From: a virus
Taxonomy: Duplodnaviria; Heunggongvirae; Uroviricota; Caudoviricetes
Virus record (IMG/VR): IMGVR_UViG_3300028610_000968
Strand: one strand, 5' to 3'
Length of the DNA: 64,000 bases
Shown: piece by piece, positions 1 to 64,000 of the stretch
Position numbering within the stretch: the stretch's first letter is position 1
Layout: the number at the start of each line of letters is the position of its first letter
Notes under the pieces: generated by a model
What the model was told of the DNA's origin: nothing
Databases searched by the model: none
The model's input: only the letters and a program-made list of their open reading frames with translations
Translations under genes and position numbers: made by a program

Positions 1-222
1 TATGAAACAAAGAGTGATGGTGCAAAAGAAGTTGAAGCACTGGAACAAATAATTGATAATGATATTTACTCAACTAATGGATTAACAGAACTTGAAAGAC
101 ATGTACTAATACTAAAGTTCTTCCAGTTCAGTAATACTCAAATATCTGATTTAGTAGACATCAATAGGCAAAAAATAGATGAGATAGTAACTACTGTAAA
201 AGAAAAACTAATGAATAGTTAA
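1..222 (+). CDS. partial CDS (C-terminal fragment); sigma-70 family region-4-like HTH protein (phage sigma factor candidate)
   Basis: Frame 1 is open from the window edge to TAA at 220-222. Translation ...LTELERHVLILKFFQFSNTQISDLVDINRQKIDEIVTTVKEKL fits the sigma-70 region 4 / LuxR-like HTH pattern. Confidence 0.45.
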   Translation, partial: YETKSDGAKEVEALEQIIDNDIYSTNGLTELERHVLILKFFQFSNTQISDLVDINRQKIDEIVTTVKEKLMNS

Positions 223-261
223 TATCCAAAACAAACCTTATTGTTTGGCCTCCTACGCAAC

Positions 262-323
262 CAGCTTGCTTGGTAAAGTCGCAGGTCAGGACTATTGACA
301 GCCCTTTTCTTTAATGGTATATT
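262..323 (+). promoter_or_regulatory. sigma-A-like promoter P1 (TTGACA 295-300, 17-bp spacer, extended -10 TGgTATATT 315-323) preceded by a conserved upstream element GCTTGGTAAAGTCGCAGGTCAGG
   Basis: Near-consensus -35/-10 with 17-bp spacing. The same upstream element recurs at 39481-39512 and, as a variant, at 27722-27745. Confidence 0.55.
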
Positions 324-422
324 GTACTAAGAAAATGGTTAAAAAGTAAAAAAACAAGATTAAAAAAATGTGCAGAGTACTTAATATACTGCACACAGGG
401 AGAAAGGAGACTATTTGAAAGA

Positions 423-626
423 GTGACAGAGTTTACTTATGGACAAATGTTCAAGGAATTAGAGAAACAATGTACTTGTCCCGAAAAAGGAGAAATACCC
501 ACAACAAACGAAGAACTAGCAAGAGCCTGTCCCTTTTGTTTTTATAAAAAAGGATTAATGTTATCTCAAGAAAAAGAAGAATTGGGTATTACTGAACTTA
601 TACCGACCAAGTATTTAATGTTTTAA
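423..626 (+). CDS. hypothetical small Cys-containing protein (67 aa)
   Basis: ORF downstream of P1 with GGAGA-type RBS. CxC...CPFC motif. No recognisable family. Confidence 0.4.
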   Translation: MTEFTYGQMFKELEKQCTCPEKGEIPTTNEELARACPFCFYKKGLMLSQEKEELGITELIPTKYLMF

Positions 627-710
627 GTTTGATGGTTTCACCTCCAATCCAGTAGTGTGGGTCGTTGTGGCATCCGGCCCATACTGCTGGACATATAACA
701 GGCAGAAATA

Positions 711-1103
711 ATGGCAATACTTTTTAGGAGCAACATGGGAACGGGAAAAGAACCAAGAGATAGATTAAGAAAATCAAGGACACCAGTGAAAAAAACTATT
801 AAAAATAAAAAACTTAATCTGTATCTGCTCGACCACCAAGGAACTCTTTGTTCTGTAATAATAGCGACTTCCCTAGAAGAAGCCTTGAGCATAGAAGCAG
901 AAGCTAATGGTTGGGCAGAAAACGGTGTAATGGATATGATTCGGCGTGTACTATTTGAATTTCAAGAAATACCATTGACAGCTGGGAAGATTACAACAAT
1001 TGATTATGACAATCCACATACGATGTTTGGCGGATTAGAAACAATGAAACCAGTGCTAGACCATGTGAACATAAGAACGTTAGAGAGTTTCAATAATGTC
1101 TAA
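711..1103 (+). CDS. hypothetical protein (130 aa)
   Basis: ORF track entry. The start is uncertain. Confidence 0.35.
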   Translation: MAILFRSNMGTGKEPRDRLRKSRTPVKKTIKNKKLNLYLLDHQGTLCSVIIATSLEEALSIEAEANGWAENGVMDMIRRVLFEFQEIPLTAGKITTIDYDNPHTMFGGLETMKPVLDHVNIRTLESFNNV

Positions 1104-2406
1104 TATCCCTCACCGCACCAATACCAATTCTATACACACTTTAACAAATAAGATTAAACGAAAAAAACAACCTGGCTCTATTGCTAAAGAAAGAAAAACA
1201 GTTTTAAGTGAGGCTTCCGAAGCATTAAAGGTTCAAAAGCAACATGTATCTTTTTTTGAAGAAGAGGATACTTTTAACCCCGGTAATACTATTACTGGGG
1301 CTTTTTGTGACGAACCGGGACTTATGTATGGCTCTTTATACATAGCTTCAGTCAACAAGAAATTTGTGCCTCAAAAAGTATTTAGTTACCCTAGCTTGGG
1401 CAATTTAGATAGTGAGACTGTGCCAACTTTCAAATACATAGTTGTGAGAGAGAAATTTGAAGGGTTCAGTGTATTAGGTTATAAGTATACTGATGGTGAA
1501 AAAGAGTTTGTAACATTCAAACCAAGAATAACTGAAATTCTTCGAGACACTATAGGTTTCCCAGCAGCATCTTTGTGGAAGAAAATATTAAAAATGTACC
1601 CACACATACCTGATGCAATAATGGATAACATGAACATGGTTTTTGAAGTGTTTGGGTATCAGGTATATGGTTGTATAAAGTATAACTTTGATTTAGCTGC
1701 TTCTACCTTGTTTGCAGTGCGACAAACAGATGGTCAAATGTTTGAATTAGGTGACGCAAAAGGACACTTACCACCCATCGCAATAAATGAATTTGATAGT
1801 ACGGACATGAAAACATTCCCTAGAGCAATAGCTTCTATGGAAAAATTTATGGATGAACTAAATAAAAATACAGTTAAAGAGACTATGCAAATAAGTACTG
1901 CTGGATATTGCTGCTATGCTTATGGAGACAAAGGACAACTATATGTTTACAGTTTCTTGAGTAGACAATTAAGAGCAACAGCAGAAAATTATATAAACAA
2001 ATTTATGATTTCAAGAACTCTAACTAAACAATTGGCTAATGGTTTTGTTGTGGATACAAAATACATTATGAAGGTTTTAGGAGAAGACTTTAACCCAGGA
2101 AAAATTTATAGAGCTGAAACATTAATTAATTGGACTATTAAAGGTTATCAAGACGAAAGGGATTTTGCAGCAGAAGTATTAGAATGGGCTTTAGAGTCAG
2201 GAATTAATTTCGATGACCCCAGAGAACGTCCCAAAATGATGGCCGAAGCTAGAGACAAATGGAAAGCTGACAAAATGTTACCAATTTGGAAAGTGCTGAA
2301 AGCAAATCTTCTAGAAATTCAACCAGCAAGAGGAATGGAAATAGATGAAACAGCGAATGGAACCAAAGAAAGCAGTGAGTTTGGAGAACAGCTCAAAATC
2401 AATTAA
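1096..2406 (+). CDS. hypothetical protein (436 aa)
   Basis: Long ORF overlapping the upstream gene by ATGTCTAA. No recognisable motifs. Confidence 0.5.
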   Translation: MSNIPHRTNTNSIHTLTNKIKRKKQPGSIAKERKTVLSEASEALKVQKQHVSFFEEEDTFNPGNTITGAFCDEPGLMYGSLYIASVNKKFVPQKVFSYPSLGNLDSETVPTFKYIVVREKFEGFSVLGYKYTDGEKEFVTFKPRITEILRDTIGFPAASLWKKILKMYPHIPDAIMDNMNMVFEVFGYQVYGCIKYNFDLAASTLFAVRQTDGQMFELGDAKGHLPPIAINEFDSTDMKTFPRAIASMEKFMDELNKNTVKETMQISTAGYCCYAYGDKGQLYVYSFLSRQLRATAENYINKFMISRTLTKQLANGFVVDTKYIMKVLGEDFNPGKIYRAETLINWTIKGYQDERDFAAEVLEWALESGINFDDPRERPKMMAEARDKWKADKMLPIWKVLKANLLEIQPARGMEIDETANGTKESSEFGEQLKIN

Positions 2407-2675
2407 TAAAAATCACTATTTAGCTTTCACAGAATCTAGTGAATATATAGGGCAGGTGGAAAGATTACCGAGTGAAGGAAACCTAAAACTACGGTTCTTG
2501 GATGAAGATGATGGCAACAGAGAAGACTTATTAGGGCAAGGGGTGTTCTTAATTCCATCTGAAGTAGTAGGGGAAAACAAATACACAGATATAATGGCAG
2601 AAGGATTTTCACTTATATCAACGTATATAATGTTTTCAAAAGAACAATCAAAAATAAACTAGGAGGACTATCGCC

Positions 2676-3140
2676 ATGAGCAAAAAAGTAAATAAAGAAA
2701 GAGAACATTCAGTAACAATAATAACCAAAACTTGTTCTGATGGAGACGTTTCTGTGGCTAACGTTGAAATGTCAATAATCAGTACTATTCCAAATAAACA
2801 AGGTTTTGTTGGTGATGCAAAAAGCTTATATGGAATATCATCAACTGGTAGAGCTGTTCGTGCTAAAGGAGACACACCGAACGCTGAACTTGGCGAGCAA
2901 ATTGCTTTAGCAAGAGCCTTGCATAATGTCTCAAGAAGATATGCTGAATCAATAAACGGTCTTATAAAACACCAAGACGATATACAAAGCCAGAGGAAAG
3001 AACAAAAAGACAACAAAGCTGGCAAAATTGAAGCGTATGAAAGGCGCAGAGATGAGAGCAAAGCTGCTAGAGTTGCTGCCAGGTTAGAAAACAAAACAAC
3101 GGAAAAAAAGAAAGAGACAGTCGAAGAGAACACAACATAA
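2676..3140 (+). CDS. hypothetical protein with Lys/Glu-rich C-terminus (154 aa)
   Basis: Strong RBS AGGAGGACTATCGCCATG. The C-terminal 60 aa are a highly charged K/E/R-rich predicted helix. Confidence 0.5.
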   Translation: MSKKVNKEREHSVTIITKTCSDGDVSVANVEMSIISTIPNKQGFVGDAKSLYGISSTGRAVRAKGDTPNAELGEQIALARALHNVSRRYAESINGLIKHQDDIQSQRKEQKDNKAGKIEAYERRRDESKAARVAARLENKTTEKKKETVEENTT

Positions 3141-3376
3141 TGGCAAACGCTGTGGTAAGAGAGAATATATACGAAGTTTTGTATATATTTACAATACCTA
3201 TAGATTTATATGAATTAATAAGCCGTAGGTATATAAGAGAATTTGCTAAATCTGGATTGACGTTTAATAAGTTTTATGAACATTTTGTAACTGACGTAGA
3301 AAAAAGAGTAATAATGTCTATAGAAGATGTGGGAGATAAGGAAAGATATAGAATAACATTTGAAAATGTAACCTAA
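3140..3376 (+). CDS. hypothetical protein (78 aa)
   Basis: ORF overlapping the previous stop (TAATGG). Confidence 0.35.
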   Translation: MANAVVRENIYEVLYIFTIPIDLYELISRRYIREFAKSGLTFNKFYEHFVTDVEKRVIMSIEDVGDKERYRITFENVT

Positions 3377-3573
3377 AATAAAATACACTGGAGCGCATTG
3401 CACGGACAGCAACTCCCGAAACAAGATGATGTACCATCACGAATTCAGCCTTAGCGCGACAACAATCAAGGATGTTGCTCCATTGTTACCTAGAAGCCTG
3501 TCAAATGCTTCCTGGTGGCTCCCCGACCGGGAGCTATCGGAAAGCACTTGAAAAGCAAATGAAAAGGAGTGTT

Positions 3574-3888
3574 ATGAGCGAAAAAGTAAAAATTAATGAG
3601 AATGTGTACTTACGAGTGTTTATGGTTGGAATAATTGTTTTATTATTCTTTTCTATCTGGAAAATACATACACTTGGAAATACTGTTGTCGCTTTAAAAA
3701 AGAGTGTTACTTCAAAGTCTACTCCAAAAATAATTGCGAACGAAAGCACTATAACTTTAATTAGAGAAGTAGTCATAGATGAAAAATTTGGTGGGGAGGA
3801 TGCTTTGGGAAGAAAAGAGTCCAAAACAGTGACTAAAGAGTTTGGTATACCAAGTGTGAATCCAATGCCCTCAGGAGACCCAAATTGA
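3574..3888 (+). CDS. small membrane protein (about 104 aa); start trimmed to ATG with RBS AAAAGGAG
   Basis: The ATG at 3574 is preceded by AAAGGAGTGTT. An N-terminal hydrophobic segment VFMVGIIVLLFFSIWKI is present. The track start at 3472 lies in a GC-rich untranslated-looking leader. Confidence 0.4.
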   Translation: MSEKVKINENVYLRVFMVGIIVLLFFSIWKIHTLGNTVVALKKSVTSKSTPKIIANESTITLIREVVIDEKFGGEDALGRKESKTVTKEFGIPSVNPMPSGDPN

Positions 3889-4442
3889 ATCCAATGGTTA
3901 TAAATATAGATACTACAGAGGAATGTGTCAGGGGAAGGTACGCTTCACCTCGTTTCCCTGGTTGTGTAGTTAACATCAATGATTTGCTACAGTGGAGTAG
4001 TGGTTATAATAGAGCAGTTCATGTAATAGATAGTCATTCTCCAGAAGATGTTGAATTTAAGGTGTGGGATAACCATGCTATGAAAGGTTCTCCTGCTGCA
4101 AGTCTTGTACCAGAGATAGCAGTTGATTATGAAAGAGATGAAGTTCTACACAAGAATTCTTTTTCTGCTTTTAATAACACAGGTTTGGATTATATTCTAA
4201 CTGAATACGCCGTAGACACATTAATTTTTACAGGAGCATTTTTAGACATTAGTATACGGCACAGTGTGATTGATGCTTTTTATCGTGGGTACGATACAGT
4301 AGTACCCTTCGACGCTGTTATGCTACATGCGTCAGATGAAGAAGTCGATGGTTCACTTGATATTGTAAATGAAATGAGAGTCATGTACGGTACTTTATTT
4401 GCTTTTACTGATGAAGTGTTGAGAATGGAAGTTAATAAATGA
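3885..4442 (+). CDS. isochorismatase-family hydrolase (nicotinamidase PncA-like?)
   Basis: Family motifs are present: N-terminal INID (Asp), K-N-S-F-S-A-F (Lys), and G-A-F-L-D-I-S at the position of the usual G-x-x-x-D-x-C-V motif. The usual catalytic Cys appears to be replaced by Ser. Confidence 0.5.
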   Translation: MNPMVINIDTTEECVRGRYASPRFPGCVVNINDLLQWSSGYNRAVHVIDSHSPEDVEFKVWDNHAMKGSPAASLVPEIAVDYERDEVLHKNSFSAFNNTGLDYILTEYAVDTLIFTGAFLDISIRHSVIDAFYRGYDTVVPFDAVMLHASDEEVDGSLDIVNEMRVMYGTLFAFTDEVLRMEVNK

Positions 4443-4948
4443 TGGAAAAACTATACAAAGTGTTTGTTTATGGTACTCTAAAAAGAGGTCATGGCAACCA
4501 CTATTTTTATTGCAAAGATGTTACACATGTGGAAGAAGGAAGTATTATCGGGAGAATTTATGATTTAGTACACGGTGCATTTCCTGGCATCCAGATTCCA
4601 CACCGTTCCATCATAGCGCATGGGACGAAAGACCATGAATTTGATGTTGAACTCCAAGAAACATTGACTGACCCGGAGTTTAATACATTTAATGACTATG
4701 GTGATGAATGGGGTAGAGTTTTTGGAGAAGTAATTACATTCAGAAATCCGTCATCTAGTTTTAATGATTTAGATAGATTGGAAGGATTTAGACCAGGCGT
4801 AAAAAATTGTTTGTACGAAAGAGCATTAGTTTTGACAGAATCTAATGGTAGTATTTTTCCTGTCTGGGCGTATCACATGAACAACAAAGACAATATGGAA
4901 GAACACGGAGCTAGAAGGATAGAAAGTGGAACCTGGAGAAAAAATTGA
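4439..4948 (+). CDS. gamma-glutamyl cyclotransferase-like (GGCT/AIG2 family) protein
   Basis: The N-terminal VFVYGTLKRG motif is the hallmark of GGCT/AIG2/BtrG-fold enzymes. Its start overlaps the previous gene (ATGA). Confidence 0.6.
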   Translation: MMEKLYKVFVYGTLKRGHGNHYFYCKDVTHVEEGSIIGRIYDLVHGAFPGIQIPHRSIIAHGTKDHEFDVELQETLTDPEFNTFNDYGDEWGRVFGEVITFRNPSSSFNDLDRLEGFRPGVKNCLYERALVLTESNGSIFPVWAYHMNNKDNMEEHGARRIESGTWRKN

Positions 4949-5073
4949 AAAAGTTTATATATGTGATATGCTTCCTTTTTGTGGGCAGACTCATTGTGAA
5001 ACCTTTTGGGGAAGCGATTGTATCCTTACTGTGGTGGGAAGAACAAAACACAAGTGCAAAGAAGTAAACAAGA

Positions 5074-5394
5074 GTGAGGTTGTTGATGCAAAATAAATTA
5101 AGACTTGAAAGACGCATTAGAACCGAAGATACAGGCAAAGGTGTAAAATTATTAAGAAATATTTCAATACATTTTGAGCCTACAAAACATTTAGATTTAA
5201 AAGTATCTAATCATGCAGGCATACCTAATTTTGTAATCGCTTCTTTGCATTACGAAGTAATTACTCACGTTATGGAAGCTCATGAATACGCTACATTGTG
5301 GGCTAAAGATGATAAGCACCTTGAAGATTTAGTAAGACAATATTTAAAAGAAGATTGGGTAATTATAGATAAGTATGGAGGTACTGAGCTATGA
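5074..5394 (+). CDS. hypothetical protein (106 aa)
   Basis: ORF overlapping the natV-like start by ATGA. Confidence 0.4.
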   Translation: MRLLMQNKLRLERRIRTEDTGKGVKLLRNISIHFEPTKHLDLKVSNHAGIPNFVIASLHYEVITHVMEAHEYATLWAKDDKHLEDLVRQYLKEDWVIIDKYGGTEL

Positions 5395-6344
5395 ACATGG
5401 AACCAGAAGAGGAACTCAGTGACATAGGTGTGATTGTGGGTAGATTCCAAACCCCTTATTTAACTGATGCACACAGAGACATGATGCACACTGTGCTAGG
5501 AAAAACTGGCAGATTGCTCATAATAGTGGGGGTAGCTCATACTAGAGTGACCATGAATAATCCTCTCAGTTACGAATCGCGGAGGCAAATGATATTTAAT
5601 GAGTTCCCAACCACGACAATAGCCTATATTAAAGATGTACCAGACAACGATGAATTGTGGTCAAGAAATCTAGACTCTATAATTAATGATTTCAGAGGCC
5701 CAAATCACAGTGTTATGTTGTATGGTGGTAGAGACAGTTTCATTGGCCGTTATCATGGTGGGTTTAATACACGCAAATTCTTAGAGAAGCCATGTCAATC
5801 TGCGACACAGTTGAGAAAAGAAACTGGTCTGCGTGAACTACCAACTGCTCATTTCAGAGCAGGTGTTACGTGGGCAGCTCAAAATAGATTTGCAACCTCT
5901 TATCAAACCGTGGATATTGCAGTTTTAAAAGATGAAGAACTGCTAATTGGTAGAAAAGAGAACGAAATAAAATGGAGATTTCCTGGAGGGTTTGTTGACC
6001 CGCAGAAAGATGATTCATTGGAAGCAGCTTGCAAACGAGAAGTCAATGAAGAGACATGTGCAGAAATAGATGATTTAAGATACGTTTGTAGTCTTAGAAT
6101 TAATGATGGTCGTTATAGTAGAGAAGAAGATAAAATAATGACCGCATTTTACACAGCCAAATATATCTTTGGTGATATACAACCAAGAGACGACTTAGAT
6201 GAACTGAAGTGGGTAAGATTTTTACCAAGTGGAAACACAGACATCCTGCCTGGTGATTTAATTCCCAGCCATGAAGACTTATTAAGGGAGTTAATACACC
6301 ATTGTAGAGAAAAAGGAATAAGTAAAGAAGAATTCACTGTTTAA
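5391..6344 (+). CDS. natV: bifunctional nicotinamide-mononucleotide adenylyltransferase / Nudix hydrolase (NadM/NatV-like)
   Basis: The N-terminus GVIVGRFQTPY...DAH is a nucleotidyltransferase (T/H)xGH-like motif. The C-terminal half carries the Nudix box GGFVDPQKDDSLEAACKREVNEETCAEI. It lies immediately upstream of nadV, as in the known phage NadV/NatV pairs. Confidence 0.7.
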   Translation: MNMEPEEELSDIGVIVGRFQTPYLTDAHRDMMHTVLGKTGRLLIIVGVAHTRVTMNNPLSYESRRQMIFNEFPTTTIAYIKDVPDNDELWSRNLDSIINDFRGPNHSVMLYGGRDSFIGRYHGGFNTRKFLEKPCQSATQLRKETGLRELPTAHFRAGVTWAAQNRFATSYQTVDIAVLKDEELLIGRKENEIKWRFPGGFVDPQKDDSLEAACKREVNEETCAEIDDLRYVCSLRINDGRYSREEDKIMTAFYTAKYIFGDIQPRDDLDELKWVRFLPSGNTDILPGDLIPSHEDLLRELIHHCREKGISKEEFTV

Positions 6345-6365
6345 TAATAAGGGAGAAAGGTAGAG

Positions 6366-7775
6366 TTGATGAGCAAAAAGAACATTATTTTAAGCACAGA
6401 CAGTTACAAAATTGGTGCTCACCACAATATGTATCCACCAGGCACACGAGGAATATACTCCTACCTGGAGGCGAGAAATACGGCAAGGTGGGATGAGACT
6501 GTTTTCTTTGGGTTACAATACATACTCAAGAACATGTTCTTAGGCCGAGTTGTGACCCAAGAAAAAATAGATGAAGCAGAAACATTGTGCTTGGCGCATC
6601 TAGGCCCAGGAGCCTTTAACAAAGCTGGGTGGGAGCACATACTCAATAAACACGACGGAAGATTGCCAGTAATGATAAAGGCAGTGCCGGAGGGCATGGT
6701 AGTTCCGAAAGATAATGTGATGCTCACCATACTAAACACTGACAAAGAGTGTGAGTGGCTAACATCATACTTGGAAACACTTTTGAGCCAAGTTTGGTAT
6801 CCAAGCACAGTGGCTACTCTCAGTCGTGAAGTCAAAAGAATTCTCAAAGCTTATTTGGGAATGACTTCAGACGATGTAAGTAGTCTACTCTTTAAGTTGC
6901 ATGACTTTGGAGCAAGGGGCGTAAGTACTATGAGTGGCGCTGAGATAGGTGGTCTTGCCCATCTAGTGAACTTTATGGGTACTGACACCCTGGCCGCGAT
7001 TGTGTGCGCTAGAGACTATTACAATGCCCCGCGTGACTTCAGCGATATTGCTTTCTCTGTACCAGCAACGGAGCATAGTATCATGACTAGTTACGGCAGA
7101 GAAGGAGAAATAAGGTTGTTGGGCGAAATATTAGCCAAATACCCTGCTGGAATCTTGAGCGTCGTGGGAGATTCTTACGACATTTACAGATTCGTAGACG
7201 AGTACATGGGCAAAATCTACAAAGAACAGATACTAAAACGTGATGGAGTATTCGTCGTTAGACCAGACAGTATATCTCCAGAGCATAGAACCCCTGGTGA
7301 GCAGGTACTTTGGATATTACAATCGCTTTACCATAATTTTGGAGGCGAAATAAACAGCAAAGGATACAAAGTTCTTAACCCGAAAGTAAGAGTTCTTTGG
7401 GGAGACGGACTAAGTATAGATTCAATCAGTGAGACATTAGCTTTTGTGGAACTAAACAAGTTCAGCACTGATAACATAGCTACATTTGGGATGGGTGGTG
7501 GCTTACTTCAAGACGTAAATCGAGACGTACAGCGGTTTGCTTTCAAGTGTTCTTCACAACTCAGAGATGGTACTTGGCATGATATTCGTAAACAACCAAG
7601 AGATGTGTACAAAGCGTCCAAAGCAGGAAGACTTAAATTAATCAAGGTTGGAGAAGAGTTCAAAACAGTCCTAATCTCAGAGGAAGGCGAAGACCTATTA
7701 GAAACCGTATTCGTTGATGGTCAATTGATACGTGATGAAAATTTTACCGACGTAAGAAAGAGAGCGGAACTTTAA
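6366..7775 (+). CDS. nadV: nicotinamide phosphoribosyltransferase (NAMPT / NadV)
   Basis: 469 aa with an N-terminus ILSTDSYKIGAHHNMYPPGT... typical of NAMPT. Size and overall pattern match. RBS GGGAGAAAGG. Confidence 0.8.
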   Translation: MMSKKNIILSTDSYKIGAHHNMYPPGTRGIYSYLEARNTARWDETVFFGLQYILKNMFLGRVVTQEKIDEAETLCLAHLGPGAFNKAGWEHILNKHDGRLPVMIKAVPEGMVVPKDNVMLTILNTDKECEWLTSYLETLLSQVWYPSTVATLSREVKRILKAYLGMTSDDVSSLLFKLHDFGARGVSTMSGAEIGGLAHLVNFMGTDTLAAIVCARDYYNAPRDFSDIAFSVPATEHSIMTSYGREGEIRLLGEILAKYPAGILSVVGDSYDIYRFVDEYMGKIYKEQILKRDGVFVVRPDSISPEHRTPGEQVLWILQSLYHNFGGEINSKGYKVLNPKVRVLWGDGLSIDSISETLAFVELNKFSTDNIATFGMGGGLLQDVNRDVQRFAFKCSSQLRDGTWHDIRKQPRDVYKASKAGRLKLIKVGEEFKTVLISEEGEDLLETVFVDGQLIRDENFTDVRKRAEL

Positions 7776-7776
7776 G

Positions 7777-8067
7777 ATGGGAAGGAGAGAAAAAAGCATG
7801 AGCAAAGATAAGAACGAACAACAGAACGAGAACAATGGAGAAAAGGTTGAACCAGCAGGCGCTGGAGCAGAGGAAGTCGTACAAGGGGAAACTGACAACG
7901 TTGATGTGCCTAAACTGGAGCTTGTTGAAGACGACAAGCAAGAAGAAGAGGAATTGGTGGTAGAAGAAAAGTCAGGAATTGGAGTCTGGACGGTCATAGG
8001 CTGTATCGTCGGCGGATTGGCTCTTGGTTTCCTCATTGGCAGCATACTAGTTTCATTGGGCTACTAG
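7777..8067 (+). CDS. acidic protein with C-terminal transmembrane anchor (96 aa)
   Basis: E/D-rich N-terminal 70 aa followed by GIGVWTVIGCIVGGLALGFLIGSILVSL. Confidence 0.4.
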   Translation: MGRREKSMSKDKNEQQNENNGEKVEPAGAGAEEVVQGETDNVDVPKLELVEDDKQEEEELVVEEKSGIGVWTVIGCIVGGLALGFLIGSILVSLGY

Positions 8068-8137
8068 CCCACACTCAATATACTCTATAGAGTATTGACT
8101 TTGATAGTAAGGTAAACAGGTAAAAGGAGTAACAAGC

Positions 8138-9088
8138 ATGGAGTTTTTAAAGTTTCTATTGTTTATGGTCACTCTAATTGGTTTGATTGGATGGATATGG
8201 AAGGGCATATCTTTCGACAGAACTGATTACGGTGATATCAGAGGGATTGCGAGTTTTCCAGTCTCTCGTACAGTAACAGGGCTGGTTGTATTGGTGGGAA
8301 TATTAGTATTCTTTTCTGCCATTCAGATCATGCCCGCAGGTCACAGAGGTGTTATTTACTCACAAAAATCTGGTGTAAAAAGCCGCATTTTGCAAGAGGG
8401 GTTCAACGTTGTAACCCCAGCGGTGGAGACAGTTCACGAGGTTTCGGTTCGAGTGAGAGAGCACACGGTCGTATTAGATGTCGAAAAGAATTCGGCGGCC
8501 TCCAAGGACACACAAGATGTTGGAGCGGTCGTCACAGTCAATTACCACTACGATGCTAAAAATGTCCATAGAATCTACAGGGATATTGGAGACGCAGATA
8601 CAGTTGCGAAAACCATCCTTGTGCCGAAAACTCAGGACGCAATCAAAAGAGCCACCGCAACATTCGAAGCCGAGGATATGATTGCTAACCGAGGGAAACT
8701 GGCCGAGTTGATCAAAACAACTCTATCCGACCGTCTCGCATCTTCATACTTGATCGTCGATGATATTTCGGTGCAGAATATCAGTTTCAAGAAGGACTTT
8801 ACCGCCGCCATCGAGAACAAAGTGAAGCAGAAACAATTGGCGAAGCAGGCAAAGCTCATAGTCGTGACAAAAGAGGCTGAAGCCGAACAGCTCATTGCAG
8901 AGGCAAGAGGCGTCAAAGAGTCTCGTATTCTCAAAGCTGAAGGTACTGCTAAAGCCAACGAACTACTGGAGCGCAGCTTAACTCCCGGAGTCTTACAACA
9001 ACGAGCCATTGATGTCTGGGATGGTAAGTTCCCCACGTACTACAGTGGCGGAGCGGGCGCACCGTTGCTGTTCAACATTCCTAAATAG
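8138..9088 (+). CDS. SPFH / band-7 (prohibitin/HflC-like) membrane protein
   Basis: N-terminal TM helix, then an SPFH core and a coiled-coil region (LAKQAKLIVVTKEAEAEQLIAEARGVKESRILKAEG). Confidence 0.7.
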   Translation: MEFLKFLLFMVTLIGLIGWIWKGISFDRTDYGDIRGIASFPVSRTVTGLVVLVGILVFFSAIQIMPAGHRGVIYSQKSGVKSRILQEGFNVVTPAVETVHEVSVRVREHTVVLDVEKNSAASKDTQDVGAVVTVNYHYDAKNVHRIYRDIGDADTVAKTILVPKTQDAIKRATATFEAEDMIANRGKLAELIKTTLSDRLASSYLIVDDISVQNISFKKDFTAAIENKVKQKQLAKQAKLIVVTKEAEAEQLIAEARGVKESRILKAEGTAKANELLERSLTPGVLQQRAIDVWDGKFPTYYSGGAGAPLLFNIPK

Positions 9089-9327
9089 TTTAGGTTTGCC
9101 AACCTGAACCACCTTTGTACGATAGCCCCTTGAGCCTTCATCGGCTCCTGGGGTGCTATGACAAGAAAGCGAATGAAAATAGAATTACTCACGGGAGTAG
9201 TGAGGTTAATCTTTGTGGCATGGTTTATATCTACACAGAAAGATTTTCCATTGTTTTTGCCAATAGGCATCACTATAATTTTCCTTGCGGGTATGAATTT
9301 TGAGAGAGTGGGTAGAGCTATTACAAA

Positions 9328-9702
9328 ATGAGTTGCACAGTAGAACATAAATACTTTATAGGTAATAAAGTTTGTAGAATTATCCGTAGAGGTATGGAGA
9401 TAAAATGCCCTTCCTGTGAAGGCGTTGGAGAAGTTGTGCTTCTGGATGGACAACTATACAAATGTCCTAAGTGTCTCGGCAGCAAAGTTATTGAAGCGCA
9501 ACCACAATGGATAGTTGAAGGAGTAGAAAGAACTGTAGATAAGATTGAAATTATTATATGCCCTAAACACACTTCCATTCAATATCACACAAGCATGTGT
9601 ACTCGGCACTACGAAATAGTAGATGAAAGACGTTTATTACCAACAAGAAAACTCGCACAAGAAAAATGTAAAAGGTGGAATTTAAAAGACAATGGCGAAT
9701 AA
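9328..9702 (+). CDS. small protein with DnaJ-type CxxCxGxG zinc-finger repeats
   Basis: Motifs CPSCEGVGEV and CPKCLGSKV. Confidence 0.45.
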   Translation: MSCTVEHKYFIGNKVCRIIRRGMEIKCPSCEGVGEVVLLDGQLYKCPKCLGSKVIEAQPQWIVEGVERTVDKIEIIICPKHTSIQYHTSMCTRHYEIVDERRLLPTRKLAQEKCKRWNLKDNGE

Positions 9703-9880
9703 AAAGAAAAAAGAGAGACCGCCAAAAGGGTCATGGAAGAAAGAACAAACTATCTGTGACAAAGATGGACACCATGATTACGTAACAGTTAAAAGAGATA
9801 AAGGTGTCTTCAAAAAAGGCGATATGGTCTGTGTTTATTGTGGGTACACAGTAAAAAGAGAGGAAAATGATGGGAAGTAA
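9692..9880 (+). CDS. hypothetical Zn-ribbon protein (62 aa)
   Basis: C..C...H spacing. Start overlaps the previous stop. Confidence 0.35.
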   Translation: MANKKKKERPPKGSWKKEQTICDKDGHHDYVTVKRDKGVFKKGDMVCVYCGYTVKREENDGK

Positions 9881-10292
9881 AAATTCTAGTTTCTTGCCAT
9901 TAGACTTTGAATTGGCAAAAGAGCTGAAAGAAGCTGGGTATTCACAATACGGAAAAAATTGGTGGGTTCTTGAAAACCATGAAACTGAGTGGAAAGAAGT
10001 AAATGAAGATACCCATCTAAATTTCTATGAGCTAGGGAAACGGCTTCAAGACAGTGCTTATCTCCCAACACTCTCAGAACTTATAAGAGCTTGTGATGTT
10101 CCATTCGAAAGAAGAATTACTACTATCCATCAGCAAGCAGAACCAAATGAGCATGGAAATGGCTGCATCGCTCGCTGGTATGCACATGGGGTTTGGTGGG
10201 ACACTAGTGAACATGACGTTTATGGTGAAGGTGACACGCCCGAACAAGCAGTAGCAAGACTATGGATAGCACTGAAGAAAGGTAAGTCATGA
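9867..10292 (+). CDS. hypothetical protein (141 aa)
   Basis: ORF track entry. ATGATGG overlap with the upstream gene. Confidence 0.45.
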   Translation: MMGSKNSSFLPLDFELAKELKEAGYSQYGKNWWVLENHETEWKEVNEDTHLNFYELGKRLQDSAYLPTLSELIRACDVPFERRITTIHQQAEPNEHGNGCIARWYAHGVWWDTSEHDVYGEGDTPEQAVARLWIALKKGKS

Positions 10293-10552
10293 GAATTAAT
10301 CGTAGATTGTTTGAATTTTTTCAAACTAAAGTTTTAACAGTTATCATTGGTATAATCGCGTGGGGAATATTGTCAGCTCCACTCAGTCTACTTGACTCAG
10401 TGTTTACGTGGTTCCAATTGTTTGCGTTCGGAATCTTTCTTGTATCAGTACTAGGTGCAGCGGCAACAGCAGTTGTGTTCATCGTGTGGGTAGCGGCATG
10501 TATGGCAAATGTATGGCATGGTAGAGAAGAACCTTGGAGGGTTTACAAATGA
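10289..10552 (+). CDS. membrane protein (87 aa, 2-3 TM)
   Basis: Hydrophobic throughout. Confidence 0.4.
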   Translation: MRINRRLFEFFQTKVLTVIIGIIAWGILSAPLSLLDSVFTWFQLFAFGIFLVSVLGAAATAVVFIVWVAACMANVWHGREEPWRVYK

Positions 10553-10722
10553 TTAAGCGAGTTGCAGGATGTATTACAGGTTTAGCTGGTCTATTGTTGG
10601 TATTATCAATTTTATTATCATTGAGTACCATCGCAGTAAAAGTATTTCTTTGTAGTATAGTTGTGCTGATGTTCGGTGCAGTTTTAGCGGTAATAGTGTA
10701 TTGGGAAGAAATAGATTGGTAG
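10534..10722 (+). CDS. small membrane protein (62 aa)
   Basis: Hydrophobic. Start overlaps the previous gene. Confidence 0.35.
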   Translation: MEGLQMIKRVAGCITGLAGLLLVLSILLSLSTIAVKVFLCSIVVLMFGAVLAVIVYWEEIDW

Positions 10723-10888
10723 GTGATAGCACATGAAACAGTGGTGTTTAGATCATCCTTTCTTAACAGTACTGATAGTGTTTATTTTTGTCACAAATGT
10801 TACACACATTATATGGACAATCTTAGCACTAGCGGCAATATTTGTTCTGTTAGCTACAGCAGATAAGAATTACAAGAAATGAGGAAAA

Positions 10889-11080
10889 ATGCGTGCTGGT
10901 CTAAAGTCTAAAGAAGAGTTTGTGGAAATGATGTACGAAGAATTTCGTGATCAACTTACTTTGCGCCAAAGATTCGAAGGTTGTGAGTATGGTGTAGAGC
11001 CTTCTGGTGGCATAGACGGAGTACGTAACGCCTGGGAGCACCACGTACCCAGAGTTTTAAAAATTTTTAGGAGGGTATAA
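10889..11080 (+). CDS. hypothetical protein (63 aa)
   Basis: RBS GAGGAAAAATG. Confidence 0.4.
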   Translation: MRAGLKSKEEFVEMMYEEFRDQLTLRQRFEGCEYGVEPSGGIDGVRNAWEHHVPRVLKIFRRV

Positions 11081-11496
11081 TGGAAACACCAGAACATGTA
11101 TTTGAAGACATGATGGGGCATGCAATAAAATTCGCAGCAGGAGATCAAGAGTTATACGCGAAATTAATACGCAATAGATTTAAGCTGGCTATGGAGCGAA
11201 GGTTTGAAGAGACTTGCCGTAGACTAGAAGAAAAAAATAAGCACAATATGACAAGAGCTATGATAACTAGTGCCATGCTCGCAGATATATGTGAAGATTT
11301 GTATGGTGAAAATTCATCTGATGCACCTAGTAATTTAGCATATGAACATCTTAATTGGACACTTGGGCCATCTAAAAACCCACATGAAACATACTATGAG
11401 TGGGCTATGGAGAAGTGCGGGGCTTTGAACAGTAGTGCTCGTGTGCCAGAGTGGAAAGACTTTTTAAAGGAACTTAGAATACAATGGAAAATATAA
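11080..11496 (+). CDS. hypothetical protein (138 aa)
   Basis: RBS AGGAGGGTATAATG. Confidence 0.5.
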   Translation: METPEHVFEDMMGHAIKFAAGDQELYAKLIRNRFKLAMERRFEETCRRLEEKNKHNMTRAMITSAMLADICEDLYGENSSDAPSNLAYEHLNWTLGPSKNPHETYYEWAMEKCGALNSSARVPEWKDFLKELRIQWKI

Positions 11497-11678
11497 AGAA
11501 GAGTGCAGAGGGATGGATTACTCCAAAAGACATTAAATATTTTGGTGTAGTAAGAGATAGATTTATGGTATTCACTATGTGGGACAAAGACCCAGGAAGT
11601 TATCCAGGTATGAGTAGGAAGTTTAAGCGAGTTAAGGTTAAATTGACATTAGAAGTTTTAGAAGAGAAGGAGGACTAA
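11484..11678 (+). CDS. hypothetical protein (64 aa)
   Basis: ORF track entry. Confidence 0.4.
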   Translation: MENIKKSAEGWITPKDIKYFGVVRDRFMVFTMWDKDPGSYPGMSRKFKRVKVKLTLEVLEEKED

Positions 11679-11681
11679 ATA

Positions 11682-11873
11682 ATGATAACGATAATAGTTG
11701 CTTTACTACTGATAATACTTGTCGTAGTGGTAGTGTCGGGCGTGGAAAGACAAATGAGTAAACCGCACACTGGACACCCGTGTACGCACGAAGTGACAGA
11801 AACCTTGTCAGACAACAGGGGAGAGTTCTGCATAAAGTGTGGAAAGGTATTGGACGATGCATCAATTAGATGA
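11682..11873 (+). CDS. small membrane/Zn-ribbon protein (63 aa)
   Basis: N-terminal TM helix, then C..C....C..C. Confidence 0.4.
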   Translation: MITIIVALLLIILVVVVVSGVERQMSKPHTGHPCTHEVTETLSDNRGEFCIKCGKVLDDASIR

Positions 11874-12117
11874 AGAACCAAAGGAGTACTTTGACTCCAT
11901 AGAACAGAGAAAGAAGGGAAACAAGAGTATGTGGAAATTTCTATTTAATGATGATCGAGACACCATTATTGGCGTTTCTATATTGATAGCTATCCTTGGA
12001 GCAATCTGTCTTTTAGTTACGCTATTACTGTCAGATACATCAACGGCAGCAAAGTTTGGATTAGTGGGATTTGTCACTATAGTTACCGGCCTTGTGTTGT
12101 GGATGGAAAATAGTTAA
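11839..12117 (+). CDS. membrane protein (92 aa)
   Basis: Two predicted TM helices. Confidence 0.4.
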   Translation: MERYWTMHQLDEEPKEYFDSIEQRKKGNKSMWKFLFNDDRDTIIGVSILIAILGAICLLVTLLLSDTSTAAKFGLVGFVTIVTGLVLWMENS

Positions 12118-12292
12118 TATCACTAAGCATAGGAGGAAAAAGTCATGCTAAGTGTCTTTGATTTAAAATGTTAATAATTGGATACAGTTTACTAGTCTTA
12201 ATCCTCGGATTGGCTTGGGGAATTTGGTTGCCTGAGAACGTTGCTATTGTTTTGATGGGATTAGCCTTTGCTATCTTGGGTGTAGGTATTCT

Positions 12293-12631
12293 ATGTGTGA
12301 TGTTCTTTGCTTGGTGGTTACAACCGTGAGTAAAGATATAGAGTTGCCATTATTAGATAAATACATAGAAGAATTGAGAGATAGCATTCCTAGGGAGAGG
12401 GCTAGTAATATTGCTAGAGTCTTCAAGGCTATTATGTTAGAGGTGGAGCACGGCGGAGAGGATGCTATCGACAAACTTTCTAAGAATGATTGGTTCATGC
12501 CTATTGACGTTGATGCGCCGCATTTGGATAATGTAGAGACTTGGATAATGCAGAACCAACTTAATCTATATAGAACGTTATTAAATAGTTTCATCAAGTT
12601 ATGTTTAATAACTGACTTGGAGGAAAAATGA
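12293..12631 (+). CDS. hypothetical protein (112 aa)
   Basis: ORF track entry. Confidence 0.4.
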   Translation: MCDVLCLVVTTVSKDIELPLLDKYIEELRDSIPRERASNIARVFKAIMLEVEHGGEDAIDKLSKNDWFMPIDVDAPHLDNVETWIMQNQLNLYRTLLNSFIKLCLITDLEEK

Positions 12632-12710
12632 AAGCATTAGTTGTTCTAGTTCTTATTTGGGTATTTACAATCTCTTGGTTCTTGGTTGAATCTGGTAGAG
12701 CACAAATATA

Positions 12711-12974
12711 ATGAAGGATGGTATGCCGTCAGCAGAACTTATGGATGAGGAACTGCATGAGGAACTTTTGACACCGGAGTGTTGTGGGAACTGTAGATTT
12801 AGTAAAGAGTATACAAATGTTGCAGTGGAAGGAGGGTATTCTACATATGAAACCCTGCATTGTCGTAGGTATCCTCCGGTACAGCAAAAAGATATTGACG
12901 ACCCAATATATCCAAAGGTAGGAAAAGAAGCATGGTGCGGGGAATATAAAGCAGGACATGTGATAGAAGGATGA
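12711..12974 (+). CDS. hypothetical Cys-containing protein (87 aa)
   Basis: CCGNC...C...C motif. Confidence 0.4.
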   Translation: MKDGMPSAELMDEELHEELLTPECCGNCRFSKEYTNVAVEGGYSTYETLHCRRYPPVQQKDIDDPIYPKVGKEAWCGEYKAGHVIEG

Positions 12975-13180
12975 AACCAAGTGAATTTGTTTTATCAATG
13001 TTGATATTGTTCACATTATTATTTGCTTTTTTCGCTGCTTTGTGGGTGTTCATTTATGGGATTACAGAGATTAGAAAAGGTGAACAAGATGCTTGGGTAC
13101 TTGTCGGGTACGGAGGATTAATGTCCTTTGCCTTTATTATATTAACTATTAGTTTGGTATTAGAAAGTATGGGGTATTAA
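12971..13180 (+). CDS. small membrane protein (69 aa)
   Basis: Two TM helices. Confidence 0.4.
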   Translation: MKPSEFVLSMLILFTLLFAFFAALWVFIYGITEIRKGEQDAWVLVGYGGLMSFAFIILTISLVLESMGY

Positions 13181-13387
13181 ATGAGCAAATCAACTTTCTA
13201 TGCTTTCTCAGACAGTGGGGAACTTATCATAACAAAAGCAGATACTTTACCAGGAGCTAAAAAGAAAGCTAGGGAAGTGGGCTTCAACCCTGCGGATTTT
13301 CAGTGGTGGGAATTATGTGACGAACCAGGGATTGTAGCAATGGAGCCTAGAACAAAAGGATATAGGTGGGTAAAACCTCATGAATAA
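13181..13387 (+). CDS. hypothetical protein (68 aa)
   Basis: ORF track entry. Confidence 0.4.
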   Translation: MSKSTFYAFSDSGELIITKADTLPGAKKKAREVGFNPADFQWWELCDEPGIVAMEPRTKGYRWVKPHE

Positions 13388-13390
13388 AAA

Positions 13391-13591
13391 ATGGTAACAA
13401 TGGATAATCTAAATATTCCAGAAGGAATAAAAAGAAGACTAAAGCTGGATGTACTGGCAGACTTTATTAGTCTTATTGAGTTTGAAGAAGATGAAGAATA
13501 CTACTACATTATTGCAGAGCCTTGGAATAGGAATTACAATATTATCAAAACTAGGATACCAAAGAAAAGGAAAATAAAATCAAATGAATAA
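13391..13591 (+). CDS. hypothetical protein (66 aa)
   Basis: ORF track entry. Confidence 0.35.
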   Translation: MVTMDNLNIPEGIKRRLKLDVLADFISLIEFEEDEEYYYIIAEPWNRNYNIIKTRIPKKRKIKSNE

Positions 13592-14105
13592 AGTAGCTAT
13601 ATACCCAGGTAGTTTCGACCCTATCACATTTGGGCATCTTGATATAATTGAACGCTCTACACATATGTTTGATAAAGTAATTGTTGGTATAGTTGCTAAC
13701 CCAAACAAAGAGCCTTCTTTCACAGTAAGCACACGCAGGCTTATGATAGAGAATGCGGTACACGATTTAAAAACAGGTCTGCACTACCAAAAGATAATAG
13801 TAGAAGTGAAAGCTTTTAGTGGCTTGTTAGTTGATTTTGTTAAACAACAGAAAGCAACAACCATAATAAAGGGTCTAAGAGCCATAACAGACTTTGAGTA
13901 TGAATTCCAGATGGCCCACCTTAACAAGCAGCTTGATGAATCGGTGGAGACAGTCTTCATGATGTCTGACCCCAAATATACATTCTTGAGTTCGAGCGCG
14001 GTCAAAGAGATAGTAATACTTGGTGGAGACGTATCATCTTTAGTACCAAGAACAACGAAAGAATGGCTAAAGAACAGATTCCCGGAAAAGAGAAGAAACA
14101 TATGA
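13584..14105 (+). CDS. coaD: phosphopantetheine adenylyltransferase (CoaD/PPAT)
   Basis: The N-terminus VAIYPGSFDPITFGHLDIIERS carries the classic PPAT (T/H)xGH motif. Size is 173 aa. Confidence 0.85.
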   Translation: MNKVAIYPGSFDPITFGHLDIIERSTHMFDKVIVGIVANPNKEPSFTVSTRRLMIENAVHDLKTGLHYQKIIVEVKAFSGLLVDFVKQQKATTIIKGLRAITDFEYEFQMAHLNKQLDESVETVFMMSDPKYTFLSSSAVKEIVILGGDVSSLVPRTTKEWLKNRFPEKRRNI

Positions 14106-14428
14106 TTATATATCTAATGTTATTGGTTCACCTGTTGTATGATTTCCATTGGCAGGGAGTATTTATAGGAGAATACAAAAGTAAATATCCATTTATAATG
14201 TTTGTACATTCTTTTACTTGGGCATTGATTGTTTATTTACCATTGTTGTATTTTACTGGTATCTTTGCTCCTATATTATTTTCATTTCTTATTTTCTCTC
14301 ACTACGTGATAGATACCTGGAAATGTAATGAATTAAAAAAGGGAAAGAAGATGTGGCTTGTGTATGTAGACCAAGTTCTTCATTTGGTCTCAATATTAAT
14401 AGTTTGGTACGTCGGAATAAATCTTTAA
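14102..14428 (+). CDS. membrane protein (about 108 aa)
   Basis: Start trimmed to the ATG at 14102, which overlaps the coaD stop. Three TM helices. Confidence 0.4.
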   Translation: MIIYLMLLVHLLYDFHWQGVFIGEYKSKYPFIMFVHSFTWALIVYLPLLYFTGIFAPILFSFLIFSHYVIDTWKCNELKKGKKMWLVYVDQVLHLVSILIVWYVGINL

Positions 14429-14852
14429 GAAAGTAAGTGAGTTAGATGTCTGAAAAATGTGCGAACTGTGGAGAAGAAACAACATCAATCACAGTCAAAT
14501 TTAACGACGAAGATACGGAAGTTACAAAGAAATTTTGTGGCATAGACTGTCTCATCAACTGGGCTATTGGTGTAGAAGATGGTTCAGTAAGTATACAAGA
14601 GGGGGTAATAGAATGAGAACATTAATAGCAGACTCCTTTGTGAATCCCTCTATAGTGGAAGCAACAACCGCCGTTGAGAATTCCGTTTCAGTTGGTTTTC
14701 CGTGGTGGGGATTTATTATAGTAGGAGTCATTCTCTTCATAATACTGGCGATACTCTTCGAGGACTAAGGTAGCTGAATGGAATTATTATTTGTGATATG
14801 TATGATAGTAGTAATTAACTTTGTATTCTGGAGTATTTAAACGGAGGCTAAA

Positions 14853-15458
14853 ATGAAATTTGGTTTTGAAAAAGAATTTTTTGTAATGAAAGGTAGAGAG
14901 GTAGTTCTTTGCCCAAATGGTGTACCAGCAGATGAATGTGGGTGGTTAGCAGAAGCAAGGGGTGAACCTCGTGATGATATAGCAGAAGCATACTTTAGCC
15001 TTGAAGCTGATATTTACAGATTGGAACAAAGGGCTGAAAAAGCTTCAGTAGACTTGAAAGAAGTTCCGTTAATGAAAGTCTCTAGGAAAACAAGACTCGC
15101 TGCTGCTAGGCAACATCACAAGGGGAGAATTACTTACCAAAATATCTATGGGCATGAACGGCACAAGTTCAATATGTCAGAAGCGGCAGCTGGGCTACAC
15201 ATATCTTTCACAGACGCGATGCACGTTAGAACAGAGCACGACGGCACACAGGTAGTAAACCAATTGTTTGACTTTGTTCAAATATTTAGAGCACTGGATA
15301 AAGCTTTCGCAACTGAAATTCTCTTAGCAAAGAGAAAACCAGGGTTCTACGAGATAAAAAACGACCTTAGAATTGAATACCGCTCATTGCCGAACAATGT
15401 AGATTTAGACAAGGTAATAAAGGTTCTAGGCAAAGCAAGGTACGCTGGGCAAGAATGA
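14853..15458 (+). CDS. hypothetical protein (201 aa); weak resemblance to glutamine-synthetase-fold amidoligases
   Basis: N-terminal GFEKEFFV and a later GLHISF echo the E-x-E and G-x-H-x-H motifs of GCS2-type ligases. This is very tentative. Confidence 0.4.
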   Translation: MKFGFEKEFFVMKGREVVLCPNGVPADECGWLAEARGEPRDDIAEAYFSLEADIYRLEQRAEKASVDLKEVPLMKVSRKTRLAAARQHHKGRITYQNIYGHERHKFNMSEAAAGLHISFTDAMHVRTEHDGTQVVNQLFDFVQIFRALDKAFATEILLAKRKPGFYEIKNDLRIEYRSLPNNVDLDKVIKVLGKARYAGQE

Positions 15459-15587
15459 GCATAGAGTTCATGGACGGCTTTGAACGTATGTCAATGAAGG
15501 AGATCATCAAAAGACGGATTGCACAAGGGATTCAAGACGCAGAGGACTATGCCAATAGAGGACAGTTCATTGATTGGGAGGATGTTG

Positions 15588-16001
15588 ATGGCTACAAGAA
15601 GAGTTAGGATAGACGAAGAAGTTCGCAGCTGTAGTAAATGTCCTTACCTAAAGTTTGAGCAAGATTATCCTTGCAAGCCCACGTATGCTTGTGAACACCC
15701 GACGAAAAAAAGAAAAAAGATAAATTATGAAGGAGAACCCAGTTACGGTAAGTTAATTTCAAGAGGTGGCGACCCCTCAGCAGTTAGAGCAAACATACCT
15801 GATTGGTGTCCTTTACCAATAGTCGGCAGACAGGTATTAAAGGGAAAGAAAAAGATAACTGAAATAGACTCAGCAAAAATGGTAATAAGAAGATACAAAG
15901 AATCTCTTGGTATTTGTGACGACTGTAGAGAACAAAACAACATCACCAAAGATGGTTGTTCTGCTTGTTGCCAAGCAACAATTGATTCGGAAAGGAAGTA
16001 A
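15588..16001 (+). CDS. Cys-rich protein (about 137 aa)
   Basis: Start trimmed to the ATG after GGGAGG. Multiple CxxC pairs. Confidence 0.4.
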   Translation: MATRRVRIDEEVRSCSKCPYLKFEQDYPCKPTYACEHPTKKRKKINYEGEPSYGKLISRGGDPSAVRANIPDWCPLPIVGRQVLKGKKKITEIDSAKMVIRRYKESLGICDDCREQNNITKDGCSACCQATIDSERK

Positions 16002-16006
16002 TTGAA

Positions 16007-16219
16007 TTGTATAAATTCATAAGACGAGCAAGAGTACCTTTTGTCACTTTGATGGGGATGTTAGCACAGTTTTCCTACTGGCATGATTACAACAGTATGG
16101 AACATGTTTCTTCTGCATTAATATGGATTGTCATAGTGTCGGCGGCAATACCAATTGTCTATATTATTGCTCAACTAACTAGAGACACTAGCACACACAA
16201 CCAAGAAGCGGACGAGTAA
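16007..16219 (+). CDS. small membrane protein (70 aa)
   Basis: Hydrophobic. Confidence 0.35.
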   Translation: MYKFIRRARVPFVTLMGMLAQFSYWHDYNSMEHVSSALIWIVIVSAAIPIVYIIAQLTRDTSTHNQEADE

Positions 16220-16223
16220 GAAG

Positions 16224-16418
16224 ATGAATAAAGGGATGGAACCAATTCATTGTGAAGAGTGTAGTGGTACAGGGAGAACTATAGGTGGTGAGGGAACTGT
16301 CATATATGATATTCCCTGTCCTGTCTGTAAAGGGCGATGTTCTAAGTGTGGAACCAACAGACTGAAAGAAACAGGACGGGTCAATTTGACACTTATACCA
16401 TGCCCTACTTGTACTTGA
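16224..16418 (+). CDS. DnaJ-type CxxCxGxG zinc-finger protein (64 aa)
   Basis: CEECSGTGRT, CPVCKGRC, CSKCG and CPTC. Confidence 0.5.
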   Translation: MNKGMEPIHCEECSGTGRTIGGEGTVIYDIPCPVCKGRCSKCGTNRLKETGRVNLTLIPCPTCT

Positions 16419-16583
16419 CGAGGAAATATAGGAACACAGTAGAGAAGTCTCTCAAATGTAGTGTGTGCAATAACATACTAACTATTTGGAGAAAGAAAAG
16501 CAAAGATAAACAACCAGGGCATTTAAAACATATGTGGTGTCCTATGTGCGGGAAAATAACCGCTCACCAGGAAATGAAACGAC

Positions 16584-16874
16584 ATGGAGGATATGGTAGT
16601 GACTAAAATAAACGGCAGAGAAGTAGCTAAAGAAGTTCTCTTATTTGATGGTGAGAACACAATGACCATAAAAAAGGATAGACTTCTGGAGCTTGTAGCA
16701 GCAAGTCCAGTCAAAATAAGCGCCACAGAGCACAAGCACGGATTCATAGCTGGTATAAGAAGTTCTGGAAAATTTAAGGACAAAGCTCTGTTCCTTAACC
16801 GTAATTACAATTGGGAAACAGGGTATGATGATAGTGGACACTTACTATTGATTCCCACTAAAAAAGGAAGATAG
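16584..16874 (+). CDS. hypothetical protein (96 aa)
   Basis: ORF track entry. Confidence 0.4.
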   Translation: MEDMVVTKINGREVAKEVLLFDGENTMTIKKDRLLELVAASPVKISATEHKHGFIAGIRSSGKFKDKALFLNRNYNWETGYDDSGHLLLIPTKKGR

Positions 16875-16897
16875 ACAATGACTAGGGAGAGTATTTA

Positions 16898-17140
16898 ATG
16901 GGAGAGTATGTGGCACATCTATATAACGTGGGAATATTTCTTGTCATGTTAATGACCATACTTCTCTTAGTGCTTGTGTTGTTTTCACCTTTACTTACAC
17001 TAATGTATTTGAGTGATTCAAACCACAGGCTGTACTTAAAGATAATAATAGAAGTGACTGTGATAGTGGCAGTAATACTGTTAGTACCTTTGGGAATAAT
17101 AATGCTGGACTATCTAATGGAAATTAAGAGAGCAACTTAA
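16898..17140 (+). CDS. small membrane protein (80 aa)
   Basis: Two TM helices. Confidence 0.4.
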   Translation: MGEYVAHLYNVGIFLVMLMTILLLVLVLFSPLLTLMYLSDSNHRLYLKIIIEVTVIVAVILLVPLGIIMLDYLMEIKRAT

Positions 17141-17156
17141 ATACTGGAGATGAGTC

Positions 17157-17549
17157 ATGGGTGCATACGATAAAAGATGTTCTATATGTGGAAAAGATAT
17201 GAGCACGTGGGATAAAATGGGGCTACCGTGTCCGTACTGTACTGCGATAAGAGACCGCAAGAGAGCAAAACAAGAAGCTACTCCCCAAGATAATCAAAAA
17301 GCAACAGAGAGGGCGAGGCACAAAGCATACGTTGACGCAAAATTTAAGGAGATATGGGAATACAAGGGCGAACCACCAGATGGTGAAAAATGTGCTTTCC
17401 CTGACATACTAGGGTCGTTCACTGATGCGTACTTTGCTCACCTAAGAGAAAACGGCTTAACACAAGAGACATCACCCAAGTTTGAGGTAGAGTGGAGTCA
17501 TAGTATAGGGAACGCGCAAAACCCATACAAAAAAAGAAGGCGGGTATAA
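17157..17549 (+). CDS. hypothetical Zn-ribbon protein (130 aa)
   Basis: N-terminal CSICG...CPYC. Confidence 0.45.
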   Translation: MGAYDKRCSICGKDMSTWDKMGLPCPYCTAIRDRKRAKQEATPQDNQKATERARHKAYVDAKFKEIWEYKGEPPDGEKCAFPDILGSFTDAYFAHLRENGLTQETSPKFEVEWSHSIGNAQNPYKKRRRV

Positions 17550-17681
17550 GATGTTCCTATGTGAGAAGTGCCATGAAAAAAGCAAGTGTGAGTTCATACA
17601 TTTTTCTACTTCCTATGGGCCATGTGAAGCCTGTCATACAGTGGGAGAAACCTGCGATTGTAAACCGAAAGAAGGCGAAAC

Positions 17682-17912
17682 ATGATTGTCGATAAAATAT
17701 TAATGACTAAAGCACAAGTAGCTTTATTGTGGCGAGTAACAAACTCCTTGCTTGACGCTAGGATTGCTATCAGTGAATTAAGCAGTGAGTTAGAAAGACC
17801 GAACCCAATACTCAGTATTATGGACGAACAGATAACTGTGGCATTAAAACTAAACTTCCATTTGAAGGATGCTTACAGTCCAGCACTGAACCCGAAAGTG
17901 GAGGACAAATAA
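17682..17912 (+). CDS. hypothetical protein (76 aa)
   Basis: ORF track entry. Confidence 0.35.
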   Translation: MIVDKILMTKAQVALLWRVTNSLLDARIAISELSSELERPNPILSIMDEQITVALKLNFHLKDAYSPALNPKVEDK

Positions 17913-18107
17913 TGTTAAATGATTGGTCAAAAGGATTTTGGACTGGCACTATACTAGTAAATGTTGTATGGGTGCTAATGATGTATTTCGGCACACGGCA
18001 ATAAGGAGCAGAGTAATGGTCACTTGGTGGTTCATGCCAAAGCAAGAGTAAAAAATTATTTATACTTCAAAGTTAATTTAAAAACAAACAAACGAGGGAG
18101 TAAAATA

Positions 18108-18986
18108 ATGAACAAACATATTGAACCTACTAGGTTAATCATGTTCTTAGAATTAGTAAAGGGGTGCAAAAACGCCGAGTGCCCTTCATTTGGTACTGTG
18201 TGCAAACAAACGGAGCAACGGTATATGTCTCTGTCCACCCTACTAGATATTGCAAAAGAAGTAAAATCTGCCCTGAAGGAAAAAGAACCAAAATTTGAAG
18301 TCGTTGATTTGTGGACATACGGAAACGGGGATACGTTCGACCACCCCGCATTTCAAGAGATGCTGCAAGTGGTCAGACTTCTGTTCCCGGATTTCAAACT
18401 GTCAATGGCGATAGACTCGAGGCGTGATTGTCCCGAGGGCGATTGGTGGCAGTACTTAGACAAAGTAAAAATGATTCACAAGCTACCAGAAACGTTTGAC
18501 TGGCTTGAAAGAGCTAGGTACTGGGCGCATAGAGTGCCGATTGATATGAGCCATAAGCTTATTACAAATCACCTTTCGAGTTCCATGTGGAAAACGTGGA
18601 AAAAAGTAGTTTGGGTTAAAGAGCTAAAAGCGGTTCCTTGGCACAACATTGAACTAGGGACGGATAAGCCAGTATTCACGCAAAGAGAAACGTTTACGTG
18701 CGACTCTGACATACCCGTTGAGAACGGCCCATATCCGGGCAGACCTGTACGCAGAGCTTTAATTCGACACAATGGCAAACCAAGAAGATGTTTGGTGTCA
18801 CCGACTAGTCATAAGACAATTACAAAACTGTTGCTCGGCGGGGATGATGTATGTCCTGAGTGCTGGCCTTTGACTGGCAGTGAACTAGCAAAGTTCTATG
18901 AAGATAAAATAGTCATAACACCATCGTCTAACTGTGTGTCTGATGGGTACTTCACACCAACATGGGAAGAAAACGTGTTGATCTAA
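18108..18986 (+). CDS. hypothetical protein (about 292 aa)
   Basis: Start trimmed to the ATG at 18108 after GAGGGAG. Confidence 0.5.
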   Translation: MNKHIEPTRLIMFLELVKGCKNAECPSFGTVCKQTEQRYMSLSTLLDIAKEVKSALKEKEPKFEVVDLWTYGNGDTFDHPAFQEMLQVVRLLFPDFKLSMAIDSRRDCPEGDWWQYLDKVKMIHKLPETFDWLERARYWAHRVPIDMSHKLITNHLSSSMWKTWKKVVWVKELKAVPWHNIELGTDKPVFTQRETFTCDSDIPVENGPYPGRPVRRALIRHNGKPRRCLVSPTSHKTITKLLLGGDDVCPECWPLTGSELAKFYEDKIVITPSSNCVSDGYFTPTWEENVLI

Positions 18987-18987
18987 A

Positions 18988-19410
18988 ATGGCAACTAAAT
19001 ACGACCCCACGTACCCAATAATTAAAGAGTTAAGGCAATTGGGTGTTACAAAGTATGAAATCAACTTTACGGCCAAAAGACCTATTGTAAAGATAGATGG
19101 TATTTCGGTGGTTAAAATCCCCTGCCATACTTGTGGAGGAAGAGGATATTACCACCTTGATTTGCCCAACCCTAACGTGCCTTTTGATATGGACATTGGT
19201 GGTGGGCTGGGTGATGAAGTTCGATGTTCTTGCGGTGGCAGTAAGGTTTATGTGCCAACTGACATAACTCGCGATAGGGTACTAAAGGTTAGGGACAAAC
19301 GACCAAAATACAAGTACCGATATTTGTATGAAGATTATTGGGGCTACATTCATCCTAGTATTTGGAAACGTATTAGGTCGCAGATAACTCAAGCCAAGAA
19401 TGAATTGTGA
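18988..19410 (+). CDS. DnaJ-type CxxCxGxG zinc-finger protein (140 aa)
   Basis: CHTCGGRGYY and CSCGGSKV. Confidence 0.45.
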   Translation: MATKYDPTYPIIKELRQLGVTKYEINFTAKRPIVKIDGISVVKIPCHTCGGRGYYHLDLPNPNVPFDMDIGGGLGDEVRCSCGGSKVYVPTDITRDRVLKVRDKRPKYKYRYLYEDYWGYIHPSIWKRIRSQITQAKNEL

Positions 19411-19799
19411 TTAATCCAGAGAGCGGGGGAAAACAATGATAGGTATAGGAGGTTATCGTAGTGAATGGGAGTTCCCATTAGCAGTGGGGGCAATAATCCT
19501 GTTTGGTATTGTAATACCTTGGTTTATCTTACCAAGATTTTTAGGTTAAACGAACAGAAACAATTGAATAATGCTTTATAAAAAAGTCCTGGGAATTTTC
19601 CTGGGATTTTTTTGTTGATTGGCTGGGAAAAAAGGTTGTTATATAAGAGATGTTCCTAGGGCGGCAGCCGCGCTGCCGTCTCTACAATTAGTGCAATAAC
19701 CCCCGCCTGCTTGTTAGTATCATCCCAGGTCAGCGCCTTGCGTCTGTACTCTTGGTGGAGGGAGGTACATAAAAAATGTTTAGCGTGGTCGGTATATAG

Positions 19800-19915
19800 T
19801 GCCTGTACAGGGTATAATTATAAATACATAGCAAGGCGAACCTTGAAAACTAAATAGTATAAGGTGGTGAAAGTCTAGGTAAGTGCTGTATAGCGTGCCT
19901 TGCTATAATGTAAAC
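19800..19915 (+). promoter_or_regulatory. promoter cluster upstream of the 19934 gene (TATAAT-type -10 elements near 19826 and 19904; 18-mer GCCTGTACAGGGTATAAT)
   Basis: TGcTATAAT extended -10 at about 19902-19909. The 18-mer recurs at 20703-20721. Confidence 0.4.
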
Positions 19916-19933
19916 CTAATAAGGTGGTTTCAA

Positions 19934-20587
19934 ATGGCACAAGAACAAAAGACAAAAGCCGCTGCTAAGGCCGAATTGGAAGCGGCACAAGCGGAACGCA
20001 AGACGGAACTTGACGCGCTTGGTGAACTTGACCAATTGGAAGCTATGCAAACTGTACAGGGTATGTGGGTTGAATTGAATGACCTTGACCAGGTTGCTGC
20101 TAGTGACCAAAAGCGGGAAGTGAAAACGTTGATCGACGCAATTGTGGCCGACCAGCGGGAAGCATTGGAAGCACAAGCGGAAAAAATTGTCGCTAAGAAA
20201 AGCGAAACCGCACGCGCCGAAATTATGGAACGTGTAGAAGCGGTTGAAAATGGCGAAAACATCCTAAACTTATTCGCCAAGCAAGCCGAAACGTTGAAAG
20301 AAAAAAAGCGGTCGGGTGGCAAGGGTGGTTCGCGCGGTGGTGCAAAAGTTACAGCGCCAGACGGTACAGAATTCGATAAGGCGAACGGTTCCAAAAAAGT
20401 CGAATTAAAAGTGGTCGGCGGAAAATTGCATACACGTTCCGAAACCGTATGCCGTGACGCAACCATCCCAGCGGGTGAAGGAATTAGCTTCACTAATATT
20501 ACTACAGCGTTGGGACGTTCCGACAGTCCAGCCGTGACGCAAGAAATACATGACTATCTTGCTAACCTTGACAGTGACGACAGCTAA
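19934..20587 (+). CDS. Ala/Glu-rich coiled-coil protein with a Gly/Arg/Lys-rich segment (about 217 aa); possible nucleoid-associated protein
   Basis: ATG at 19934 after AGGTGG. The N-terminal 130 aa are heptad-like AEL/AQA repeats, followed by GGKGGSRGGAKV. GC content is noticeably higher than the flanks. Confidence 0.5.
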   Translation: MAQEQKTKAAAKAELEAAQAERKTELDALGELDQLEAMQTVQGMWVELNDLDQVAASDQKREVKTLIDAIVADQREALEAQAEKIVAKKSETARAEIMERVEAVENGENILNLFAKQAETLKEKKRSGGKGGSRGGAKVTAPDGTEFDKANGSKKVELKVVGGKLHTRSETVCRDATIPAGEGISFTNITTALGRSDSPAVTQEIHDYLANLDSDDS

Positions 20588-20691
20588 CTTAGCAGCGGCA
20601 CATGGTAGACCGGGTGAAAGCCCGGTCTATTCGTGGTTGCTCCCATCCCATCCCTTTAACACGTTACTACGCTAAAGACACCGCTTGCTTG

Positions 20692-20721
20692 TTGGTATTG
20701 TGCGCCTGTATAGGGTATAAT
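20692..20721 (+). promoter_or_regulatory. sigma-A-like promoter (TTGGTA, 18-bp spacer, TATAAT) carrying the conserved 18-mer GCCTGTATAGGGTATAAT
   Basis: See the matching element at 19814-19831. Confidence 0.4.
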
Positions 20722-20770
20722 ATAGGTATATGGCTACGCGGGATACTGGACAGACGGGAGGGAGGGAGAC

Positions 20771-20923
20771 ATGATAGTATCTACAGGAAGGCTCGGGGAT
20801 AGACTGTGCGAACTATGCGGCTATACACACAACAAAGACGGACAGCTCAAGGAGACACAAATATCCGTTAATGCGCTTTCAGCTAAGATGAATGTGTGCA
20901 AAGATGGATGTGACAACAATTAG
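20771..20923 (+). CDS. small Zn-ribbon protein (50 aa), absent from the ORF track
   Basis: The ATG follows GGGAGGGAGGGAGAC. Motifs CELCG...CKDGC. The stop TAG is the first three nt of repeat R1. Confidence 0.45.
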   Translation: MIVSTGRLGDRLCELCGYTHNKDGQLKETQISVNALSAKMNVCKDGCDNN

Positions 20924-20970
20924 ACTTTGCTAGAACCTCTGGGAGACTAGGGGTTCCAGGGAAAGCCCAA
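20921..20970 (+). repeat. structured intergenic repeat R1 (TAGACTTTG, hairpin, GGAAAGCCCAA), a diverged copy
   Basis: Family consensus TAGACTTTG-YT-[stem]-[loop]-[stem']-TCTARGGARAGCCTAA. Here the stem is GAACC/GGTTC. Confidence 0.6.
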
Positions 20971-20992
20971 TAACTCAATGGGAGGGATACAA

Positions 20993-21319
20993 ATGGCAGA
21001 ACGTGTTGTATTGCGACTAGATAAAGCACCAAGGGAGATTCGAAACTGGAGAGCTACGGAAAGACGGTGGGAGACCTCTACTGGTGAGATCATCAATTCC
21101 ATTACGGAATATCCGTTAGAGCCTCGTGAGGTTTACCTAGGGAGCTTTGACTATCAAACACTGGTTGACCCGGATAACGAACTTGACTTCATTCGAGTAT
21201 TGAAGAACTTTAGAGCCATGTACGAACTGGATGGTGGCGAACTAATAAAGCTATTCAAGCGGAGTGGAGTTTTGTGCTGTCCGGCCCAATTCTATAGTAA
21301 GAGCAATTGCGTGTTTTGA
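20993..21319 (+). CDS. hypothetical protein (about 108 aa)
   Basis: ATG after GGGAGGGATACAA. Confidence 0.45.
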   Translation: MAERVVLRLDKAPREIRNWRATERRWETSTGEIINSITEYPLEPREVYLGSFDYQTLVDPDNELDFIRVLKNFRAMYELDGGELIKLFKRSGVLCCPAQFYSKSNCVF

Positions 21320-21368
21320 TGCTAGTACGTAGGCCGAGGACTATGTATCTGAACTGGGAAGATAGGAG

Positions 21369-21614
21369 GTGGAACAAATGTTTACAGCAGACGGAGTAAC
21401 AGAACGGTTTGGTTACAATAGTGACATTATTGAAAGCACTGATAAAGAATTTGACTATCAAACGCCCTGGTACAAGCAGCTGGGAGCTAATACAACCATT
21501 CAAGAGATGGTCATTTTCATGAAGGACAGAGCCAACCAAGAGCCTTACCCACAAGACGAGTTAGTAGGTGACTTGGAACTAATAGAAGTGCTCACTCGTG
21601 AAGTCCTCAAGTGA
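21369..21614 (+). CDS. hypothetical protein (81 aa)
   Basis: RBS GGAGGTGGAACAAATG. Confidence 0.45.
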   Translation: MEQMFTADGVTERFGYNSDIIESTDKEFDYQTPWYKQLGANTTIQEMVIFMKDRANQEPYPQDELVGDLELIEVLTREVLK

Positions 21615-21620
21615 CGGAGA

Positions 21621-21668
21621 CAGACTTTGTTAGAGTATCCTATAGACGGGTATTCTAAGGAAAGCCTG
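21621..21668 (+). repeat. structured intergenic repeat R2
   Basis: CAGACTTTGTTAGAGTATCC...GGTATTCTAAGGAAAGCCTGG. Confidence 0.6.
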
Positions 21669-21867
21669 GTCAAGACAGGTAAATATATAAGAGGTGCTTG
21701 TTATAATTGTAAGAAACTTGATATTAGTGGCAGTATATGTTGTTGCTGTCCTATATGGCTATTACTCTCTATGGGTATTCTTATGTCTATAGAGTATCCT
21801 TCGAGGAATAGGAAAGAATGGTCGGGGTTTGTTATTCATTCCCCCGCCCTTGGGAGGTATTAGAAGA

Positions 21868-21984
21868 ATGAAGCAACTATGGAGTGAGCTTGGTATAGTT
21901 GGTAAGGTTGGGCTGACAATGTTCTTGGTCGGTGCTTCCTTAAATATTATATTAAAGCTCTCTTACGTTATTGAAGGGAGGTGA
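21868..21984 (+). CDS. small hydrophobic peptide (38 aa)
   Basis: RBS GGGAGGTATTAGAAGAATG. Product MKQLWSELGIVGKVGLTMFLVGASLNIILKLSYVIEGR. Confidence 0.35.
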   Translation: MKQLWSELGIVGKVGLTMFLVGASLNIILKLSYVIEGR

Positions 21985-21989
21985 ACAGA

Positions 21990-22220
21990 ATGTCATTACA
22001 ATTAAAGCATCCAGGTGACAAAGCAGGTTATCCAGCTACAGCTAGGACATATATCTCAGACAATGGTTACAGACGTATTGAGGTACATAGTGGTTTTGGT
22101 TCTGGCAGCATCACTGTCACTGGTGACGAGACTCCCTGGTGCTATATGTTTGACAACCAAGGCCAGTATCAAGAGCTAGTAGCTTATATCGACGGCTTGT
22201 GTAACTGGTCTGAGGTATGA
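21990..22220 (+). CDS. hypothetical protein (76 aa)
   Basis: RBS GGGAGGTGAACAGAATG. Confidence 0.5.
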   Translation: MSLQLKHPGDKAGYPATARTYISDNGYRRIEVHSGFGSGSITVTGDETPWCYMFDNQGQYQELVAYIDGLCNWSEV

Positions 22221-22250
22221 ACATTATCTTATTGAAAGGAGGTGACAAAC

Positions 22251-22724
22251 ATGAAATGTGAAACTTGCAAAAAGTTTAAGATATGTGTGACCAGAGGAAC
22301 AGTTACAGCCGATACTAATGCCCCAAATAAATGTTACGAAGCTTTTTACAATGGCTACGAGCTTTCAGACAGAACGGAGAAGGGTGACGCTTACAAGTTG
22401 ATGACTCCCTTTGACGATGACGACAAGCTAGAGTCTGCTATTTGTGTGATTGAGTCTTCCATGATGTTATTACACACACTTAACATGACTTGCTCTGAAC
22501 TTGAGGCTGGTAGTTTGAATGGTAGCCTCGGGATGGTTATTGTTAACATTCAACGAGCCTTGGAAGTTCTTAGCTTGGCTGCGGGAGATTTGAAGGGTTG
22601 TGTTGATGACCCTAACTTCTGGACAAGTGAAAAGCTCAGTCCTATTGGTAGAGAGATGATGGGCTTGGGTGACAACGAGGCTATACAAGCTGAAATTGAA
22701 CGGTTACAAGGGATGTTGAAGTAG
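22251..22724 (+). CDS. hypothetical protein (157 aa) with N-terminal CxxC
   Basis: RBS AGGAGGTGACAAACATG. The stop TAG is embedded in R3. Confidence 0.5.
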   Translation: MKCETCKKFKICVTRGTVTADTNAPNKCYEAFYNGYELSDRTEKGDAYKLMTPFDDDDKLESAICVIESSMMLLHTLNMTCSELEAGSLNGSLGMVIVNIQRALEVLSLAAGDLKGCVDDPNFWTSEKLSPIGREMMGLGDNEAIQAEIERLQGMLK

Positions 22725-22800
22725 ACTTTGCTTGAACGCTCAGGCTATTGCCGGTAGTATAGCACGAAAGCAGGCTTGAGCGTTCTAGGGAAAGCCTAAC
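22722..22800 (+). repeat. structured intergenic repeat R3
   Basis: TAGACTTTGCTTGAACGCTCAGGC...GCTTGAGCGTTCTAGGGAAAGCCTAA. The stem sequence differs from the other copies but remains complementary. Confidence 0.65.
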
Positions 22801-22821
22801 AGTTGAAAGGTGGTGAATGAA

Positions 22822-23529
22822 ATGGATATAGAAGTACAAGATAAAGTAAAGAAGATACTTGCTTTATCGTATGGCACTGACTTTGTTGGTGAAGCTGAAG
22901 CAGCATTACTCAAAGCACAAACCATGCTGAAAGGGATAGGGCTGACAGTTGAGGAATTCGAGCGTCACACTGAAACTGAACAGTCCTTAGCGGCTCTTGA
23001 CGAGATATATGACACTACATCGGGAAAACGTAGTAACTTATATCTCTCCTTGATGGCTGTCATATCTAGTAACTTCAGGTGCATGGAATACTCGATAAGA
23101 AATAAGCATACCAAAGAGGTTCAAGCACGTTTGATAGGTAACAAGGAAGATATTGAGCTTTGTTTGATGGTTTACAAGGCTGCGGTCAAGTCAATGGAGC
23201 ATTTAGCCGACCGCTACTTACACAACCTAAGAGTTAATAGTTCCCCATTGTTGTCAAACTCTCCATCTAAACTGAAGAAGTCCTTTATGTGGGGATTCTC
23301 AAGCGGTTTGAACCAAAAGTTCGAGGAACAGAAAGCTGCTAACTCTTGGGAATTGGTGCTGGCTACTCCGAAAAATGTGACCGACAAAGCAATTGAGCTT
23401 AGACTAGTTTCTGCTCAGAAGTCACAGGCTAGGTTAAGCGGAGAGGCACATGAAAGCGGCTCTGAGGCTGGTAGGGACTGGAGCCATGCTGATGCTAACA
23501 ATGCTAGGGGCAAAGCCTTAGAAAGCTAG
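22822..23529 (+). CDS. DUF2786-family protein (about 235 aa)
   Basis: The N-terminus DKVKKILALSYGTDFVGEAEAALLKAQTML matches the DUF2786 signature (KIxKLLALAxxxxNxxEAxxAxxKAQxLM). Confidence 0.55.
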   Translation: MDIEVQDKVKKILALSYGTDFVGEAEAALLKAQTMLKGIGLTVEEFERHTETEQSLAALDEIYDTTSGKRSNLYLSLMAVISSNFRCMEYSIRNKHTKEVQARLIGNKEDIELCLMVYKAAVKSMEHLADRYLHNLRVNSSPLLSNSPSKLKKSFMWGFSSGLNQKFEEQKAANSWELVLATPKNVTDKAIELRLVSAQKSQARLSGEAHESGSEAGRDWSHADANNARGKALES

Positions 23530-23545
23530 ATGGGAGGTATTGAAA

Positions 23546-23671
23546 ATGCCGGATGAAGAAAACCAGTGTACGTGTGGTGGGTTTATCCATCCCATAACTG
23601 GGAAATGTAAAGAATGTGGTTCAATTGGGCCTTGGTTTCCAACAGATGAACCAGGTATTTTAGAGAGTTAG
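23546..23671 (+). CDS. small Zn-ribbon protein (41 aa), absent from the ORF track
   Basis: MPDEENQCTCGGFIHPITGKCKECGSIG... with RBS GGGAGGTATTGAAAATG. Its stop TAG is embedded in R4. Confidence 0.4.
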   Translation: MPDEENQCTCGGFIHPITGKCKECGSIGPWFPTDEPGILES

Positions 23672-23733
23672 ACTTTGCTTGAGCGCCCAGGTGAATTTCG
23701 CCGGACAGTCTGGGCGCTCTAGGGAAAGCCTAT
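23669..23733 (+). repeat. structured intergenic repeat R4
   Basis: TAGACTTTGCTTGAGCGCCCAGG-loop-CTGGGCGCTCTAGGGAAAGCCTAT, a perfect 10-bp stem. Confidence 0.65.
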
Positions 23734-23752
23734 ACACGATGGGAGGTGAGGA

Positions 23753-24019
23753 ATGAAAATTAGATTTGCTGTTGGTAGGAGGGCAATGCAAGATATTGTT
23801 ATGCGACGAGATGTTGCATTGCGGGCGGGAGACAGTGTTGAATCGGCAGTAGAAAATGTTGCCCATGTTGCTCTACATTTCAACGTAGACGAGATGGTAG
23901 AACGATGTAAGAAAGGTAACGTTGACATCAATGATGGCTTTATAATAATTGAAGCAGAGTTGAGGCAACACCACACAGTAGGAGGTGAAGAGAACAATGC
24001 GCTTGGAAGAAAAGAATGA
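23753..24019 (+). CDS. hypothetical protein (88 aa)
   Basis: RBS GGGAGGTGAGGAATG. Confidence 0.45.
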   Translation: MKIRFAVGRRAMQDIVMRRDVALRAGDSVESAVENVAHVALHFNVDEMVERCKKGNVDINDGFIIIEAELRQHHTVGGEENNALGRKE

Positions 24020-24059
24020 TATTTATGACCACGAAGCACAAGAGAAGGAGCCTAAGTCT

Positions 24060-24161
24060 ATGTCCCTTATAGTCCTAGGTTTCGGTGGGTTTGCTTGGTT
24101 CTACCTGTTACTCTGGGTAGGACTCAACGCGGAACTTATAAAAGATACATTGCACATTTAG
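24060..24161 (+). CDS. small membrane peptide (33 aa), absent from the ORF track
   Basis: MSLIVLGFGGFAWFYLLLWVGLNAELIKDTLHI with RBS AGAAGGAG. Its stop TAG is embedded in R5. Confidence 0.35.
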   Translation: MSLIVLGFGGFAWFYLLLWVGLNAELIKDTLHI

Positions 24162-24222
24162 ACTTTGTTAGAGTAGATAGGGTTTGATTCGGAGGACTCT
24201 ATCTGCTCTAAGGAAAGCCTAA
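24159..24222 (+). repeat. structured intergenic repeat R5
   Basis: TAGACTTTGTTAGAGTAGATAGG...CTATCTGCTCTAAGGAAAGCCTAA. Confidence 0.65.
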
Positions 24223-24241
24223 TATAATGGAGGTGAACAAG

Positions 24242-24544
24242 ATGGCATTGGTATGTATGTACTGTGGGACTCCGGTAGCGGATAACCTAAAAGCAGGTCT
24301 TGATATATGTCCTTGTAGAGCAAGGGTACTGGAGAATCTAGAGAAAGCTACTTCTGGGCTAACCAGTGAAAATAAAGTAATACTCTTAAATAGAAGATAT
24401 GAGGACTCTAGTTTCCAGTTGTTTTTGTCTGAGTTACTGACCGTATTCCGAAGGGCTCTTGTCGCTGAAGCTCTGGAATGTCCACCCGAAACCGACGCTC
24501 AACGAAAAGCTTGGTTATCGTGGAGAGATGTAACAAGGCTATGA
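24242..24544 (+). CDS. hypothetical Zn-ribbon protein (about 100 aa)
   Basis: RBS GGAGGTGAACAAGATG. N-terminal CMYCG...CPC. Confidence 0.45.
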   Translation: MALVCMYCGTPVADNLKAGLDICPCRARVLENLEKATSGLTSENKVILLNRRYEDSSFQLFLSELLTVFRRALVAEALECPPETDAQRKAWLSWRDVTRL

Positions 24545-24574
24545 ATAAACTTCACTTGGAAGGTGGTGATAAAG

Positions 24575-24907
24575 ATGCAAGAACATGAAACAAACATAGT
24601 ACATAATATTGCACCAAGGATTCTCTTTGAGAAAGATTGGCGCACACACATGTACGAACTCGACGCGAGAATGAACAAAAGCAACAGTTCTCCATCGCGA
24701 GTTTTACTGGACATCGCTCTCAAAGGGCTTGGCGACGAGATAGTTGTCCTTTGCTATCTGCCTGAGACTGGTACTAAAGGTGAGAGGTATGCCACATGGG
24801 TTTGTAGGAACGACGGCAAACTCATCACTACTAGCGGTAATTACTTCAGACATGACGACAGAAAAGGAGCTGAAGAGAACTTCGTTACGAGGCAAGACCG
24901 TAGATAA
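24575..24907 (+). CDS. hypothetical protein (about 110 aa)
   Basis: RBS GGAAGGTGGTGATAAAGATG. Confidence 0.45.
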   Translation: MQEHETNIVHNIAPRILFEKDWRTHMYELDARMNKSNSSPSRVLLDIALKGLGDEIVVLCYLPETGTKGERYATWVCRNDGKLITTSGNYFRHDDRKGAEENFVTRQDRR

Positions 24908-24979
24908 CAGACTTTGTTAGAGTGTCTAGTGACAGCGACGATGGGCTATCGGTCACTAGGCGCTCTAAGGAAAGCCTAT
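24908..24979 (+). repeat. structured intergenic repeat R6
   Basis: CAGACTTTGTTAGAGTGTCTAGTGAC...GTCACTAGGCGCTCTAAGGAAAGCCTAT. Confidence 0.65.
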
Positions 24980-24997
24980 AAATAAGGGAGGGGTACA

Positions 24998-25192
24998 GTG
25001 GAAGATGATGAACTAGCAAGTACAGAGCATAAGTGTGTGTGGTATGTGAGTTCGGCAGATGTAGTAACATCAACAGAAGATGTTACCGTCACTATCGCGT
25101 GTCATAGATGTGATGAGACAAAAACAGTTGCTTTCGATACTGACCTTATGGTAAATATGGCACTAATCTTTGATAGAAAAGGATTAAACTAA
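24998..25192 (+). CDS. hypothetical acidic protein (64 aa)
   Basis: GTG start after AGGGAGGGG. Confidence 0.4.
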   Translation: MEDDELASTEHKCVWYVSSADVVTSTEDVTVTIACHRCDETKTVAFDTDLMVNMALIFDRKGLN

Positions 25193-25449
25193 TGAGTAGA
25201 AGAAGACATGGATTAGGTGTGCGCGTACCAACATCTAAAGATATTCTGCACACTGCTAAGATAAGAAAAGAGAGCCAAACATTCAGCACTATTATGAGAT
25301 ATAAAGTGTTGGGAGAAGAAGACCAAAGCTCTGCAATAAGAAGGGCTTTTGTGGATGGCTACAATGAGCATAGAAAAGCTCTTAGTTTCTTGACTAATGC
25401 CGAGTTGGATTACTTAGAGAAATGGGAACACACAATAAGGACAAGTTGA
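25192..25449 (+). CDS. hypothetical basic protein (85 aa)
   Basis: ATGA overlap with the upstream gene. Confidence 0.45.
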   Translation: MSRRRHGLGVRVPTSKDILHTAKIRKESQTFSTIMRYKVLGEEDQSSAIRRAFVDGYNEHRKALSFLTNAELDYLEKWEHTIRTS

Positions 25450-25465
25450 GAGGGAGGTGAACAAG

Positions 25466-25747
25466 ATGTTTCCACCCAAAGAGTTCATAAGAGAAGATGG
25501 GGGCATGGACGTACTGGGATTTGCTGAACATATTGTACAAAAAACAGCAGATATCTGTGCAGAAATGCCTCTGGAACTTGAGAAGTATGAAGCCGAGGCA
25601 GCATTGGTGATGATTACTTGTCTCAAAGAATTGGAGATAACTCTAAGGATTATTGGCCATCAAGGTATGGCTAAGTCTGTCCACACAACATATGTGGAGT
25701 TTGAACTCCTAGTCATGCAGAGGATACCAAAAGAAATGGTAAACTAA
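25466..25747 (+). CDS. hypothetical protein (about 93 aa)
   Basis: RBS GGGAGGTGAACAAGATG. Confidence 0.45.
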   Translation: MFPPKEFIREDGGMDVLGFAEHIVQKTADICAEMPLELEKYEAEAALVMITCLKELEITLRIIGHQGMAKSVHTTYVEFELLVMQRIPKEMVN

Positions 25748-25765
25748 TGGAAAGAGGTGAGCAGA

Positions 25766-25948
25766 ATGGCATTTGAATCACAACTCAAAAAATATCAAGT
25801 ACTAGTCTATTATGGTAGCTCAATAGATAATGAAGAAGTGGAGGCTGAGAACGAACAAAAAGCCCTACACTTAGCTTACGTTGAGCTTGACTACACAGAT
25901 TACTTCAAGCAAAATGTAATCGAAAAGGTCGAGATAACTTTAATTTAA
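25766..25948 (+). CDS. hypothetical protein (about 60 aa)
   Basis: RBS AGAGGTGAGCAGAATG. Confidence 0.4.
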   Translation: MAFESQLKKYQVLVYYGSSIDNEEVEAENEQKALHLAYVELDYTDYFKQNVIEKVEITLI

Positions 25949-25949
25949 T

Positions 25950-26062
25950 TAGACTTTGTTAGAGCGCCTAGTGGAGAGGATGTCAACTAGGGATTACTTA
26001 GGTGTGGGAGAGTAGGGTTTGAATCCCTGCGGTATCCACCAGGCGTTCTAAGGAGAGCCTAA
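25950..26062 (+). repeat. structured intergenic repeat R7 (extended, about 113 nt)
   Basis: It shares the first 26 nt with R8 (TAGACTTTGTTAGAGCGCCTAGTGG). The extended loop contains AGGGTTTGAATCCCT, a T-arm-like mini-hairpin. Confidence 0.6.
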
Positions 26063-26080
26063 TACAAGGAGGTGAACAGA

Positions 26081-26404
26081 ATGATGGATTTTATAAAGTT
26101 AGACCAAGAAGAGGTACGTGCTCTTTTTAGGACAAGTGAAAACCAATCAGATATTGTACTAGCTTTGTACAAGATGGTATACCCTGATTGGGATGACATT
26201 AAATCTATTGAGGGTTATCCAACGATAAACCCAAAGACCAATGAAGAGATTTTCGGTATGTTTCGCATATTTGATAGGAACCATTGTCCCGACCAATCAA
26301 TCCTACGAGGTGCGTTGTGGTTCAATAAAGGGTTCTCTACTCTCAAGGGCAGTGATGTCCCAGAGTGGACAGTTGACCCAACCACAGCTCAAGTGAACTA
26401 TTAG
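26081..26404 (+). CDS. hypothetical protein (about 107 aa)
   Basis: RBS AGGAGGTGAACAGAATG. The stop TAG is embedded in R8. Confidence 0.45.
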   Translation: MMDFIKLDQEEVRALFRTSENQSDIVLALYKMVYPDWDDIKSIEGYPTINPKTNEEIFGMFRIFDRNHCPDQSILRGALWFNKGFSTLKGSDVPEWTVDPTTAQVNY

Positions 26405-26475
26405 ACTTTGTTAGAGCGCCTAGTGGTGTAGAGTTCCCCTCTCATTTACGCTAGGCGTTCTAAGGAAAGCCTAAG
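26402..26475 (+). repeat. structured intergenic repeat R8
   Basis: TAGACTTTGTTAGAGCGCCTAGTGG...CGCTAGGCGTTCTAAGGAAAGCCTAA. Confidence 0.65.
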
Positions 26476-26492
26476 ATGTGGAGGCACGACAA

Positions 26493-26792
26493 ATGGGATA
26501 TTATGTTGACCCAGAAACTGAAGAAAAAGAGGACTTTTTGGAGCGTGAAGGCCAAAAGGTAGACTCTGGTGATATACCTTGGGATGAAGTTCCTAATGGT
26601 ATGTTTCCAGTGATACTGGTAGAAAATCCAACATTCACAGCAGCTGTTATCTGTACTACAGATAAAGAGTTTCAGTACTTTTTACGCACTCCCGGAGACC
26701 CAAGACCAAAGACTCTATACCTTGTGGGCAAACGGGAGTTGTTAGCAGCATCAAATCAACTGTTTTTGAGAGACTTTGCAACATCACAGTGA
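26493..26792 (+). CDS. hypothetical protein (about 99 aa)
   Basis: ATG after GTGGAGGCACGACAA. Confidence 0.45.
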   Translation: MGYYVDPETEEKEDFLEREGQKVDSGDIPWDEVPNGMFPVILVENPTFTAAVICTTDKEFQYFLRTPGDPRPKTLYLVGKRELLAASNQLFLRDFATSQ

Positions 26793-26807
26793 AGGAGGTG
26801 AAATAAC

Positions 26808-27026
26808 GTGGCTAATTCATTAGATGCTGACCTCATGGGCAAGCACGTGATAGTACATGGGAGAACGGTTCTCGCAGTAAATGGTTTCGGGTCTTTTAGT
26901 TTTACTGTGGGTCGAGGACTATTCATCGAAGATGCGGATGGAGCCAACCATAGCATTTCTGGCTTTGATGTTGAACGATTTGCAAACGCTGGAGAAGTTG
27001 CTAATTTTAAGGAGATGCAAACATGA
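26808..27026 (+). CDS. hypothetical protein (72 aa)
   Basis: GTG start after GAAGGAGGTGAAATAAC. Confidence 0.4.
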   Translation: MANSLDADLMGKHVIVHGRTVLAVNGFGSFSFTVGRGLFIEDADGANHSISGFDVERFANAGEVANFKEMQT

Positions 27027-27205
27027 GCTACGAACAAATTATGGGGAGAGGGAAAAGGAGACCAGTGGAGAAGCTGTATTGTCCGTCTGGGCATCCAGTA
27101 CGTCTCAGAACACATGAGGACAGCACAGTGAAACCTGGATACTTTGCTGAGTGTTTGATATGCGAAGAAGACTATTACTTGTCTCAGTTGACAGCGGGTA
27201 AATAA
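27023..27205 (+). CDS. Zn-ribbon protein (60 aa)
   Basis: CPSGH...CLICEEDY. Confidence 0.4.
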   Translation: MSYEQIMGRGKRRPVEKLYCPSGHPVRLRTHEDSTVKPGYFAECLICEEDYYLSQLTAGK

Positions 27206-27239
27206 GTGTTTGAATATAAGATTGAGGAGGTGATTGAGA

Positions 27240-27422
27240 GTGAGCATGAAAATGGGCAGTTGGTGGGTAAGAAGCATAAAAGATAAAAGATGGGATGGTA
27301 CTGGCAAAGACATTGTTGGAGGTTTTGGAATACCACCGAAAGCTCAAGCTCACGTTGACAAGATCGAAAAGGAGCTTGGAGAAAAACCAGATGATCTTGA
27401 GTTCGGGTACATGAAAGATTAG
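27240..27422 (+). CDS. hypothetical protein (about 60 aa)
   Basis: GTG after GAGGAGGTGATTGAGA. The stop TAG is embedded in R9. Confidence 0.35.
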   Translation: MSMKMGSWWVRSIKDKRWDGTGKDIVGGFGIPPKAQAHVDKIEKELGEKPDDLEFGYMKD

Positions 27423-27490
27423 ACTTTGTTAGAGCCGGTAATGCCCCATCGCAAAGTTGTGGTACTTACCGGCTCTAAGGAGAGCCTAAT
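27420..27490 (+). repeat. structured intergenic repeat R9
   Basis: TAGACTTTGTTAGAGCCGGTAA-loop-TTACCGGCTCTAAGGAGAGCCTAA, a perfect 12-bp stem. Confidence 0.65.
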
Positions 27491-27515
27491 GCTCCAGAAA
27501 GGAGGTGTTGCCTGC

Positions 27516-27698
27516 ATGGGTAGAGAGGTGAAGCGATACGAAATGGAAGTATCTTTAACCATACATATATTTGCTGAGAGTGAAGAGCTAGCTAGGGACA
27601 AAGCTGCTGACTTAGAGTTCCCTAATTATGTGGGAGATACATTCGATATTAATCACGTAGTCGAAAATGAAATTGAAGATGGAGACGACAGAGAATAG
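27516..27698 (+). CDS. hypothetical protein (about 60 aa)
   Basis: RBS AAAGGAGGTGTTGCCTGCATG. The track ORF 27426-27698 begins inside R9. Confidence 0.4.
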   Translation: MGREVKRYEMEVSLTIHIFAESEELARDKAADLEFPNYVGDTFDINHVVENEIEDGDDRE

Positions 27699-27721
27699 AG
27701 TGCTCTTGGCGGCTTTCCGCT

Positions 27722-27778
27722 TGCTTGGTTAAGTGCCTGGTCACGGGGGTTGCTTGCGTTTTACGGTTATGCTATAAT
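27722..27778 (+). promoter_or_regulatory. sigma-A-like promoter P3 (TTGCTT, 17-bp spacer, TGcTATAAT) with a variant of the conserved upstream element (GCTTGGTTAAGTGCCTGGTCACGG)
   Basis: Extended -10 and a -35-like hexamer. The upstream element is similar to P1 and P2. Confidence 0.45.
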
Positions 27779-28006
27779 AAGGGAGCTAAGAAATTAACAG
27801 AATAGTATATAATTTGAGGAGAGAGGCTCTGCGAAGAGCGGCTAGACTAAACACGAGGATTAACGCAGTATGCCACTGCGCCCTCCCTGTGTGGAAGCTA
27901 GACGTTCTACGGAGAGTATTATAATGGTAGTAATCGTAGTCTTTGTACTTATAATGATAGCAGCAGCAGTAAATATCACATTCACTCTCGCCTCAGGTGA
28001 TGCTGA

Positions 28007-28360
28007 GTGAGAATTTTAGTATGCGGTAGCAGATGGTGGACTAGTAGAAGCGCCATTATGCGAGAATTAAGCAAGTTCGATATGAAAACCACCACGATAA
28101 TTGAAGGTGAAGCTCAAGGCGCTGATTTGATTGCTAGAGATGTTGGCAGCAAGTTAGGTTTCGACATAGAGCCTTATCCTGCCAATTGGACTAGGTATCG
28201 CCTGGGAGCTGGCCCAGTTAGAAACTCCAAGATGTTAACACAGGGCTATCCAGATTTAGTGTTAGCTTTTCACGAGAACATTGAGAAGAGCAAAGGCACT
28301 AAGGACATGATAGCCAAAGCCGAGAAAGCTGGAGTTGAAGTGAGGTTGTTTAGTGATTAA
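28007..28360 (+). CDS. SLOG-superfamily (DprA/LOG-like, DUF2493-type) Rossmann-fold protein
   Basis: MRILVCGSR...IIEGEAQGADLIARDVG... matches the small phage SLOG-domain proteins (GSR, G-x-G-x-D). Confidence 0.45.
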   Translation: MRILVCGSRWWTSRSAIMRELSKFDMKTTTIIEGEAQGADLIARDVGSKLGFDIEPYPANWTRYRLGAGPVRNSKMLTQGYPDLVLAFHENIEKSKGTKDMIAKAEKAGVEVRLFSD

Positions 28361-28529
28361 AATACCCAACCCAATTAAAATAACAAGAACTGGACTCACA
28401 CTCACAATAGGTTTTGCTTTTCTCTGTCCTGCGGCGTTTTGTGCCGGTGTCTACTCCATATCTATACTGAGTGGATTAATGTGTGTGTTTATTTTGTACA
28501 TAGAAATTACAATACAATGAGGTTATTCA

Positions 28530-30689
28530 GTGCCTAGCTCTGTGCTATTAGAAAAGTCCTTACTATATCTAGACAGTAAATGTGATGGAGCTGTCGATGA
28601 AGATGGCGTAGGCTTTAATGGCACAGACTCTCGCTTTGGCAAGTCACTAGCTGAACAAATAGGAGAAGGAGACACTCTATCAAATAGACAGCTCATAGCT
28701 GCTTATAGTATGATAGGGAAATATAGACGACAGCTAGAATCCGCAGGGATTGTTGCTTCAGAACTCACCGCAGAGAGACAGATAGCACTAGCAACGATTG
28801 AATTAGAGAAACCTGATACCAAAACCACAGGTACAATAAACCTCTCACGGGATGTTATGTCAGGTAATGACTATATAATAGTAAGATTTGAGTATGACAA
28901 TCTCCTTGTCCAGAAAATGCAGCCTCTGAAGAAGTCTATTGGAGCTTACTTCAGGAAGATAGATGGTGACAAGTTCTGGGTTATAAAAATAGAGTACTAT
29001 GCAACAATTGTTGAAAGGTTCCCAGACTTTGATATATCTCTTGAACTTAGTGATTATGCAAAGGCTCGTGGCCTAGATACAAAACCTATACCTAAAGAGC
29101 TGAAGCTAGTACCAACAGAAGAAATAGAAGATACAAATGCAGTAATACTTGAGCCTAAACCAGCACCAGTGGTGAAAGTTGATACTCACAAGGCTCCAGA
29201 AACCGCTAAATTAGATATGCAACAAATAACAATAGGAGAAGAGGAAGAAGAAGAAGCTAAAAAGCCTGAAGTAATAGCAAAACCTTTCCTCACTATTGGA
29301 GAACCAGCAAAACTAGCTCTTGAACTACGTCCGTTTCAAAACCACGGAGTGTCTTTTGTAGAACAAGTTGATGGTCGAGCTATAATAGCAGACGAGATGG
29401 GGCTTGGTAAGACTCCTCAAGGTATTGCATTTGTAGTTAAGCACGAATTTAGAGCTTTAGTGGTCTGCCCCGCCTCACTCAAAAGAAACTGGGAGCTTGA
29501 AATAAACAAGTTTTCTCCAGACAGTACAACAAATATACTAGATAGCTCAGATACTGACTACTACAAAGACTTCACTATCATCAATTATGACATTCTTGAT
29601 AACCATGTGGAGAATATACAAGGGTTATATGAGTTGGGAGTTGGCTTTGACGTACTTATATTAGATGAAGGACATTATATAAAGAACACAAAGACCAAGA
29701 GAACTCAAGCAGTGTTGGAGCTAGACTGTGTGCCTAGAAAGATAATACTCACTGGCACACCACTATTAAATAGACCAGCAGAGTTATTCCCACTGTTGAG
29801 ATTCATCAATCCTTGGAAATGGGATAATTTTGCTGAGTTCAAAAGGAAATTTTGTTCTGGTGGCATGACTTCATCCGGGTGGGATGGGAATGGTGCTTCC
29901 AATCTACAAGAACTACATGAATTATTACAAGACACTATGATTAGACGTAAGAAATCAGAAGTGTTACCAGAGTTACCAGACAAACAAATAACAGACATTA
30001 TGGTTGAGTTATCGCATGACACTAGGATAACCTACAATAGAATATTCGATAACTATATAGAATTTCTAAGAGAACAAGAACGATATGCTGAAGCCAAAAG
30101 AGCTGGAAATGCAGAGCATTTAGTTAAGATTCAAGCACTAAAACAGCTATGTTCTGCGGATAAACTGAAGTCTGCTAAAGAGTTCATAGACACTGCTTTA
30201 GAGCAGAACGGAGACTCCGGTAAAATACTAGTATTCTCTCAATACAAAGATGTGGTTAAGGACATCTATGAAGAGTACGGTAGCAAAGTTGTTAAAATCA
30301 CTGGCGAGAGTAGTTCATCACAAAGACAAAACGCAGTAGAGGAATTTCAAAATAACGATGAAGTTAAGATTCTTGTTGGTACTATAAAAGCAGCTGGGGT
30401 CGGGTTCACATTAACTCAAGCAGATAAAGTTCTATTCATTGATTTAGCTTGGACTCCCAGTGACCACGACCAAGCCGAGGATAGAGCGCACAGAATCGGT
30501 CAGAAAGAAGCATTAAATGTATACTATCTAATAGCAGATGAAACAATAGACCAGAAAATTAAAGGTATATTGGGTTCAAAAAGAAAGGTTATCAATCAAG
30601 TAATAGATGGCTCAACAGACGAAACTATAACAGACACATCAACTCTCAATGAGCTAACATCACAATTGAAGAGAGAGTATGCAATATGA
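28530..30689 (+). CDS. SNF2-family (Swi2/Snf2, RapA/HepA-like) ATPase/helicase with an N-terminal extension of about 270 aa
   Basis: Walker A ADEMGLGKTPQGIAF, DEGH box at LILDEGHYIKN, helicase-C motifs including QAEDRAHRIGQ. The first 270 aa have no recognisable motif. Confidence 0.8.
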   Translation: MPSSVLLEKSLLYLDSKCDGAVDEDGVGFNGTDSRFGKSLAEQIGEGDTLSNRQLIAAYSMIGKYRRQLESAGIVASELTAERQIALATIELEKPDTKTTGTINLSRDVMSGNDYIIVRFEYDNLLVQKMQPLKKSIGAYFRKIDGDKFWVIKIEYYATIVERFPDFDISLELSDYAKARGLDTKPIPKELKLVPTEEIEDTNAVILEPKPAPVVKVDTHKAPETAKLDMQQITIGEEEEEEAKKPEVIAKPFLTIGEPAKLALELRPFQNHGVSFVEQVDGRAIIADEMGLGKTPQGIAFVVKHEFRALVVCPASLKRNWELEINKFSPDSTTNILDSSDTDYYKDFTIINYDILDNHVENIQGLYELGVGFDVLILDEGHYIKNTKTKRTQAVLELDCVPRKIILTGTPLLNRPAELFPLLRFINPWKWDNFAEFKRKFCSGGMTSSGWDGNGASNLQELHELLQDTMIRRKKSEVLPELPDKQITDIMVELSHDTRITYNRIFDNYIEFLREQERYAEAKRAGNAEHLVKIQALKQLCSADKLKSAKEFIDTALEQNGDSGKILVFSQYKDVVKDIYEEYGSKVVKITGESSSSQRQNAVEEFQNNDEVKILVGTIKAAGVGFTLTQADKVLFIDLAWTPSDHDQAEDRAHRIGQKEALNVYYLIADETIDQKIKGILGSKRKVINQVIDGSTDETITDTSTLNELTSQLKREYAI

Positions 30690-30820
30690 AACTAACCCTT
30701 GTAGATAAATTAATTGTAGCTCTTGCTGTCATTGTAGCGTTTGCTATCTATTATCTTATATTCCTGGTGGTAGGATAATTACCTGTAATCCTCTTATGAG
30801 GTTGACGTAAGGAGTTTATT

Positions 30821-31087
30821 ATGGCGAAAAGAGGCCCACAACCGGGTACTCCACAAGCAAAGCGGGGAGGGGAGACAGTCAAGGAAAAGTACGGCCCTGA
30901 GTTCTATAAAAAGATAGGCAAAAAGGGTGGCGATGCTGTCAAAAAGAAGTATGGTGCTAGTTTCTACGAAGAGATTGGTAAAAAAGGCGGTGAATCTACC
31001 AAAGCAAAGCATGGCCTCGAATTCTATGAGAGAATAGGCAAAAAAGGAGGCCGCAGGAGCACAGAGGAAGGAGATGAAAAAACTTGA
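30821..31087 (+). CDS. GsiB/YciG-like KGG-repeat stress protein (hydrophilin), copy/segment 1
   Basis: Three tandem 20-aa repeats KYGPEFYKKIGKKGG, KYGASFYEEIGKKGG and KHGLEFYERIGKKGG, as in Bacillus GsiB (HDKEFYQEIGQKGGEAT). Confidence 0.6.
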   Translation: MAKRGPQPGTPQAKRGGETVKEKYGPEFYKKIGKKGGDAVKKKYGASFYEEIGKKGGESTKAKHGLEFYERIGKKGGRRSTEEGDEKT

Positions 31088-31107
31088 GTGACAGTGAAAA
31101 AGGTAAA

Positions 31108-31344
31108 ATGACGGTTGGTGCTGCTGGAAGTAAAGGTGGCAAAAGCACCATGAAGAAGTACGGCCCAGGATTCTATGAAGAGATAGGCAAAAAGGGCGGT
31201 ACTGAAACATCTCGAAAGTATGGGCGAGAGTTCTATCAGGAGATTGGCCACAGGGGAGGCCAGAAAGTGAAGAAGCTCATTGAGGCAGGCAAAAAAGCCG
31301 AAGCGGAGGCGGCAGGCAAGGGAACCGAAGAAGAAGAACTATAA
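31108..31344 (+). CDS. GsiB/YciG-like KGG-repeat protein, copy/segment 2
   Basis: Repeats KYGPGFYEEIGKKGG and KYGREFYQEIGHRGG. It is in a different frame from 30821-31087, and the two frames meet at an A6 run (31077-31082). This could be one frameshifted gene or two tandem genes. Confidence 0.5.
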   Translation: MTVGAAGSKGGKSTMKKYGPGFYEEIGKKGGTETSRKYGREFYQEIGHRGGQKVKKLIEAGKKAEAEAAGKGTEEEEL

Positions 31345-31390
31345 GATATTGTCGGGAAACCGACAGTAGAGCCAGGAATGGCTCTACTTT

Positions 31391-31474
31391 GGGCGAGTGG
31401 TGGAACTGGTATACACAACGGACTTAAAATCCGTCGCCTTAACCGGATTGGGGGTTCGAATCCCCCCTTGCCTA
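31391..31474 (+). tRNA. tRNA-Leu(TAA): tRNA-Leu (anticodon TAA), type II with a long variable arm
   Basis: Hand-folded. Acceptor GGGCGAG/CTTGCCT has two G-U pairs. Anticodon stem ACGGA/TCCGT with loop CTTAAAA. Variable arm of 16 nt. T-arm GGGGG-TTCGAAT-CCCCC. Confidence 0.6.
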
Positions 31475-31843
31475 CTGTCTCTGCAAACTGAAGAGCTGAC
31501 GAGCCTGAGAGAGAACTGCGGCTGTTCACCGTGACTCACTAGGGTTGCAGAGACTATGACATTATATTATATTGGAGGTGATAACTTATGCTATTTAACA
31601 GTACTAGTGTACTCTGGGTGTGTGAAGCAAGGACAACAGCAGAACCAAAACCGCACGTTCATCTTGATCGACTGAAGTATGCGGCAGAGTTTGCCCCGTA
31701 GCCGTGGCTGGCAACATGGAGATTAACATTATACCGTTAGATTAACAAAACAACTTACAGGAAATGATTTAAAGGTTTAACGGAGTGCCTGGACTGGTGA
31801 CCGGGTGCTCCCTCAAATCTTTAATGGAAGAGAGGTGATATTT

Positions 31844-32350
31844 ATGATTCAACATGGTATGAAAGTAAGGGACAATTTATCTGGATTTGAAGGAACAGTC
31901 ACAGCTATAAGTGATTGGGCTTTTGGCTGCATCCGCATCAAAGTAGAGCCAAACAGACTTGACGAAAAGGGTGCTCCAATTCAAAATCAAGTCTTTGATG
32001 AACAACGATTGGACATTATTGATGATAAGGGAGCGATTGTACCCGACATTGATGCAGACCCACCAATTGAGATGGGGTGGGAGGTAAAAGATTCCATAAC
32101 TGGGTTCAAAGGAATCGTTGTGTGCAGGACTACACATATCTCAGGTCTAGTCATAGTCCAAGTGGCAGCTGAGAAGATGAAAGAAGGCAAGCCAGTTGAG
32201 GAACAAGCCTTTGAAGAAAGGCGCTTAGTGAAAATCGAGGCCAAGAAAGTCAAGCACAGTAAAGATGCTATCAACAGGGAGAAGGATGCCCCGCAAGGCG
32301 ACCAGGTGGCAGCGGGGAGTAGCGTTCTCAATACGGGGAGTACCGTATAA
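31844..32350 (+). CDS. hypothetical protein with two tandem small beta-domain repeats (about 168 aa)
   Basis: ATG after AGAGAGGTGATATTT. The internal duplication is G-x-K-V-x-D-x-x-S/T-G-F-x-G-x-V at residues about 5-35 and about 80-110. Confidence 0.45.
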   Translation: MIQHGMKVRDNLSGFEGTVTAISDWAFGCIRIKVEPNRLDEKGAPIQNQVFDEQRLDIIDDKGAIVPDIDADPPIEMGWEVKDSITGFKGIVVCRTTHISGLVIVQVAAEKMKEGKPVEEQAFEERRLVKIEAKKVKHSKDAINREKDAPQGDQVAAGSSVLNTGSTV

Positions 32351-32421
32351 AGTTTTAAGGGCTATTGGCTCAACGGACAGAGCGCCGGGTTACGAACCCG
32401 GAGACTACAGGTTCAAATCCT
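32349..32421 (+). tRNA. tRNA-Arg(ACG): tRNA-Arg (anticodon ACG)
   Basis: Clean cloverleaf. Acceptor GGGCTAT/ATAGTCC, D-stem GCTC/GAGC, anticodon stem CCGGG/CCCGG with loop TTACGAA, T-arm ACAGG-TTCAAAT-CCTGT. Confidence 0.75.
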
Positions 32422-32437
32422 GTATAGTCCTCTATGA

Positions 32438-32506
32438 TATACTCTTGGTGTAGTGGATTGCACGGTTATCTCTGGTATGGAGATGATAAGTCTGGGTTCG
32501 ACTCCC
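32438..32506 (+). other. tRNA-like element with a canonical T-arm (CTGGG-TTCGACT-CCCGG) and a 5-bp stem ATCTC/GAGAT, but no resolvable acceptor stem; possible tRNA remnant or structured RNA
   Basis: GGTTCGACTCCC is a textbook T-arm. I could not pair the 5' and 3' ends into a 7-bp acceptor stem, and the candidate anticodon loop TGGTATG lacks U33. Confidence 0.25.
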
Positions 32507-32601
32507 GGAGGGTAAACTATGGATAGAGATAGAATAACATATAAGAAATTTAAACATGAGATGCGTTCTTTTTGGATATTTCTTTCGGTTCTTTTTAGTT
32601 C

Positions 32602-32886
32602 ATGGATTATTATGTGTGCTGTTGGTATGCACTTTGGACTCATCGGGAGGTTGTATTAACTATGGCAAATATTGATGATTTAATAAAAGCTATTGAAAAA
32701 GAATTATCAAGATATGATAGTTTTACTTTTGGCATTGAACGTAATATTCATGGTCGCTGGGCGGCGGAAGCTGATTATTACAATATCAAACAGATAAGAA
32801 CTGGTGAATGGTGTCATAAAGAAACAGAGTGGGTTGGCAGTTATGAAAAAGCTCTATCTAACCTACTTAAAGCTATAAGTAGATAA
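32602..32886 (+). CDS. hypothetical protein (94 aa)
   Basis: ORF track entry. Confidence 0.4.
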   Translation: MDYYVCCWYALWTHREVVLTMANIDDLIKAIEKELSRYDSFTFGIERNIHGRWAAEADYYNIKQIRTGEWCHKETEWVGSYEKALSNLLKAISR

Positions 32887-33062
32887 TTAAGGGAAGTGTA
32901 TAATGAGTGAGCTCGAAGACTTTTTAGTTGGTAAATCAGATGATAAAAAACCTTATAAATTATGTGATTGGCAGTGTGCTGTGCAATGGATTATTATCCT
33001 AGCAGTAATTGGCTACATTGTTGTGAGTTTTGTTATAAATAATCCTTAAAAAGAGGTGAAGT

Positions 33063-33326
33063 ATGTCAGAATATAGATTTATCTCAGACCCAGGACACGG
33101 GTGGCTCGCAGTACCATATCACGAGCTGCTCATGTTGAATATAGTTAATAAAATCTCAGAACATAGCCACAGAGATGGAAACGACATTTATCTTGAAGAA
33201 GATGTAGATGCCTTATGCTTTGTGGATGCTTGGGAACAAGCAAATAAGAAAAAGATTAAACTAATTGAGGTAACTCTATTACAAGAAGCAGATATAAGAA
33301 AAATGAATTCCTTCAAACTGATTTAA
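33063..33326 (+). CDS. hypothetical protein (87 aa)
   Basis: RBS AAAGAGGTGAAGTATG. Confidence 0.45.
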   Translation: MSEYRFISDPGHGWLAVPYHELLMLNIVNKISEHSHRDGNDIYLEEDVDALCFVDAWEQANKKKIKLIEVTLLQEADIRKMNSFKLI

Positions 33327-33335
33327 CAAAGGGGT

Positions 33336-33695
33336 ATGATGAGTAGTATTCATGACAAACTAACAGCAGCAAATATCACAGATAAAGTGCACCTGGGGAC
33401 AGCAAAAATATTAGATTGTATTCGTTGTCTAAAAGGAGAGGAACTCAACTGCGGCGTACCACCTGGAGATTGTGGTGATAATTTACCAGCAGCTCTGTGG
33501 GAAGCTATAAAAAAAGAAACTCAAGACCCCACTATAAACATTAAATGTACTTGTGCCGAGCCAATGATAGAACTTCACAGTGAAGTATCATTTAAGGGCA
33601 AACAGAGAATAACTTTGTCTATTTTTCAATGTGACTCTTGTGGAGATACGAATGAAGTAACGATTATAAGAGAGGAGGAAACGAATGGCGAATGA
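33336..33695 (+). CDS. hypothetical Cys-rich protein (119 aa)
   Basis: CIRC...C, C.C and CDSCG. Confidence 0.45.
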   Translation: MMSSIHDKLTAANITDKVHLGTAKILDCIRCLKGEELNCGVPPGDCGDNLPAALWEAIKKETQDPTINIKCTCAEPMIELHSEVSFKGKQRITLSIFQCDSCGDTNEVTIIREEETNGE

Positions 33696-33960
33696 TGATG
33701 ACGAATCAACTAATAATAGGGTAACTTTTTTGGTGTGGGTAGCAACGGGAGTAGCAATAATTGCTTGTTTTATCGCTTCTCTTGCTGTAGGAAGAACTGC
33801 CGTAATGCAAGGACAAATAGATGCTCTACACAAAGCTGCGCTTGACAACATAGGTAAAGACATCGAACATGTCCAAAGTGATGTAGACATACTAAAGATA
33901 ATAAAGCACTATCATCCGACAACAGGTAAACCAAAACAACCGGCGAAAATCGTACAATAG
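33685..33960 (+). CDS. membrane-anchored protein (91 aa)
   Basis: N-terminal TM helix. RBS GAGGAGGAAACGAATG. Confidence 0.45.
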   Translation: MANDDDESTNNRVTFLVWVATGVAIIACFIASLAVGRTAVMQGQIDALHKAALDNIGKDIEHVQSDVDILKIIKHYHPTTGKPKQPAKIVQ

Positions 33961-34060
33961 AGGAGTGAGGAAGTATGAGGTCTAAAATGGACGCAAAGAA
34001 GATCAAGCCCTGCCGCGTTTGGTTAAATTTTATATTGGATAAACTAACGTCGAGATTTAA

Positions 34061-34252
34061 ATGAAGTCTAAAATGGAGGAAAAGCGTAAAGGTGGTAAAA
34101 TAATATCAGGAGCACTGCTCATGAGTTCTGGTGCAGGTTATACTGCATGTATCTTTATGCTGGGGGTAAGTCCCGCATGGGCTTTTGTAGATGTTATATT
34201 TGCGACAATGGCGTTGTTGGGAGGGATTGCACTATCGCCTAACGTTGACTAA
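34061..34252 (+). CDS. small membrane protein (63 aa)
   Basis: Two TM helices. Confidence 0.35.
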   Translation: MKSKMEEKRKGGKIISGALLMSSGAGYTACIFMLGVSPAWAFVDVIFATMALLGGIALSPNVD

Positions 34253-34258
34253 ATATCG

Positions 34259-34331
34259 GGGTAGGTAACTCAGAGGCCAGAGTAGTGGACTTTTAATCCA
34301 TTCGCCGAGGGTTCGACTCCCTCTCTACCCA
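34259..34331 (+). tRNA. tRNA-Lys(TTT): tRNA-Lys (anticodon TTT)
   Basis: Acceptor GGGTAGG/TCTACCC, D-stem ACTC/GAGT, anticodon stem GTGGA/TCCAT with loop CTTTTAA, T-arm GAGGG-TTCGACT-CCCTC. Confidence 0.75.
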
Positions 34332-34333
34332 CT

Positions 34334-34570
34334 ATGCAAGAAAAAAATATATGTATAGATATAAAATGTGAACACTGTAAGGGAGAAGGCAGAGTTCTCG
34401 TTGACGACGAATGGGATAAATATTGGGAACACTTTGGAGAATTACCACCACCAAGTAATCAGTTATACAAAGGTGGTAGAGTGTGGGAAGAATGTGTAAT
34501 CTGTAGAGGAGAGCGCACAGTGGAAATAAAAGTTGGTATAAAATATGAGATAAGAATAAAGGAGGACTAA
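34334..34570 (+). CDS. DnaJ-type CxxCxGxG zinc-finger protein (78 aa)
   Basis: CEHCKGEGRV and CVICRGERTV. Confidence 0.5.
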   Translation: MQEKNICIDIKCEHCKGEGRVLVDDEWDKYWEHFGELPPPSNQLYKGGRVWEECVICRGERTVEIKVGIKYEIRIKED

Positions 34571-34573
34571 ACA

Positions 34574-34774
34574 ATGGCAGGTAATAAAAAAACAAAAGTC
34601 TACTACTTAAATGGAGACCCAGGTGCAGATTTTAGGGCTGTTAGAGATGATGAAGGCTGTCTAGCAATATTTCTGGATACTGGTGATTCTCTGATAGCAA
34701 GTAATCCATTTTCAAGGAATGAAGCCCTTGGTTTAATTGACTTTTTACAAAATCATCTACCGGAACCAGATTAG
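34574..34774 (+). CDS. hypothetical protein (66 aa)
   Basis: RBS AAGGAGGACTAAACAATG. Confidence 0.4.
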   Translation: MAGNKKTKVYYLNGDPGADFRAVRDDEGCLAIFLDTGDSLIASNPFSRNEALGLIDFLQNHLPEPD

Positions 34775-35047
34775 ATGGGAGCAGCTTGGGTGATATTAAA
34801 TATACTTGATGGTGGTCTAACATACTGGGCTATCACAAGTGGACAGGCTGTGGAGGGTAATCCTGTCTTGAATAGAGCCTGGCAATATGGATGGTTGCCG
34901 TTCTTTGCACTCAAGTTCACATCAGCCGCTATTGTACTTGGTGTGTATCGCTCATACAGAGCACACAGGAAGATAAGATATGCTATGGTTTTTGGTAATA
35001 TATTAATTGGAGCTGTAGTGGTGTATGAGATATTAAACTTAATATGA
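34775..35047 (+). CDS. membrane protein (90 aa)
   Basis: Three TM helices. Confidence 0.4.
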   Translation: MGAAWVILNILDGGLTYWAITSGQAVEGNPVLNRAWQYGWLPFFALKFTSAAIVLGVYRSYRAHRKIRYAMVFGNILIGAVVVYEILNLI

Positions 35048-35059
35048 GAGGAGAAAACA

Positions 35060-35233
35060 ATGACTTTAAGAGATGCTTTGTTTTTACTGTCTGGAACTAA
35101 CTACGGCGTGTCATTAGTTTTAGGAGTATCTGCGCTGAGGTTTGGTTCAGATGGCGTTGATGTGTACATAATTTTATTTAACGTTTTCTTTGGAACACTA
35201 AATCTTCTTGGTGCTTTGGGGAGAACAAGATAA
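35060..35233 (+). CDS. small membrane protein (57 aa), absent from the ORF track
   Basis: RBS GAGAGGAGAAAACAATG. It is the first of a run of tiny hydrophobic ORFs spanning 35.06-36.13 kb. Confidence 0.35.
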   Translation: MTLRDALFLLSGTNYGVSLVLGVSALRFGSDGVDVYIILFNVFFGTLNLLGALGRTR

Positions 35234-35488
35234 CGCTATGGAGTTTTGGTTATTGACAAGTGCAGTTGTGATTCTTATGATATTTATTTTAATCGCAGCG
35301 TGCCTATATATTAGGGAGGTGTAACATGTTTAAGAAAATAGTTCTTACCATAATATTATTACTTGCACTTGAGATGGCTCTTACTGGCGTGATAATTCTT
35401 AGTGCAACAGGTAATCCTTTGGCATTTATAGTGTGCTTTGGGATTGCACTACTTATGACTTATGGAGTAATTACTGCTATATAAAAAT

Positions 35489-35564
35489 AAGGGGAGTTAG
35501 CTCAACTTGGTATAGAGCCGCAGACTCATAATCTGTTGGTTGGGGGTTCGAGTCCCTCACTCCC
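35489..35564 (+). tRNA. tRNA-Met(CAT): tRNA-Met (anticodon CAT; initiator, elongator or Ile-lysidine type not resolved)
   Basis: Acceptor GGGGAGT/ACTCCCC, D-stem GCTC/GAGC, anticodon stem GCAGA/TCTGT with loop CTCATAA, T-arm GGGGG-TTCGAGT-CCCTC. Confidence 0.7.
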
Positions 35565-35940
35565 CACTGTGGTAATAGAGCGACAGGAGGAAACATGAAA
35601 GATTGGGTTAGAGGAATAGGATTTGGCTTTTCCGCTGCTTCACTGATTATAGGAACATTGTTGGAACCAATAATCGTGGGCATAGGTTTTATATTGTTAG
35701 TTATGACACTTGGATTCCTGTATGTTGGAGAGGTAATCGAAAAGCTAATCGAAACCCAAGAATAAAATGGAGGTAAACAATGAAAGTAACTTTAAATGAC
35801 ATTCAAGAGAATTTAGATGAGTTCCATTCAGCCGAAATGTTGGATGCAGAAGAATTTGAAGACCAAATAGAAAACATAAGTAAAGAGGTAAAAGGTGAAA
35901 GAGGCTCGGCTGAATTCGTCACCAGCCTCAAAAACGCTTT

Positions 35941-36126
35941 ATGGAAAAGAATATGAAAAAGAGTGAATGGCTTAGTGGATTAGGATACGGTTCTGGCATT
36001 GGCTCATTGCTTGGAGGGATATCGAGCGGCCAAATGGTACTTGTTGGGACAGGCTCAATAGTATTGATTTTAACAATCGGATTCTTATATATTGGAGAGC
36101 TAATTAGAGAGAAAGAAAAAGCATGA
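35941..36126 (+). CDS. small membrane protein (61 aa)
   Basis: Gly-rich TM helices. Confidence 0.35.
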   Translation: MEKNMKKSEWLSGLGYGSGIGSLLGGISSGQMVLVGTGSIVLILTIGFLYIGELIREKEKA

Positions 36127-36434
36127 GTGGTGATATAATTAGAATGAGCCTTCATTCACAAGTCATAGGAAAAGAAGGTAACAAAGAATATTTTGTATTA
36201 AAAGCTCCTGAAAGAGCTTCTGACTCACCAGCAAAGCACAACGCTCCTACTTTTTACATTGAGAGTAGAAGTTGCTGTGGAGTGGGCTGTTTAGTACCAC
36301 AAATGGTTGCTCATAATGATGATTACATGAGTGGTCATTCACTCAACAGACAAAAGACTCTTGAATTAATTGAGTTTTTACAAAGAAATCTACCAGACGG
36401 AAGAGACCACGATGGGAAGTTAGATGAAGGATAA
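36123..36434 (+). CDS. hypothetical protein (103 aa)
   Basis: ORF track entry. Confidence 0.4.
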   Translation: MSGDIIRMSLHSQVIGKEGNKEYFVLKAPERASDSPAKHNAPTFYIESRSCCGVGCLVPQMVAHNDDYMSGHSLNRQKTLELIEFLQRNLPDGRDHDGKLDEG

Positions 36435-36729
36435 ATATACTGACATGGCTGACGACTCAATAAAAAACCTCAATACATTTAGATGGGGATTATTGTATAT
36501 GGCAGCTTTCCTTAGTATGTTTTCATTTGGTACTATTGCAGCTCTTTTTGTGTTGGCTTTTGCTCTCGGGGCTAGTTCAATACTAGAGTACGCAAGAATC
36601 TTGAAATTCTTACACATAAGACAACTAAAAGAAGAGGAAAAACAGAAAAAAGAAGCATTTGAAAGAGTAGCAAAGGGCTTGGAACTACTGATAAAGGAAA
36701 CGGAGAAGAAGAAGAATGAAGAACGATGA
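36424..36729 (+). CDS. membrane protein with charged C-terminal helix (101 aa)
   Basis: ORF track entry. Confidence 0.4.
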   Translation: MKDKYTDMADDSIKNLNTFRWGLLYMAAFLSMFSFGTIAALFVLAFALGASSILEYARILKFLHIRQLKEEEKQKKEAFERVAKGLELLIKETEKKKNEER

Positions 36730-37000
36730 TACTGTTTGCTGTATGTGTGAAGACGATATTATAGAATTCCCGAATTATAAATTAGTGAGTCGCAATTGGT
36801 TATACAAATTGTGGAGTAGATTATGGAACAGATTAGCAAGCCCTAATTATGTTTTAAAAAAGTATTTTGTAGACAAGCACGGAGGATACGGATGGGAAGA
36901 TTTAAGTATATGTACTAAGTGTTCATCAGAACTATATGAAAATGTTTTAGCTAGACGAATAATTGAAGAAGCTGGATTGGAGACGTTGAGAAGGAGCTGA
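36716..37000 (+). CDS. Zn-ribbon protein (94 aa)
   Basis: CCMCE...CTKC. Confidence 0.4.
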   Translation: MKNDDTVCCMCEDDIIEFPNYKLVSRNWLYKLWSRLWNRLASPNYVLKKYFVDKHGGYGWEDLSICTKCSSELYENVLARRIIEEAGLETLRRS

Positions 37001-37075
37001 ATATGTCAACTAAGATAGCAGCAAACATTGCACTGTTGTTAGGTTTAGCTATAATAATCGCTGGACTGTATTATA

Positions 37076-37444
37076 GTGGATGACGGTTATCCACCCAATA
37101 TGCCGCCCATTCAGAGATGGGGAGAAGAGCTCACTTGTTGGGCTTGTGGTACTCCCTGGACTGTCTCTATGGAAAGAGACCTTGGACAGACTTATATGAG
37201 GAATGAAGACGATTCCAAGTGTCCTGAGTGCGGTGTGGATAGTAATGACGAGGACGAAGCCAAGAAGCTAGAGATTGAAGAGGGTGACAACAATACTTGG
37301 CTGACCAGAGATGGTCACATAGTATATGATAAGAGATATTTTCCGTATGTATATCTAGCTTTTGCGGGAGAAGAAGGAAATTACGAAGACTATAGAGGCA
37401 TGGAAAGAGAACTCATTGATGCAGCTAGGGAGTTGGAAGACTAA
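37076..37444 (+). CDS. Zn-ribbon protein (122 aa)
   Basis: CWACG...CPECG. Confidence 0.4.
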   Translation: MDDGYPPNMPPIQRWGEELTCWACGTPWTVSMERDLGQTYMRNEDDSKCPECGVDSNDEDEAKKLEIEEGDNNTWLTRDGHIVYDKRYFPYVYLAFAGEEGNYEDYRGMERELIDAARELED

Positions 37445-37783
37445 ATGTTAAATCTAGGACAGGTAATAAATGACACAGAGAACCAAGAACTAGTTGTATA
37501 CTTGGGCTTTTACGCTCTTGCTGGGGGTAAATATCCTAGAGAAAGAAGTGCAAGTTTTTACAGCGAAAAAAGAGGATATTTTAGAGGTCTTAATCCTCAC
37601 TCCCAGGATGGGCAAAGACAATTCCAGATGGTTCATACTAATAGGGACGAGGAAATGAAAGTAGTAGCTATCCTTAAAGGAGTTGAGGGACTATACTTTG
37701 GTGAAATCGACACTGACAAAATTCCAAAAGAACACCTAATCAGACTGTTGGACGAATGTGAGAAGGAGCAGAAAAAGAGATGA
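37445..37783 (+). CDS. hypothetical protein (112 aa)
   Basis: ORF track entry. Confidence 0.4.
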   Translation: MLNLGQVINDTENQELVVYLGFYALAGGKYPRERSASFYSEKRGYFRGLNPHSQDGQRQFQMVHTNRDEEMKVVAILKGVEGLYFGEIDTDKIPKEHLIRLLDECEKEQKKR

Positions 37784-37940
37784 AGTCTCGCAGAGAAATA
37801 ACTAATGGTAAGAAAATAAAACCTCCAATGAGTGAAGGAGAGTATACTAGATTATACCAATTAGATAAGAACGGTAAAAAACGTGGAGTTATATTTCAAC
37901 TCAATATGAGAACTAGATCACGCAAAGGAGGTACTTCATA

Positions 37941-38177
37941 ATGGATGGCCATTCAAAACCCAAAATGAATATTCAAAATTACATAACTTTTGATGAACTA
38001 TTAGAAAAGAGATGTCCGATTTGCGAAAATCCTCTAGTAGATAGAGAGGATTTAGTAGATGCTATAAATGGTGGACACTCTGTAAACATGGTTAGACACG
38101 AATGCGAAGATAACAGAATGTATGAAATATATTTAGAGGCTCAAGTGTTCACCATAACAACTGAGGAGAAAATATAG
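37941..38177 (+). CDS. Zn-ribbon protein (78 aa)
   Basis: CPICE...H.C. Confidence 0.4.
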   Translation: MDGHSKPKMNIQNYITFDELLEKRCPICENPLVDREDLVDAINGGHSVNMVRHECEDNRMYEIYLEAQVFTITTEEKI

Positions 38178-38355
38178 TATGAGTATGGCAATAAGGTTCT
38201 GTCCTCATTGTGGTTCGTCGCCACTACCACGCACAGGTATAGTTGGATGTGGTTGTGGTATGTACACCTGCGATACTTGTGGAGGAAAATTCAAGATACA
38301 AGAGGACGAGGAAAAAGAAGAGCTTTGGCCTGGAGCAAAAGGAAAGTGATTTGAA

Positions 38356-38919
38356 TTGGCTACTTCACGTATACTGCGCTCAGATGGCACTATAGAAGAA
38401 GTGGACGTACACAGCCCATCTAAGTTTTTTGACGCTGTAGACCGCTCTCTACGCGCTGGAATACCCTATTTAAACGCTAAGATGGTAGACCCAGTTGTAG
38501 AGAAAAATAGACCACCAGCAAAAGAACAGAAACCGACTATAGCATCTACGTTGGTTGAATTAATGGAGCTAAACAGAGAATATACTGTAACTGAAATAAA
38601 CGATTTGTTGGCTACTAAAGGTATCAAAAACTCTAAAATATCTAGTGTCATGGGACGACATGAAAAGAACTTCAAAAATGTAGGGTTCGCCAAATGGAAA
38701 CTTATCGGCACAGAAGAAACAGATAAGCGACCATCTATACAAACATTTATCGCGAGCAAGATGGAACCAGGGCGAGTATACTCTACAAAAGAGGTAAATG
38801 AACTTTGTGGAAAAAATGTAATAGGCTCACTCGGCCACCACACAAAGATATTTGAATTTGTTGGAACAGGTTTAAACGGAAAGAGAGATTATAAAAAGTA
38901 TTGGAAACTCGCAGGATAG
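38356..38919 (+). CDS. hypothetical protein with two tandem repeats of a roughly 60-aa domain (187 aa); possible DNA-binding
   Basis: Repeat 1 is YTVTEINDLLATKGIK...GFAKWKL. Repeat 2 is VYSTKEVNELCGKNVIG...YKKYWKL. Confidence 0.4.
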   Translation: MATSRILRSDGTIEEVDVHSPSKFFDAVDRSLRAGIPYLNAKMVDPVVEKNRPPAKEQKPTIASTLVELMELNREYTVTEINDLLATKGIKNSKISSVMGRHEKNFKNVGFAKWKLIGTEETDKRPSIQTFIASKMEPGRVYSTKEVNELCGKNVIGSLGHHTKIFEFVGTGLNGKRDYKKYWKLAG

Positions 38920-39179
38920 ACTATATGACAAACGAGCGTCGGCCTCACTGGAACCACCCAAGTTGGGATGGTTTTAATCACTGCACTTGTAGTAGTTGCG
39001 GAGGCATCGGTTGTGATTGGGATGATTGTTACAATGGTATAGTATACAGACCAGAGTGTTTGCCAGAGTTTCTCAGCTCATCTCTTTCAGACACTATGAA
39101 AGAAATAATAAGAGAATCGGTAGAAGAAGCAAAGCTACTGATAGAGATGGACGTAGACAAACTATTGGAGGGTATATAA
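38901..39179 (+). CDS. hypothetical Cys-containing protein (92 aa)
   Basis: CTCSSCGGIGCDWDDC. Confidence 0.4.
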   Translation: METRRIDYMTNERRPHWNHPSWDGFNHCTCSSCGGIGCDWDDCYNGIVYRPECLPEFLSSSLSDTMKEIIRESVEEAKLLIEMDVDKLLEGI

Positions 39180-39448
39180 TGCCTAGTTCTGTTTTTGCAC
39201 AGGTATCAGAAGAATTGGGATTTAATGAAAATGATTTTAATAACCTAAACTTTAGAGAACTACCTGATTTACCTTGGGGTGAATTTTTAGATGTACTCAT
39301 TCCAAAAGTCGAAGAAGGGAACATTGCAAAGTTTAGATTACTATTAGGTTACGCTAGATTTGCATTGCCCAGAGACGAAGAAGAACAACTTCTTATAGAA
39401 AGAATGAAGGAGGCCATAGATAATTGTAGACATATATATGGTGGATAG
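39179..39448 (+). CDS. hypothetical protein (about 89 aa)
   Basis: Start trimmed to the ATG at 39179 (ATAATGCC overlap). Confidence 0.35.
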   Translation: MPSSVFAQVSEELGFNENDFNNLNFRELPDLPWGEFLDVLIPKVEEGNIAKFRLLLGYARFALPRDEEEQLLIERMKEAIDNCRHIYGG

Positions 39449-39480
39449 CAATCCGTCAAAATGTTAAATGGCGTTTGGTC

Positions 39481-39542
39481 GCTTGGTTTTGCAAAGTCGC
39501 AGGTCAAGGCTATTGACAAGCGTTTTAAGACTATGGTATTAT
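39481..39542 (+). promoter_or_regulatory. sigma-A-like promoter P2 (TTGACA 39513-39518, 18-bp spacer, TGgTATTAT) with the conserved upstream element GCTTGGTTTTGCAAAGTCGCAGGTCAAGG
   Basis: Near-identical architecture to P1. It drives the 39601-47136 gene block. Confidence 0.55.
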
Positions 39543-39600
39543 GTGTTTGTGTTGTTGCAGTTACTAAATAGTAGCAAACACCCGATAGGAGGATTCGTAG

Positions 39601-40275
39601 ATGAGAGCTACAGCAAAACTTAAACTAAAGATAGGCAGACACTTTACAAACGTTGCATTATATAAAGCAACTGAAACAAAAGAGGTAACACGAAAAACCT
39701 TTCACATTGAAGATGATGGTGCTATCGAAACTAAATCGTTTTGTACTTATTGCGAAGCAGAAGTTGACGCAGACGATATAACGAAGAAAGTAATGATAGA
39801 CGGTGAACTATATGAATTGACAGATACACAAAAGGACAAAATATTAAATCCTGCTAAAGAGATTAAGGTGTTGCACTTGATACCAGAATCTAAAGCAGGC
39901 TCACTTTCGCCCGGTAGTAATCGTTACTATGTACGACCAGATAAGACTTTGAAAGATGAAACCGTGTTCAATGCCATATTTGATAACTTGGCAGAAAGAC
40001 AACAGATAGCAATAGTGGAATACGCTACGGGCAGTATCCCCTATATAGGATTTTTGACCAGCAAGGGGGTTTTACAATCACTACTGTACACGGACGAAAC
40101 TAGGGAAGCTCCAGATATGCCTACCGTTCAAGTGCCACGCCCCATGTACATACTCATGTCGAGGATTATGAACGAGAAAATAACCAACGACTTTGAGATA
40201 AAAAATACTGGGCCTAACAAAATTTACAGAAAATTACAAGAGCAAGCCAAACCGAAGACAGCCAAAACAAATTGA
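39601..40275 (+). CDS. hypothetical protein (224 aa), first gene of the amidoligase cluster operon
   Basis: RBS AGGAGGATTCGTAGATG. Confidence 0.5.
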   Translation: MRATAKLKLKIGRHFTNVALYKATETKEVTRKTFHIEDDGAIETKSFCTYCEAEVDADDITKKVMIDGELYELTDTQKDKILNPAKEIKVLHLIPESKAGSLSPGSNRYYVRPDKTLKDETVFNAIFDNLAERQQIAIVEYATGSIPYIGFLTSKGVLQSLLYTDETREAPDMPTVQVPRPMYILMSRIMNEKITNDFEIKNTGPNKIYRKLQEQAKPKTAKTN

Positions 40276-40290
40276 AAGGAAGTTTCATGA

Positions 40291-41355
40291 TTGGATTTAA
40301 GATTAGGAGCTGACCCAGAGCTACCATTAGTCAACAAAACGGGTCAAATAGTACCAGCGGAAGAAGTCTCAGCCGCAATCAGGCGAAGTCAAAAAGTTAA
40401 GAAAGACGGTATCAATGTTGAGATAAACCCCTCAGCAGCCTCGTGTAGAGAGCATTTACTCAGTTACATCGGTTCCTCGATAATGAGCGTTCAACGTATT
40501 TGCCAAAGCGAAGGTCTCGACGTTAGCAGGGCATCCACCTACGAAGTTCCAAGAAAAGTACTGGATGCTTTACCAGCAGCCGACAGACAGTTTGGTTGTG
40601 AAGAAGATAAAGATGCGTATTCCGGCAAAGTGAGAGTAGTCAAAGCCGACCCGAAGCAATTAGATAGGTATGCTGGTGGTCACATGCACTTTGGGTCTCC
40701 TTCATTAACTCGGCTCACCGACAAACAAATCCACGAAGTAGTACAGCTCTTAGATATAGGTGTTGGTAACATCGGTGTGCTCTTTGAGCAAGACCAAGAG
40801 GACAGCAACAAGAGGCGTAGGGAAGTCTATGGTTCCGCAGGAGCTTACAGACGGCCAGCACACGGGTTAGAGTACCGAGTTCCCTCTAATTGGTGGGTAT
40901 GGCATCCGGCAACAACTTCTATGATTTTCCTCTTAGCTAGGACTATGATAACCATGTACTTTGAGAACTCTGTCTTAGCCAAGACTATTATTTCTCATCT
41001 AGCGGAGTCTTCAAAGCAGGCTATCAACTTACAAGATAAGTACTTAGCTTTGGATAACATCGCTTACTTAATAGAGTTGTTCCACAGACAAAAACCATTG
41101 CCCAATAGGGTATCTGATGGCACTTTGATAGGTTTAGGTAAGAGGTTTTTTCGCCTCGACGACCCATTCGAGTGGGCTTCAATTATCTACTTGGCCGATA
41201 ACCAAGAAATTTTAGGAACAAATCTATTCACAAATTGGAAGGGTGTAGGATACGGAAAATCTGGTTATCAGAAGTTCATATCCAGCACATTGTCTCAAGA
41301 CCCAGGATTTATGGCTCAGTACGGCTTTCTAACTGGATTAAGGAGAATATTTTAG
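40291..41355 (+). CDS. GCS2/YbdK-like carboxylate-amine ligase (glutamine-synthetase-fold amidoligase)
   Basis: TTG start after GAAAGGAAG. The N-terminus LRLGADPELPLVN is a variant of the L-G-x-E-x-E motif, and GGHMHFG matches the G-x-H-x-H-x-G motif of GCS2 enzymes. Confidence 0.45.
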   Translation: MDLRLGADPELPLVNKTGQIVPAEEVSAAIRRSQKVKKDGINVEINPSAASCREHLLSYIGSSIMSVQRICQSEGLDVSRASTYEVPRKVLDALPAADRQFGCEEDKDAYSGKVRVVKADPKQLDRYAGGHMHFGSPSLTRLTDKQIHEVVQLLDIGVGNIGVLFEQDQEDSNKRRREVYGSAGAYRRPAHGLEYRVPSNWWVWHPATTSMIFLLARTMITMYFENSVLAKTIISHLAESSKQAINLQDKYLALDNIAYLIELFHRQKPLPNRVSDGTLIGLGKRFFRLDDPFEWASIIYLADNQEILGTNLFTNWKGVGYGKSGYQKFISSTLSQDPGFMAQYGFLTGLRRIF

Positions 41356-41684
41356 TGCTGTTAGTGCAAGTAGGTAATCCAGATCAACTTTATCTTATTG
41401 AGTTTCCAATGGCAGAGTTAGTTTGGTGCTATGGAGATTTAATAAGTGAAGAAAAGAAAATGGAACTGGAAACAGGGAAAGAGTGTGACAGACTGTTCTT
41501 TCAAATTGAAGGAGAGTTGTGGCTTTCGATTCCAAAAGATGTTCATTACTACTTTAAAGAATTGAGAACACACACAGGGGCTTTCACAAAAAAAGTGATT
41601 ACTCCACCAATGTTTTACAAGATATTTATGAATCCCACCGAAGTGACGGCTAGGATAGAGGATAAATTAGTATGTGCGGGATAG
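41355..41684 (+). CDS. hypothetical protein (about 109 aa)
   Basis: GTG start overlapping the previous TAG, after AAGGAG. Confidence 0.35.
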   Translation: MLLVQVGNPDQLYLIEFPMAELVWCYGDLISEEKKMELETGKECDRLFFQIEGELWLSIPKDVHYYFKELRTHTGAFTKKVITPPMFYKIFMNPTEVTARIEDKLVCAG

Positions 41685-42925
41685 TAGCGTTAAGTTTAGA
41701 GAACAAGGTAAGGACAGAGAAAGAGTACGGAGATATTCGTACCCTATTGGGTTCATTAATCCAATCTACTAGTAAAAGAGGAGAACACGCTACAGGGATA
41801 GTTACCATTAGTAAAAGTGGTGACGCTGTATTGCTCAAATCGAACGCCAAATCAGCGGAGTTCATTGAATCGGAACAATACAATATGCTAATCCCAACCA
41901 TAGGTGCTAGAACCAAAACTATCCTAGCTCATTGTAGGAGAACCACTAAGGGTTCAGCATCCATCAAACAGAATAATCATCCTGTATTAGTACACCCCTT
42001 TGTGGGGATACACAACGGTACTATTATGAATGATGATGAGTTGGTGAAAGAACACAAACTGTCCAGGGACGGCTCTGTTGATAGTGAAGTAATTATTAGG
42101 TTGCTCAAACATTACAACCCTAAGAAGATAACAAAGGAATCTATTAAGAAAACATGTGAGGAATTAGAAGGTGGATTTGCTTGCGTTACAGTTAATTTAC
42201 ACCAACCTAATATCTTGGGGCTTTACAAAAATCGTAACCCAATAATTGTTTTCAGAGTACCAGAGTTGGGACTTGTCGGAGTTGTTTCTGAGTACCTTTT
42301 CATTAGTGATGCTTTGAAGGCAGTAGGAATCAAAGGCACTAGTGATACTTTCCACATGCGCGGTGACAGAGGTTTAATCCTTGATTCTAATATACCCCAA
42401 AAAGGTATAGACTATGGAGACCAGGCGTTTCTAATTGACGATGCTAATCCGGTTGGAAAAAGTTTCGAGGGTTACTACACTGCTGCTGATAGAGCAGAAG
42501 TGCAAAGGAGAAGAAAAGCTGGTTTAGGGAGTGAGTTCGGACACAATCAAGGAGTAAATATTGATAGAAATAGGAGGCAGCACAGTTTAGCCCCAGGAAA
42601 ACAGTTAGGGGATACTACTATGGAAAGTGCTAAAATAAAAGCACAACTACACTACGCTATGAGTTCAGAGATATTTAAAACAAGGTTACTCAAGAACGGT
42701 GGACATGCTATGAATAGAAATGATAAGGACAATCTCCTAGATATATTCAATGCAGCCTATCTGATGGGTCGTTATACCTCTGGGCAAGAGCTTGAGAATG
42801 TAAAAACACTAGAGGAAGAGGCATTAATATCAAATATGGAAGTATTACTCACAGAGCGAGCTTCTTTCCTACAGTTGCCTTATGATGAATTGTCTGAAAA
42901 AGTAAAGAATAGGAAGAGTTCTTAA
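41672..42925 (+). CDS. class-II (Ntn) glutamine amidotransferase domain protein with an uncharacterised C-terminal domain of about 200 aa
   Basis: N-terminal MCGIV (Cys2 nucleophile), then HCRRTTKGS and NNHP, which are GATase-II signatures. There is no asparagine-synthetase SGGxDS motif. Confidence 0.65.
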   Translation: MCGIVALSLENKVRTEKEYGDIRTLLGSLIQSTSKRGEHATGIVTISKSGDAVLLKSNAKSAEFIESEQYNMLIPTIGARTKTILAHCRRTTKGSASIKQNNHPVLVHPFVGIHNGTIMNDDELVKEHKLSRDGSVDSEVIIRLLKHYNPKKITKESIKKTCEELEGGFACVTVNLHQPNILGLYKNRNPIIVFRVPELGLVGVVSEYLFISDALKAVGIKGTSDTFHMRGDRGLILDSNIPQKGIDYGDQAFLIDDANPVGKSFEGYYTAADRAEVQRRRKAGLGSEFGHNQGVNIDRNRRQHSLAPGKQLGDTTMESAKIKAQLHYAMSSEIFKTRLLKNGGHAMNRNDKDNLLDIFNAAYLMGRYTSGQELENVKTLEEEALISNMEVLLTERASFLQLPYDELSEKVKNRKSS

Positions 42926-44511
42926 TGGGCGGGAAAGATGAAGTATTTTTAACACAGCAAAAAGATACCATAACTGCCATTCAGTATGAGCAGATTATGG
43001 ATGGTCTATTGGCTACCCAAAAAACAGCGGTAGAGTTTGAGGTTCACATGGCTTGGAAACCACAAGATTACTGTCCTTGCTTACACTTCTCTGATAGAGA
43101 AGCGTGCATGTGTGAACTCATACCTAAATGTGTTCCCCAATGTACTATCTGCGTGAACCACAAGATGATATGTGGGCATCCTTACAACATGTACACCAAA
43201 AAAGCTGCCAAAGAGTGTAGGCAATTCCAACCTCTATGTAGTAGTAGCTGCCCTGAAAAACGTAGTGCAAAATCTTGTGTTAAATGCAAAGATAAAAGAA
43301 TTTGCTCACCTTGTACATTTTCTCGTTGCGACGCTACCACTAAGAAAAGAGTTAAAAAAGAGTTCATACAAACTCTTGCAAGAGAGTTACAGCCCACTTT
43401 GAGGCATGATATTACTGGCAAATGTGCAGCTCTGGAAGTTAAGACAGAAGGCTCTGTGCCGGATGGAATAGAAGTGCCAACAGTAGCTCAAAGAATAAAC
43501 TTTGGACTGATGAAGAACAACTTCGAGTCTATTATTAATACTTTATCGAATCATGGTTGTACTTTATCTCCAAGATGTAGCACTCACATACATTATCTCT
43601 TGGCTTACTATGATAATGGACAGACTGAGTACAACGAAATGGGCTTTACAATCCCTAGTATTGTGCTGAAAAATTTCTATCAACTACACAGGAGTTTTAC
43701 AGATGTTTTAATCTGGCTGACTTCGGCTGTTGATATTACGCACATCACTAGGTGGCAAAAACATAGGAATTTCCAAACACTGATTGGTGTGAATGGGACT
43801 CTGAATAGAAAAACGTTTGGCAGCATACAACAACACATGGCAAGACATGAGGGAAAATACTCCTTTCTGAACATTAACAATGTACAGATGGACGAAACAG
43901 GTAACATAGTAAAACTTCACGTTGAGGCTAGGTATCCTGATGGTATTTTTTCTCCAAGTGTGCTTAGTGCTTTTTGTGTATTAGTGTCTGCTATGATGAT
44001 GAAATCAGTTTCTCTTTCCAGATATGGATTAGTGGAAACAAGAGAAATGAATAACGTTAATCATTTAGCTAATAGTTTGGTGGCTGGCGGAGATTGGGAG
44101 CACAGAGCATCACAACCACACTTAAACACTAAAGACAGGAAAAAAGTCATAGATAGAAGTAAATACTTTGTAAACTTCTTAAAAGCAGAGATATTATCTT
44201 TGTCAGAAGAAGCTTACAATATCTTATTTTCCCTGTGTGAAACTCCTGTACACTCTCACTTCACTTCATGGAAAAATCAAGATTGGCGTGCAGTTGAGAA
44301 ATTTTACAAACAAAAGAATCAGGAGCATGATGAAGTTATTACAGCTATCATAGAGACTAACCAAGTCACTGCGGAGACTCCAAAGAAATGGTTTGCTGAG
44401 GTCAGCGCCCATAGTGGTTTACCTGCGCGAACTATAGAAACTTATGTTTCATCCAGACGGGAGTTGCTGTGGGATGGTTCTGTGGGACAATTCTTGTCCC
44501 TCAAAAGATAA
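42925..44511 (+). CDS. putative amidoligase (glutamine-synthetase-like, Amidoligase_2-type) with a Cys-rich insertion
   Basis: N-terminal VEFEVHM (E-x-E) and a later STHIHYL (H-x-H) bracket an insert of about 90 aa with at least 18 Cys. ATGG overlap with the GATase stop. Confidence 0.35.
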   Translation: MGGKDEVFLTQQKDTITAIQYEQIMDGLLATQKTAVEFEVHMAWKPQDYCPCLHFSDREACMCELIPKCVPQCTICVNHKMICGHPYNMYTKKAAKECRQFQPLCSSSCPEKRSAKSCVKCKDKRICSPCTFSRCDATTKKRVKKEFIQTLARELQPTLRHDITGKCAALEVKTEGSVPDGIEVPTVAQRINFGLMKNNFESIINTLSNHGCTLSPRCSTHIHYLLAYYDNGQTEYNEMGFTIPSIVLKNFYQLHRSFTDVLIWLTSAVDITHITRWQKHRNFQTLIGVNGTLNRKTFGSIQQHMARHEGKYSFLNINNVQMDETGNIVKLHVEARYPDGIFSPSVLSAFCVLVSAMMMKSVSLSRYGLVETREMNNVNHLANSLVAGGDWEHRASQPHLNTKDRKKVIDRSKYFVNFLKAEILSLSEEAYNILFSLCETPVHSHFTSWKNQDWRAVEKFYKQKNQEHDEVITAIIETNQVTAETPKKWFAEVSAHSGLPARTIETYVSSRRELLWDGSVGQFLSLKR

Positions 44512-44513
44512 GT

Positions 44514-44819
44514 ATGGTTATTAAACGACAATCAAACATATTGATAAAACTAGGAGTTTTAAAGACTAAACAAGCAGCAAGTGATAGAACTGAATACACA
44601 GATTGTGTTCCTGTGAACAGTGCTCACTACAAATATTGTCAATTGGGAGCGTGTTTGCCCAAAAGCTCTTCGAGTTGTTGTCAATTTTGTTCAGTGAGAA
44701 GCGCTTGTAGTGGTGTTTGTGCTAGTGTTGTAAAACCAAAAAAAGTGATGAGGAAAAGAAAACTAAAAACAAATGATACTGGGACTGGCACAATAGGCCC
44801 AATATGGAGAGATTTATAG
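44514..44819 (+). CDS. Cys-rich basic protein (about 101 aa)
   Basis: ATG at 44514. CQLGAC...CCQFCSVRSACSGVC. Confidence 0.35.
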   Translation: MVIKRQSNILIKLGVLKTKQAASDRTEYTDCVPVNSAHYKYCQLGACLPKSSSSCCQFCSVRSACSGVCASVVKPKKVMRKRKLKTNDTGTGTIGPIWRDL

Positions 44820-45482
44820 GTGAAAGTGTTGGATGGTAATGTAACAAATGGACAAAATGTTGGAAAAATACTTACCTCGCGTAGTTCACAGGGAGGTAGA
44901 TTGTACACTGTGGCTTGGGATACTGGATTAATTTCTCACTATCACTTAGAGGATTTATTAGGCAGTGGTATAAAGTGTTCCGAGTGCTTCACTTTCGGAG
45001 AGGATTTGCTTGTCTGTAAGACATGTGGAAAATATGTTTGTCCAGCACATGTTTTTAAGAAAAGAGGATTACATTTCTGTAAACAATGTTACACTGGAAA
45101 AAAAACATACAGGCGAGGACAATCTAGGGTAAGAGCTGAATTCACGGAAAGAACACGAAATTTGACTATCACTCAGGCTAGAGCAATACAAGAGGAAAGA
45201 CGCGCCGCCGGGCCTAATGCTAATCCTGTACCTCCTATACCTGAACCTCCAGCTCAGGGTGGGCCAATTTTCACACACATAGGTAATGCGTTCCATACTA
45301 CAATCAACCAAGATGGTACACACATCATGGATCGGGATGGTACAGTTCGACAACCTGTTGACATGGACAGGATTATGCGAGAATTTAACACTGAAGAGGA
45401 TGAAGAAGATGAAGAATTTGATGACGATGAAGTGTTTGATGAAGACGAGTTTGACGATGATGATGAAGATGGGGAGCTGTAA
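44820..45482 (+). CDS. Zn-finger protein with a poly-acidic C-terminal tail (220 aa)
   Basis: Eight Cys in four CxxC-like pairs between residues about 50 and 90. The C-terminal 30 aa are almost entirely D/E (EEDEEDEEFDDDEVFDEDEFDDDDEDGEL). Confidence 0.5.
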   Translation: MKVLDGNVTNGQNVGKILTSRSSQGGRLYTVAWDTGLISHYHLEDLLGSGIKCSECFTFGEDLLVCKTCGKYVCPAHVFKKRGLHFCKQCYTGKKTYRRGQSRVRAEFTERTRNLTITQARAIQEERRAAGPNANPVPPIPEPPAQGGPIFTHIGNAFHTTINQDGTHIMDRDGTVRQPVDMDRIMREFNTEEDEEDEEFDDDEVFDEDEFDDDDEDGEL

Positions 45483-45484
45483 GA

Positions 45485-46210
45485 ATGGTAACAAAACGAA
45501 GTGTTTATCATAGTGTACCTTTTAGTAGTGACACTATAGGTAATCTGAAAGATAATGCTTTTAGAGTGCTCAAAACCAACTCCAAAAAGAGAATTAGAAA
45601 TGGGCTATTACTAAACTTTGGAGCTGAAAGCATCGACTCTGAGCTAGCTGAGAATGTTGTGGTATTAAATCGCCCAGAGCATGTACAACAATCCAGTGAC
45701 AAGGTAACTATGTTCAACTTGTTATCTGAGTACATGCCGTACACCACAACCAACATTAACGAACTCCCAGATTTACCTTTTTATGCCAAAGGTAGAACAG
45801 GCAGGAAAGGGAGAAACAAAGAATTAGTGACTAAAGAGAACATAGACACTGTTAATTTGAGACAGTACAGTTTGTTTCAAACATTCATTGAAGCTAAAAG
45901 AGAGTTCAGGATTTTTGTCATTAAAACTCCAGACGGAGACCCCAAAATTCTAATCTCTCATATTCGTGAAGCTCCTGGAGTTTTTGTACAGTGCGGGAAA
46001 CGAGTTTCAAACGCGGGTGTAGATTTGATACACTTTTCTAGGAATGTGGCTGAACAAACACATCTAGATTTTATAGCTTTGGATATTCTTAGAGCGCCAA
46101 ACGAAGAACTCTTTCTTTTAGAAATAAATAGCTGCCCAGGCATAGGAGCCTCGACAGCTGTTAGGTTAGATTCATTTTTACAAAGGTGGTGGGAAGTACT
46201 AGATGGGTAA
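45485..46210 (+). CDS. ATP-grasp family ligase (RimK-like)
   Basis: The C-terminal motifs FRIFVI...ISHIRE...LDILRAPNEELFLLEINSCPG fit the ATP-grasp nucleotide-binding fold (E-x-N-x-x-P-G). Confidence 0.5.
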   Translation: MVTKRSVYHSVPFSSDTIGNLKDNAFRVLKTNSKKRIRNGLLLNFGAESIDSELAENVVVLNRPEHVQQSSDKVTMFNLLSEYMPYTTTNINELPDLPFYAKGRTGRKGRNKELVTKENIDTVNLRQYSLFQTFIEAKREFRIFVIKTPDGDPKILISHIREAPGVFVQCGKRVSNAGVDLIHFSRNVAEQTHLDFIALDILRAPNEELFLLEINSCPGIGASTAVRLDSFLQRWWEVLDG

Positions 46211-46766
46211 GGGTAGAAAGAGAAAAGGTAGAGGCAAAAACAACGTTGTGGTTATTGTCCCAGAAGAAAAAATTGACATAGAAGAAAAAGTTGACACAAA
46301 GCCAAAGAGCGAAGAGAAAGATACCAGCAAGAAACATTCTCCGTGCCAAGAAGAGCTTCTCTGTTGTCTTTCTTGTAAGAGAACAGAAGGGTTCACTGAT
46401 GAAGTGAATCACGGAAAAGGCAGAGGCAAAAGCTCCAGGCTTGTTCCGCCCTGTAGATATGCTGCCGCTAAGGTTCAATTTTACTTGAGCAACCACAAGG
46501 GTAGTTGGGAAGAAATGCTAGATTTACATTCAGTCAAAGAAACTACTATGGACAAAATAGTACAAGTTTTATCTGAATTTGATGCTGATAGATTTCACAG
46601 AAGATGTGGTCATGCGGGGTTAAATGATGTAAACAAAGGAACAGTACATTGTTTCCATTACTCCGTGGAGGCTATGTTGGAGGCTTGTATTGAAGAAACA
46701 ACCAAATGTAAAAAGTTTTATCCACAAAATAATGTTACTAGTGTAGCAGAAGGGTTCGTGATTTAG
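46203..46766 (+). CDS. hypothetical protein with basic N-terminus and Cys/His cluster (187 aa)
   Basis: ORF track entry. Confidence 0.45.
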   Translation: MGKGRKRKGRGKNNVVVIVPEEKIDIEEKVDTKPKSEEKDTSKKHSPCQEELLCCLSCKRTEGFTDEVNHGKGRGKSSRLVPPCRYAAAKVQFYLSNHKGSWEEMLDLHSVKETTMDKIVQVLSEFDADRFHRRCGHAGLNDVNKGTVHCFHYSVEAMLEACIEETTKCKKFYPQNNVTSVAEGFVI

Positions 46767-46767
46767 G

Positions 46768-47136
46768 TTGGTAGTACAGAAAACAGCATACACAAGGAGA
46801 ATCACATTAAACGAAAAAGGATGGGGCAAGTTAAAAGCTGTAGCTACTTGCAAAGCTCCCAGCAGGCATCCACTTGTGATGGCATGTTCAAAAGGTAATG
46901 GACTTACTAGATTTGCGGTGGTTATCATCATCAAAAAGATATACAACCACCTCGAAAAGAATTACACGAAAGCGCAAATCAAAGAACACACTACCGCGCA
47001 AACGGCAATGGAGATCCGTACCGATGAAAATATTTACGGTACTGGTGTTTGGACAACCGTATTAAGCCGCCTTCAAGGCACTTCGCCTGGAGTAAAAGTA
47101 AAAGAGGACTTCAAAACTAGACAAGTTGGACAATGA
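46768..47136 (+). CDS. hypothetical protein (122 aa)
   Basis: ORF track entry. It is the last + strand gene. Confidence 0.45.
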   Translation: MVVQKTAYTRRITLNEKGWGKLKAVATCKAPSRHPLVMACSKGNGLTRFAVVIIIKKIYNHLEKNYTKAQIKEHTTAQTAMEIRTDENIYGTGVWTTVLSRLQGTSPGVKVKEDFKTRQVGQ

Positions 47137-47171
47137 AACAGTAGTTTAGGAAAGCTCCTCTTTTTACACTC

Positions 47172-47199
47172 AAAAAAGCCCCACTTCGGGGCTTTTTTG
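47172..47199. terminator. bidirectional rho-independent terminator (AAAAAAGCCCC-ACTTC-GGGGCTTTTTT)
   Basis: Perfect GC-rich 5-6 bp stem with A6 upstream and T6 downstream, sitting between the convergent gene blocks. Confidence 0.8.
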
Positions 47200-47318
47200 T
47201 TGTCTAATATTCAATTGCAAACCAGCAGGTCAGCGACGCACTGAGACGGCTTCTAAGCGGCTTTTAGGACTTTTGCATACCCTAGCAACCCCAAACTTTA
47301 GAATAAACGAGTCTTTTT

Positions 47319-48287
47319 TTATAAAAAGAGACGTTCTCTAAACGTGTTCCAAATTGTCTTCCCATTCTCTTGTTTCAGTGTTACATAGCCGTTAGTTTGT
47401 GGTGAGGGATAACGGATACTCTGCTTCGCATAGTTCATTGACTGGCATAAGCAACCACCTTCTATCACTTTACAGTTAGTACTCTTGTAGCTCACTCCCA
47501 TTTGGTGTGTGTGGGCTACGCACAACGCTTTAAAGTCTCCAATATCTATATCGTCCTTCCACTCCCTAAACCACTTATAAGCGTTGATGGGAGTCTTTAG
47601 TTCCACTTTACTGTTAGCTTCTGGATGGGCAACAATCAAATCACCGTATTGCCAGTACCAGTTATCAACTATAGTAATGTTGGGGAACGGACTCATTAGT
47701 TTCTCTAATATATTTGCCTCTAGTAAAAAGAATAACGACGGAGGGACTACCTTCTGGAGTAACCTTTTCGGTCTGTTATCATGATTACAAGCTAACATCA
47801 CAATGTGATTCAAGTTCTGTGATAAATATTCTGCCACTCTCATTATGCCGTCCAGTTCTACTTCAAACGGTACTGAGTAGTCTTTCCTAAACACAGACAA
47901 CGCATAGCAATCCATAATGTCTCCATTGATAATAGTCAAGTCTGCTGTTAGGTTTCTTTCAACCGCGAACTCAAGTTTATCATCGTACTGAAAAGGAACG
48001 TGTAAGTCCTGAAGTATCAATATGTCTTCAGCATTACTTGGTACAGGGTTCTTTCTCGCGTGCAGACTATCCTCAATGGTTTTCTTGTACTTGTCATAGT
48101 ACGGCGTTGGTACTGAGACAGGTTTATCTTTTAAACTTACCATGTTTGTCCTTGCCCTGTCAATGGCGTGTCTAACCTTGTCCCTGGTCAGATCAATACC
48201 ATACTTCGCACTTAGTTCTTCTCCTATTTCCGATTGGCTCTTCTTTCCCCTATTCCATATTTCTAAAGCTTCTTTATCAATTTGCAA
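47319..48287 (-). CDS. calcineurin-like metallophosphoesterase with N-terminal HTH
   Basis: Phosphoesterase motifs are DLHVP (D-x-H), NGDIMD (GDxxD) and LACNHD (GNHD/E), with an N-terminal helix-turn-helix. Confidence 0.6.
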   Translation of the reverse strand: MQIDKEALEIWNRGKKSQSEIGEELSAKYGIDLTRDKVRHAIDRARTNMVSLKDKPVSVPTPYYDKYKKTIEDSLHARKNPVPSNAEDILILQDLHVPFQYDDKLEFAVERNLTADLTIINGDIMDCYALSVFRKDYSVPFEVELDGIMRVAEYLSQNLNHIVMLACNHDNRPKRLLQKVVPPSLFFLLEANILEKLMSPFPNITIVDNWYWQYGDLIVAHPEANSKVELKTPINAYKWFREWKDDIDIGDFKALCVAHTHQMGVSYKSTNCKVIEGGCLCQSMNYAKQSIRYPSPQTNGYVTLKQENGKTIWNTFRERLFL

Positions 48288-48292
48288 ATATC

Positions 48293-48706
48293 TTACCTAC
48301 CTTTATATTTTTTCAGTATTGCCTGTCTCTTCCTAGCCGTACTGAGATAATTAAAATCTTCCGACAATTCATCAAAATTAGAATCAGTGTAGGATTCTAT
48401 AACCTTTGTCATTACCGTTTTTTTATTAAGTTCTTTCTCACTCACAACGATTAGGTATAATCCATTAGTCTTCGCTATTATCCATCGTTTCTTATCTCTA
48501 GTTTTTTGCTTTTCCCAACCATCACTATCTTTGTGGAAAAATTCACTAGCCTCACTATGCTGAATACCATCAAACTCAGCTAAAAGAAATAGATTAGGAA
48601 CATAAAAATCATACGTTAAGCTTGCTATAGTGTGTTGAGACACTATTGGATGAAATTCAAACAGTCTCTTTAAAATTTCTCCTAATTTATCTTCTCCCTT
48701 ACTCAT
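48293..48706 (-). CDS. DUF559/Vsr-like PD-(D/E)XK endonuclease domain protein
   Basis: FDFYVPNLFLLAEFDGIQH matches the DUF559 core (DFxxP...EvDGxxH). Confidence 0.45.
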   Translation of the reverse strand: MSKGEDKLGEILKRLFEFHPIVSQHTIASLTYDFYVPNLFLLAEFDGIQHSEASEFFHKDSDGWEKQKTRDKKRWIIAKTNGLYLIVVSEKELNKKTVMTKVIESYTDSNFDELSEDFNYLSTARKRQAILKKYKGR

Positions 48707-48983
48707 GAAAGTAACTTTTCAACTCACAATCTTTTTCTGTTATAAAATTAACCTTTATAGTCCTGATACCAAGTTCTTTGGTGGCTTGTAATCTGTGCCA
48801 ACCATCAATGACATACCCACAATACATACACACTTCAATAGGTTCGAGAGCACTACTGGATATTACAACATTTTTGTAGTCGTCTACAGCGTCCCAATTA
48901 GGTTCAGGCTCTACTCCTTGTATAACATCACTGATATTAATTAAATTAACCACTGACCGCTTCCTTCCTAGCTCCTGCAACAC
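48699..48983 (-). CDS. ParB-like nuclease domain protein
   Basis: YVIDGWHRLQATKELG matches the ParB N-terminal nuclease motif. Confidence 0.5.
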   Translation of the reverse strand: MLQELGRKRSVVNLINISDVIQGVEPEPNWDAVDDYKNVVISSSALEPIEVCMYCGYVIDGWHRLQATKELGIRTIKVNFITEKDCELKSYFHE

Positions 48984-49497
48984 TATCTAGAATACAGGAC
49001 AAAGTTTGCCATCCTTCTACTCTATGAATTTTCTTGTGCTTGATACTTCTGTTCCAAGGTTTATCAATGAGGAAAACTGGTATACCTTTCTTGGCCACGT
49101 TGATCGCTACTGTGGGGTTGTCTTCAATAAACAAGTCCACCCCTAATTGTTTTGCTAACTCTGCTTTACCCGTTGAGAAAAATACCCTCGCGTCTAGGCC
49201 AGCATCCTTTATCCATTTAGATGTTTCTCTGGCATAAGATAAGTCTGCCTCTCTAGCTGTTATTACAAACAGTTCTGAATCTAAGGAGTTAAGGTGCTCA
49301 CAGGCAAATTTGTTGACAGAACACTTTGAGGCTACATATCTGAAGTCTAGCCTGCAAATGTGTCTGTATGGTATCTCATAAGTTGTTATTGATTCATACG
49401 ATATTTCAACGTCTAACAGCTTTTTAAGTTCTCTTATATATGTTTCTGTATAGTCGTTAAGTACATCGTCTAAGTCAACTGCTATTCTTAATCCCAA
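48946..49497 (-). CDS. 5'(3')-deoxyribonucleotidase-like HAD hydrolase
   Basis: N-terminal RIAVDLDDVL (motif I DxDxV) and a later LFIEDN (motif IV). Confidence 0.55.
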   Translation of the reverse strand: MGLRIAVDLDDVLNDYTETYIRELKKLLDVEISYESITTYEIPYRHICRLDFRYVASKCSVNKFACEHLNSLDSELFVITAREADLSYARETSKWIKDAGLDARVFFSTGKAELAKQLGVDLFIEDNPTVAINVAKKGIPVFLIDKPWNRSIKHKKIHRVEGWQTLSCILDSVAGARKEAVSG

Positions 49498-50464
49498 AAG
49501 CCTCTCGCACCCTGCTCTCTAGTTCATTTATATGAGGTAGTATTCCTTCCTTTGCGTTTTCTTTTCCCTGCCAACGCTCTTCACCGTAGGTATACCATGC
49601 CCCACTTAAATCTATAATACCTAAGTCTTTGGCCAAATCTAACACACAACCAACGTTATCAATACCACTACCATAAAGCAACTGAGCCTCAGCCACTTTG
49701 AACGGTGGTGCTGACTTATTCTTGACCACTTTAATCTTCAGCTCATGTCCTATAATTTCCAATGAGGGTTTAGCCTTAATCTGTCCTGCTATCCTCACAT
49801 CAAACCTGTAGTAAGCATAGAACTTTAATGCTCTTCCACCAGGCGTTGTCTCTGGGTTTCCGAACATGACACCAACCTTTTCCCTTAATTGATTAATAAA
49901 AATCAGACTAGTGTTGGTCTTGTTGCAAGTTCCTTTTATTCTTCTACAGAACGGAGACATCATGGCAGCTATTGAAGCCACCATAGGTTTGCCTGCCGCT
50001 ACTTCTGACTCCCTGTTTGGCAACAAAGCCGCCAAGGAGTCAACTACAATCATTCCCAATGAACCTGTTTTAGTCATTAAATCAATAATCTCGAATACCT
50101 GCTCTGCACTATCTGGCTGGCTGATTATTAACTTCTCTAAGTCCACCCCTAATTGTGAACAGTGACTTTGGGACAAAGCGTGCTCTGTATCAATGTACAA
50201 AACGTCCCTACCCTCAGCCTGTTCTTGAGCCACTAAGCTCAATGCTAGTGTTGTCTTACCACTTGACTCTGGCCCATATATCTCTACTAGTCTTCCGCGT
50301 TCTATTCCGCCTATACCTAAAGCTATATCTAACGATAAAACTCCTGTTGACACAACTTCCTTTGAGGGCTGCTGTACTTTATCCCCAGGTATAAACATTA
50401 CCCCTTCTCCATGCTTCTTTTTTAACAACGTTACTACTGCTTTCACTTCTGGATTATCTAACAA
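49475..50464 (-). CDS. recA: RecA recombinase
   Basis: Walker A GPESSGKTTLAL. RecA core LSLDIALGIGGIERGRLVEIYG. 329 aa. Confidence 0.85.
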   Translation of the reverse strand: MLDNPEVKAVVTLLKKKHGEGVMFIPGDKVQQPSKEVVSTGVLSLDIALGIGGIERGRLVEIYGPESSGKTTLALSLVAQEQAEGRDVLYIDTEHALSQSHCSQLGVDLEKLIISQPDSAEQVFEIIDLMTKTGSLGMIVVDSLAALLPNRESEVAAGKPMVASIAAMMSPFCRRIKGTCNKTNTSLIFINQLREKVGVMFGNPETTPGGRALKFYAYYRFDVRIAGQIKAKPSLEIIGHELKIKVVKNKSAPPFKVAEAQLLYGSGIDNVGCVLDLAKDLGIIDLSGAWYTYGEERWQGKENAKEGILPHINELESRVREAFGIKNSS

Positions 50465-50486
50465 ATTATTTCCTACCCTTCTCTAA

Positions 50487-50648
50487 ACTTCTTGGCTTCT
50501 GATTTCGCCACAATATTCGCAATAAATCACTGCTTTGATGACACTGGAATATTGTCCTGTTGCGTAGCTTGACAATCCCAACGTCTTCCAACAATGCTCT
50601 TCACACTGTTCGTTTCCTATATCCATACTCTTGATAACCATATATATC
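50487..50648 (-). CDS. small Zn-ribbon protein (about 53 aa), absent from the ORF track
   Basis: Minus-strand ORF MVIKSMDIGNEQCEEHC...YCEYCG with RBS GGTAGGAGATATATATG. Coordinates are approximate. Confidence 0.3.
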
Positions 50649-50650
50649 TC

Positions 50651-51097
50651 CTACCTTCCTTTAACTTCTTTAAACGATTTAATAAGTAATTCCACAAAGA
50701 GATTTCTCTGCCCTATAGTCTTATAGTCGTAGAGTATTGTGCCTGGTGTCCAACCATTGTCAGTTCTTCTAGTATAAGCTCTTATAGAGATACCATCCCT
50801 ACCCATGAAGAAAGGAAAGTTATTTACTATCTCTTTGTCAATTCTTCTCTTCCAAGCACTGTATATATCATAATCGTTTATTACAAACTCTATTAGTAGA
50901 TGTAAACTATATGTAAACAACTCCAAGCTGTCTGGGTGTCCTTGGCAACTACATGTTGTTTTTATCCACTGTCTTTCATTTATAAGTTTTACTAACGGTC
51001 TTATACTTTCATCTATCGCCAAGAGCCATAATCCGTCTGGATGGCTATTTCTTATAAAATTCCTCGGTATTACTTTCTTTTTTATATGTGTACCCAT
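50651..51097 (-). CDS. hypothetical protein (148 aa)
   Basis: ORF track entry. Confidence 0.45.
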   Translation of the reverse strand: MGTHIKKKVIPRNFIRNSHPDGLWLLAIDESIRPLVKLINERQWIKTTCSCQGHPDSLELFTYSLHLLIEFVINDYDIYSAWKRRIDKEIVNNFPFFMGRDGISIRAYTRRTDNGWTPGTILYDYKTIGQRNLFVELLIKSFKEVKGR

Positions 51098-51273
51098 GAT
51101 TTTCTCCTAACTATGAGTCCTATATTTGATTCAGTTACATTATTGAACTCAAAATTAATATCCCGTATAGAATAACCTTCTTTGAATTTTTTTCTAATTA
51201 ACCTCACTTGTTCTTCTGTTAATTTAGCTTGGCTGTGATTCTCCCCTACCAAAACTCTTCCTTTGGCAATCAT
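51082..51273 (-). CDS. small HTH protein (sigma-70 region-4-like / homing-endonuclease-associated DNA-binding module)
   Basis: GENHSQAKLTEEQVRLIRKKFKEGYSIRDI...RKSW. Confidence 0.4.
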   Translation of the reverse strand: MIAKGRVLVGENHSQAKLTEEQVRLIRKKFKEGYSIRDINFEFNNVTESNIGLIVRRKSWVHI

Positions 51274-51339
51274 GTCTTGAACATTGTCTTTGTTTGTTCC
51301 TAAAAATAAGTGGTCTGGATTTACACAATTAATAACCTA

Positions 51340-53169
51340 TCATTTGGCTTCAGCCCAACTTCTACCAACTCCTGTTGTAACTATCAAAGGAACTCTCAAT
51401 GGTTTTTTCATAGGATTTTCCATTAAGTATTTCAGCTCCTTTGATGCTTCTTCTTGCATGGTCGCCAGGGTACTGATAACGATTTCATCATGGACTTGCA
51501 ATAACATATCAATCGTATTACCAGAAACCATTTCTTCATCAACTACTATCTGAGCTTTCTTAACTAATTCTCCGGCACTACCCTGGATTTTATGGTTGAA
51601 GCTCTCTCTTTTTGCCGACTCTAACATACGGTCTGGACAGGAACGCAGAAAGGGAATGTCATAGCGCCTTCTGCGTCCTCCTAGAGTACGCGTATAGCCT
51701 TTACTTAACAACTCTTTGTGGCTGAACTCAATAAACTTTTTAACGTCTTTATACACCTTAAAATATTCGCTTACCAATTCTTGAGCTTCCCACATTTCAC
51801 ACTCCAAGGTCTTTGCCAACCTAGGTACTCCCATACCATAAATGATTCCAAACTGTAAATCCTTAGCCTGCCTCCTTAACTTATAGGTTACATCATCTGG
51901 GTGCAACTTAAACAAATTACACGCTGCTTGTACATGGATATCTTTACCAGGCTGACAAATCTCCATTAACTTCTTATCTCTACTCATGTGGGCTAATATT
52001 CTTATTTCTAATTGGTCATAATCAGCAGCAATAAGAACTTCATCTTCCTCACATATAAACGCTCGTCTAATAATGTCGGTATTCCTGGCTGGTATATTTT
52101 GTAAATTAGGGTTAATAGAACTTAGTCTCCCAGACTTAGCTATGAATTGAGTAAGGCTCGTGTGAACCCTATTGTTTTCATCTAATCTTTTTAATATACC
52201 AACAACATATGTACTATCCAGCTTGTCTACTGTCCTATACTCTAGAATCTTATCAATTAATTCTCTTCCAGCAAAGTCTTTCAGTATAGGTTCACTAACG
52301 ATTAAATTACCATCCTTAGTTCTCTTCTTCAACTTGATGCCACTGTTCACTAAAACGTCTGCCAATGCCACCTTACTATCAATGTTAAACTTCCTACCTA
52401 CTATATCATATATAGCATCTTCTAATATTTTGATTTCTTCCTGCAACGTTTTGTGCAATTCCACGAGATACTCTTTATCAATAAGAAACCCTTTTCTTTT
52501 CATTCTCATTAGAACTTTAATCAAAAGCATCTCTACTTTGTCATACAAACCTACCAAATTTTGTTTATCGAGTTTAGGTTTCAAAAACTTAAACAATTCA
52601 AGTGCTCCCAAAGCATCCTTGCCTGCATACTTTAGAGCGTCCACACACTGCATGTCCCTGATAGGACAACGTTGTTCTTTGAATGATTGTACTCCAACCC
52701 CCAACCCCCATTTTCTATCCTGGTCGTCTAAGGCCAGCTCACTCCACCTTTGAGTTTCATCATACATAAAGGTCATAATGATTGTATCAAAGATAGGAAA
52801 AGAAACATCTATACCATTCTTGTGGAATATCTCTAAATCGTAAACAGCGTTATGGAAAACTTTAAAAGGTAAATTACTAGTCAAGATAGGTGTTATTTTT
52901 TCTAACACGTAATCAATGTCTAACTGTGGCTCACCAGTATCATGTGTGACAGGGATATACCAGTACTTATCATTCTGAGAAAAACTTATACCTACTAGGT
53001 CAGCTATCCTTGGGTCGTTACTTGTTGTTTCAGTATCTACACCTAAGTAGTCCTTTGGGTTAACTTCCTCTATAAACTTCTCCAACTGTTCTTCCGTTTG
53101 TATTAATCCTTCTACTGGTTTCCAATTTCTCCACACATCGTACTCAAACGAAAGTCCTGATTGTTCCAC
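51340..53169 (-). CDS. polA: DNA polymerase I-type (family A) with 3'-5' exonuclease domain and no 5' nuclease domain
   Basis: Exo I motif VDTETT. Polymerase motif A DYDQLEIRILAH, motif B RRQAKDLQFGIIYGMG, motif C VHDEIV. Confidence 0.85.
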   Translation of the reverse strand: MEQSGLSFEYDVWRNWKPVEGLIQTEEQLEKFIEEVNPKDYLGVDTETTSNDPRIADLVGISFSQNDKYWYIPVTHDTGEPQLDIDYVLEKITPILTSNLPFKVFHNAVYDLEIFHKNGIDVSFPIFDTIIMTFMYDETQRWSELALDDQDRKWGLGVGVQSFKEQRCPIRDMQCVDALKYAGKDALGALELFKFLKPKLDKQNLVGLYDKVEMLLIKVLMRMKRKGFLIDKEYLVELHKTLQEEIKILEDAIYDIVGRKFNIDSKVALADVLVNSGIKLKKRTKDGNLIVSEPILKDFAGRELIDKILEYRTVDKLDSTYVVGILKRLDENNRVHTSLTQFIAKSGRLSSINPNLQNIPARNTDIIRRAFICEEDEVLIAADYDQLEIRILAHMSRDKKLMEICQPGKDIHVQAACNLFKLHPDDVTYKLRRQAKDLQFGIIYGMGVPRLAKTLECEMWEAQELVSEYFKVYKDVKKFIEFSHKELLSKGYTRTLGGRRRRYDIPFLRSCPDRMLESAKRESFNHKIQGSAGELVKKAQIVVDEEMVSGNTIDMLLQVHDEIVISTLATMQEEASKELKYLMENPMKKPLRVPLIVTTGVGRSWAEAK

Positions 53170-53366
53170 TAAACTACTTGTCCCTCTCTTTGTTCTTCAT
53201 AGGGTATACTTGGGTCAAACCCTAACTCCAAATCGTCTGGGTCAGCAGCTCCCCCATATATACAATCCGCACATCCAATGTCACCAGCGAATTCATACTC
53301 ACACTCAAATTCATCACCATCTGGAGTCCACGCCCAAAAGCCCAAACATCCCTCTTCACTTCCCAA
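53169..53366 (-). CDS. small acidic Cys-containing protein (65 aa)
   Basis: ORF track entry. Confidence 0.35.
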   Translation of the reverse strand: MGSEEGCLGFWAWTPDGDEFECEYEFAGDIGCADCIYGGAADPDDLELGFDPSIPYEEQREGQVV

Positions 53367-53384
53367 ATTAATCCAATCCTTTCC

Positions 53385-53648
53385 TTATAACATACAGTAT
53401 TTTTGTAAAAAATCTATCTGTTCTTTATTAAACCCTGCGTCTCTGGCGTTTCTCCTAAAATCTGAAACATGTTTATCGTGCCTCTGGCCATTGATTTTTT
53501 CCTCTAACCAACGTGCATTCCATTCTCCCTTAACTGCGTTAGGATGTTTATTGTAACAAGTCATACAACATTCCACGTTGTGCCAAGCTCCATTTTCACA
53601 ATGATACTTTACATTCATTTCCTCTCTGAACTTACCCAAGCTTCTCAA
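53385..53648 (-). CDS. Cys/His-rich protein (87 aa)
   Basis: HCENGAWHNVECCMTC. Confidence 0.4.
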   Translation of the reverse strand: MRSLGKFREEMNVKYHCENGAWHNVECCMTCYNKHPNAVKGEWNARWLEEKINGQRHDKHVSDFRRNARDAGFNKEQIDFLQKYCML

Positions 53649-54111
53649 GCTCCTTCTTGTGGTACGACAATAGATTCACTAATGATATTCCATGTTTGTC
53701 TACTGCTTTCTGAGCAACAGCTAACTTCCTCTTTCTAAAGCTGGCTTGCAAAAGCTCCATTCTTTTGTCTTGGTATTCATCTTTGTGCTCTGCCATAATC
53801 TTATTATTAATAAATCTTTCAGTGACTTGGCTCTTGCCGTACTGCTCTAGTAGTGCTGTCTTTGTTGCTTCATACAACTCCGCCAACCACACATCAAACT
53901 CATGTTGGAGCTTCTGCTCTAATAACGAAGCCTCTTCTGATTTGATAGAGTAATAAGCGTAGGTAGCTGCATGTTCTTTTAGTCTATCTGCAATATCGTT
54001 CGGGTCGCCACTGACAGCCAATTCTTTGGATAAATCAAATATTATCTTATCATTTCCTATTGTTATTTGAAACTTTAGTGTATCCTCTCTTGCCATAACC
54101 TTTCCTCCCAA
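53632..54111 (-). CDS. hypothetical protein (159 aa)
   Basis: ORF track entry. Confidence 0.45.
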   Translation of the reverse strand: MGGKVMAREDTLKFQITIGNDKIIFDLSKELAVSGDPNDIADRLKEHAATYAYYSIKSEEASLLEQKLQHEFDVWLAELYEATKTALLEQYGKSQVTERFINNKIMAEHKDEYQDKRMELLQASFRKRKLAVAQKAVDKHGISLVNLLSYHKKELEKLG

Positions 54112-54182
54112 TTACTAATATATATCTCAGTTTACTCCTGTCCACCAAATTATGTTTAATCATTGTTTCTATTGTTTTTGTT

Positions 54183-54551
54183 TTAAACAAACTTAAACCC
54201 TGCGATTTCATCATCCCTGATAACATCTATATTCCACTTCATAAGCGTATTAGTCATGTCCTTCCACTCTTCACCAGAATCTGTTATTAGCTCTGACACA
54301 CGATTAAGCTCATTGTATACTTCAGTACTAACCCTAAGTTCTTTTGGTTCATTATAATTGTTCTCTCTTTGAAAATCTCTAAGAGCCATTTGAATCCAAT
54401 CCATTATAGTTTTTTCAACCTTTACAGGAGTTAATTTAATACGGTCATACTCTTCTAGGTTATTGTCTGCCTTTAATCTATCAAAAGCTCTATCAATCAC
54501 AGCTTTTCTTTCTTGTAAAAGGTCTCTTACTTTAAACTCTACTGTCTTCAT
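54183..54551 (-). CDS. hypothetical protein (122 aa)
   Basis: ORF track entry. Confidence 0.45.
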   Translation of the reverse strand: MKTVEFKVRDLLQERKAVIDRAFDRLKADNNLEEYDRIKLTPVKVEKTIMDWIQMALRDFQRENNYNEPKELRVSTEVYNELNRVSELITDSGEEWKDMTNTLMKWNIDVIRDDEIAGFKFV

Positions 54552-54802
54552 TATTCCTCACCTTTAAATTCAAATACTTCATCATGGTCGTGAGCAGTGT
54601 TGTACTTTCTTTTTTCTCCCGGCACTATGGGAACCAATATAACTTTATCATACTTTTTTAGATAATCTTTTCTTTCAAAATTATCAAAAGACTTTTGAAC
54701 TGAAGATTTTTCCCCAGCAATAATTAATAATGTTCCATCATCCCTAGTGGTAACAAAAAGACTCGCCACAGTACTCTCTCTACATCTTTGTATTTCTGTC
54801 AT
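54551..54802 (-). CDS. hypothetical protein (83 aa)
   Basis: ORF track entry. Confidence 0.4.
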   Translation of the reverse strand: MTEIQRCRESTVASLFVTTRDDGTLLIIAGEKSSVQKSFDNFERKDYLKKYDKVILVPIVPGEKRKYNTAHDHDEVFEFKGEE

Positions 54803-55926
54803 TACTTTTTCTCCTTCAAATATAGTGTGGGCTTAGAGAAGTTGGCAGTTGCTCCTTCTAACAATGCTCTTTCTGTTTCTGCATCATTGACAAAAGCTTT
54901 AAGTTTAGTTTTGTTTACAGTGACACATTTCTGCCAATCGTCAGGTAATACATCCATCACAGTTTGTACTTTATAGTTGACGTATTTCTTAACTCCGAAA
55001 TCCACTACATTGTGGTTTAAAGTTATCTTGGTAGAGTCTAGCTCATTGGCCATACTCATAAAATAGTCTTCTATCTCTGACTTTTGTTTGCCCAATAATT
55101 TTATCTTCAGTCTAATATCTTTCAGCGTCGCTGCTGCTACATCAGGGTCACTGGTAATCAACGTACTAATATCTACGTTATCATTAATCCTTCTGTATGT
55201 ATCACAGCCGTTATTGTACGGACAGGAATAACAAAAATCATTAAGCTTCTCAAACGGTTCTGCCTCACCAATTTTTCTCCAAGAAGATTCTAAGAATGAC
55301 AACAGTTGTTCTCTTTGCTCAACATTATATTCATACGATATTTTACCATACCTTATCATATACATTGATACAAACAACTGCTTCAATGGCCCGATATGGC
55401 TAAAATGCTCTTCATGTATAACACGGAACACAAAATCATATATAGACATTTGTACATCATCTTCTAAGTCCTTTACTGACTTAGTTAATATACCAGTCTT
55501 ATAATCTACAATTTCCCACACACCATCACCATGATAATCAACACGGTCAATGAATCCTCTAACTGGAATATCACCTAGTTTGCCTTTCAAGTTCTCTAAG
55601 AACTCAAGCTCACACTTCACCACAGACAAATCGGTTAGTGGGTTTTCAGATTCGTACCTAGCTATCATCTTCAATCCGTCTCTATAATAATTTAAATTAG
55701 CTAGACTACCCTTTGTCCATTCTTCTTCATATAATCCTCTAAGAGATTTTTCTCCCGGGCCTTCCTCATAGAATCTTCTTAGAGCTTCGTGTACAATTGT
55801 ACCTAAATCTGCTTTACCCAAAGCGGTACTCCTTATTCTTTCTTCCGAGCTTTTGTTTAAAAACAACTGCTTAGGACATTTATCAAATTGAGATATTGTC
55901 GAAGCAGATAAATATTTAATCTTCAT
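54802..55926 (-). CDS. Cas4-like / RecB-family PD-(D/E)XK exonuclease with C-terminal Cys cluster
   Basis: GFIDRVDYHGDGVWEIVDYKTG is the RecB-nuclease motif. The C-terminal CYSCPYNNGC plus an N-terminal Cys suggests a Cas4-type Fe-S cluster. Confidence 0.65.
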   Translation of the reverse strand: MKIKYLSASTISQFDKCPKQLFLNKSSEERIRSTALGKADLGTIVHEALRRFYEEGPGEKSLRGLYEEEWTKGSLANLNYYRDGLKMIARYESENPLTDLSVVKCELEFLENLKGKLGDIPVRGFIDRVDYHGDGVWEIVDYKTGILTKSVKDLEDDVQMSIYDFVFRVIHEEHFSHIGPLKQLFVSMYMIRYGKISYEYNVEQREQLLSFLESSWRKIGEAEPFEKLNDFCYSCPYNNGCDTYRRINDNVDISTLITSDPDVAAATLKDIRLKIKLLGKQKSEIEDYFMSMANELDSTKITLNHNVVDFGVKKYVNYKVQTVMDVLPDDWQKCVTVNKTKLKAFVNDAETERALLEGATANFSKPTLYLKEKK

Positions 55927-56257
55927 TTAACCTCTCCTTTTTATTTGCCTTAGTTTTTGCATACTTAATTAACGCTTCCTCACCTTGTTTGATATGAGGT
56001 TCTAATATCTCCATTAATTTGTCTCGTCTGTGTACAGTGTGAGAAGTATAACCAAAAACACCACAACATTTACCACAGATATTGGGAGTAAAAACTTCTC
56101 CAATAGCTTTATCTACTCCCTTCGGAAAATATAATCCAAAATCATCTGGTATTGTTTTACAACTATAGTGACCGCACAAATAATCTCCACAGACTGAACA
56201 CTTTACAACAGAAAGACGTTCTTTGCATCTATCACATATATCAACCTTTTTCTTCAT
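55916..56257 (-). CDS. Zn-finger protein (113 aa)
   Basis: CDRC, CSVCG, C..C and CGKCC. Confidence 0.4.
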   Translation of the reverse strand: MKKKVDICDRCKERLSVVKCSVCGDYLCGHYSCKTIPDDFGLYFPKGVDKAIGEVFTPNICGKCCGVFGYTSHTVHRRDKLMEILEPHIKQGEEALIKYAKTKANKKERLNED

Positions 56258-56375
56258 CGTACTCTCCTTCTATGTGCTGCTAAAAGTGTGCCTATTATAA
56301 AGCACCCTGCTCCTATTTTTGGTGGTAATCCAAAAAAGAAAGACAGAGAACCTAATAAATAAAATACTAGGTCTA

Positions 56376-56582
56376 TCAATAGTCTAAATCCCCTGTTACA
56401 CGTTCAAACTCTACTGCGACTAAATCCATTTTAGTAATATCAAATATTTGTATCTGCCCTTTAGCTATTTTACCTGTTCCTCTATGATAGCCAGTTTTAC
56501 AAGGGATACAACAACGAATATCAGTGACTTTTGCTCTAGTTAGTTTCTTACCACAACCAGGACAATACTTTAAATTCTTCAT
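56376..56582 (-). CDS. Zn-ribbon protein (68 aa)
   Basis: CPGCG...CIPC. Confidence 0.4.
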   Translation of the reverse strand: MKNLKYCPGCGKKLTRAKVTDIRCCIPCKTGYHRGTGKIAKGQIQIFDITKMDLVAVEFERVTGDLDY

Positions 56583-57649
56583 TAAGCTATCAACGCCACT
56601 ACAGCTCTATATGAATCATCTTCATCAGAGTCAATGACTACTTTAGTGGAATCAACGTGCAGTTGCACACTGTCTCCCTTGATACAATTCAATATTCCTA
56701 ATAAGAAATTACTGTTGACGACAAACTCAGCAGAACCAGTACACTCTAATGTTGCTCTAGATGAATTACCTTTCTGGCTATCTCTACTAATTGTCATCTG
56801 CTTTCCATCAGCATTTACTTTCAAAGCTGATAATTGATGTTCTATAGAGGCAACAGTTGGTATTGCTTCTAATGTCTTTTCTCTATTGATAGTTATATTC
56901 TTTGCTCCTTCGGATGGTGCTAGGTTTTCCTCAAAGTTTGGATAGTTACAACCCACTACCACAGACTTCAGTATAAAATTATCCACAGAGAACTGCACCA
57001 CAGTACTAAATACCTCCATCTTCACAATCTCAGACGGTGGTAACTTCAACAGAGCACTAGCGGCCTGATATGGTATAACCACTTCAAACGGATTGTGCTT
57101 GGTATTCATTTTCTTGTTGCACAGCACTAGCTTGTTGGTTCCTAGAATATTTATCTCTTTCCCATCGCCTAATAGAAAAAGTGAATTTTGGACAAGCACA
57201 CCAATCCTGTAATCAGTAGCCCACAGGCAACTTTTAACGGATTCCGTAAAGTCATAAAAAGGTAGTTCTACCTCTTCCACTAATTCTTCATCAAATAATG
57301 TGGGAACTAAGTCTGCTTCTCTGGTAGAAAATGTGGCAGTAGAATTATTATTATCTGTAACTACCAGTTTATTTTCTTCCTTATCACATTCCAAAGTACA
57401 TGTATTCCCTCTTAGGCTAGACACAAACTTACTAAAGTCTCCAATAGATACAGCTAAAGAAAAGCCATTCCTGCCAGTAGTCTCTATCTCATACTGAGAC
57501 TCCACTACACCATTTAGTGTCCTGAATGTCATTCTCTTGCCTTTCTTTATAATCACAATGTAAGCAAGATTGTCACTCACTGCACTTGGGGGAGCTGTTT
57601 TTAACACCCCCGAAACTGCTCTTTTAAAATCAGTTAGATTTACTTCCAA
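56582..57649 (-). CDS. possible DNA polymerase sliding clamp (DnaN-like), weak call
   Basis: 355 aa. The N-terminal pattern FKRAVSGVLK...NLAYIVIIKKGKRMTFRTLNG loosely resembles the DnaN domain-1 start. Position in the replication module supports it, but no rigorous motif was found. Confidence 0.25.
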   Translation of the reverse strand: MEVNLTDFKRAVSGVLKTAPPSAVSDNLAYIVIIKKGKRMTFRTLNGVVESQYEIETTGRNGFSLAVSIGDFSKFVSSLRGNTCTLECDKEENKLVVTDNNNSTATFSTREADLVPTLFDEELVEEVELPFYDFTESVKSCLWATDYRIGVLVQNSLFLLGDGKEINILGTNKLVLCNKKMNTKHNPFEVVIPYQAASALLKLPPSEIVKMEVFSTVVQFSVDNFILKSVVVGCNYPNFEENLAPSEGAKNITINREKTLEAIPTVASIEHQLSALKVNADGKQMTISRDSQKGNSSRATLECTGSAEFVVNSNFLLGILNCIKGDSVQLHVDSTKVVIDSDEDDSYRAVVALIA

Positions 57650-57663
57650 TTCCTATTCCACTC

Positions 57664-58596
57664 CTATAATGTTAATTCTTTTTGCTCGTTATCTTTATTC
57701 CTAAGTTTAGCCACCGCGTTATAATCATCAAACGAATGGTGTCTCCACTGTCTGGGGGAGTTAGCCCAATTATTCAAGTGCCTTGTTAATCTTGGACTCC
57801 CCTCAAAGCATTGTACATGGGTATTTATATTGTAATCATGCAGCATGTTAACTCTATATAAATCCTCTTCATGGGTGCTGTTATAACCAACCAACACAAA
57901 TGCTCCTAGTCTATTTCTATTAATTGGGAATCCATTTCTCCTTAGAGTTTCTATTCCCTTTTTAACTGTCTTCTCTAACTTAATATCATCGAAAGCGAAT
58001 CTAGTATACGGTGGATTAGCATAAACAATCCCTTGTGCTATTTCATCTGTCATAATTCTCATGTCTATACCACCATTAAAATCAACCTTCAACTTTAGCT
58101 GTACTATTTCTTCCACTCTATCTTTCCAATCAGGATTAGCAAAGAAATTATTATCCAACAATATAATTTTATCACTCTTTGGATTATATATATCGTGGAC
58201 AGTAGCGACTGAACGCATCTTGCCTTCCTTCTCTGCAACAACACAGAAAGAACATTTCCGTATACAACCTCTAGACGTAAACCCAATCCCATGATGTATA
58301 TTAGGATATAACTCATAATCTGGTTTTATATATTCTATTTCATCTGCTAAATTCGTTTGTAAATCCCAGCCAGTTCCACCTACTTCTGCATCTGGATAGA
58401 TATTTAACCACTGGTCAACCTTTGCTCTATTCTTTTTAAAGATAGTAGAAATGAATACTTTATCAGGTCTCACATCTATATCATTGAGGTGAGTAAGATA
58501 ACCTAATTTTTTGTAATGGGCGCTAATTTTCATTAACGCCACATTACCAATCTTAGTTTTATCCATATCTATTAATAAGATATTTCCTTCAAACAT
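57664..58596 (-). CDS. radical SAM domain protein
   Basis: Canonical CxxxCxxC Fe-S motif in GFTSRGCIRKCSFCVV. Confidence 0.55.
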   Translation of the reverse strand: MFEGNILLIDMDKTKIGNVALMKISAHYKKLGYLTHLNDIDVRPDKVFISTIFKKNRAKVDQWLNIYPDAEVGGTGWDLQTNLADEIEYIKPDYELYPNIHHGIGFTSRGCIRKCSFCVVAEKEGKMRSVATVHDIYNPKSDKIILLDNNFFANPDWKDRVEEIVQLKLKVDFNGGIDMRIMTDEIAQGIVYANPPYTRFAFDDIKLEKTVKKGIETLRRNGFPINRNRLGAFVLVGYNSTHEEDLYRVNMLHDYNINTHVQCFEGSPRLTRHLNNWANSPRQWRHHSFDDYNAVAKLRNKDNEQKELTL

Positions 58597-59393
58597 TATT
58601 TTCTCCCTGTAGAATCCTCAATGCCTAAACCTTTGGCGGTGTCTCTCAGACTACTTGTGTCGTCTCCAGCTCTATAACCAGAAGCAAAAGCAGTAACAGT
58701 TTCCCCGACATTCATAACACCTGTATCTGAAGCAACATAAGAGAATGTATCTCCACCTCTGAAGCCCATGCCCATTCCTTCACTCCAAGCGTCTTGGTTA
58801 GCTCCTAAGTATAAGAACTTCCAGCCACACTCTTCTTTACTATTGATCAATCTTCTAACATCATCAGCGGTGTACTCAATGGATGAATTCTCCATGCCGT
58901 CAGTAATAACAACAACTAATGTTCTTGTTTTTTTAGTGACCGCACACCCGCACTCTCCACACTCAGTAAGTCTTCCTTCGCCAGAGAATTTATTGACAGT
59001 GTGCCCTACAGCATCTAATAGATTCGTACCACCTCTAGGTCTAAAACTGTTTCTAGAGAGATTAGGTACTTTTCTAACATCTTTCTGTGAATGCACAACC
59101 CTCACATCATCTGATATGTTTGCCTCTACCGGAAGAGGAGGCCACATAGTAGTCGTCGTCGTTGGCTCAAAAGGGTCAGGGCGCTGTTTCTTTTTTGTTG
59201 GTGCTACTAACCTCCGTTTGTTGTGAGATTTATCAAACGTAACTAACGTCATTCTAGTTTTTCCTTTTTCTCTGACTTGCTCATTTTTAAACTCATTGAA
59301 CATACCGATAGTGGCGTCCCTAATCTTTTCCATTGAACCAGACCTGTCAAGTATTACCACTATATCTAAATCCTTATTCTTTCCCATTCGCAT
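58596..59393 (-). CDS. von Willebrand factor A (VWA) domain protein
   Basis: MIDAS motif DIVVILDRSGSM near the N-terminus. Confidence 0.6.
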   Translation of the reverse strand: MRMGKNKDLDIVVILDRSGSMEKIRDATIGMFNEFKNEQVREKGKTRMTLVTFDKSHNKRRLVAPTKKKQRPDPFEPTTTTTMWPPLPVEANISDDVRVVHSQKDVRKVPNLSRNSFRPRGGTNLLDAVGHTVNKFSGEGRLTECGECGCAVTKKTRTLVVVITDGMENSSIEYTADDVRRLINSKEECGWKFLYLGANQDAWSEGMGMGFRGGDTFSYVASDTGVMNVGETVTAFASGYRAGDDTSSLRDTAKGLGIEDSTGRK

Positions 59394-59571
59394 CTAACCT
59401 TTCTATTGTTTTTTCTCTTCTGATATTGTCTATAAACCCACTTACCCGACTAACACAATTAGGACACAAACCAAGCGAACTGGCTCTCCCCAATTGCTGC
59501 ACATTGCCCTCAAATGGAGTAATGAATTCATCTTTTACTACAGTATCACAACCATCACAAAGTATTCTCAA
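59374..59571 (-). CDS. Zn-ribbon protein (65 aa)
   Basis: CDGC...CPNC. Confidence 0.4.
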   Translation of the reverse strand: MRILCDGCDTVVKDEFITPFEGNVQQLGRASSLGLCPNCVSRVSGFIDNIRREKTIERLDANGKE

Positions 59572-59885
59572 TCTTTACACATATCTTCTATAGGTTGGAC
59601 AACATAGCCCAAACTCTCTTTTCTTGTATCACTCTTGTTAAGAAATTCCTCTTGTACATTTTGATATTTAGTCATTGTAGTTTCTTTGTCAAACCCACCA
59701 GGTAAAAAGTTTATACCCTCTGGGTCGTCCCTATAATCCCAAACACCACCAAGACTAATAGGTTTGCCCATATCGTCTGTGTCTACTTCTAGAGCAAGAC
59801 CAAGTGGATGAAAAAACTGTCTATTAACTTCCTGTAAATATCCTCTCTCTAGAAACTCTATAATGTGTATCCTATTTACTTCCAT
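59568..59885 (-). CDS. hypothetical protein (105 aa)
   Basis: ORF track entry. Confidence 0.45.
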   Translation of the reverse strand: MEVNRIHIIEFLERGYLQEVNRQFFHPLGLALEVDTDDMGKPISLGGVWDYRDDPEGINFLPGGFDKETTMTKYQNVQEEFLNKSDTRKESLGYVVQPIEDMCKD

Positions 59886-60327
59886 TATACTCCTTTTCGT
59901 ATTTCAAAAGTTCCTCATGCCTTTCCTTCGAAATTATATGCAGACAATCTCTGTCTGCCTCTGTTTTCTTCCCACCATTAGAAGGATTGTATAAAACAAT
60001 CAATGGCTGATTTTGGTAAGTTTTTGCAGCATTGAAAGCCTGCTCAACTCCTTTTAAAAACCATTTGGGCAAATTAATTTTTTCTTTACATTCTAGAGAA
60101 TATTTTTCAAACACTCCATCTATTTGTAAATCTGTGTAATGCCCAACTCTTCCTGTAGAACTTGCTATTTGCTTAACAAGTGGATGCACTCCACCAGCAT
60201 GTTCTAACCCCCATTTACAAGCTTGTCGCTCATACTTCTTACCTTTAGCTCTATTAGCTTTGCCAATATTTTGACTTTTGTGTTTGTTCTCTCTACTTCC
60301 TTTGTTTCCTTTAGACTTTATTCCCAA
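59872..60327 (-). CDS. Holliday-junction resolvase-like PD-(D/E)XK nuclease (Hjc/RecU-like)
   Basis: KGKKYERQACKWGLEHAGG...DLQIDGVFEKYSLECKEK parallels the Hjc motif G-x-x-[FY]-E-R...D...E-x-K. Confidence 0.45.
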   Translation of the reverse strand: MGIKSKGNKGSRENKHKSQNIGKANRAKGKKYERQACKWGLEHAGGVHPLVKQIASSTGRVGHYTDLQIDGVFEKYSLECKEKINLPKWFLKGVEQAFNAAKTYQNQPLIVLYNPSNGGKKTEADRDCLHIISKERHEELLKYEKEYNGSK

Positions 60328-60764
60328 GGGAAATCATCAGTATCCATAGGAATATCTTCCTCAGTGGTTTCTTCCAACTTTTGCCTTATAGTGGGAGAAG
60401 GTTCAGTTTTTTTAGAAGTAGGTTTCCCCTCACCAGCACCGTTGTTGCCACCAAAATCTATTTCTCTACAGATAATACCGTTCCTGTTCCACCAGCTACC
60501 ATCCTCTTTTTTACCAGACACAGCTTCAAGCTCTCCAGTAATGGTGACTCTAGTTCCTTTTTTAATATAGTCATAGGCTATTTCTGCCAACTTCCCATAC
60601 GCCGTACAATTAATCCAATTCGTCTTTTCTTTTTCCTTAGACACAATCCTGTTGTTGGCTATCTTATAATTGATAACTGCCATTTCATTTGCTAAATACT
60701 TCAGCTCTGGGTCAGCTACTAGATAACCTACCACACAACATGTGTTAATATCATTCCTTGCCAA
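60318..60764 (-). CDS. ssb: single-stranded DNA-binding protein
   Basis: OB-fold pattern, a Gly-rich linker and an acidic tail ending DDFPWE. Confidence 0.75.
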   Translation of the reverse strand: MARNDINTCCVVGYLVADPELKYLANEMAVINYKIANNRIVSKEKEKTNWINCTAYGKLAEIAYDYIKKGTRVTITGELEAVSGKKEDGSWWNRNGIICREIDFGGNNGAGEGKPTSKKTEPSPTIRQKLEETTEEDIPMDTDDFPWE

Positions 60765-60887
60765 TTACATCATTCTCCCTTTTCATTTTTTTCAATTCAC
60801 TTTTACTAGATTTTTCATAGTTACATTCTTCACAATACTCTTCAGACATCCAAGCTCCACATTCAGGACACTTAAAATCCTCTACAC

Positions 60888-61385
60888 TCATCCGACACTA
60901 AACACATCCTCGCCTATCCTTTGTAAAATCAACTGATTTTCAGAACCAGCCCAACTCTTGTGTTTTGGACTTTCTTTTTCATATCTTCCTATCACCAAAG
61001 TTTCTATCTCTACTAACTCCATTGGTTCATTTTTGAATCTCTTCATAATGTCTTCTAGTTCATATCCAGTGTACAGCCAAATACTACTTTTGGGAAACTT
61101 GTCTTTGAATCTTATTATTAGCTCCTTAACGCTTTCCCACTGGTCAAGAGGTTCACCGCCAGAAACTGTCAAACCATCATATGCTCCTGCATTATTTTTC
61201 TCAAAATAATTCATTAAGTAATCAACAGTCGCTTCGTAGCCGTCGTGTGTGTTCCATGTGTGAGAGTTATGACAACCTTTACACTGTAAAGAACACCCTT
61301 GAACCCACAAAACATACCTCAACCCTGGCCCATTTACTATACTATCAGTTGTAATAGAGGATACTCTAATTTTCTTCTTCGACAT
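60888..61385 (-). CDS. nrdG: anaerobic ribonucleotide reductase activating protein (radical SAM)
   Basis: GPGLRYVLWVQGCSLQCKGCHN carries the CxxxCxxC motif. Size is 165 aa. Confidence 0.8.
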   Translation of the reverse strand: MSKKKIRVSSITTDSIVNGPGLRYVLWVQGCSLQCKGCHNSHTWNTHDGYEATVDYLMNYFEKNNAGAYDGLTVSGGEPLDQWESVKELIIRFKDKFPKSSIWLYTGYELEDIMKRFKNEPMELVEIETLVIGRYEKESPKHKSWAGSENQLILQRIGEDVFSVG

Positions 61386-61548
61386 TTTTCACCCCATTGT
61401 GATTTACTCTGTCTTCCAGCTCACTAATTTTAGCTGGGTTCCACTTATCTGTTTCAGCTAAATAACCTGTTATCCTTTGTATATATCTTATATCTGTACT
61501 TTTACAACTTGGACACTCTATCGCTTTTTGCTCTGTCACTATCATCAC
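61366..61548 (-). CDS. nrdD: NrdD C-terminal fragment: second zinc CxxC pair plus glycyl-radical domain, encoded as a separate 60-aa ORF
   Basis: CPSCKS...RITGYL...WNPAKISELEDRVNH matches the NrdD glycyl-radical signature (R-x-x-G-Y...W-N-x-G-K-x-x-E-x-x-x-R). Confidence 0.65.
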   Translation of the reverse strand: MMIVTEQKAIECPSCKSTDIRYIQRITGYLAETDKWNPAKISELEDRVNHNGVKNVEEEN

Positions 61549-61862
61549 CCCACGTGTATTATTTTTGTATCAGGACAATTCACTCTAAGATACTGCACTA
61601 CTTTCCATGTATCTTCATAGAATACTTCTAATCCCATTTCTTTTATAACTACGGATTTGTGTATTGCAGCGTCCTCATGTGTGAAATTCAAAGGATTAAA
61701 TGATACTGGATTATTGATGCCCCTTTGGTTTAGTTCATTTAATGTTCCTTCAGCAATAGAATAAACTCTGCCTGTAATTATAACAGCGTGTGACTCTGGC
61801 ATTAGCTCAGGCCCACCTATTATAACTCCATCTATATCATACCCTACTCTTAGTAATTCCAC
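61545..61862 (-). CDS. HAD-like protein (105 aa)
   Basis: GYDIDGVI (DxDGV motif I). Confidence 0.35.
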   Translation of the reverse strand: MELLRVGYDIDGVIIGGPELMPESHAVIITGRVYSIAEGTLNELNQRGINNPVSFNPLNFTHEDAAIHKSVVIKEMGLEVFYEDTWKVVQYLRVNCPDTKIIHVG

Positions 61863-62374
61863 TTTGCAATCTCCTCTATTAATTCTGTATCTCTGGATAA
61901 AATCCCTAGTCCATGCTCAACTCTCATCTCATACTTAGGCCAATCAATCTCCTTGAAAGTTTTTCCTACTCCCCAATCATAAGACATAGTATCATGAAAA
62001 AGCACTACCCCACGTGGTGAGAGGAACGGACTCCAATCATTAAAATCTTTCATAGACTGTACATCATCGTGAGTACCATCAATGTGGAGTATATCTATTG
62101 ATTCTTTCCAATCTTTCAATGCCTCTTCAAAGGTCATTTTCAACAAAGTTACGTTGCGAAGATTAAGTCGTTTTCTATACCCTTCGGCCTCGTCAATCTT
62201 ATCACTCAGATCAATTCCATAAACATGACCACTACAGTATCTGGCAAATACAAATGTTGAATACCCTAAATCCACACCTAAATCCACAATAACCTCTGGG
62301 TCTACTCTGCCCACCAACCACTCAGCAAACAACGTGTGCGCTTTCCAAGCACTCTCTATAACATTTAAATTCAT
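61850..62374 (-). CDS. class I SAM-dependent methyltransferase-like protein (174 aa)
   Basis: VIVDLGVDLGYSTFVFA is a motif I-like glycine-rich loop. Confidence 0.45.
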   Translation of the reverse strand: MNLNVIESAWKAHTLFAEWLVGRVDPEVIVDLGVDLGYSTFVFARYCSGHVYGIDLSDKIDEAEGYRKRLNLRNVTLLKMTFEEALKDWKESIDILHIDGTHDDVQSMKDFNDWSPFLSPRGVVLFHDTMSYDWGVGKTFKEIDWPKYEMRVEHGLGILSRDTELIEEIAKWNY

Positions 62375-62568
62375 TTAGTAAAACCAAACGGTATTTTATC
62401 TGGTTTATCCTTTCGTACAAGCTCTTGTCCATTGGCTCCATATATCACTATAGGTCTGCTGTATGTTTTTTCTTCCACGGTCAGCTCTGGATTGTGAGTT
62501 TTTCCACCGTGTCTCATATATCTTCCAGTCACACTGTTCCATTCCCAAGCACTATCTCTTTGTGTCAT
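62371..62568 (-). CDS. hypothetical protein (65 aa)
   Basis: ORF track entry. Confidence 0.4.
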   Translation of the reverse strand: MTQRDSAWEWNSVTGRYMRHGGKTHNPELTVEEKTYSRPIVIYGANGQELVRKDKPDKIPFGFTK

Positions 62569-62840
62569 TATTCTACCACCAGTTCATAGGTTTCTACAAA
62601 TATATCAGGTTTACAAGGATAATGTTCACCCTTAATTCCAGTGATTATCAAGTCACCGGGGCAAACAACATGCCCACCCTCAAGAGTATCAATCCAACCA
62701 TGACTTTTCATCATACAGCCACAATGTTCACACGACCCATCACGGCCAGAATCTTTAAGACTTTCTACTTCTGGATGATCGCCGTCCTTAAACCACTGGT
62801 CAGCTTCAATAACTACTGGTTTCTTTCTGAACTTTACCAT
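62568..62840 (-). CDS. conserved hypothetical Cys/His protein (90 aa)
   Basis: CEHCGC...H...C...C. Confidence 0.4.
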   Translation of the reverse strand: MVKFRKKPVVIEADQWFKDGDHPEVESLKDSGRDGSCEHCGCMMKSHGWIDTLEGGHVVCPGDLIITGIKGEHYPCKPDIFVETYELVVE

Positions 62841-64000
62841 CTACTCTCTCACCAATGTTCCACATTGTCTACACTCTGCTATATTATAATTTATAGCTCC
62901 GTACCCAACATCATTCTGTGACATTATCCTCACCACAGACATTACTGCTTCTGGGTTGTCCATTGGACTTGTATCAAACTCAATGTAAGATATATGTCCG
63001 CCGTTACAGTACTTGTGGAATCTCCCTTCCACTCTCATTTTGTCTACTATGGAAATCTTATGGTCTACTGGTACGTGGAAACTATTAGTATAGTATCCTT
63101 TATCAGTAATCCCTTTAATTTCACCAAACTTTTCCTTATCAATATTAGCGAATCTACCAGCAGTTGACTCAGCTGGTGTAGCCATTAACGAAAAGTTTAA
63201 ATTATATTTATCAGAGTAACCATCAATGTTTTTTCTCATATGTTTCACCACATGTTCAGCCATCTCTAAAGCGCCTTCATCTTCTCCGTGATGCTTGCCC
63301 ATCAAGAGTTTAACAGCCTCAGCCAAACCGACAAACCCCATTGACTGAGTGCCATTCTTCAAAGCTTCTCTAATCTCATCGTTGGGATTTAAATCTTCGC
63401 TGCCTTGATACAAATGCTGACCGAACATAAATGGAAAATCTTTCTTCTTCATTTTACTAACCATTTCAAATCTAAACGCAAGTTGTTCTGCTGCTAAATC
63501 CATAATTTTATCTAGTTGTTTATAAAAAAGTTCATCATTAAACAATCCTATAACTACTCTTGGTAAATTAATAGTAGTGAATGAAACATTACCTCTACCA
63601 CCCACAGTATTTTCACCAAATCTATTATTCAGTACTCTGGTTCTACAGCCCATATAACTTGCTTCATCAGCGTGGTCTATATTAAACGAAGCATCCATGA
63701 AACTATATGTGGGCCAAAATCTTCTGGCCGAGACTCTACAAGCTATCTCGAATAAATCGTAGTTAGGGTCTCCAGGTTCCATGTTGATACCCTTTTTCAA
63801 TCTAAACACTGTGTTGGGGAATATGAACGTTGTACCATCCATTCCCTTTTCCATCACATACAGTATACAAAGAGTTATTGCTCTCCCTAATTCTGTAGTA
63901 TCTGCTCCTATGTTAATAGAAGAAAATGGAACTTGTGCTCCAGCTCTAGAGTGCATTGAATTTAAATTATAAATGAATCCCTCTACACCTTGATACAGTT
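62841..64000 (-). CDS. nrdD: anaerobic ribonucleoside-triphosphate reductase NrdD, main catalytic body; partial (N-terminus beyond the window), ending just after the first zinc CxxC pair
   Basis: GRGNVSFTTINLPRVV is a class III RNR motif. It ends ...ECRQCGTLVRE then a stop. The reading frame stays open upstream of the annotated Met to the window edge. Confidence 0.75.
   Translation of the reverse strand, partial: LYQGVEGFIYNLNSMHSRAGAQVPFSSINIGADTTELGRAITLCILYVMEKGMDGTTFIFPNTVFRLKKGINMEPGDPNYDLFEIACRVSARRFWPTYSFMDASFNIDHADEASYMGCRTRVLNNRFGENTVGGRGNVSFTTINLPRVVIGLFNDELFYKQLDKIMDLAAEQLAFRFEMVSKMKKKDFPFMFGQHLYQGSEDLNPNDEIREALKNGTQSMGFVGLAEAVKLLMGKHHGEDEGALEMAEHVVKHMRKNIDGYSDKYNLNFSLMATPAESTAGRFANIDKEKFGEIKGITDKGYYTNSFHVPVDHKISIVDKMRVEGRFHKYCNGGHISYIEFDTSPMDNPEAVMSVVRIMSQNDVGYGAINYNIAECRQCGTLVRE

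Follow-up and report, generated by a model that had tools for sequence, protein, structure and literature searches.

Two short genes lie next to each other on the + strand of a 64-kb window (the whole stretch of DNA that was analysed), which is part of a ~129-kb contig of an uncultured phage. They are designated here ORF1 (type A) and ORF2 (type B), and both encode small KGG-repeat hydrophilins. The coordinates of the two ORFs and their abutment at GAAAAAAC (31076-31083), as recorded in an earlier sequence-only reading of this DNA, proved exact on re-reading (Table 1).

Table 1. Features of the KGG locus, with positions in the window.
Feature	Position	Strand	Remarks
ORF1, type A KGG-repeat hydrophilin	30821..31087	+	ATG start, 88 aa, coordinate mod 3 = 2
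ORF2, type B KGG-repeat hydrophilin	31084..31344	+	TTG start, 86 aa, mod 3 = 1
Shine-Dalgarno-like AAGGAG of ORF1	30809..30814	+	6 nt 5' of the ATG, read from the sequence
Shine-Dalgarno-like AAGGAG of ORF2	31068..31073	+	inside the ORF1 tail, 10 nt 5' of the TTG, read from the sequence
A6 run	31077..31082	+	within GAAAAAAC 31076-31083; ORF1 codons GAA AAA ACT
Two neighbouring stem-loops (5 bp + 10 bp)	31351..31388	+	immediately 3' of the ORF2 stop

The phage setting of the pair is borne out by the gene content of the window, where PHROG hits mark an SNF2 helicase, PolA, an exonuclease, a sliding clamp, NrdD and NAMPT, together with five tRNAs and many small ORFs. The PolA of this phage is at most 35% identical to that of any GenBank phage. 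The KGG pair comes last in a block of + strand genes and follows the SNF2 helicase. A consensus scan of the upstream region for a promoter of its own gave one match, against 1.6 expected by chance. Since there is no convincing promoter upstream of ORF1, we infer that the pair is co-transcribed with the SNF2 helicase block.

The stem-loops that follow ORF2 run into UUU and then into a tRNA-Leu gene (31391). The segment 31342-31395 folds with a minimum free energy of -25.4 kcal/mol (z -6.24), and none of 200 shuffled sequences was as stable. This double hairpin is likely a terminator or a processing structure closing the KGG pair, as predicted from its fold; it was not called by a consensus scan of the + strand, and its T-tract is short. 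An antisense ORF across the locus (30794..31210, 138 aa) was dismissed, given + strand homologs at E values down to 1e-34 and 1e-44.

The repeat region comprises five 20-aa units, three in ORF1 (residues 18-37, 38-57 and 58-77) and two in ORF2 (residues 20-39 and 40-59), the latter also carrying an N-terminal MTVGAAGSKGG half-motif. Eight columns are invariant across the five units (K6, G8, F11, Y12, I15, G16, G19 and G20), with a mean column identity of 75%. The earlier description of five near-identical repeats was right as to their number but overstated their likeness, the other units being 50-65% identical to the first. At the DNA level, no tandem repeats were found at the locus by TRF.

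Hydrophilins are characterized by a Gly content above 6% and a mean hydrophilicity index above 1. Both products show the composition of this class as defined by Garay-Arroyo et al. 2000 (as cited in PMC5437024), with 19.3% Gly and a GRAVY of -1.47 in ORF1 (9.7 kDa, pI 9.8) and 19.8% Gly and a GRAVY of -1.15 in ORF2 (9.2 kDa). The pair is basic, with a pI of 9.3-9.8 and a net charge of +4 to +10. Each protein ends in a phage-specific acidic tail, STEEGDEKT in ORF1 and AEAEAAGKGTEEEEL in ORF2, where it follows the helix motif GGQKVKKLIEAGKK.

The Pfam KGG profile (PF10685, cut-off 20.4 bits), whose search the earlier reading had suggested, matches ORF1 in three stretches at 37.4 bits (E 3.1e-9), but ORF2 on its own reaches 16.7 bits and stays under the cut-off. 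Neither protein passes the 40-bit cut-off of LEA_5 (PF00477), with 38.0 bits (E 2.4e-9) for ORF1 and 23.8 bits for ORF2, and the similarity over the repeat region is significant though sub-threshold. Over the repeats, ORF2 and ORF1 are 53-60% identical (E 5e-16), and ORF2 shares 79-84% identity with proteins for which PF10685 and PF00477 hits are precomputed; most homologs of either ORF bear both domains. Judged by these identities, ORF2 is a paralog of ORF1 and belongs to the KGG family despite its sub-cut-off Pfam score. The reading of the locus as encoding KGG-repeat, group-1-LEA-like hydrophilins therefore holds on Pfam scores, Gly content and GRAVY.

No NCBIfam family was found for ORF1 or ORF2. 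Among PHROGs, ORF1 had no match and ORF2 had weak matches only, none of them a real PHROG family. One of these weak matches, phrog_30946, hits another viral KGG protein at 3e-6.

Structure prediction did not assign a confident fold to either protein. The AF2 model of ORF1 is all-helical and of low confidence (pLDDT 57.5, pTM 0.28), and that of ORF2 (pLDDT 68.8, pTM 0.47) places helices at residues 11-26, 30-37, 39-46 and 49-78. No meaningful relative was found in the PDB by sequence profile or by Foldseek. A designed repeat protein and QueH, which appeared in the PDB search at E 0.006-0.2, were set aside as short stretches of similar composition only. The C-terminus of ORF2 weakly resembles alpha/beta-type SASP (PF00269), scoring 13.3 bits (E 0.083) where the profile requires 22, and this candidate was also rejected; with the type B profile no SASP chain was found in the PDB at E<=10, and Foldseek gave no match.

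The arrangement of the two genes is best understood from their relatives. ORF1 and ORF2 each align end to end with a different type of stand-alone gene, type A having the form MAKRGPQPGTPQAKRGG...GKKGGRR* and type B the form M..KGKMTVGEAGRKGG...GGQKVKKLIEEGKK*. Orthologs of ORF1 stop 0-5 residues past GGRR, while orthologs of ORF2 start 4-7 residues ahead of the conserved KGKMTV. Stand-alone proteins of 70-73 aa opening with M-x-x-KGKMTVGEAGRKGG are those to which ORF2 is 79-84% identical, and its N-terminus as read from the TTG, MSDSEKGKMTV, parallels MEGSEKGKMTV in one of the homologs (P0116). The types are separate in each cellular locus examined (L001, L002, L007-L011 and L013), and none of the 207 homologs combines the A N-terminal motif with the B C-terminal motif or has more than three repeats. 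A duplication inside the phage is ruled out because ORF1 and ORF2 are closer to their own types (90% and 84%) than to each other (at most 60%).

The ORF2 start overlaps the ORF1 stop by 4 nt (cTTGAg). Comparable NTGA start/stop overlaps, a TTG start included, occur elsewhere in the window (3888/3885, 4442/4439, 5394/5391 and 30689/30686). The start of ORF2 is ambiguous, being placed at TTG 31084 by two gene callers and at ATG 31108 (78 aa) by one, and the 10-nt spacing between the Shine-Dalgarno-like element and the TTG is long. The change of frame at the A-run reflects a normal stop/start overlap between adjoining genes, and the run itself is an ordinary homopolymer of Lys/Glu codons, not a recoding site. 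On this strand of the window there are 66 runs of at least six A residues, the one at the junction among them, and four fall within the two KGG genes.

For the two frames, the sequence-only reading had put forward three options: a programmed or transcriptional slippage giving a protein of roughly 175 aa, a homopolymer error, or two tandem genes. The last is favoured by the stand-alone orthologs, by the Shine-Dalgarno-like element and start of ORF2, and by the absence of fusions among the 207 homologs. Slippage would yield a single five-repeat KGG protein of ~174 aa, by -1 frameshifting or by insertion of one A during transcription at the A6 run, with ORF1 alone as the unshifted product. The geometry would allow it, as ORF2 is read in frame -1 with respect to ORF1, the A6 run ends 2 nt ahead of the ORF1 stop and a -1 slip on AAA opens the fusion ...EEGDEKNLSDSEKGKMTV...; proteins with at least five repeats exist in the wider family, Bacillus GsiB among them. 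However, the end of ORF1 reads GAU GAA AAA ACU UGA, which gives A AAA ACU as the heptamer in phase and not a tandem-slippery X XXY YYZ. A pseudoknot-free fold model detected no stimulatory structure downstream: the 87 nt at 31084-31170 fold at -14.3 kcal/mol (z +0.49), a stability equalled or bettered by 137 of 200 shuffled sequences. A search for Rfam elements at the junction gave tRNAs only. Efficient transcriptional slippage is known for runs of 8-9 nt, a length that the A6 run does not reach. Taken with the independent start of ORF2 and an N-terminus like that of its stand-alone orthologs, this makes slippage highly unlikely.

A sequencing or assembly error (a true A7 or A5) that split one gene must be considered at the same place, homopolymers being a classic source of error and the two frames abutting exactly at the run. 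Against it, the same junction sequence is present in the Logan (SRR5210996) and ENA (ERZ27251120, 129,023 bp, k141, that is, short-read) assemblies, and JGI contigs of 129,025 and 113,027 bp have the same separately called 86-aa product. This agreement rules out artefacts of the assembler but leaves room for read heterogeneity at a low level, and the assemblies may have reads or samples in common. Moreover, both ORFs are full length when compared with their orthologs, and a fused gene has no precedent among the 207 homologs, so the chance of such an error is close to negligible. With the recoding lead at the A-run removed, the junction is a normal one.

The closest relatives of both genes are cellular. 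Residues 1-79 of ORF1 are 73-90% identical to stand-alone genes of 79-84 aa (ending ...GKKGGRR*) in Actinomycetota MAGs, and the nine best genome matches, which span this range, are all labelled Actinomycetota in their records. The best Bacillales loci (Sporosarcina and Edaphobacillus) reach 54-56%. The Bacillus-like host suggested earlier is not supported by these figures, and no close orthology of the GsiB type to Bacillales was found. ORF2 is 75-79% identical to a 71-aa paralog in the MAGs that hold ORF1 orthologs, its best match overall (84%) being an unplaced metagenome protein. The GC content of the top-match loci is mostly 42-56%, with one at 62.5% (L012). The host-type loci are cellular, with guaA, guaB, topA and tatC, and lie near genes for RsbV/RsbW-like STAS and HATPase_c_2 proteins.

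These matches identify the donor as belonging to uncultured, mostly sediment Actinomycetota, and the host of the phage is probably also an actinomycetote, as judged from the phylogeny of the KGG pair. An independent host signal was sought from the Ku gene of the phage; its search yielded, apart from the gene itself, a single 83% relative on a contig of 909 bp, and so no taxonomic signal. Lying in a phage genome with cellular closest relatives, the KGG pair can be classed as host-derived auxiliary genes ('moron'/AMG).

The MAG clusters themselves (for example JAUXSL010000050, CAXMSJ010000024, JAUVQD010000003, JAUWRD010000048 and CAJVYJ010000170) are uncharacterised. The phage genes match them in the number of repeats, in the motifs at the N-terminus and in the type B C-terminus GGQKVKKLIExGKK, and in the clusters, too, the types are always separate genes. 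However, the clusters hold 3-7 paralogs each, usually in the order B...B then A, whereas in the phage A precedes B and overlaps it by 4 nt. Furthermore, acidic C-terminal tails are absent from the MAG versions, which have a higher pI (about 10) and codons richer in GC than those of the phage genes.

Phage and MAG KGG genes are 69-75% identical in nucleotides, with 85-90% of residues kept. Nonsynonymous divergence (pN) is 0.07-0.15 and synonymous divergence (pS) 0.86-0.98. Because the synonymous sites are saturated while pN stays this low, the comparison indicates an old transfer followed by purifying selection.

KGG genes were also searched for in other viruses. A tblastn search of 50,697 GenBank phage records with the KGG proteins gave no match, although the low-complexity filter may hide KGG matches, and a megablast search of the same records with the locus found nothing. 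By 8-mer patterns, no relatives of the SNF2 helicase were found in IMG/VR or JGI metagenomes. A cluster look-up for close phage relatives returned the same phage only, under differing start-codon conventions. In IMG/VR, KGG relatives are present on seven contigs. The description of the genes as unusual phage cargo agrees with the lack of GenBank matches and of a real PHROG family. On these counts, KGG genes are rare in phages, yet recurrent.

The virus-associated KGG proteins (IMG/VR L085-L091 and L003, and a relative of PaV-LD ORF116R, PMC10343443) are small and carry the KGG motif, as here. The published mention concerns a KGG domain on a contig of a PaV-LD-like cyanophage (PMC10343443). These proteins differ from the present ones in identity (39-45%), in being encoded by a single gene rather than an A+B pair and in being uncharacterised; their contigs have a GC content of 36-66% and hosts other than that of the phage studied here. 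On L087, a viral contig of high GC that is unrelated to this phage, the KGG gene has a primase on one side and an SNF2-like helicase on the other.

The account that best covers these data, to which we assign a probability of about 0.8, is that of two coupled tandem genes of host origin encoding KGG hydrophilins that likely serve as intracellular protectants. Uncultured, mostly sediment Actinomycetota keep paralog types A and B as multi-gene KGG clusters, and the phage lineage captured one gene of each type long ago. The captured genes were recoded to the AT-rich codon usage of the phage, with the protein sequence held by strong purifying selection and short acidic C-terminal tails added. Homology, the arrangement as two genes, the donor lineage and selection are established by the comparisons above. 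ORF2 would be translated from its own Shine-Dalgarno element and start at the TTGA overlap, in translational coupling with ORF1. As for expression timing, biochemical activity and benefit to the phage, we infer that the products (about 9-10 kDa, basic and Gly/Lys-rich) are made in the infected cell, where they would supplement the host KGG pool. They may act there as disordered protectants that help proteins or nucleic acids to remain stable when the cell meets water-deficit, osmotic or low-energy stress, and they could thereby keep a stressed or slow-growing host productive up to lysis.

Two other readings accept two genes and differ as to their purpose. In one, the basic, helix-prone KGG proteins would work on phage DNA or RNA, which they would coat, condense or chaperone while it is replicated or packaged, or they would enter the particle as internal virion proteins, rather than protecting the cytoplasm from stress in general. 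This role is kept in play because the proteins are basic and a KGG gene stands beside SNF2 helicase and replication genes in two unrelated viral contigs, the present one, directly after the SNF2 helicase, and L087; the weak SASP similarity of the ORF2 C-terminus and the AT-hook motifs of an Acinetobacter baumannii KGG protein point the same way. However, the SASP link is lost in the PDB profile search and in Foldseek, the acidic tails leave the phage versions less basic than the host ones, and the host orthologs lie near stress-sigma regulators in ordinary cellular loci, not among DNA-metabolism genes. The helicase adjacency amounts to two cases, and on balance such a role appears unlikely. 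In the other reading, the genes are functionless passengers, neutral remnants of host DNA capture, which would suit their small size and host origin, the phage being large and carrying many accessory ORFs. Passengers would scarcely combine saturated, recoded synonymous sites with the retention of 85-90% of residues, nor keep starts, Shine-Dalgarno elements, stops and phage-specific tails all intact, and several viral lineages have gained KGG genes; this reading is extremely unlikely.

The finding adds stress hydrophilins to the host-derived auxiliary genes that phages retain under selection. It also provides a concrete host lead, to uncultured, mostly sediment and subsurface Actinomycetota, for an otherwise unplaceable ~129-kb phage, and it reveals that in these Actinomycetota two distinct types of KGG paralog are conserved in clusters. 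A bolder proposal is that KGG hydrophilins are a recurrent, selected phage tool, delivered as acidic-tailed host-type paralogs into slow or dormant subsurface bacteria, where they protect phage DNA or host competence. This is speculative and rather improbable. If it were true, the proteins might act with the replication/SNF2-helicase module, protecting or organising replicating phage DNA, or alternatively enable a host under stress and short of energy to go on making virions, and they would define a new 'host-resuscitation / macromolecule-protection' class of auxiliary genes.

Several known systems can be set beside this locus. The resemblance to dnaX-type -1 frameshifting or homopolymer slippage is superficial and limited to the layout of two frames at an A-run; the in-phase slippery heptamer, the stimulator and the conserved fusion are all missing, and the downstream ORF starts independently. 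The A. baumannii protein ABUW_2433, a KGG-domain disordered protein whose mutants are more than 100-fold desiccation-sensitive (bioRxiv 10.1101/2021.08.11.455981), has the KGG domain in common with the phage proteins and is itself predicted to be disordered; its mutants are a genetic precedent for cell protection by a KGG protein. However, this protein of 411 aa has a KGG region that is small and N-terminal, carries AT-hook repeats besides, and is not a close relative.

Plant group 1 LEA/Em proteins (LEA_5) share the same hydrophilic 20-mer repeat, and ORF1 covers positions 42-100 of the profile. They belong to another kingdom, only the repeat region aligns, and the score is under the Pfam cut-off. 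Bacillus GsiB is acidic, and the phage KGG proteins are much more basic. Together with YciG and YmdF of E. coli and Salmonella (PF10685), GsiB resembles the phage proteins in being small, Gly-rich and highly hydrophilic, in carrying the KGG motif and in occurring often as several paralogs per genome. YciG is RpoS-dependent and has been classed as a hydrophilin (PMC5437024). Unlike these proteins, ORF1 and ORF2 are phage-encoded and basic, with two or three repeats and lineage-specific termini, and they are ~54-56% identical to their Bacillales relatives.

The KGG locus is a pair of ordinary hydrophilin genes of host origin whose translation is coupled. As the sequence-only reading described, ORF1 and ORF2 lie in different frames and abut at an A-run, and its assignment to the KGG-repeat family was right: in a profile search, ORF1 scored 37.4 bits against KGG PF10685 (cut-off 20.4) and 38.0 bits against LEA_5 PF00477 (cut-off 40). 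ORF2 alone falls under both cut-offs (16.7 and 23.8 bits). Despite these scores it clearly ranks as a paralog of ORF1, because it shares 53–60% identity with ORF1 over the repeats (E 5e-16) and 79–84% with proteins carrying both Pfam domains. Both proteins have the composition of hydrophilins, with 19–20% Gly and GRAVY values of -1.47 (ORF1) and -1.15 (ORF2). ORF1 has three of the five 20-residue units and ORF2 the other two; all follow the consensus x-x-x-K-x-K-(Y/H)-G-x-x-F-Y-x-x-I-G-(K/H)-(K/R)-G-G. Their number was correctly read, but 'near-identical' is too strong: the units are 50–65% identical to the first one, column identity averages 75% and 8 columns are invariant, which makes them a motif conserved at the protein level. 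No DNA-level tandem repeat was detected by TRF.

Features of the window and of related KGG loci
Feature	Position	Strand	Remarks
NAMPT (nicotinamide phosphoribosyltransferase)	6366-7775	+	phrog_448, E 1.4e-146; NAD-salvage auxiliary gene
YAcAr (SLOG-family) domain protein	28007-28360		just 5' of SNF2 helicase; 47.1 bits
SNF2 helicase	directly upstream of KGG pair	+
30-aa strongly hydrophobic ORF	30686-30778		MKLTLVDKLIVALAVIVAFAIYYLIFLVVG; between SNF2 helicase and ORF1
ORF1 (type A)	30821..31087	+	ATG start, 88 aa
AAGGAG	31068-31073		5' of ORF2 TTG
A6 run	31077-31082	+	within GAAAAAAC
ORF2 (type B)	31084..31344	+	TTG start, 86 aa; in-frame ATG at 31108; -1 frame relative to ORF1
Two stem-loops	31351-31388		directly after ORF2 stop; then UUU, then tRNA-Leu
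Five tRNA genes	31391-31475, 32359-32432, 32439-32517, 34259-34332, 35491-35567		directly downstream of KGG pair
181-aa ORF	31805-32350		between tRNA-Leu and tRNA-Arg
Ku homolog, then COOH-NH2 ligase-type protein and glutamine amidotransferase	39601-42925		Pfam Ku 61.6 bits
Minus-strand block	from ~47.1 kb	-	PolA, exonuclease, sliding clamp, NrdD
Cellular KGG clusters	L001 7257-10423; L002 3475-7541; L007 5850-8252; L008 2787-5308; L013 7980-11688
Viral contig L087, KGG region	5992-11546		IMG/VR UViG_3300045912_000522
Viral contig L089, 228-aa protein	4511-5197		many (Y/S)GNAQV hexapeptide repeats
Viral contig L089, KGG-like protein	5980-6246		88 aa, degenerate; IMG/VR UViG_3300025319_000059

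Comparison with homologous sequences is the decisive part of the evidence for two genes. The closest relatives of ORF1 are stand-alone genes of 79–84 aa (MAKRGP(Q/T)PGTPQAKRGG...(three repeats)...IGKKGGRR), named type A, which stop right after IGKKGGRR or at most five residues later. Those of ORF2 are stand-alone proteins of 70–73 aa (M-x-x-KGKMTVGEAGRKGG...(two repeats)...IGHKGGQKVKKLIExGKK), named type B, and the TTG-initiated ORF2 N-terminus MSDSEKGKMTV aligns with true type B N-termini, such as MEGSEKGKMTV of the stand-alone homolog P0116. Both types occur as separate genes within the same cellular loci (L001, L002, L007–L011 and L013), usually several B paralogs with one A. Among 207 retrieved homologs, none joined a type A N-motif to a type B C-motif and none had more than three repeats. 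ORF1 and ORF2 are 90% and 84% identical to their own types and at most 60% to each other, and the pair therefore consists of a single gene from each of the two host paralog types. The same identities rule out duplication within the phage as its origin, and a split single gene is ruled out since each ORF matches a distinct host paralog type.

Slippage, a sequencing error and tandem genes had all been offered as explanations of the junction, and the last is borne out by the distinct ortholog types, the lack of A+B combinations and the AAGGAG and TTG that ORF2 has of its own. The TTG overlaps the ORF1 stop codon (cTTGAg), and NTGA overlaps occur at other junctions in this phage (3888/3885, 4442/4439, 5394/5391 and 30689/30686), one with a TTG start; these local signals are consistent with the comparative evidence. 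The A6 run forms the ORF1 codons GAA AAA ACT, and 66 runs of at least six A are present on this strand, four of them within the two lysine-rich KGG genes. Slippage yielding a fused protein is not supported: the heptamer in the ORF1 frame is A AAA ACU, which does not allow both tRNAs to re-pair in the -1 frame as the standard model of simultaneous slippage requires, the 87 nt after the run are no more stably folded than shuffled sequence (z +0.49), an Rfam scan of the region returned only tRNAs, and the homologs include no fusion. Nor is a homopolymer error splitting one gene favoured, as the junction is the same in the Logan (SRR5210996) and ENA (ERZ27251120) assemblies, and the 86-aa product is likewise called as a gene by itself on the JGI contigs. 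Because these assemblies may share reads, some read-level heterogeneity at the A-run could still exist, but no result calls for it. An 88-aa product is annotated at the ORF1 position on the identical Logan and ENA contigs, yet a look-up reports the exact ORF1 sequence as absent from the collection, a book-keeping oddity.

The two genes lie in a phage-like setting, a long plus-strand array of small ORFs. The 30-aa hydrophobic ORF, whose ATG overlaps the helicase stop (ATGA), has no Pfam match. Upstream of ORF1, promoter matches do not exceed chance expectation, so co-transcription of the pair with the helicase block is likely. The stem-loops after ORF2 are probably a terminator or processing site; 31342-31395 folds at -25.4 kcal/mol (z -6.24; 0/200 shuffles as stable). 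The tRNAs are Leu-TAA, Arg-ACG, Thr-GGT, Lys-TTT and Met-CAT, and tRNA-Lys(TTT) reads AAA, a codon plentiful in the KGG genes. The 181-aa ORF lacks a Pfam match; judged by eye, it appears to contain a duplicated unit of ~60 aa (…SGFEGTVTAI…/…TGFKGIVVCR…). Coding strand and GC skew both flip at ~47100-47300, plus-strand genes running to about 47.1 kb. The same sequence is found on contigs of 129,023 bp (ENA), 129,025 bp and 113,027 bp (JGI), which indicates a genome of about 129 kb. No close relative exists among GenBank phages (PolA at most 35% identical, no DNA match).

Sequence affinity places the donor of the KGG genes in an uncultured lineage of Actinomycetota rather than in a Bacillus-like organism. 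In a search of 185,579 species genomes, the nine best matches to ORF1 (73–90% identity) were all labelled Actinomycetota, including cold-seep 'CSMAG' bins, an Acidimicrobiia bin and a deep-mine bin labelled Slackia, followed by Chloroflexota, Myxococcales and Armatimonadota (52–73%); Bacillales (Sporosarcina, Edaphobacillus) reached 54–56%. Type B orthologs of ORF2 in the same Actinomycetota MAGs are 75–79% identical. Two more host-type contigs are from sediment metagenomes, one (PRJNA259156) labelled marine sediment metagenome; their KGG cluster lies among guaB, guaA, chorismate mutase, topA and tatC and adjoins STAS and HATPase_c_2 (RsbV/RsbW-like) genes. From these two genes only, we infer an Actinomycetota host; the Bacillus-like host proposed earlier is not supported. 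A search with the phage Ku gene was taxonomically uninformative: besides Ku itself, it matched a single 83% relative from a contig of 909 bp. GC is mostly 42–56% in host-type loci (L012 62.5%), 39.5% in the window and 47.9% in the KGG pair. The Actinomycetota MAGs hold conserved, uncharacterised clusters of 3–7 KGG genes, one paralog having a GG(L/R)IGGP(K/R)GG insertion; the L001 cluster lies near RsbV/RsbW-like STAS and HATPase_c_2 genes.

Against nine host type A genes, ORF1 shows 69–75% nucleotide identity, non-synonymous difference proportions of 0.07–0.15 and saturated synonymous ones (0.86–0.98), even beyond random because of the opposite codon preferences of phage and host. This combination indicates an old transfer and a maintained protein sequence, and such maintenance argues for a function. 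The acidic C-terminal tails, STEEGDEKT (ORF1) and AEAEAAGKGTEEEEL (ORF2), are phage-specific; with them, net charge falls to +10 and +4, against about +15 and +10 for the host proteins. The ORF1 tail contains the SD for ORF2.

KGG proteins are reputed to be disordered, helix-prone protectants. In the AlphaFold models, whose confidence is low to moderate (pLDDT 57.5 and 68.8), both proteins are all-helical, and no related solved structure was found by sequence profile or fold, which would fit such protectants. Hydrophilins that depend on RpoS include YciG and its paralogs (PMC5437024), small KGG-type proteins influence biofilm formation and tolerance (PMC9262955), and a KGG-domain disordered protein of A. 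baumannii is needed for >100-fold desiccation survival (bioRxiv 10.1101/2021.08.11.455981). Most probably the phage adds extra hydrophilin to the infected cell, which would keep macromolecules working under stress. The main functional rival, a nucleic-acid-directed role, is suggested by the basic charge of the proteins and by the adjacency of a KGG gene to an SNF2 helicase, which the window shares with the unrelated viral contig L087; however, a tentative SASP similarity that could have supported it did not hold in profile testing and was rejected.

As cargo, a stress hydrophilin is indeed rare in phages, although it recurs. With fused or single proteins, tblastn gave no match in 50,697 GenBank phage records under a low-complexity filter, which may mask KGG hits, and the pair has no clear PHROGs family. 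A motif-profile scan of IMG/VR yet retrieved seven viral contigs with KGG relatives (39–44% identity, GC 36–66%), one of them matched by phrog_30946, and an eighth with a one-repeat protein. A KGG repeat domain was also noted in a PaV-LD-like cyanophage contig (PMC10343443). Phage-borne KGG genes, already noticed in passing, are thus rare but recurrent. The low-GC contig L089 encodes a degenerate KGG-like protein and a hexapeptide-repeat protein. What sets this phage apart is the A+B pair, its acidic tails and its clear origin in actinobacteria. In the unrelated contig L087 (GC 66%), a single 98-aa KGG gene is flanked by a primase and an SNF2-like helicase of 991 aa; a DNA methyltransferase gene that carries a large intein-like insertion comes next. 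This KGG–SNF2 adjacency resembles that of the window.

Follow-up and report, generated by a model that had tools for sequence, protein, structure and literature searches.

Gene array and promoter candidate

Ten genes on one strand (+) occupy positions 39601–47136 of a 64,000-nucleotide stretch of DNA (the window), which covers about half of the genome of an uncultured 129-kb phage. The source contig is k141_3673617 of ENA ERZ27251120 (129,023 bp), the public gene calls of which match. Intergenic distances are −13 to +15 nt, and the packing of the ligase-cluster genes is operon-like. Every open reading frame that an earlier note had described from the sequence is present where it was placed, and the source-contig calls concur; a Ku-like gene, a 109-aa frame and two frames at 46203–47136 are additional to that description. 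The sole sizeable gap upstream of the array contains a strong sigma-70-like promoter candidate (39513–39542, +; TTGACA-18-TGgTATTAT), with a ribosome-binding site (AGGAGG, 39589–39594) downstream of it. No other site in the region matches as well (11 of 12, with an extended −10). Promoter-like sites in the region number 17 against 20.2 expected from shuffled sequence, no excess over chance; that a single promoter drives the operon, as had been proposed, is therefore no more than plausible. Downstream, a replication module (metallophosphoesterase, RecA, PolA) adjoins the cluster.

Enzymes of the cluster

First ligase, 40291–41355 (+). GS-fold carboxylate-amine ligase of the phiEco32 type (COOH-NH2_lig type 2; PF14395, E 1.4e-12; phrog_3815, E 1.8e-31), extended at the C-terminus by about 90 aa. 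Contains the motif AGGHMHFG and shares GADPEL, FGCExD, AGGHxHxG, RRxxYG and EYRxxSNxW with its orthologues in phages NV1 and QDWS535. Nearly all of 79 database relatives carry the PF14395 annotation. Fold and motif are as first described, but the family is PF14395, not GCS2/YbdK as proposed with them.

Glutaminase, 41672–42925 (+). Stand-alone class-II (Ntn) glutamine amidotransferase (GAT-II), as previously named from its MCGIV start; matches GATase_6 (E 7e-10) and GATase_7 (E 2.8e-6). All catalytic motifs are kept (HCRRTTKG, HNG, DSEVI), and 30 homologues share Cys2, R89, N115-G116 and D137 without exception. In the AlphaFold2 model, pLDDT is >90 over the domain (residues 1–240), the helical tail (245–417) being of low confidence; Foldseek pairs the model with 1xff, the glutaminase domain of GlmS, at 3e-15. 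Homologue coverage is limited to the N-terminal half, and neither this coverage nor the model reveals a synthase domain.

Second ligase, 42925–44511 (+). Diverged Amidoligase_2-like GS-fold ligase, here called AL; the Cys-rich insertion noticed before is confirmed, with 16 Cys at residues about 45–140, and is probably metal-binding. The C-terminal domain (about 465–528) is winged-helix-like, and its net charge averages −2.5 over 86 members of the family. Kinship with Amidoligase_2 (PF12224) is visible only in profile-profile or fold comparison. The AL family has zero occurrences in 50,697 deposited phage genomes.

ATP-grasp, 45485–46210 (+). Small RimK-like ATP-grasp ligase (phrog_2599, E 7e-11; TIGR00768, E 5e-4; RimK Pfam, E 0.05). 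A three-sequence profile matches the RimK structures 7qyr, 5zct and 4iwx at 1e-7 to 4e-7. Aligns with the ATP-grasp proteins of NV1 and QDWS535, keeping EFR, LDFxAxDI and LExNxxPG; the glycine-rich loop is degenerate, and one loop is deleted relative to the cassette orthologues. The signal is weak at the level of the single sequence but consistent, and it points to the RimK-like identity suggested in the earlier note. Profile and fold searches thus placed all four enzymes in the folds first named for them, not in unrelated ones.

Cyclotransferase, 4439–4948 (+). Gamma-glutamylamine cyclotransferase type (GGACT/AIG2; PF06094, E 6.3e-17; phrog_2520, E 2.6e-11), which bears out the GGCT fold assigned earlier. 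Adjoins an isochorismatase-like gene inside an NAD-salvage-like module 35 kb from the cluster, so that its tie to the ligases is indirect.

Genome reports (e.g., PMC10945688, PMC10580990) read such enzymes as auxiliary metabolic genes that strengthen the metabolism of glutamine, glutathione or nitrogen in the infected host, and the names glutamine amidotransferase, glutathione-synthase-like ATP-grasp and GGCT would suit a gamma-glutamyl cycle. This reading is very unlikely here. No housekeeping orthologue is present, NCBIfam scores against cut-offs being 60/381 for GlmS, 40/350 for PurF and 19.5/143 for the RimK family; GAT-II is without a synthase domain; and PF14395, PF12224 and AL are phage-centred and have no housekeeping counterpart.

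Other genes of the array

The first gene of the array, 39601–40275 (+), encodes a Ku-like DNA-end-binding protein (PF02735, E 1.2e-16; phrog_4873, E 4e-13; TIGR02772, E 5e-18). No Ku gene lies beside the cassette in any relative examined, and the protein probably has a function apart from that of the ligases. A 109-aa protein (41355–41684, +), called on the source contig and overlapping its neighbours at both ends, has no Pfam match. A basic 101-aa protein with 8 Cys (44514–44819, +) has no family matches and is not conserved. It is followed by a 220-aa protein (44820–45482, +) with zinc-finger-like CxxC pairs and a strongly acidic C-terminal tail, and the array ends with two frames (46203–47136, +) of 187 aa with 9 Cys and of 122 aa, basic, which have no relatives in cassette loci. 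The Cys-rich proteins reported to follow the ligases are present, but they do not belong to the conserved cassette, having no homologues in other loci.

In the 220-aa protein, D and E make up 76% of the last 25 residues, and its stop codon lies 2 nt ahead of the ATP-grasp start. Together with the RimK structures as the nearest solved relatives of the ATP-grasp, this would fit a self-contained tagging system in which the ATP-grasp modifies or extends the acidic tail in the manner of RimK on S6, and the other ligases modify the Cys-rich neighbours. Such a system is quite unlikely, since homologues of the acidic-tailed protein are absent from all cassette loci compared, leaving it unique to this phage, and the enzymes are conserved without it and without the other small proteins.

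Comparison with other phages

The cassette comprises two different GS-fold ligases, a stand-alone class-II glutaminase, a RimK-like ATP-grasp and a GGACT. NV1, QDWS535 and UFV-P2 are cultured phages with its classical version, which some 310 deposited genomes carry (LUZ24-like, phiEco32-like); the taxon spread of COOH-NH2_lig2 (308 records) is almost the same as that of Amidoligase_2 (315 records). AL adjoins GAT-II in 10 of the 12 loci first sampled, the remaining 2 being cut by contig ends. An unrelated 50-kb phage (L261) has the same four components, COOH-NH2_lig, AL (568 aa, long form), GAT-II and ATP-grasp, with a second GAT-II and a second COOH-NH2_lig. Other combinations are GAT-II, RimK and two COOH-NH2_lig (L257); RimK, a divergent GAT-II and two COOH-NH2_lig (L258); ATP-grasp, GGACT and COOH-NH2_lig (L259); COOH-NH2_lig with GGACT directly upstream (L254/L255); COOH-NH2_lig, GGACT and, in place of GAT-II, a Peptidase_C26 gamma-glutamyl-hydrolase-type GATase (L256); and four Amidoligase_2-like proteins, three GAT-II, one AL and one GGACT (L260). 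In NV1, L254/L255, L256, L259 and L260, the GGACT gene lies beside COOH-NH2_lig or nearby; it completes the classical cassette as its fifth member and is displaced by 35 kb in this phage.

Phage early regions are mosaic, gene order differs between phages, and conservation of the enzymes does not extend to the Ku gene and five small frames of the array, all of which would suit unrelated early genes brought side by side by chance. The adjacency of AL and GAT-II, the repeated four-component set and the joint distribution of the two ligase families in about 310 genomes contradict this, making it extremely improbable. The co-occurrence in phages that the earlier note had described is borne out, and the neighbourhood comparison it called for found the association recurring in unrelated phages, hence not fortuitous.

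By profile and fold comparison, AL appears as a far-diverged sister family that occupies the usual Amidoligase_2 slot in this phage. AL and canonical Amidoligase_2 are both present in L008 and in L260, so AL is not simply an Amidoligase_2 substitute.

Cassette genes are flanked by RuvB or primase-helicase genes in L008, L010, L260, L261, NV1 and QDWS535, and the replication module lies beside the cluster here. In viral metagenomes, Lee et al. (2022, PMC8989533) reported amidoligase and glutaminotransferase genes in association with genes for thymidine hypermodification. Together with this and the winged-helix-like domain at the end of AL, the replication-gene neighbours could mean that the ligases and amidotransferase add glutamyl or amide groups to a modified base or its precursor and so evade restriction. 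Hypermodification of DNA or nucleotides is nevertheless unlikely. No dUMP/dCMP hydroxymethylase, 5-HMUDK kinase, aGPT-Pplase or DpdA occurs among the scanned frames of the window, which is about half the genome; the negative charge of the AL domain is unlike that of a generic DNA binder; and bacterial AL and GAT-II pairs are located in signalling operons, not in DNA-metabolism operons. To our knowledge no base hypermodification has been reported in LUZ24-like or phiEco32-like phages, which also counts against it.

Comparison with known systems

With the classical cassette of LUZ24-like, phiEco32-like and related phages the cluster shares a COOH-NH2 ligase of type 2, a second GS-fold ligase beside GAT-II, a RimK-like ATP-grasp, a GGACT in the genome and an early/middle position beside replication genes; the COOH-NH2 ligase and ATP-grasp of NV1 and QDWS535 are direct homologues. 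Differs in that the second ligase is of the AL family, not PF12224; in gene order, GAT-II preceding the second ligase; in lacking the protein of about 190 aa that classical cassettes keep between their ligases, the 109-aa protein at the equivalent position being dissimilar; in the distant GGACT; and in the extra Cys-rich and acidic proteins interleaved among the enzymes.

Pupylation by PafA/Dop (GS-fold protein ligase and deamidase) has a similar logic, carboxylate activation with Gln/Glu deamidation or amidation. Here, however, neither a gene for a Pup-like tag nor a partner of the proteasome or ATPase kind is recognised, sequence identity is 6–7%, and the place of a Dop-type paralogue is taken by a separate GAT-II glutaminase.

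EgtA/EgtC, PuuA/PuuD and IpuC/IpuF each pair a GS- or GCL-fold ligase with a GAT-type hydrolase. Likewise, a GS-fold ligase here invariably accompanies an enzyme of the amidotransferase fold that stands alone; EgtC is matched weakly (TIGR03442, E 7e-4), and in L256 a Peptidase_C26 enzyme takes the place of GAT-II. Those pairs serve catabolism or biosynthesis in cells and act on small-molecule amines that are known, whereas the cluster has two GS-fold ligases and an ATP-grasp and is without recognisable downstream pathway enzymes.

RimK, the poly-alpha-glutamate ligase of ribosomal protein S6, has the solved structures most closely related to the ATP-grasp, which is shorter (241 aa), with a reduced N-terminal domain, and scores 19.5 bits against the family cut-off of 143. 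In butirosin biosynthesis, an ATP-grasp (BtrJ) and a GGCT-fold deprotecting enzyme (BtrG) form the defining gamma-glutamyl protect-and-deprotect pair; the same combination occurs here, but carrier protein and aminoglycoside genes are absent.

Status and proposed function of the cassette

The amidoligase cassette was predicted in 2009 by Iyer, Abhiman, Burroughs and Aravind, as cited in PMC10580990 and PMC3890496, and the Pfam names of PF14395 and PF12224 stem from that prediction. No biochemical characterisation was found in the literature, in agreement with the earlier note, and a 2023 paper (PMC10580990) still calls the function unexplored. The cassette recurs across phages, its classical version in cultured ones; the cluster is therefore a variant of a known, predicted cassette. 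As an undescribed system it was overstated, this kind of cassette being already predicted computationally and common in cultured phages. The novelty is confined to the AL variant, a previously unnamed, Cys-rich relative in place of the usual ligase.

This cassette variant most probably builds and trims, with ATP, amide conjugates of glutamyl or glutaminyl type on an amine acceptor; a metabolite or peptide tag as the product is hypothetical. Characterised members of GS, GCL, YbdK, PafA/Dop, RimK, GlmS/PurF/EgtC and GGACT act on glutamate, glutamine or gamma-glutamyl groups. By analogy with them, both GS-fold ligases would use ATP to turn a carboxylate, most probably the gamma-carboxylate of glutamate, into an acyl-phosphate that is then joined to an amine. 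GAT-II would be the obligate neighbour and working partner of AL or Amidoligase_2, either releasing ammonia from glutamine, the pair then forming a two-component glutamine-dependent amidotransferase, or hydrolysing a gamma-glutamyl amide as EgtC does. The ATP-grasp may attach one or more alpha-linked glutamate residues, and GGACT may strip gamma-glutamyl groups off amines as 5-oxoproline. Acting jointly in early/middle infection, the enzymes would assemble and cut back an amide or isopeptide conjugate, small and containing Glu/Gln, on an amine acceptor; a protein of the host or the phage, a part of the cell envelope and a small amine are all candidate acceptors. This phage adds an AL-bearing version of a widespread gene set.

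The phage and the gene array

The window is part of a contig of ~129 kb from an uncultured phage (ENA ERZ27251120 k141_3673617). A Logan assembly contains the same locus, and so do JGI data. The family-A DNA polymerase shares at most ~35% identity with any deposited phage, and megablast of the cluster region against deposited phages gives no match. Judged by sequence, the phage is without a close cultured relative.

Ten genes lie on the same strand in one array (39601-47136), with intergenic distances of -13 to +15 nt. All ORFs named in the earlier note are found at the positions proposed for them, and public gene calls concur. The sole sizeable upstream gap holds a sigma-70-like site, TTGACA-18-TGgTATTAT (39513-39542, plus strand), followed by an AGGAGG ribosome-binding site. 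Promoter-like sites are no more numerous in total than expected by chance, which leaves a single promoter for the whole array plausible only. The first gene encodes a Ku-like DNA-end-binding protein (39601-40275; PF02735, E 1e-16). A Ku gene beside the cassette is absent from every relative; the Ku-like protein therefore probably protects DNA ends, a function separate from that of the ligases.

The end of the array abuts minus-strand replication genes (metallophosphoesterase, RecA-like, PolA, clamp and others). The calcineurin-like metallophosphoesterase gene (47319-48287, minus strand) converges on it. Metallophosphoesterase, amidoligase and GATase genes are co-listed in one phage lineage (OM43-phage paper, PMC10580990). 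A role in DNA hypermodification is hinted at by Lee et al. 2022 (PMC8989533) and by the adjoining replication genes, but the partner genes expected for it were not found among the scanned ORFs of the window.

Neither the Ku-like gene nor any of the array's five small ORFs (109, 101, 220, 187 and 122 aa) has a counterpart in other cassette loci. All five ORFs are unconserved and are rejected as conserved partners or tags; the Cys-rich proteins of the earlier note do not recur together with the enzymes. No small ORF terminates in GGQ or GGE, and the resemblance to the pupylation enzymes PafA and Dop is at fold level only. Small Cys-rich (CxxC) ORFs are unusually many in the early region (36716-39179 and 44514-46766), in addition to the Cys-rich insertion of the ligase AL.

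The 220-aa protein (44820-45482), encoded immediately upstream of the ATP-grasp gene, combines CxxC pairs of zinc-finger-like appearance with a proline-rich linker and an acidic tail (76% D/E in the last 25 residues, terminus DGEL). No homologues were found anywhere, and in the small-ORF comparison the acidic tail is encoded only by this phage. The protein could be a DNA mimic or a substrate of the ATP-grasp enzyme. Tagging of this neighbour by the cluster is attractive locally but is without comparative support.

The ligase AL and its family

AL is a 528-aa protein encoded at 42925-44511 (plus strand), with a fold of the GS/GCL type. No match to it is observed in Pfam, PHROGs or NCBIfam. Among 50,697 phage genomes on deposit, nothing is recovered by tblastn with AL or with the AL of the 50-kb phage contig L261. 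When 5.8 billion proteins are searched by word seeding, AL itself is the only match, and the AL profile gives no meaningful match to PDB sequences. HMMER, run exhaustively over 1.84 billion representatives, yields 167 relatives at E up to 1e-3, a family size of ~167 clusters at 50% identity.

Across an alignment of 86 sequences, six residues never vary (E183, H221, N250, E334, R336, D339), and six more (E37, E39, D175, S177, G181, H223) are conserved in at least 90%. By sequence comparison, the acidic/His/Arg pattern matches GS-fold motifs; these residues are candidate metal and ATP ligands. The Pfam model Amidoligase_2 (PF12224) does not match the AL of the window and weakly reaches 2 of the 86 family members. 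Profile-profile alignment (hhalign) with phage Amidoligase_2 gives 95.9% probability and E 5.9e-9, via the motifs DGSLxxGxE, RCSxHxH and ExR. A closer relationship to COOH-NH2 ligase type 2 is rejected (hhalign probability 0.8%). Nearly all of the best matches in a viral structure library are proteins named 'amidoligase'. From the profile alignment and the structure matches it follows that AL is a far-diverged sister of Amidoligase_2, which bears out its first reading as a large amidoligase-like protein of GS fold.

An insertion of ~100 residues after the first strand is present in 43 of the 86 members. It contains 16-18 cysteines, and 12 of these fall in conserved columns; 41 other members have no cysteine there. 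Model confidence in the insertion is low. The winged-helix end was considered as a DNA binder and finds no support, since the family-wide net charge is negative. The AL family, with its Cys-rich insertion and winged-helix-like end, is undetected by standard libraries and is new here.

The GAT-II protein

The product of 41672-42925 begins with MCGIV and matches GATase_6 (39.5 bits; cut-off 27) and also GATase_7. Its gene overlaps the start of AL by 1 nt. Thirty homologues all keep C2, R89, T92, N115-G116 and D137-S138; these residues align with those that are catalytic in the glutaminase domain of GlmS. With the match and the catalytic residues retained, the class-II Ntn glutamine amidotransferase of the earlier note is confirmed. 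Residues 1-240 of the AlphaFold2 model have pLDDT >90 and match the GlmS glutaminase domain (Foldseek, 1xff, 3e-15); residues 245-417 form a helical tail of low model confidence. Database homologues span the N-terminal half only, and many are stand-alone domains of ~265 aa. The C-terminal half is rejected as a synthase domain, being a low-confidence helical model without homologues. No fusion with a ligase (Rosetta-stone) is found among 120 GAT-II homologues.

The protein scores far under the curated cut-offs of the bifunctional class-II amidotransferases: GlmS 60 vs 381 bits, PurF 40 vs 350, AsnB 23 vs 267. The protein is thus predicted to be a free-standing glutaminase or Ntn hydrolase. An auxiliary-metabolism role for the cluster is contradicted, as no orthology to housekeeping enzymes is found.

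COOH-NH2 ligase, ATP-grasp and GGACT

The product of 40291-41355 belongs to PF14395, 'phage phiEco32-like COOH-NH2 ligase type 2' (47.9 bits, cut-off 25; E 1.4e-12), and matches phrog_3815 (E 1.8e-31). Its motifs GADPEL, FGCExD, AGGHxHxG, RRxxYG and EYRxxSNxW recur in its orthologues from Pseudomonas phage NV1 and Alcaligenes phage QDWS535. An additional C-terminal stretch of ~90 aa is present. Its former assignment to GCS2/YbdK (PF04107) is not upheld, PF14395 being the sole Pfam match at E up to 0.1. The two are separate families of the same superfamily.

The product of 45485-46210 gives weak ATP-grasp signals as a single sequence (RimK E 0.05; TIGR00768 E 5e-4; phrog_2599 E 7e-11). It is homologous to the ATP-grasp enzyme of the classical cassette, the amidoligase gene set of LUZ24-like and phiEco32-like phages (QDWS535, phmmer 6.9e-10), and retains EFR, LDFxAxDI and LExNxxPG. 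A three-sequence ATP-grasp profile matches solved RimK structures at ~1e-7. By this homology and profile match it is a RimK-like ATP-grasp, as first named, weak though its single-sequence Pfam signal is. Its score against the RimK family TIGR00768 is 19.5 bits vs a curated cut-off of 143.4; the sequence points to a relationship with RimK at fold and motif level only.

The GGCT-fold enzyme noted elsewhere in the window proves to be of the GGACT/AIG2 (gamma-glutamylamine cyclotransferase) type (4439-4948; PF06094, E 6e-17), encoded 35 kb upstream of the cluster. It lies in an NAD-related run (3885-7775): an adjoining isochorismatase/nicotinamidase-like gene (3885-4442), GGACT, and downstream a gene that joins a cytidylyltransferase-like domain (probably NMNAT) to a Nudix domain (5391-6344), then NAMPT (6366-7775; phrog_448, E 1e-146). 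The run resembles a phage module for NAD+ salvage or reconstitution; such modules are reported to counter NAD-depleting defences.

Elsewhere, a radical-SAM protein (phrog_9298, E 1e-68) adjoins a VWA-domain protein (57664-59393), and anaerobic ribonucleotide reductase NrdD is encoded near an NrdG-like activase (Fer4_12, E 1e-35; 60888-63956). Together the radical-SAM, NrdD and NrdG-like genes suggest an anaerobic host.

Conservation of the neighbourhood

In the classical cassette of NV1, QDWS535 and UFV-P2 the order is COOH-NH2_lig2, a ~190-aa protein, Amidoligase_2, GAT-II, ATP-grasp and GGCT. Across the phage collection COOH-NH2_lig2 (308 records) and Amidoligase_2 (315 records) have near-identical taxon distributions. 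Shared with the window are the PF14395 ligase, an N-terminal-Cys class-II GATase adjoining a second GS-fold ligase, and a RimK-like ATP-grasp inside the same array. The slot of PF12224 Amidoligase_2 is occupied in the window by its distant homologue AL. The window order is ligase, GAT-II, AL, ATP-grasp, whereas the classical one is ligase, amidoligase, GAT-II, ATP-grasp, GGCT; GGCT directly follows ATP-grasp in the classical cassette, in contrast to the distant GGACT of the window.

Loci with AL were sampled by degenerate DNA patterns in metagenome and genome collections; 13 of 251 loci encode AL, and most of the matches arose by chance. A second degenerate pattern gave two false matches, and the related-locus search with P0002 and P0004 gave zero relatives. 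Among the 12 loci sampled initially (window contig included), 10 have AL adjoining GAT-II, and contig ends truncate the other two.

Contig L261 encodes COOH-NH2_lig, AL (568 aa, long form), two GAT-II, a second COOH-NH2_lig, ATP-grasp and GNAT. Two COOH-NH2_lig occur in L257 (with GAT-II and RimK) and in L258 (with RimK and a divergent GAT-II). COOH-NH2_lig is accompanied by ATP-grasp and GGACT in L259, by a Peptidase_C26-type GATase and GGACT in L256, and by GGACT immediately upstream in L254/L255 (another 129-kb phage). L008 combines AL, GAT-II and a canonical Amidoligase_2. The 178-kb phage contig L260 (Logan SRR14555696; 800-20500) has an enlarged island: within 20 kb it packs four Amidoligase_2-like and three GAT-II genes along with a single AL (443 aa, short form), a single GGACT and RuvB.

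The neighbourhood is conserved as a combinatorial toolkit without fixed gene order. The set of components recurs in L261 and in the classical phages while the order varies, which answers the call for a check of conservation across phages; a chance neighbourhood is contradicted by these comparative data. The pattern across loci is a pair of unlike GS-fold ligases, one of which is joined to a free-standing GAT-II; a RimK-like ATP-grasp and GGACT usually accompany them. The invariant pairing of AL with GAT-II is new here.

A Peptidase_C26/class-I GATase of the gamma-glutamyl-hydrolase type is encoded near the COOH-NH2 ligase in L256 (9266-9946), in place of GAT-II, and in L003 (9343-9801), together with GAT-II. 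Its presence fits gamma-glutamyl chemistry.

The suggestion of an undescribed system holds for the AL family, which is new, and fails for the kind of system, which is already predicted computationally and common in cultured phages. No experimental characterisation of this kind of system was found in the searchable literature; its function, according to PMC10580990, is still to be explored.

Proposed mechanism

GS-fold ligases phosphorylate the gamma-carboxylate of glutamate and couple it with ammonia, cysteine, an amine or lysine, whereas the glutamates added by ATP-grasp enzymes of the RimK type are alpha-linked. The gamma-amide of glutamine, or that of gamma-glutamyl compounds, is hydrolysed by class-II amidotransferase domains. 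GGACT converts gamma-glutamyl-amines to released amines and 5-oxoproline. To our knowledge, the characterised relatives of all five enzyme families handle glutamate, glutamine or gamma-glutamyl groups. From this shared chemistry we infer, by analogy, that the cluster would be an ATP-driven pathway building and trimming a small Glu/Gln-containing amide or isopeptide conjugate. AL and GAT-II would form its core. They would act as a two-component glutamine-dependent amidotransferase, or alternatively as a pair that first glutamylates and then deglutamylates, like EgtA/EgtC or PuuA/PuuD. For phiEco32, cell-wall modification blocking superinfection was suggested by Iyer et al. (2009), as relayed in PMC10580990.

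Occurrence in bacteria and significance

AL-family genes are present in Desulfobacterota and Chloroflexota MAG contigs (L215, L216, L238, L205 and L207), one of them 4.2 Mb in length; the pair is therefore not phage-restricted. A GAT-II partner is seen in L205, L216 and L238; L207 and L215 are truncated at contig ends. In L215, L216 and L238 the genes around AL encode hybrid histidine kinases and response regulators, together with an HD-GYP-type regulator and DUF4388+Roadblock/LC7 proteins. A conserved protein of ~157 aa is encoded immediately upstream. This occurrence among signalling genes is new here, and the AL-GAT-II pair may act in signalling.

Multi-ligase cassettes are carried by hundreds of cultured phages, including therapeutic LUZ24-group Pseudomonas phages, and by many uncultured ones. 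To these the window contributes a second GS-fold ligase family missed by standard libraries, evidence for pairing with a stand-alone class-II glutaminase as the invariant core of the system, and the presence of this pair in bacterial signalling operons as well. Together these points mark AL and GAT-II, as a unit, as the test target. Cultured cassette-bearing phages are the better experimental entry.

The bacterial contigs suggest that the cassette chemistry reaches beyond phages. A wider reading, considered improbable, is that AL and GAT-II are an unrecognised two-component enzyme modifying macromolecules. Through its Cys-rich, probably metal-binding insertion and its winged-helix-like domain, AL would bind a specific target, either a protein or a nucleic acid, and would go on to place a glutamyl isopeptide mark there or amidate one. 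If true, phages would reprogramme or disarm the host through this mark, and in Desulfobacterota and Chloroflexota it would serve as a new kind of regulatory PTM within signalling operons of the two-component and Roadblock types.

Follow-up and report, generated by a model that had tools for sequence, protein, structure and literature searches.

Can an anaerobic ribonucleotide reductase function when the domain that carries its glycyl radical is encoded as a separate small protein, several genes away from the catalytic barrel? This question is raised by one end of a 64,000-nt stretch of Caudoviricetes DNA (the window, taken here as the entire stretch analysed), where the class III reductase gene nrdD lies in two pieces within a densely packed minus-strand gene array that has nrdG at its end (Table 1). 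Glycyl-radical enzymes are thought to require that the radical domain be tethered to the barrel, and in the literature searched GrcA, a repair protein of pyruvate formate-lyase, is the only exception to such tethering. A sequence-only reading of this DNA had suggested a genes-in-pieces NrdD that works as a split enzyme or else supplies a free-standing radical module; its ORF placements all proved exact, and the proposal itself appears well supported, as the residues of the enzyme are complete across the two pieces and the same break recurs elsewhere.

Table 1. Features of the split nrdD locus, listed from the body to the activase gene (positions in the window).
Feature	Position	Strand	Basis
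NrdD body, C-terminal 385 codons in window	62841..64000	-	Pfam NRDD, NF005497
Inserted ORF 1, 90 aa phage protein, function unknown	62568..62840	-	phrog_419
Inserted ORF 2, 65 aa, without detectable family	62371..62568	-	Pfam/PHROGs/NCBIfam searched
Inserted ORF 3, 174 aa, class I SAM-dependent methyltransferase	61850..62374	-	Pfam Methyltransf_24
Inserted ORF 4, 105 aa, N-terminal DIDGV motif, without family match	61545..61862	-	sequence reading
NrdD tail, 59 aa from ATG 61545 (60 aa from GTG 61548)	61366..61548	-	Pfam NRDD
NrdG, radical-SAM activase	60888..61385	-	TIGR02491, Pfam Fer4_12

The larger piece, the NrdD body, comprises an ATP-cone and a barrel and is 657 aa at full length, as seen on a 129-kb contig (L004:6732-8705). 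It matches Pfam NRDD over positions 136-516 of 562 (E 7.6e-125), NCBIfam NF005497 with 777.6 bits (cut-off 764), reaching position 696 of 746, and TIGR02487 with 503.7 bits (cut-off 326), ending at position 534; by these curated thresholds, the body alone is a class III NrdD barrel. Its finger-loop motif MGC390RT, together with NC199LQ and GRGN409, aligns with P. copri NrdD (8p23), and all three are invariant in 33 homologues. The nearest NrdDs belong to Bacillota, at about 52% identity with none closer found, and since all of them are intact, the split is specific to this lineage. The polypeptide ends as ECRQCGTLVRE-TAG (stop at 62843-62841), six residues past the first zinc CxxC, whose knuckle is formed by C648 (62873-62871) and C651 (62864-62862).

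The remainder of the enzyme lies on a small ORF that had been given as 60 aa: an ORF of that length is present, but gene callers choose its ATG at 61545 and thus a product of 59 aa, with the TGA of the 105-aa ORF overlapping this start codon (TGATG). The tail matches the end of Pfam NRDD (positions 522-562 of 562, E 6.5e-12), of NF005497 (700-744 of 746) and of PDB 8p23 (residues 698-740, E 3e-9); in Pfam only NRDD is matched, and Gly_radical is not. It carries the second zinc knuckle (CPSC, with C11 at 61515-61513 and C14 at 61506-61504), followed by the glycyl-radical loop RITG27Y, in which G27 is encoded by GGT at 61467-61465, and by a C-terminal helix. An AlphaFold2 model of the tail alone places G27 at the tip of a beta-hairpin ahead of this helix, with moderate confidence (pLDDT 70.7). 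Its nearest relatives are NrdD C-termini, with 61.5% identity to that of an intact Bacillota NrdD (P0003) versus 28-51% to stand-alone tails. The 3' end of the tail gene overlaps by 20 nt an intact nrdG, whose product scores 141.2 bits on TIGR02491 (cut-off 126.1) and matches Pfam Fer4_12 (E 1.1e-35).

How do the two pieces relate to one uninterrupted enzyme? The gene is cut exactly within the zinc-ribbon loop that separates the two knuckles, the body ending and the tail starting at positions 516/522 of NRDD, 534/539 of TIGR02487 and residues 688/698 of P. copri NrdD. Pfam and NF005497 coverage confirms what had been read from the letters, namely that the body stops after its first CxxC while the second CxxC and the glycyl-radical motif sit on a separate ORF; the two profile ranges are complementary and non-overlapping, with nothing missing and nothing duplicated, which excludes chance. 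The four zinc cysteines are divided two and two (C648/C651 on the body, C11/C14 on the tail), and every residue of the chemistry is kept across the two pieces (C390, C199, N409, the four zinc cysteines and RITGY), although barrel and glycyl-radical domain do not share a single polypeptide as in an ordinary NrdD. Across the break, the two CxxC pairs are 16 residues apart (17 with the GTG start) versus 9 in the 117 nearest intact homologues, the spacing in T4 NrdD being 14. The earlier statement that a 17-residue spacing matches intact NrdD is thus right as to range only: on these alignments the inter-knuckle spacing is in range, but the geometry is not identical to that of the nearest homologues.

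From the body stop to the tail ATG, 1,295 nt are occupied by four tightly packed, unrelated ORFs, and the tail, 1.3 kb away, is in a different frame from the body. The first ORF begins with an ATG directly after the body TAG and in the same frame, and matches phrog_419 (E 3.8e-29), with otherwise only a weak PGDYG-like match. The start of the second overlaps the stop of the first, and it has no family match in Pfam, PHROGs or NCBIfam. The third is indeed the SAM-methyltransferase-like gene that had been suspected (Pfam Methyltransf_24, E 1.4e-19). For the fourth, described earlier as HAD-like, the DIDGV motif was the sole basis of that label, which stays tentative: no PHROGs or NCBIfam model matches this ORF, nor does any in Pfam, where matches up to E<=10 were considered. 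Stop and start codons abut or overlap across all seven genes, the overlap between the methyltransferase gene and the 105-aa ORF being larger (13 nt); the GC content of the insert equals that of its flanks without any shift, no repeats were found at the insert borders, and no promoter signal in the array rises above chance level. The overlapping or abutting codons, the even GC content and the lack of an above-chance promoter fit an old, integrated operon. Three assemblies, from ENA, Logan and JGI, show this same arrangement; their DNA is 100% identical over 4.8-12.6 kb, so that they may derive from one sample or from the same reads.

Is this cut peculiar to one phage? A profile search gave 843 matches, and among the best 120, 52 are 80 aa or shorter, their contigs measuring 5-208 kb; each of the 52 has 3-20 residues ahead of its CxxC and lacks a first CxxC. 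These stand-alone tails are 49-66 aa long and share the order short leader, CxxC, R-[IV]-[TV]-G-[YF] and WN..K..EL.DR, while C11, C14, R24, G27, W35, K39, E42 and R46 are invariant when the window tail is aligned with all 52. Judged from these alignments, stand-alone NrdD tails are a large conserved family, which the window tail fits by size and motifs. The same split recurs independently in four other settings: in another virus group (7 contigs, in the order body, nrdG, 85-aa ORF, tail), in Patescibacteria (4 contigs, in the order nrdR, body, 40 nt, tail, nrdG, thioredoxin) and at two DPANN-type or archaeon-like loci cut at the same NrdD break point. All of these other split bodies end at TIGR02487 positions 534-538 (L026, L019, L025 and L013; the window body ends at 534), and their tails begin at 537-541. 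Other tails are orphans, found in virus-like contigs with neither an NrdD body nor nrdG within 4-6 kb: P0150 (6 contigs) adjoins an endolysin, P0171 (3 contigs) occurs with a Cas4-like nuclease and PolB, and a third example is P0158. For the stand-alone tails of Patescibacteria, DPANN and uncultivated viruses, no description was found in the literature, and database entries only.

The other split bodies match best on TIGR02487 and NF006126, whereas the window body is of the NF005497 type, a subfamily whose other members are intact. Neither body subfamily nor tail identities place the window with the other split NrdDs by common descent; as both body subfamily and tail affinity differ, the split arose more than once, which in turn argues that this cut is tolerated. 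These comparisons point to a window split that is convergent with the others, and recurrence of the break in viruses and in tiny bacteria and archaea probably reflects a working design.

Taken together, the locus most likely encodes a functional two-polypeptide class III reductase, in which a shared Zn(Cys)4 site would join the chains and the tail would be the substrate of NrdG. The large chain of 657 aa has the ATP-cone and the ten-stranded barrel with its catalytic finger-loop cysteine, as well as the first CxxC knuckle, and the small chain of 59 aa has the second CxxC knuckle, the radical-bearing glycine and the C-terminal helix. The two would be translated separately, with translational coupling of the tail both to nrdG and to the ORF ahead of it, and would reassemble without splicing. 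Two cysteines from each chain would make up a common Zn(Cys)4 site, and each chain would also supply a strand of the ribbon hairpin, after which the glycine loop would enter the barrel beside the finger-loop cysteine. The glycyl radical would be made on the small tail by NrdG and S-adenosylmethionine, possibly before docking; the glycyl radical domain of P. copri NrdD is known to be mobile, and its movement is expected to be mostly that of a rigid body (PMC11226230). A possible benefit is that oxygen cleavage at the radical glycine would cost a 7-kDa tail rather than a 77-kDa enzyme, the tail acting as a replaceable fuse.

Alternatively, a recent insertion of four genes might have disrupted nrdD, leaving body and tail as non-functional remnants that have not yet decayed, in a phage relying on the reductase of its host. 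One lineage is known, without sequence variation among the three assemblies and without any close relative above about 52% identity, and the zinc-ribbon loop has 7 residues more than that of the nearest homologues, all of which speak for this scenario. Against it, both frames are intact and all catalytic and zinc residues are kept despite about 48% divergence from the nearest relative; the tail begins at a start codon of its own, which overlaps the preceding stop, and retains an ancestral overlap with an intact nrdG, the insert has the composition of its flanks and lacks border repeats, and it would take a coincidence for a random insertion to hit the very site of the cut in natural two-piece NrdDs. 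Disruption is therefore unlikely.

The tail could also serve mainly as a GrcA-like spare part for oxygen-cleaved host NrdD, besides or instead of the phage body. The orphan tails P0150, P0171 and P0158, with no body or nrdG nearby, speak for such a role, as does the phage-encoded spare part for pyruvate formate-lyase documented in T4 (Y06I, as cited in PMC13450708). Yet the tail provides exactly what is missing from the phage body, and the two share an array with nrdG, which makes the phage body the obvious partner; moreover, the tail would have to displace the second zinc knuckle still present on an oxygen-cleaved host NrdD, and a spare part for a class III reductase is unreported (PMC13450708). 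A main role of this kind seems decidedly improbable.

Could the 1.3-kb interval instead be removed from the RNA or the protein through a group I or II intron, a split intein or ribosomal bypassing, to yield a single-chain NrdD? Introns and inteins are frequent in phage nrdD, for example in T4, Lactococcus phage 949 and Clostridium phage c-st (PMC3653736), the nrdD of Jug phages is also interrupted (PMC12880540), and the insertion in nrdD of Eggerthella phage EL753P1 is a LAGLIDADG intein. Here, however, a search of positions 60500-64000 on both strands with Rfam gave no ribozyme match at E<=1, and the interval is wholly protein-coding, with four ORFs end to end; the argument made earlier against an intron thus stands, and an nrdD interrupted by a group I intron of the T4 type was rejected. 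Pfam detects no intein domain in body or tail, and the 6 residues past the first CxxC and 10 ahead of the second are too few to hold split-intein halves, ruling out a fractured gene with a split intein. At L019, where the interval contains nrdG itself, an N-terminal break of nrdD has a recognisable split intein (C-TRLY... and ...AHN|C) and the tail break has no intein sequence, so that inteins would have been visible; the final nrdD junction of the Jug phages is likewise without splicing reads (PMC12880540). Rejoining into one chain is therefore very hard to credit. An assembly or sequencing artefact is scarcely conceivable, for even if the three identical assemblies go back to the same reads, the ENA, Logan and JGI pipelines agree with zero differences over 4.8-12.6 kb, and the insert consists of four clean co-oriented ORFs with the composition of their flanks.

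If a two-piece NrdD is indeed the product of this locus, class III would resemble class I, whose radical sits on a separate subunit. A separate 7-kDa radical domain would offer a handle on how the activase reaches the glycine and on how the domain enters and leaves the barrel, and would test whether a zinc site can join two chains. A cut shared by viruses, Patescibacteria and DPANN, together with the viral orphans, may be a common, overlooked tactic against transient oxygen. More speculatively, and with considerable doubt, the C-terminal 50-65 residues of NrdD might form an autonomous, exchangeable radical subunit that is activated alone by NrdG and docks on tail-less barrels via an intermolecular Zn(Cys)4 site, serving as an oxygen fuse in two-piece NrdDs and allowing viral orphans to re-arm or hijack host NrdD, which would give class III reductases their first spare-part system. 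The tails are also a common source of mis-annotation, with 58-aa proteins named as full 'anaerobic ribonucleoside-triphosphate reductase', and bodies may score as truncated.

Which known systems does this arrangement resemble? Friedrich et al. are said to have described in 2007 that mobE, a free-standing homing endonuclease gene, splits nrdA of Aeromonas phage Aeh1. The Aeh1 split nrdA is listed in PMC3653736, and in both cases the catalytic subunit of a phage reductase is cut by inserted DNA into two separately translated polypeptides that are expected to reassemble unspliced. Unlike the class I enzyme of Aeh1, that of the window belongs to class III, and the cut removes the radical-bearing domain and crosses the zinc site; its insert consists of four genes with no recognisable homing endonuclease or other nuclease (HNH, GIY-YIG, LAGLIDADG or other) in Pfam, PHROGs or NCBIfam. 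The likeness drawn earlier to nrdA split by a homing endonuclease therefore holds for the outcome and fails for the cause, and a split made in the Aeh1 nrdA/mobE manner was rejected, as no endonuclease gene lies between the halves. Other fractured genes contain split inteins (Dassa et al. 2009, as cited in PMC3653736); they too have a reductase gene in separate ORFs with other genes between, but rejoin by trans-splicing inteins, whereas the window break has no intein sequence. In gut jumbo Jug phages, nrdD is in several pieces, insertions commonly encode endonucleases or intein domains, and introns account for most of the junctions; no evidence of mRNA splicing was noted where the fragment of 230 aa meets that of 91 aa, a junction left uninterpreted there (PMC12880540). 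The 91-aa fragment may resemble the window tail as an unspliced C-terminal piece. Fragmented phage nrdD was thus already known, and the literature searched holds no description of an NrdD break at this point.

Pseudomonas aeruginosa NrdJa/NrdJb, a split class II reductase (Crona et al. 2015, as described in PMC9669993), is a natural two-chain reductase as well, in which the zinc-finger module of the small C-terminal chain NrdJb services the barrel of the large one; that finger is intact and bears a redox cysteine pair and no radical, whereas in the window the zinc site is divided two and two between the chains and the small chain bears the glycyl radical. For pyruvate formate-lyase, GrcA/YfiD and T4 Y06I serve as autonomous spare parts that carry a glycyl radical (PMC13450708 and PMC8683613). 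Like the window tail, GrcA and Y06I are small and stand-alone and have a glycyl-radical loop; they are activase substrates that work in trans with a barrel, as the tail may do. They are homologous to the radical domain of the formate-lyase (Gly_radical) and rescue damaged full-length enzyme, whereas the window tail is NRDD-type and its partner body never had a glycyl-radical domain. The stand-alone tails of Patescibacteria, DPANN and viruses are cut at the same point as that of the window and agree with it in size (49-66 aa) and in the order of their motifs; in cellular split NrdDs the tail directly follows the body, whereas in the window four genes lie between them.

The two pieces of nrdD, the gene for anaerobic (class III) ribonucleotide reductase, lie with the activase gene nrdG among seven closely packed genes on the minus strand of 60888-64000. 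ORF positions and profile matches (see table) bear out the sequence-only reading, which had described a split nrdD with four ORFs between its pieces. In Pfam NRDD (562 positions), the body covers 136-516 (E 7.6e-125) and the small ORF, or tail, 522-562 (E 6.5e-12); in NCBIfam NF005497 (746 positions), the body extends to 696 (777.6 bits, for a curated cut-off of 764) and the tail spans 700-744. These complementary matches show that body and tail are the two halves of one NrdD. The full 657-aa body, including its ATP-cone, was supplied by an exact-protein look-up, nrdG is intact and overlaps the tail gene, and a second nrdD copy is absent from the 64-kb window and from an extra 7.5 kb upstream. 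Among the intervening ORFs, the gene proposed to be SAM-MTase-like does match a methyltransferase family, and the supposed HAD-like gene has a DIDGV motif but matches no family.

Features of the nrdD locus, of the rest of the phage and of compared loci (L, retrieved loci or contigs; P, proteins from homologue searches)
Feature	Location	Strand	Match or context
NrdD body, 3' 385 codons	62841 to beyond 64000	-	Profile matches
90-aa ORF	62568-62840	-	phrog_419 (unknown function)
65-aa ORF	62371-62568	-	No family match
174-aa methyltransferase	61850-62374	-	Methyltransf_24
105-aa ORF	61545-61862	-	No family match; DIDGV motif
NrdD tail, 59/60-aa ORF	61366-61545/61548	-	Pfam NRDD, NF005497
nrdG	60888-61385	-	TIGR02491, 141.2 vs curated cut-off 126.1
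46-aa four-cysteine protein	60751-60891	-	Downstream of nrdG; CPEC...CEEC, weak double-zinc-ribbon match
65-aa four-cysteine protein	59374-59571	-	Downstream of nrdG; CDGC...CPNC
Auxiliary metabolic genes	5391-7775 and 40291-42925	+	Nicotinamide phosphoribosyltransferase, cytidylyltransferase-NUDIX fusion (NAD salvage), COOH-NH2 ligase beside glutamine amidotransferase
Orphan tail P0150	L008:4237-4407, L009-L011		6 contigs; downstream of CHAP/GH25 endolysin
Orphan tail P0171	L014:6001-6189, L015, L016		3 contigs; with PolB, Cas4-like nuclease, ERCC4
Orphan tail P0158	L024:673-873		Virus-like contig; with HNH
Tail P0124	L007:1-674		Between XRE-type HTH regulator gene and nrdG
NrdD with split intein and separate tail	L019:4643-7274, also L020-L022		Virus-like locus
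In-frame TGA in NrdD	L025:5150-5175		Candidatus Tiddalikarchaeum anstoanum, GCA_902385255.1
952-aa NrdD of Eggerthella phage EL753P1	L002:2446-5304		OP172808.1

The concatenated pieces were aligned with the best 119 homologues, conservation being scored on the 117 of at least 660 aa. These homologues (~49-53% identity, 670-700 aa) are all intact, the named ones belonging to Bacillota, and follow the pattern C-x2-C, nine residues, C-x2-C-G-S, then RRITGYLS; the phage pieces read ECRQC-GTLVRE-stop (body) and M-IVTEQKAIE-CPSC-KS...QRITGYLA (tail). Alignment to intact NrdDs, the check that had been suggested for locating the break point, therefore places the cut at the tip of the inter-knuckle loop of the zinc ribbon; compared with the homologues, the loop is three residues longer on the body side and four residues longer on the tail side. 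The spacing across the break, previously said to match that of an uninterrupted ribbon, does so only roughly, as it amounts to 16-17 residues in the phage versus nine in its nearest homologues; it is 14 in T4 NrdD. Mapped onto Prevotella copri NrdD (8p23), the closest solved structure, the body extends to chain residue 688 and the tail starts at 698. The cut thus falls inside the glycyl radical domain as defined for this enzyme, in which residues 676-739 comprise a structural zinc site, the buried loop of Gly711 and a C-terminal tail (PMC11226230).

Is such a cut restricted to this phage? A HMMER search with the tail among 1.84 billion representative proteins returned mostly short proteins, many of them fragments, and since an initial methionine fails to separate these from real mini-ORFs, genomic context and contig size were used instead. 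Three candidates were discarded: a 651-aa "partial" NrdD ending at almost the same residue through contig-end truncation (P0046), a contig-edge fragment of an intact gene (P0127), and a sequencing-adapter artefact (P0140). The same cut was found in a virus-like locus (L019-L023; 7 contigs from five datasets), in which a first NrdD piece ends in an N-intein (C-TRLY...) and is followed by a 49-aa ORF, and a second piece opens with a C-intein (...LYAHN|CSSHPL) and finishes ...ELTVCKDCKQITQGIYVKQ-stop, before nrdG, an 85-aa CxxC protein and the tail (MTQHIKYECPKCKS...TRTVGYF). This nrdD carries a recognisable split intein at one break and none at the tail break, whose interval includes nrdG; its body has no relative in IMG/VR. 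On four contigs from Patescibacteria (L026-L028), nrdR is followed by a 713-aa body (...FTYCNECGKTTRGIFE-stop), after which come an A-rich spacer of 40 nt in another frame, the 58-aa tail and lastly nrdG and thioredoxin. Among archaeal or archaeon-like contigs, a 208-kb contig of Candidatus Tiddalikarchaeum (L025) has a body ending ...CRDCGRVSPGYNRGGVKNG-stop followed by a 59-aa tail, and an archaeon-like contig (L013) a body ending ...CLDCGKNH-stop followed by a 60-aa tail. On TIGR02487 (581 positions), these other bodies end at 534-538 and their tails begin at 537-541, the values for the window being 534 and 539. Separately, the Tiddalikarchaeum NrdD appears split into 519 and 280 aa by an in-frame TGA where the finger-loop CC motif has its first cysteine (...TLSA-TGA-CRLKT, for KLSQCCRL in L019), which points to selenocysteine or read-through at a catalytic position instead of a true break; the related L013 has a frameshift close to the same position.

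A profile search with the tail alignment among 5.8 billion protein clusters gave 843 matches at E<=1e-5. Within the best 120 of these, 52, from contigs of 5-208 kb, are at most 80 aa long; each of the 52 has 3-20 residues ahead of a single CxxC, and together they form strongly conserved subfamilies. Named sources of tail matches are Patescibacteria, Nanoarchaeota, Woesearchaeota, Bathyarchaeota and Methanobacteriota. Neither Pfam nor NCBIfam has a dedicated model for stand-alone tails, which match only the last ~40 positions of full-length NrdD models. The window body is of the NF005497 type and the other split bodies score best on TIGR02487 and NF006126, while the window tail shares 61.5% identity with that of an intact Bacillota NrdD versus 28-51% with stand-alone tails. 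A body of a different NrdD type and a tail nearest to intact Bacillota NrdD together indicate that the split in the window arose independently of the others.

Three tails (56-66 aa) occur in virus-like contigs with neither an NrdD body nor nrdG within the 4-6 kb retrieved on each side. These orphan tails might serve a class III reductase as spare parts, i.e., replacements for a damaged glycyl-radical domain. A fourth tail (P0124, on a 674-nt contig) has no body immediately upstream and shares 78.6% identity with the C-terminus of an intact NrdD of 1,101 aa (P0189); its contig may represent a further body/tail pair parted by other genes, seen on 674 nt only. A tblastn search with an orphan tail among cultured phages found intact nrdD genes only, and diverse tails, once aligned, varied too much to support a degenerate DNA scan.

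A functional two-chain NrdD is the probable reading of the phage locus, based on a body lacking exactly the tail's part, an intact activase gene, no rejoining device, and a repeatedly used break point. The two chains would reassemble around a common Zn(Cys)4 site, to which each would supply one CxxC knuckle and one ribbon-hairpin strand; the glycine loop of the tail would enter the barrel beside C390, and NrdG would install the radical on the tail. An AlphaFold2 model of the tail by itself (pLDDT 70.7, from an alignment of 53 sequences) places G27 at a beta-hairpin tip, with a helix following; Foldseek gave this model no significant match in the PDB (best E = 2), the module being too small to inform alone. 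A detachable version is plausible since the radical domain of intact P. copri NrdD is highly mobile, with largely rigid-body movement expected (PMC11226230). As oxygen cuts the chain at the radical glycine (PMC3019208; PMC13450708), a separate tail would be a cheap replaceable part, a benefit that we put forward as a hypothesis. That nrdD was recently disrupted and is now decaying is unlikely; the residues of the chemistry are all kept (finger-loop MGC390RT, C199, N409, the four zinc cysteines and the radical glycine G27 of the tail). A tail mainly serving the host enzyme has a slimmer chance still, the phage encoding its own body. The joint proposal of an exchangeable radical subunit (the tail) and of orphan viral copies serving host NrdD as spare parts is tentative, and we would sooner doubt than accept it. 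The genes-in-pieces interpretation is supported, with the corrections given here, and function itself is what we infer.

Could the interval instead be removed? An Rfam scan of both strands of 60500-64000 found nothing at E<=1, and the interval is wholly coding, its junctions being TAG-ATG, TAATG, ATGA, a 13-nt overlap and TGATG, so that the earlier argument from dense ORF packing against an intron holds. With only 6 and 10 residues flanking the break, there is no place for split-intein halves; Pfam detects no intein domain in either piece, and none of the four inserted ORFs matches a homing-endonuclease family. There are no direct or inverted repeats at the insertion borders and no GC shift across the insert, in which promoter-like sites do not exceed chance and the few terminator-like hairpins fall within coding sequence. 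Recoding of TAG was rejected, as it is an ordinary stop that ends 11 of 49 long ORFs, and read-through would fuse the body to an unrelated 90-aa ORF and not restore the tail; the body TAG (62841-62843) is abutted, in the same frame, by the ATG of this ORF (62838-62840). From the DNA there is no sign of removal, and splicing of the interval is very improbable given the lack of a ribozyme match, the full coding content and the lack of room for intein halves.

An assembly artefact is scarcely credible, as the same layout was found by exact-protein look-up on a 129-kb ENA contig, a Logan contig and a JGI contig, and agreement of three assemblies argues that it is no accident of one assembler, although their DNA is 100% identical across 4.8-12.6 kb and the samples may not be independent. 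The window is part of a novel large phage, with five tRNAs and NAD-salvage genes, whose DNA polymerase shares no more than ~35% identity with any phage record; a near-identity DNA search of 50,697 phage records gave zero matches. Close relatives of body or tail in IMG/VR amount to a single partial contig (L003), ending before the C-terminus, and one scanned metagenome yielded only an intact NrdD of 44% identity (L018). The annotated NrdD of phage EL753P1, among the closest phage relatives of the body (46.6% identity), holds an in-frame intein of ~1 kb with a LAGLIDADG homing endonuclease that is missing from the annotation.

Aeh1 nrdA provides a functional precedent for a reductase gene in pieces. 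Split reductase genes occur in 16 of 128 phage genomes, nrdD being most often split, via introns, inteins or unknown causes (PMC3653736), and the general phenomenon is therefore already known in phages. Class II NrdJa/NrdJb is a natural two-chain reductase with a zinc finger on the small chain (PMC9669993), and formate lyases are, according to a June 2026 review, the sole glycyl-radical enzymes with known spare-part proteins (PMC13450708). Phrase searches of the literature for split, fragmented or truncated nrdD returned nothing, and the literature searched holds no description of a zinc-ribbon cut that frees the radical domain as its own protein, nor of such a cut recurring in viruses, Patescibacteria and DPANN archaea alike. 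Of 104 genomes of gut Jug phages, 95 have a fragmented nrdD, and the authors note no evidence of splicing between fragments of 230 and 91 aa; this observation, left uninterpreted there, is what in published work comes closest to suggesting an unspliced C-terminal piece (PMC12880540).
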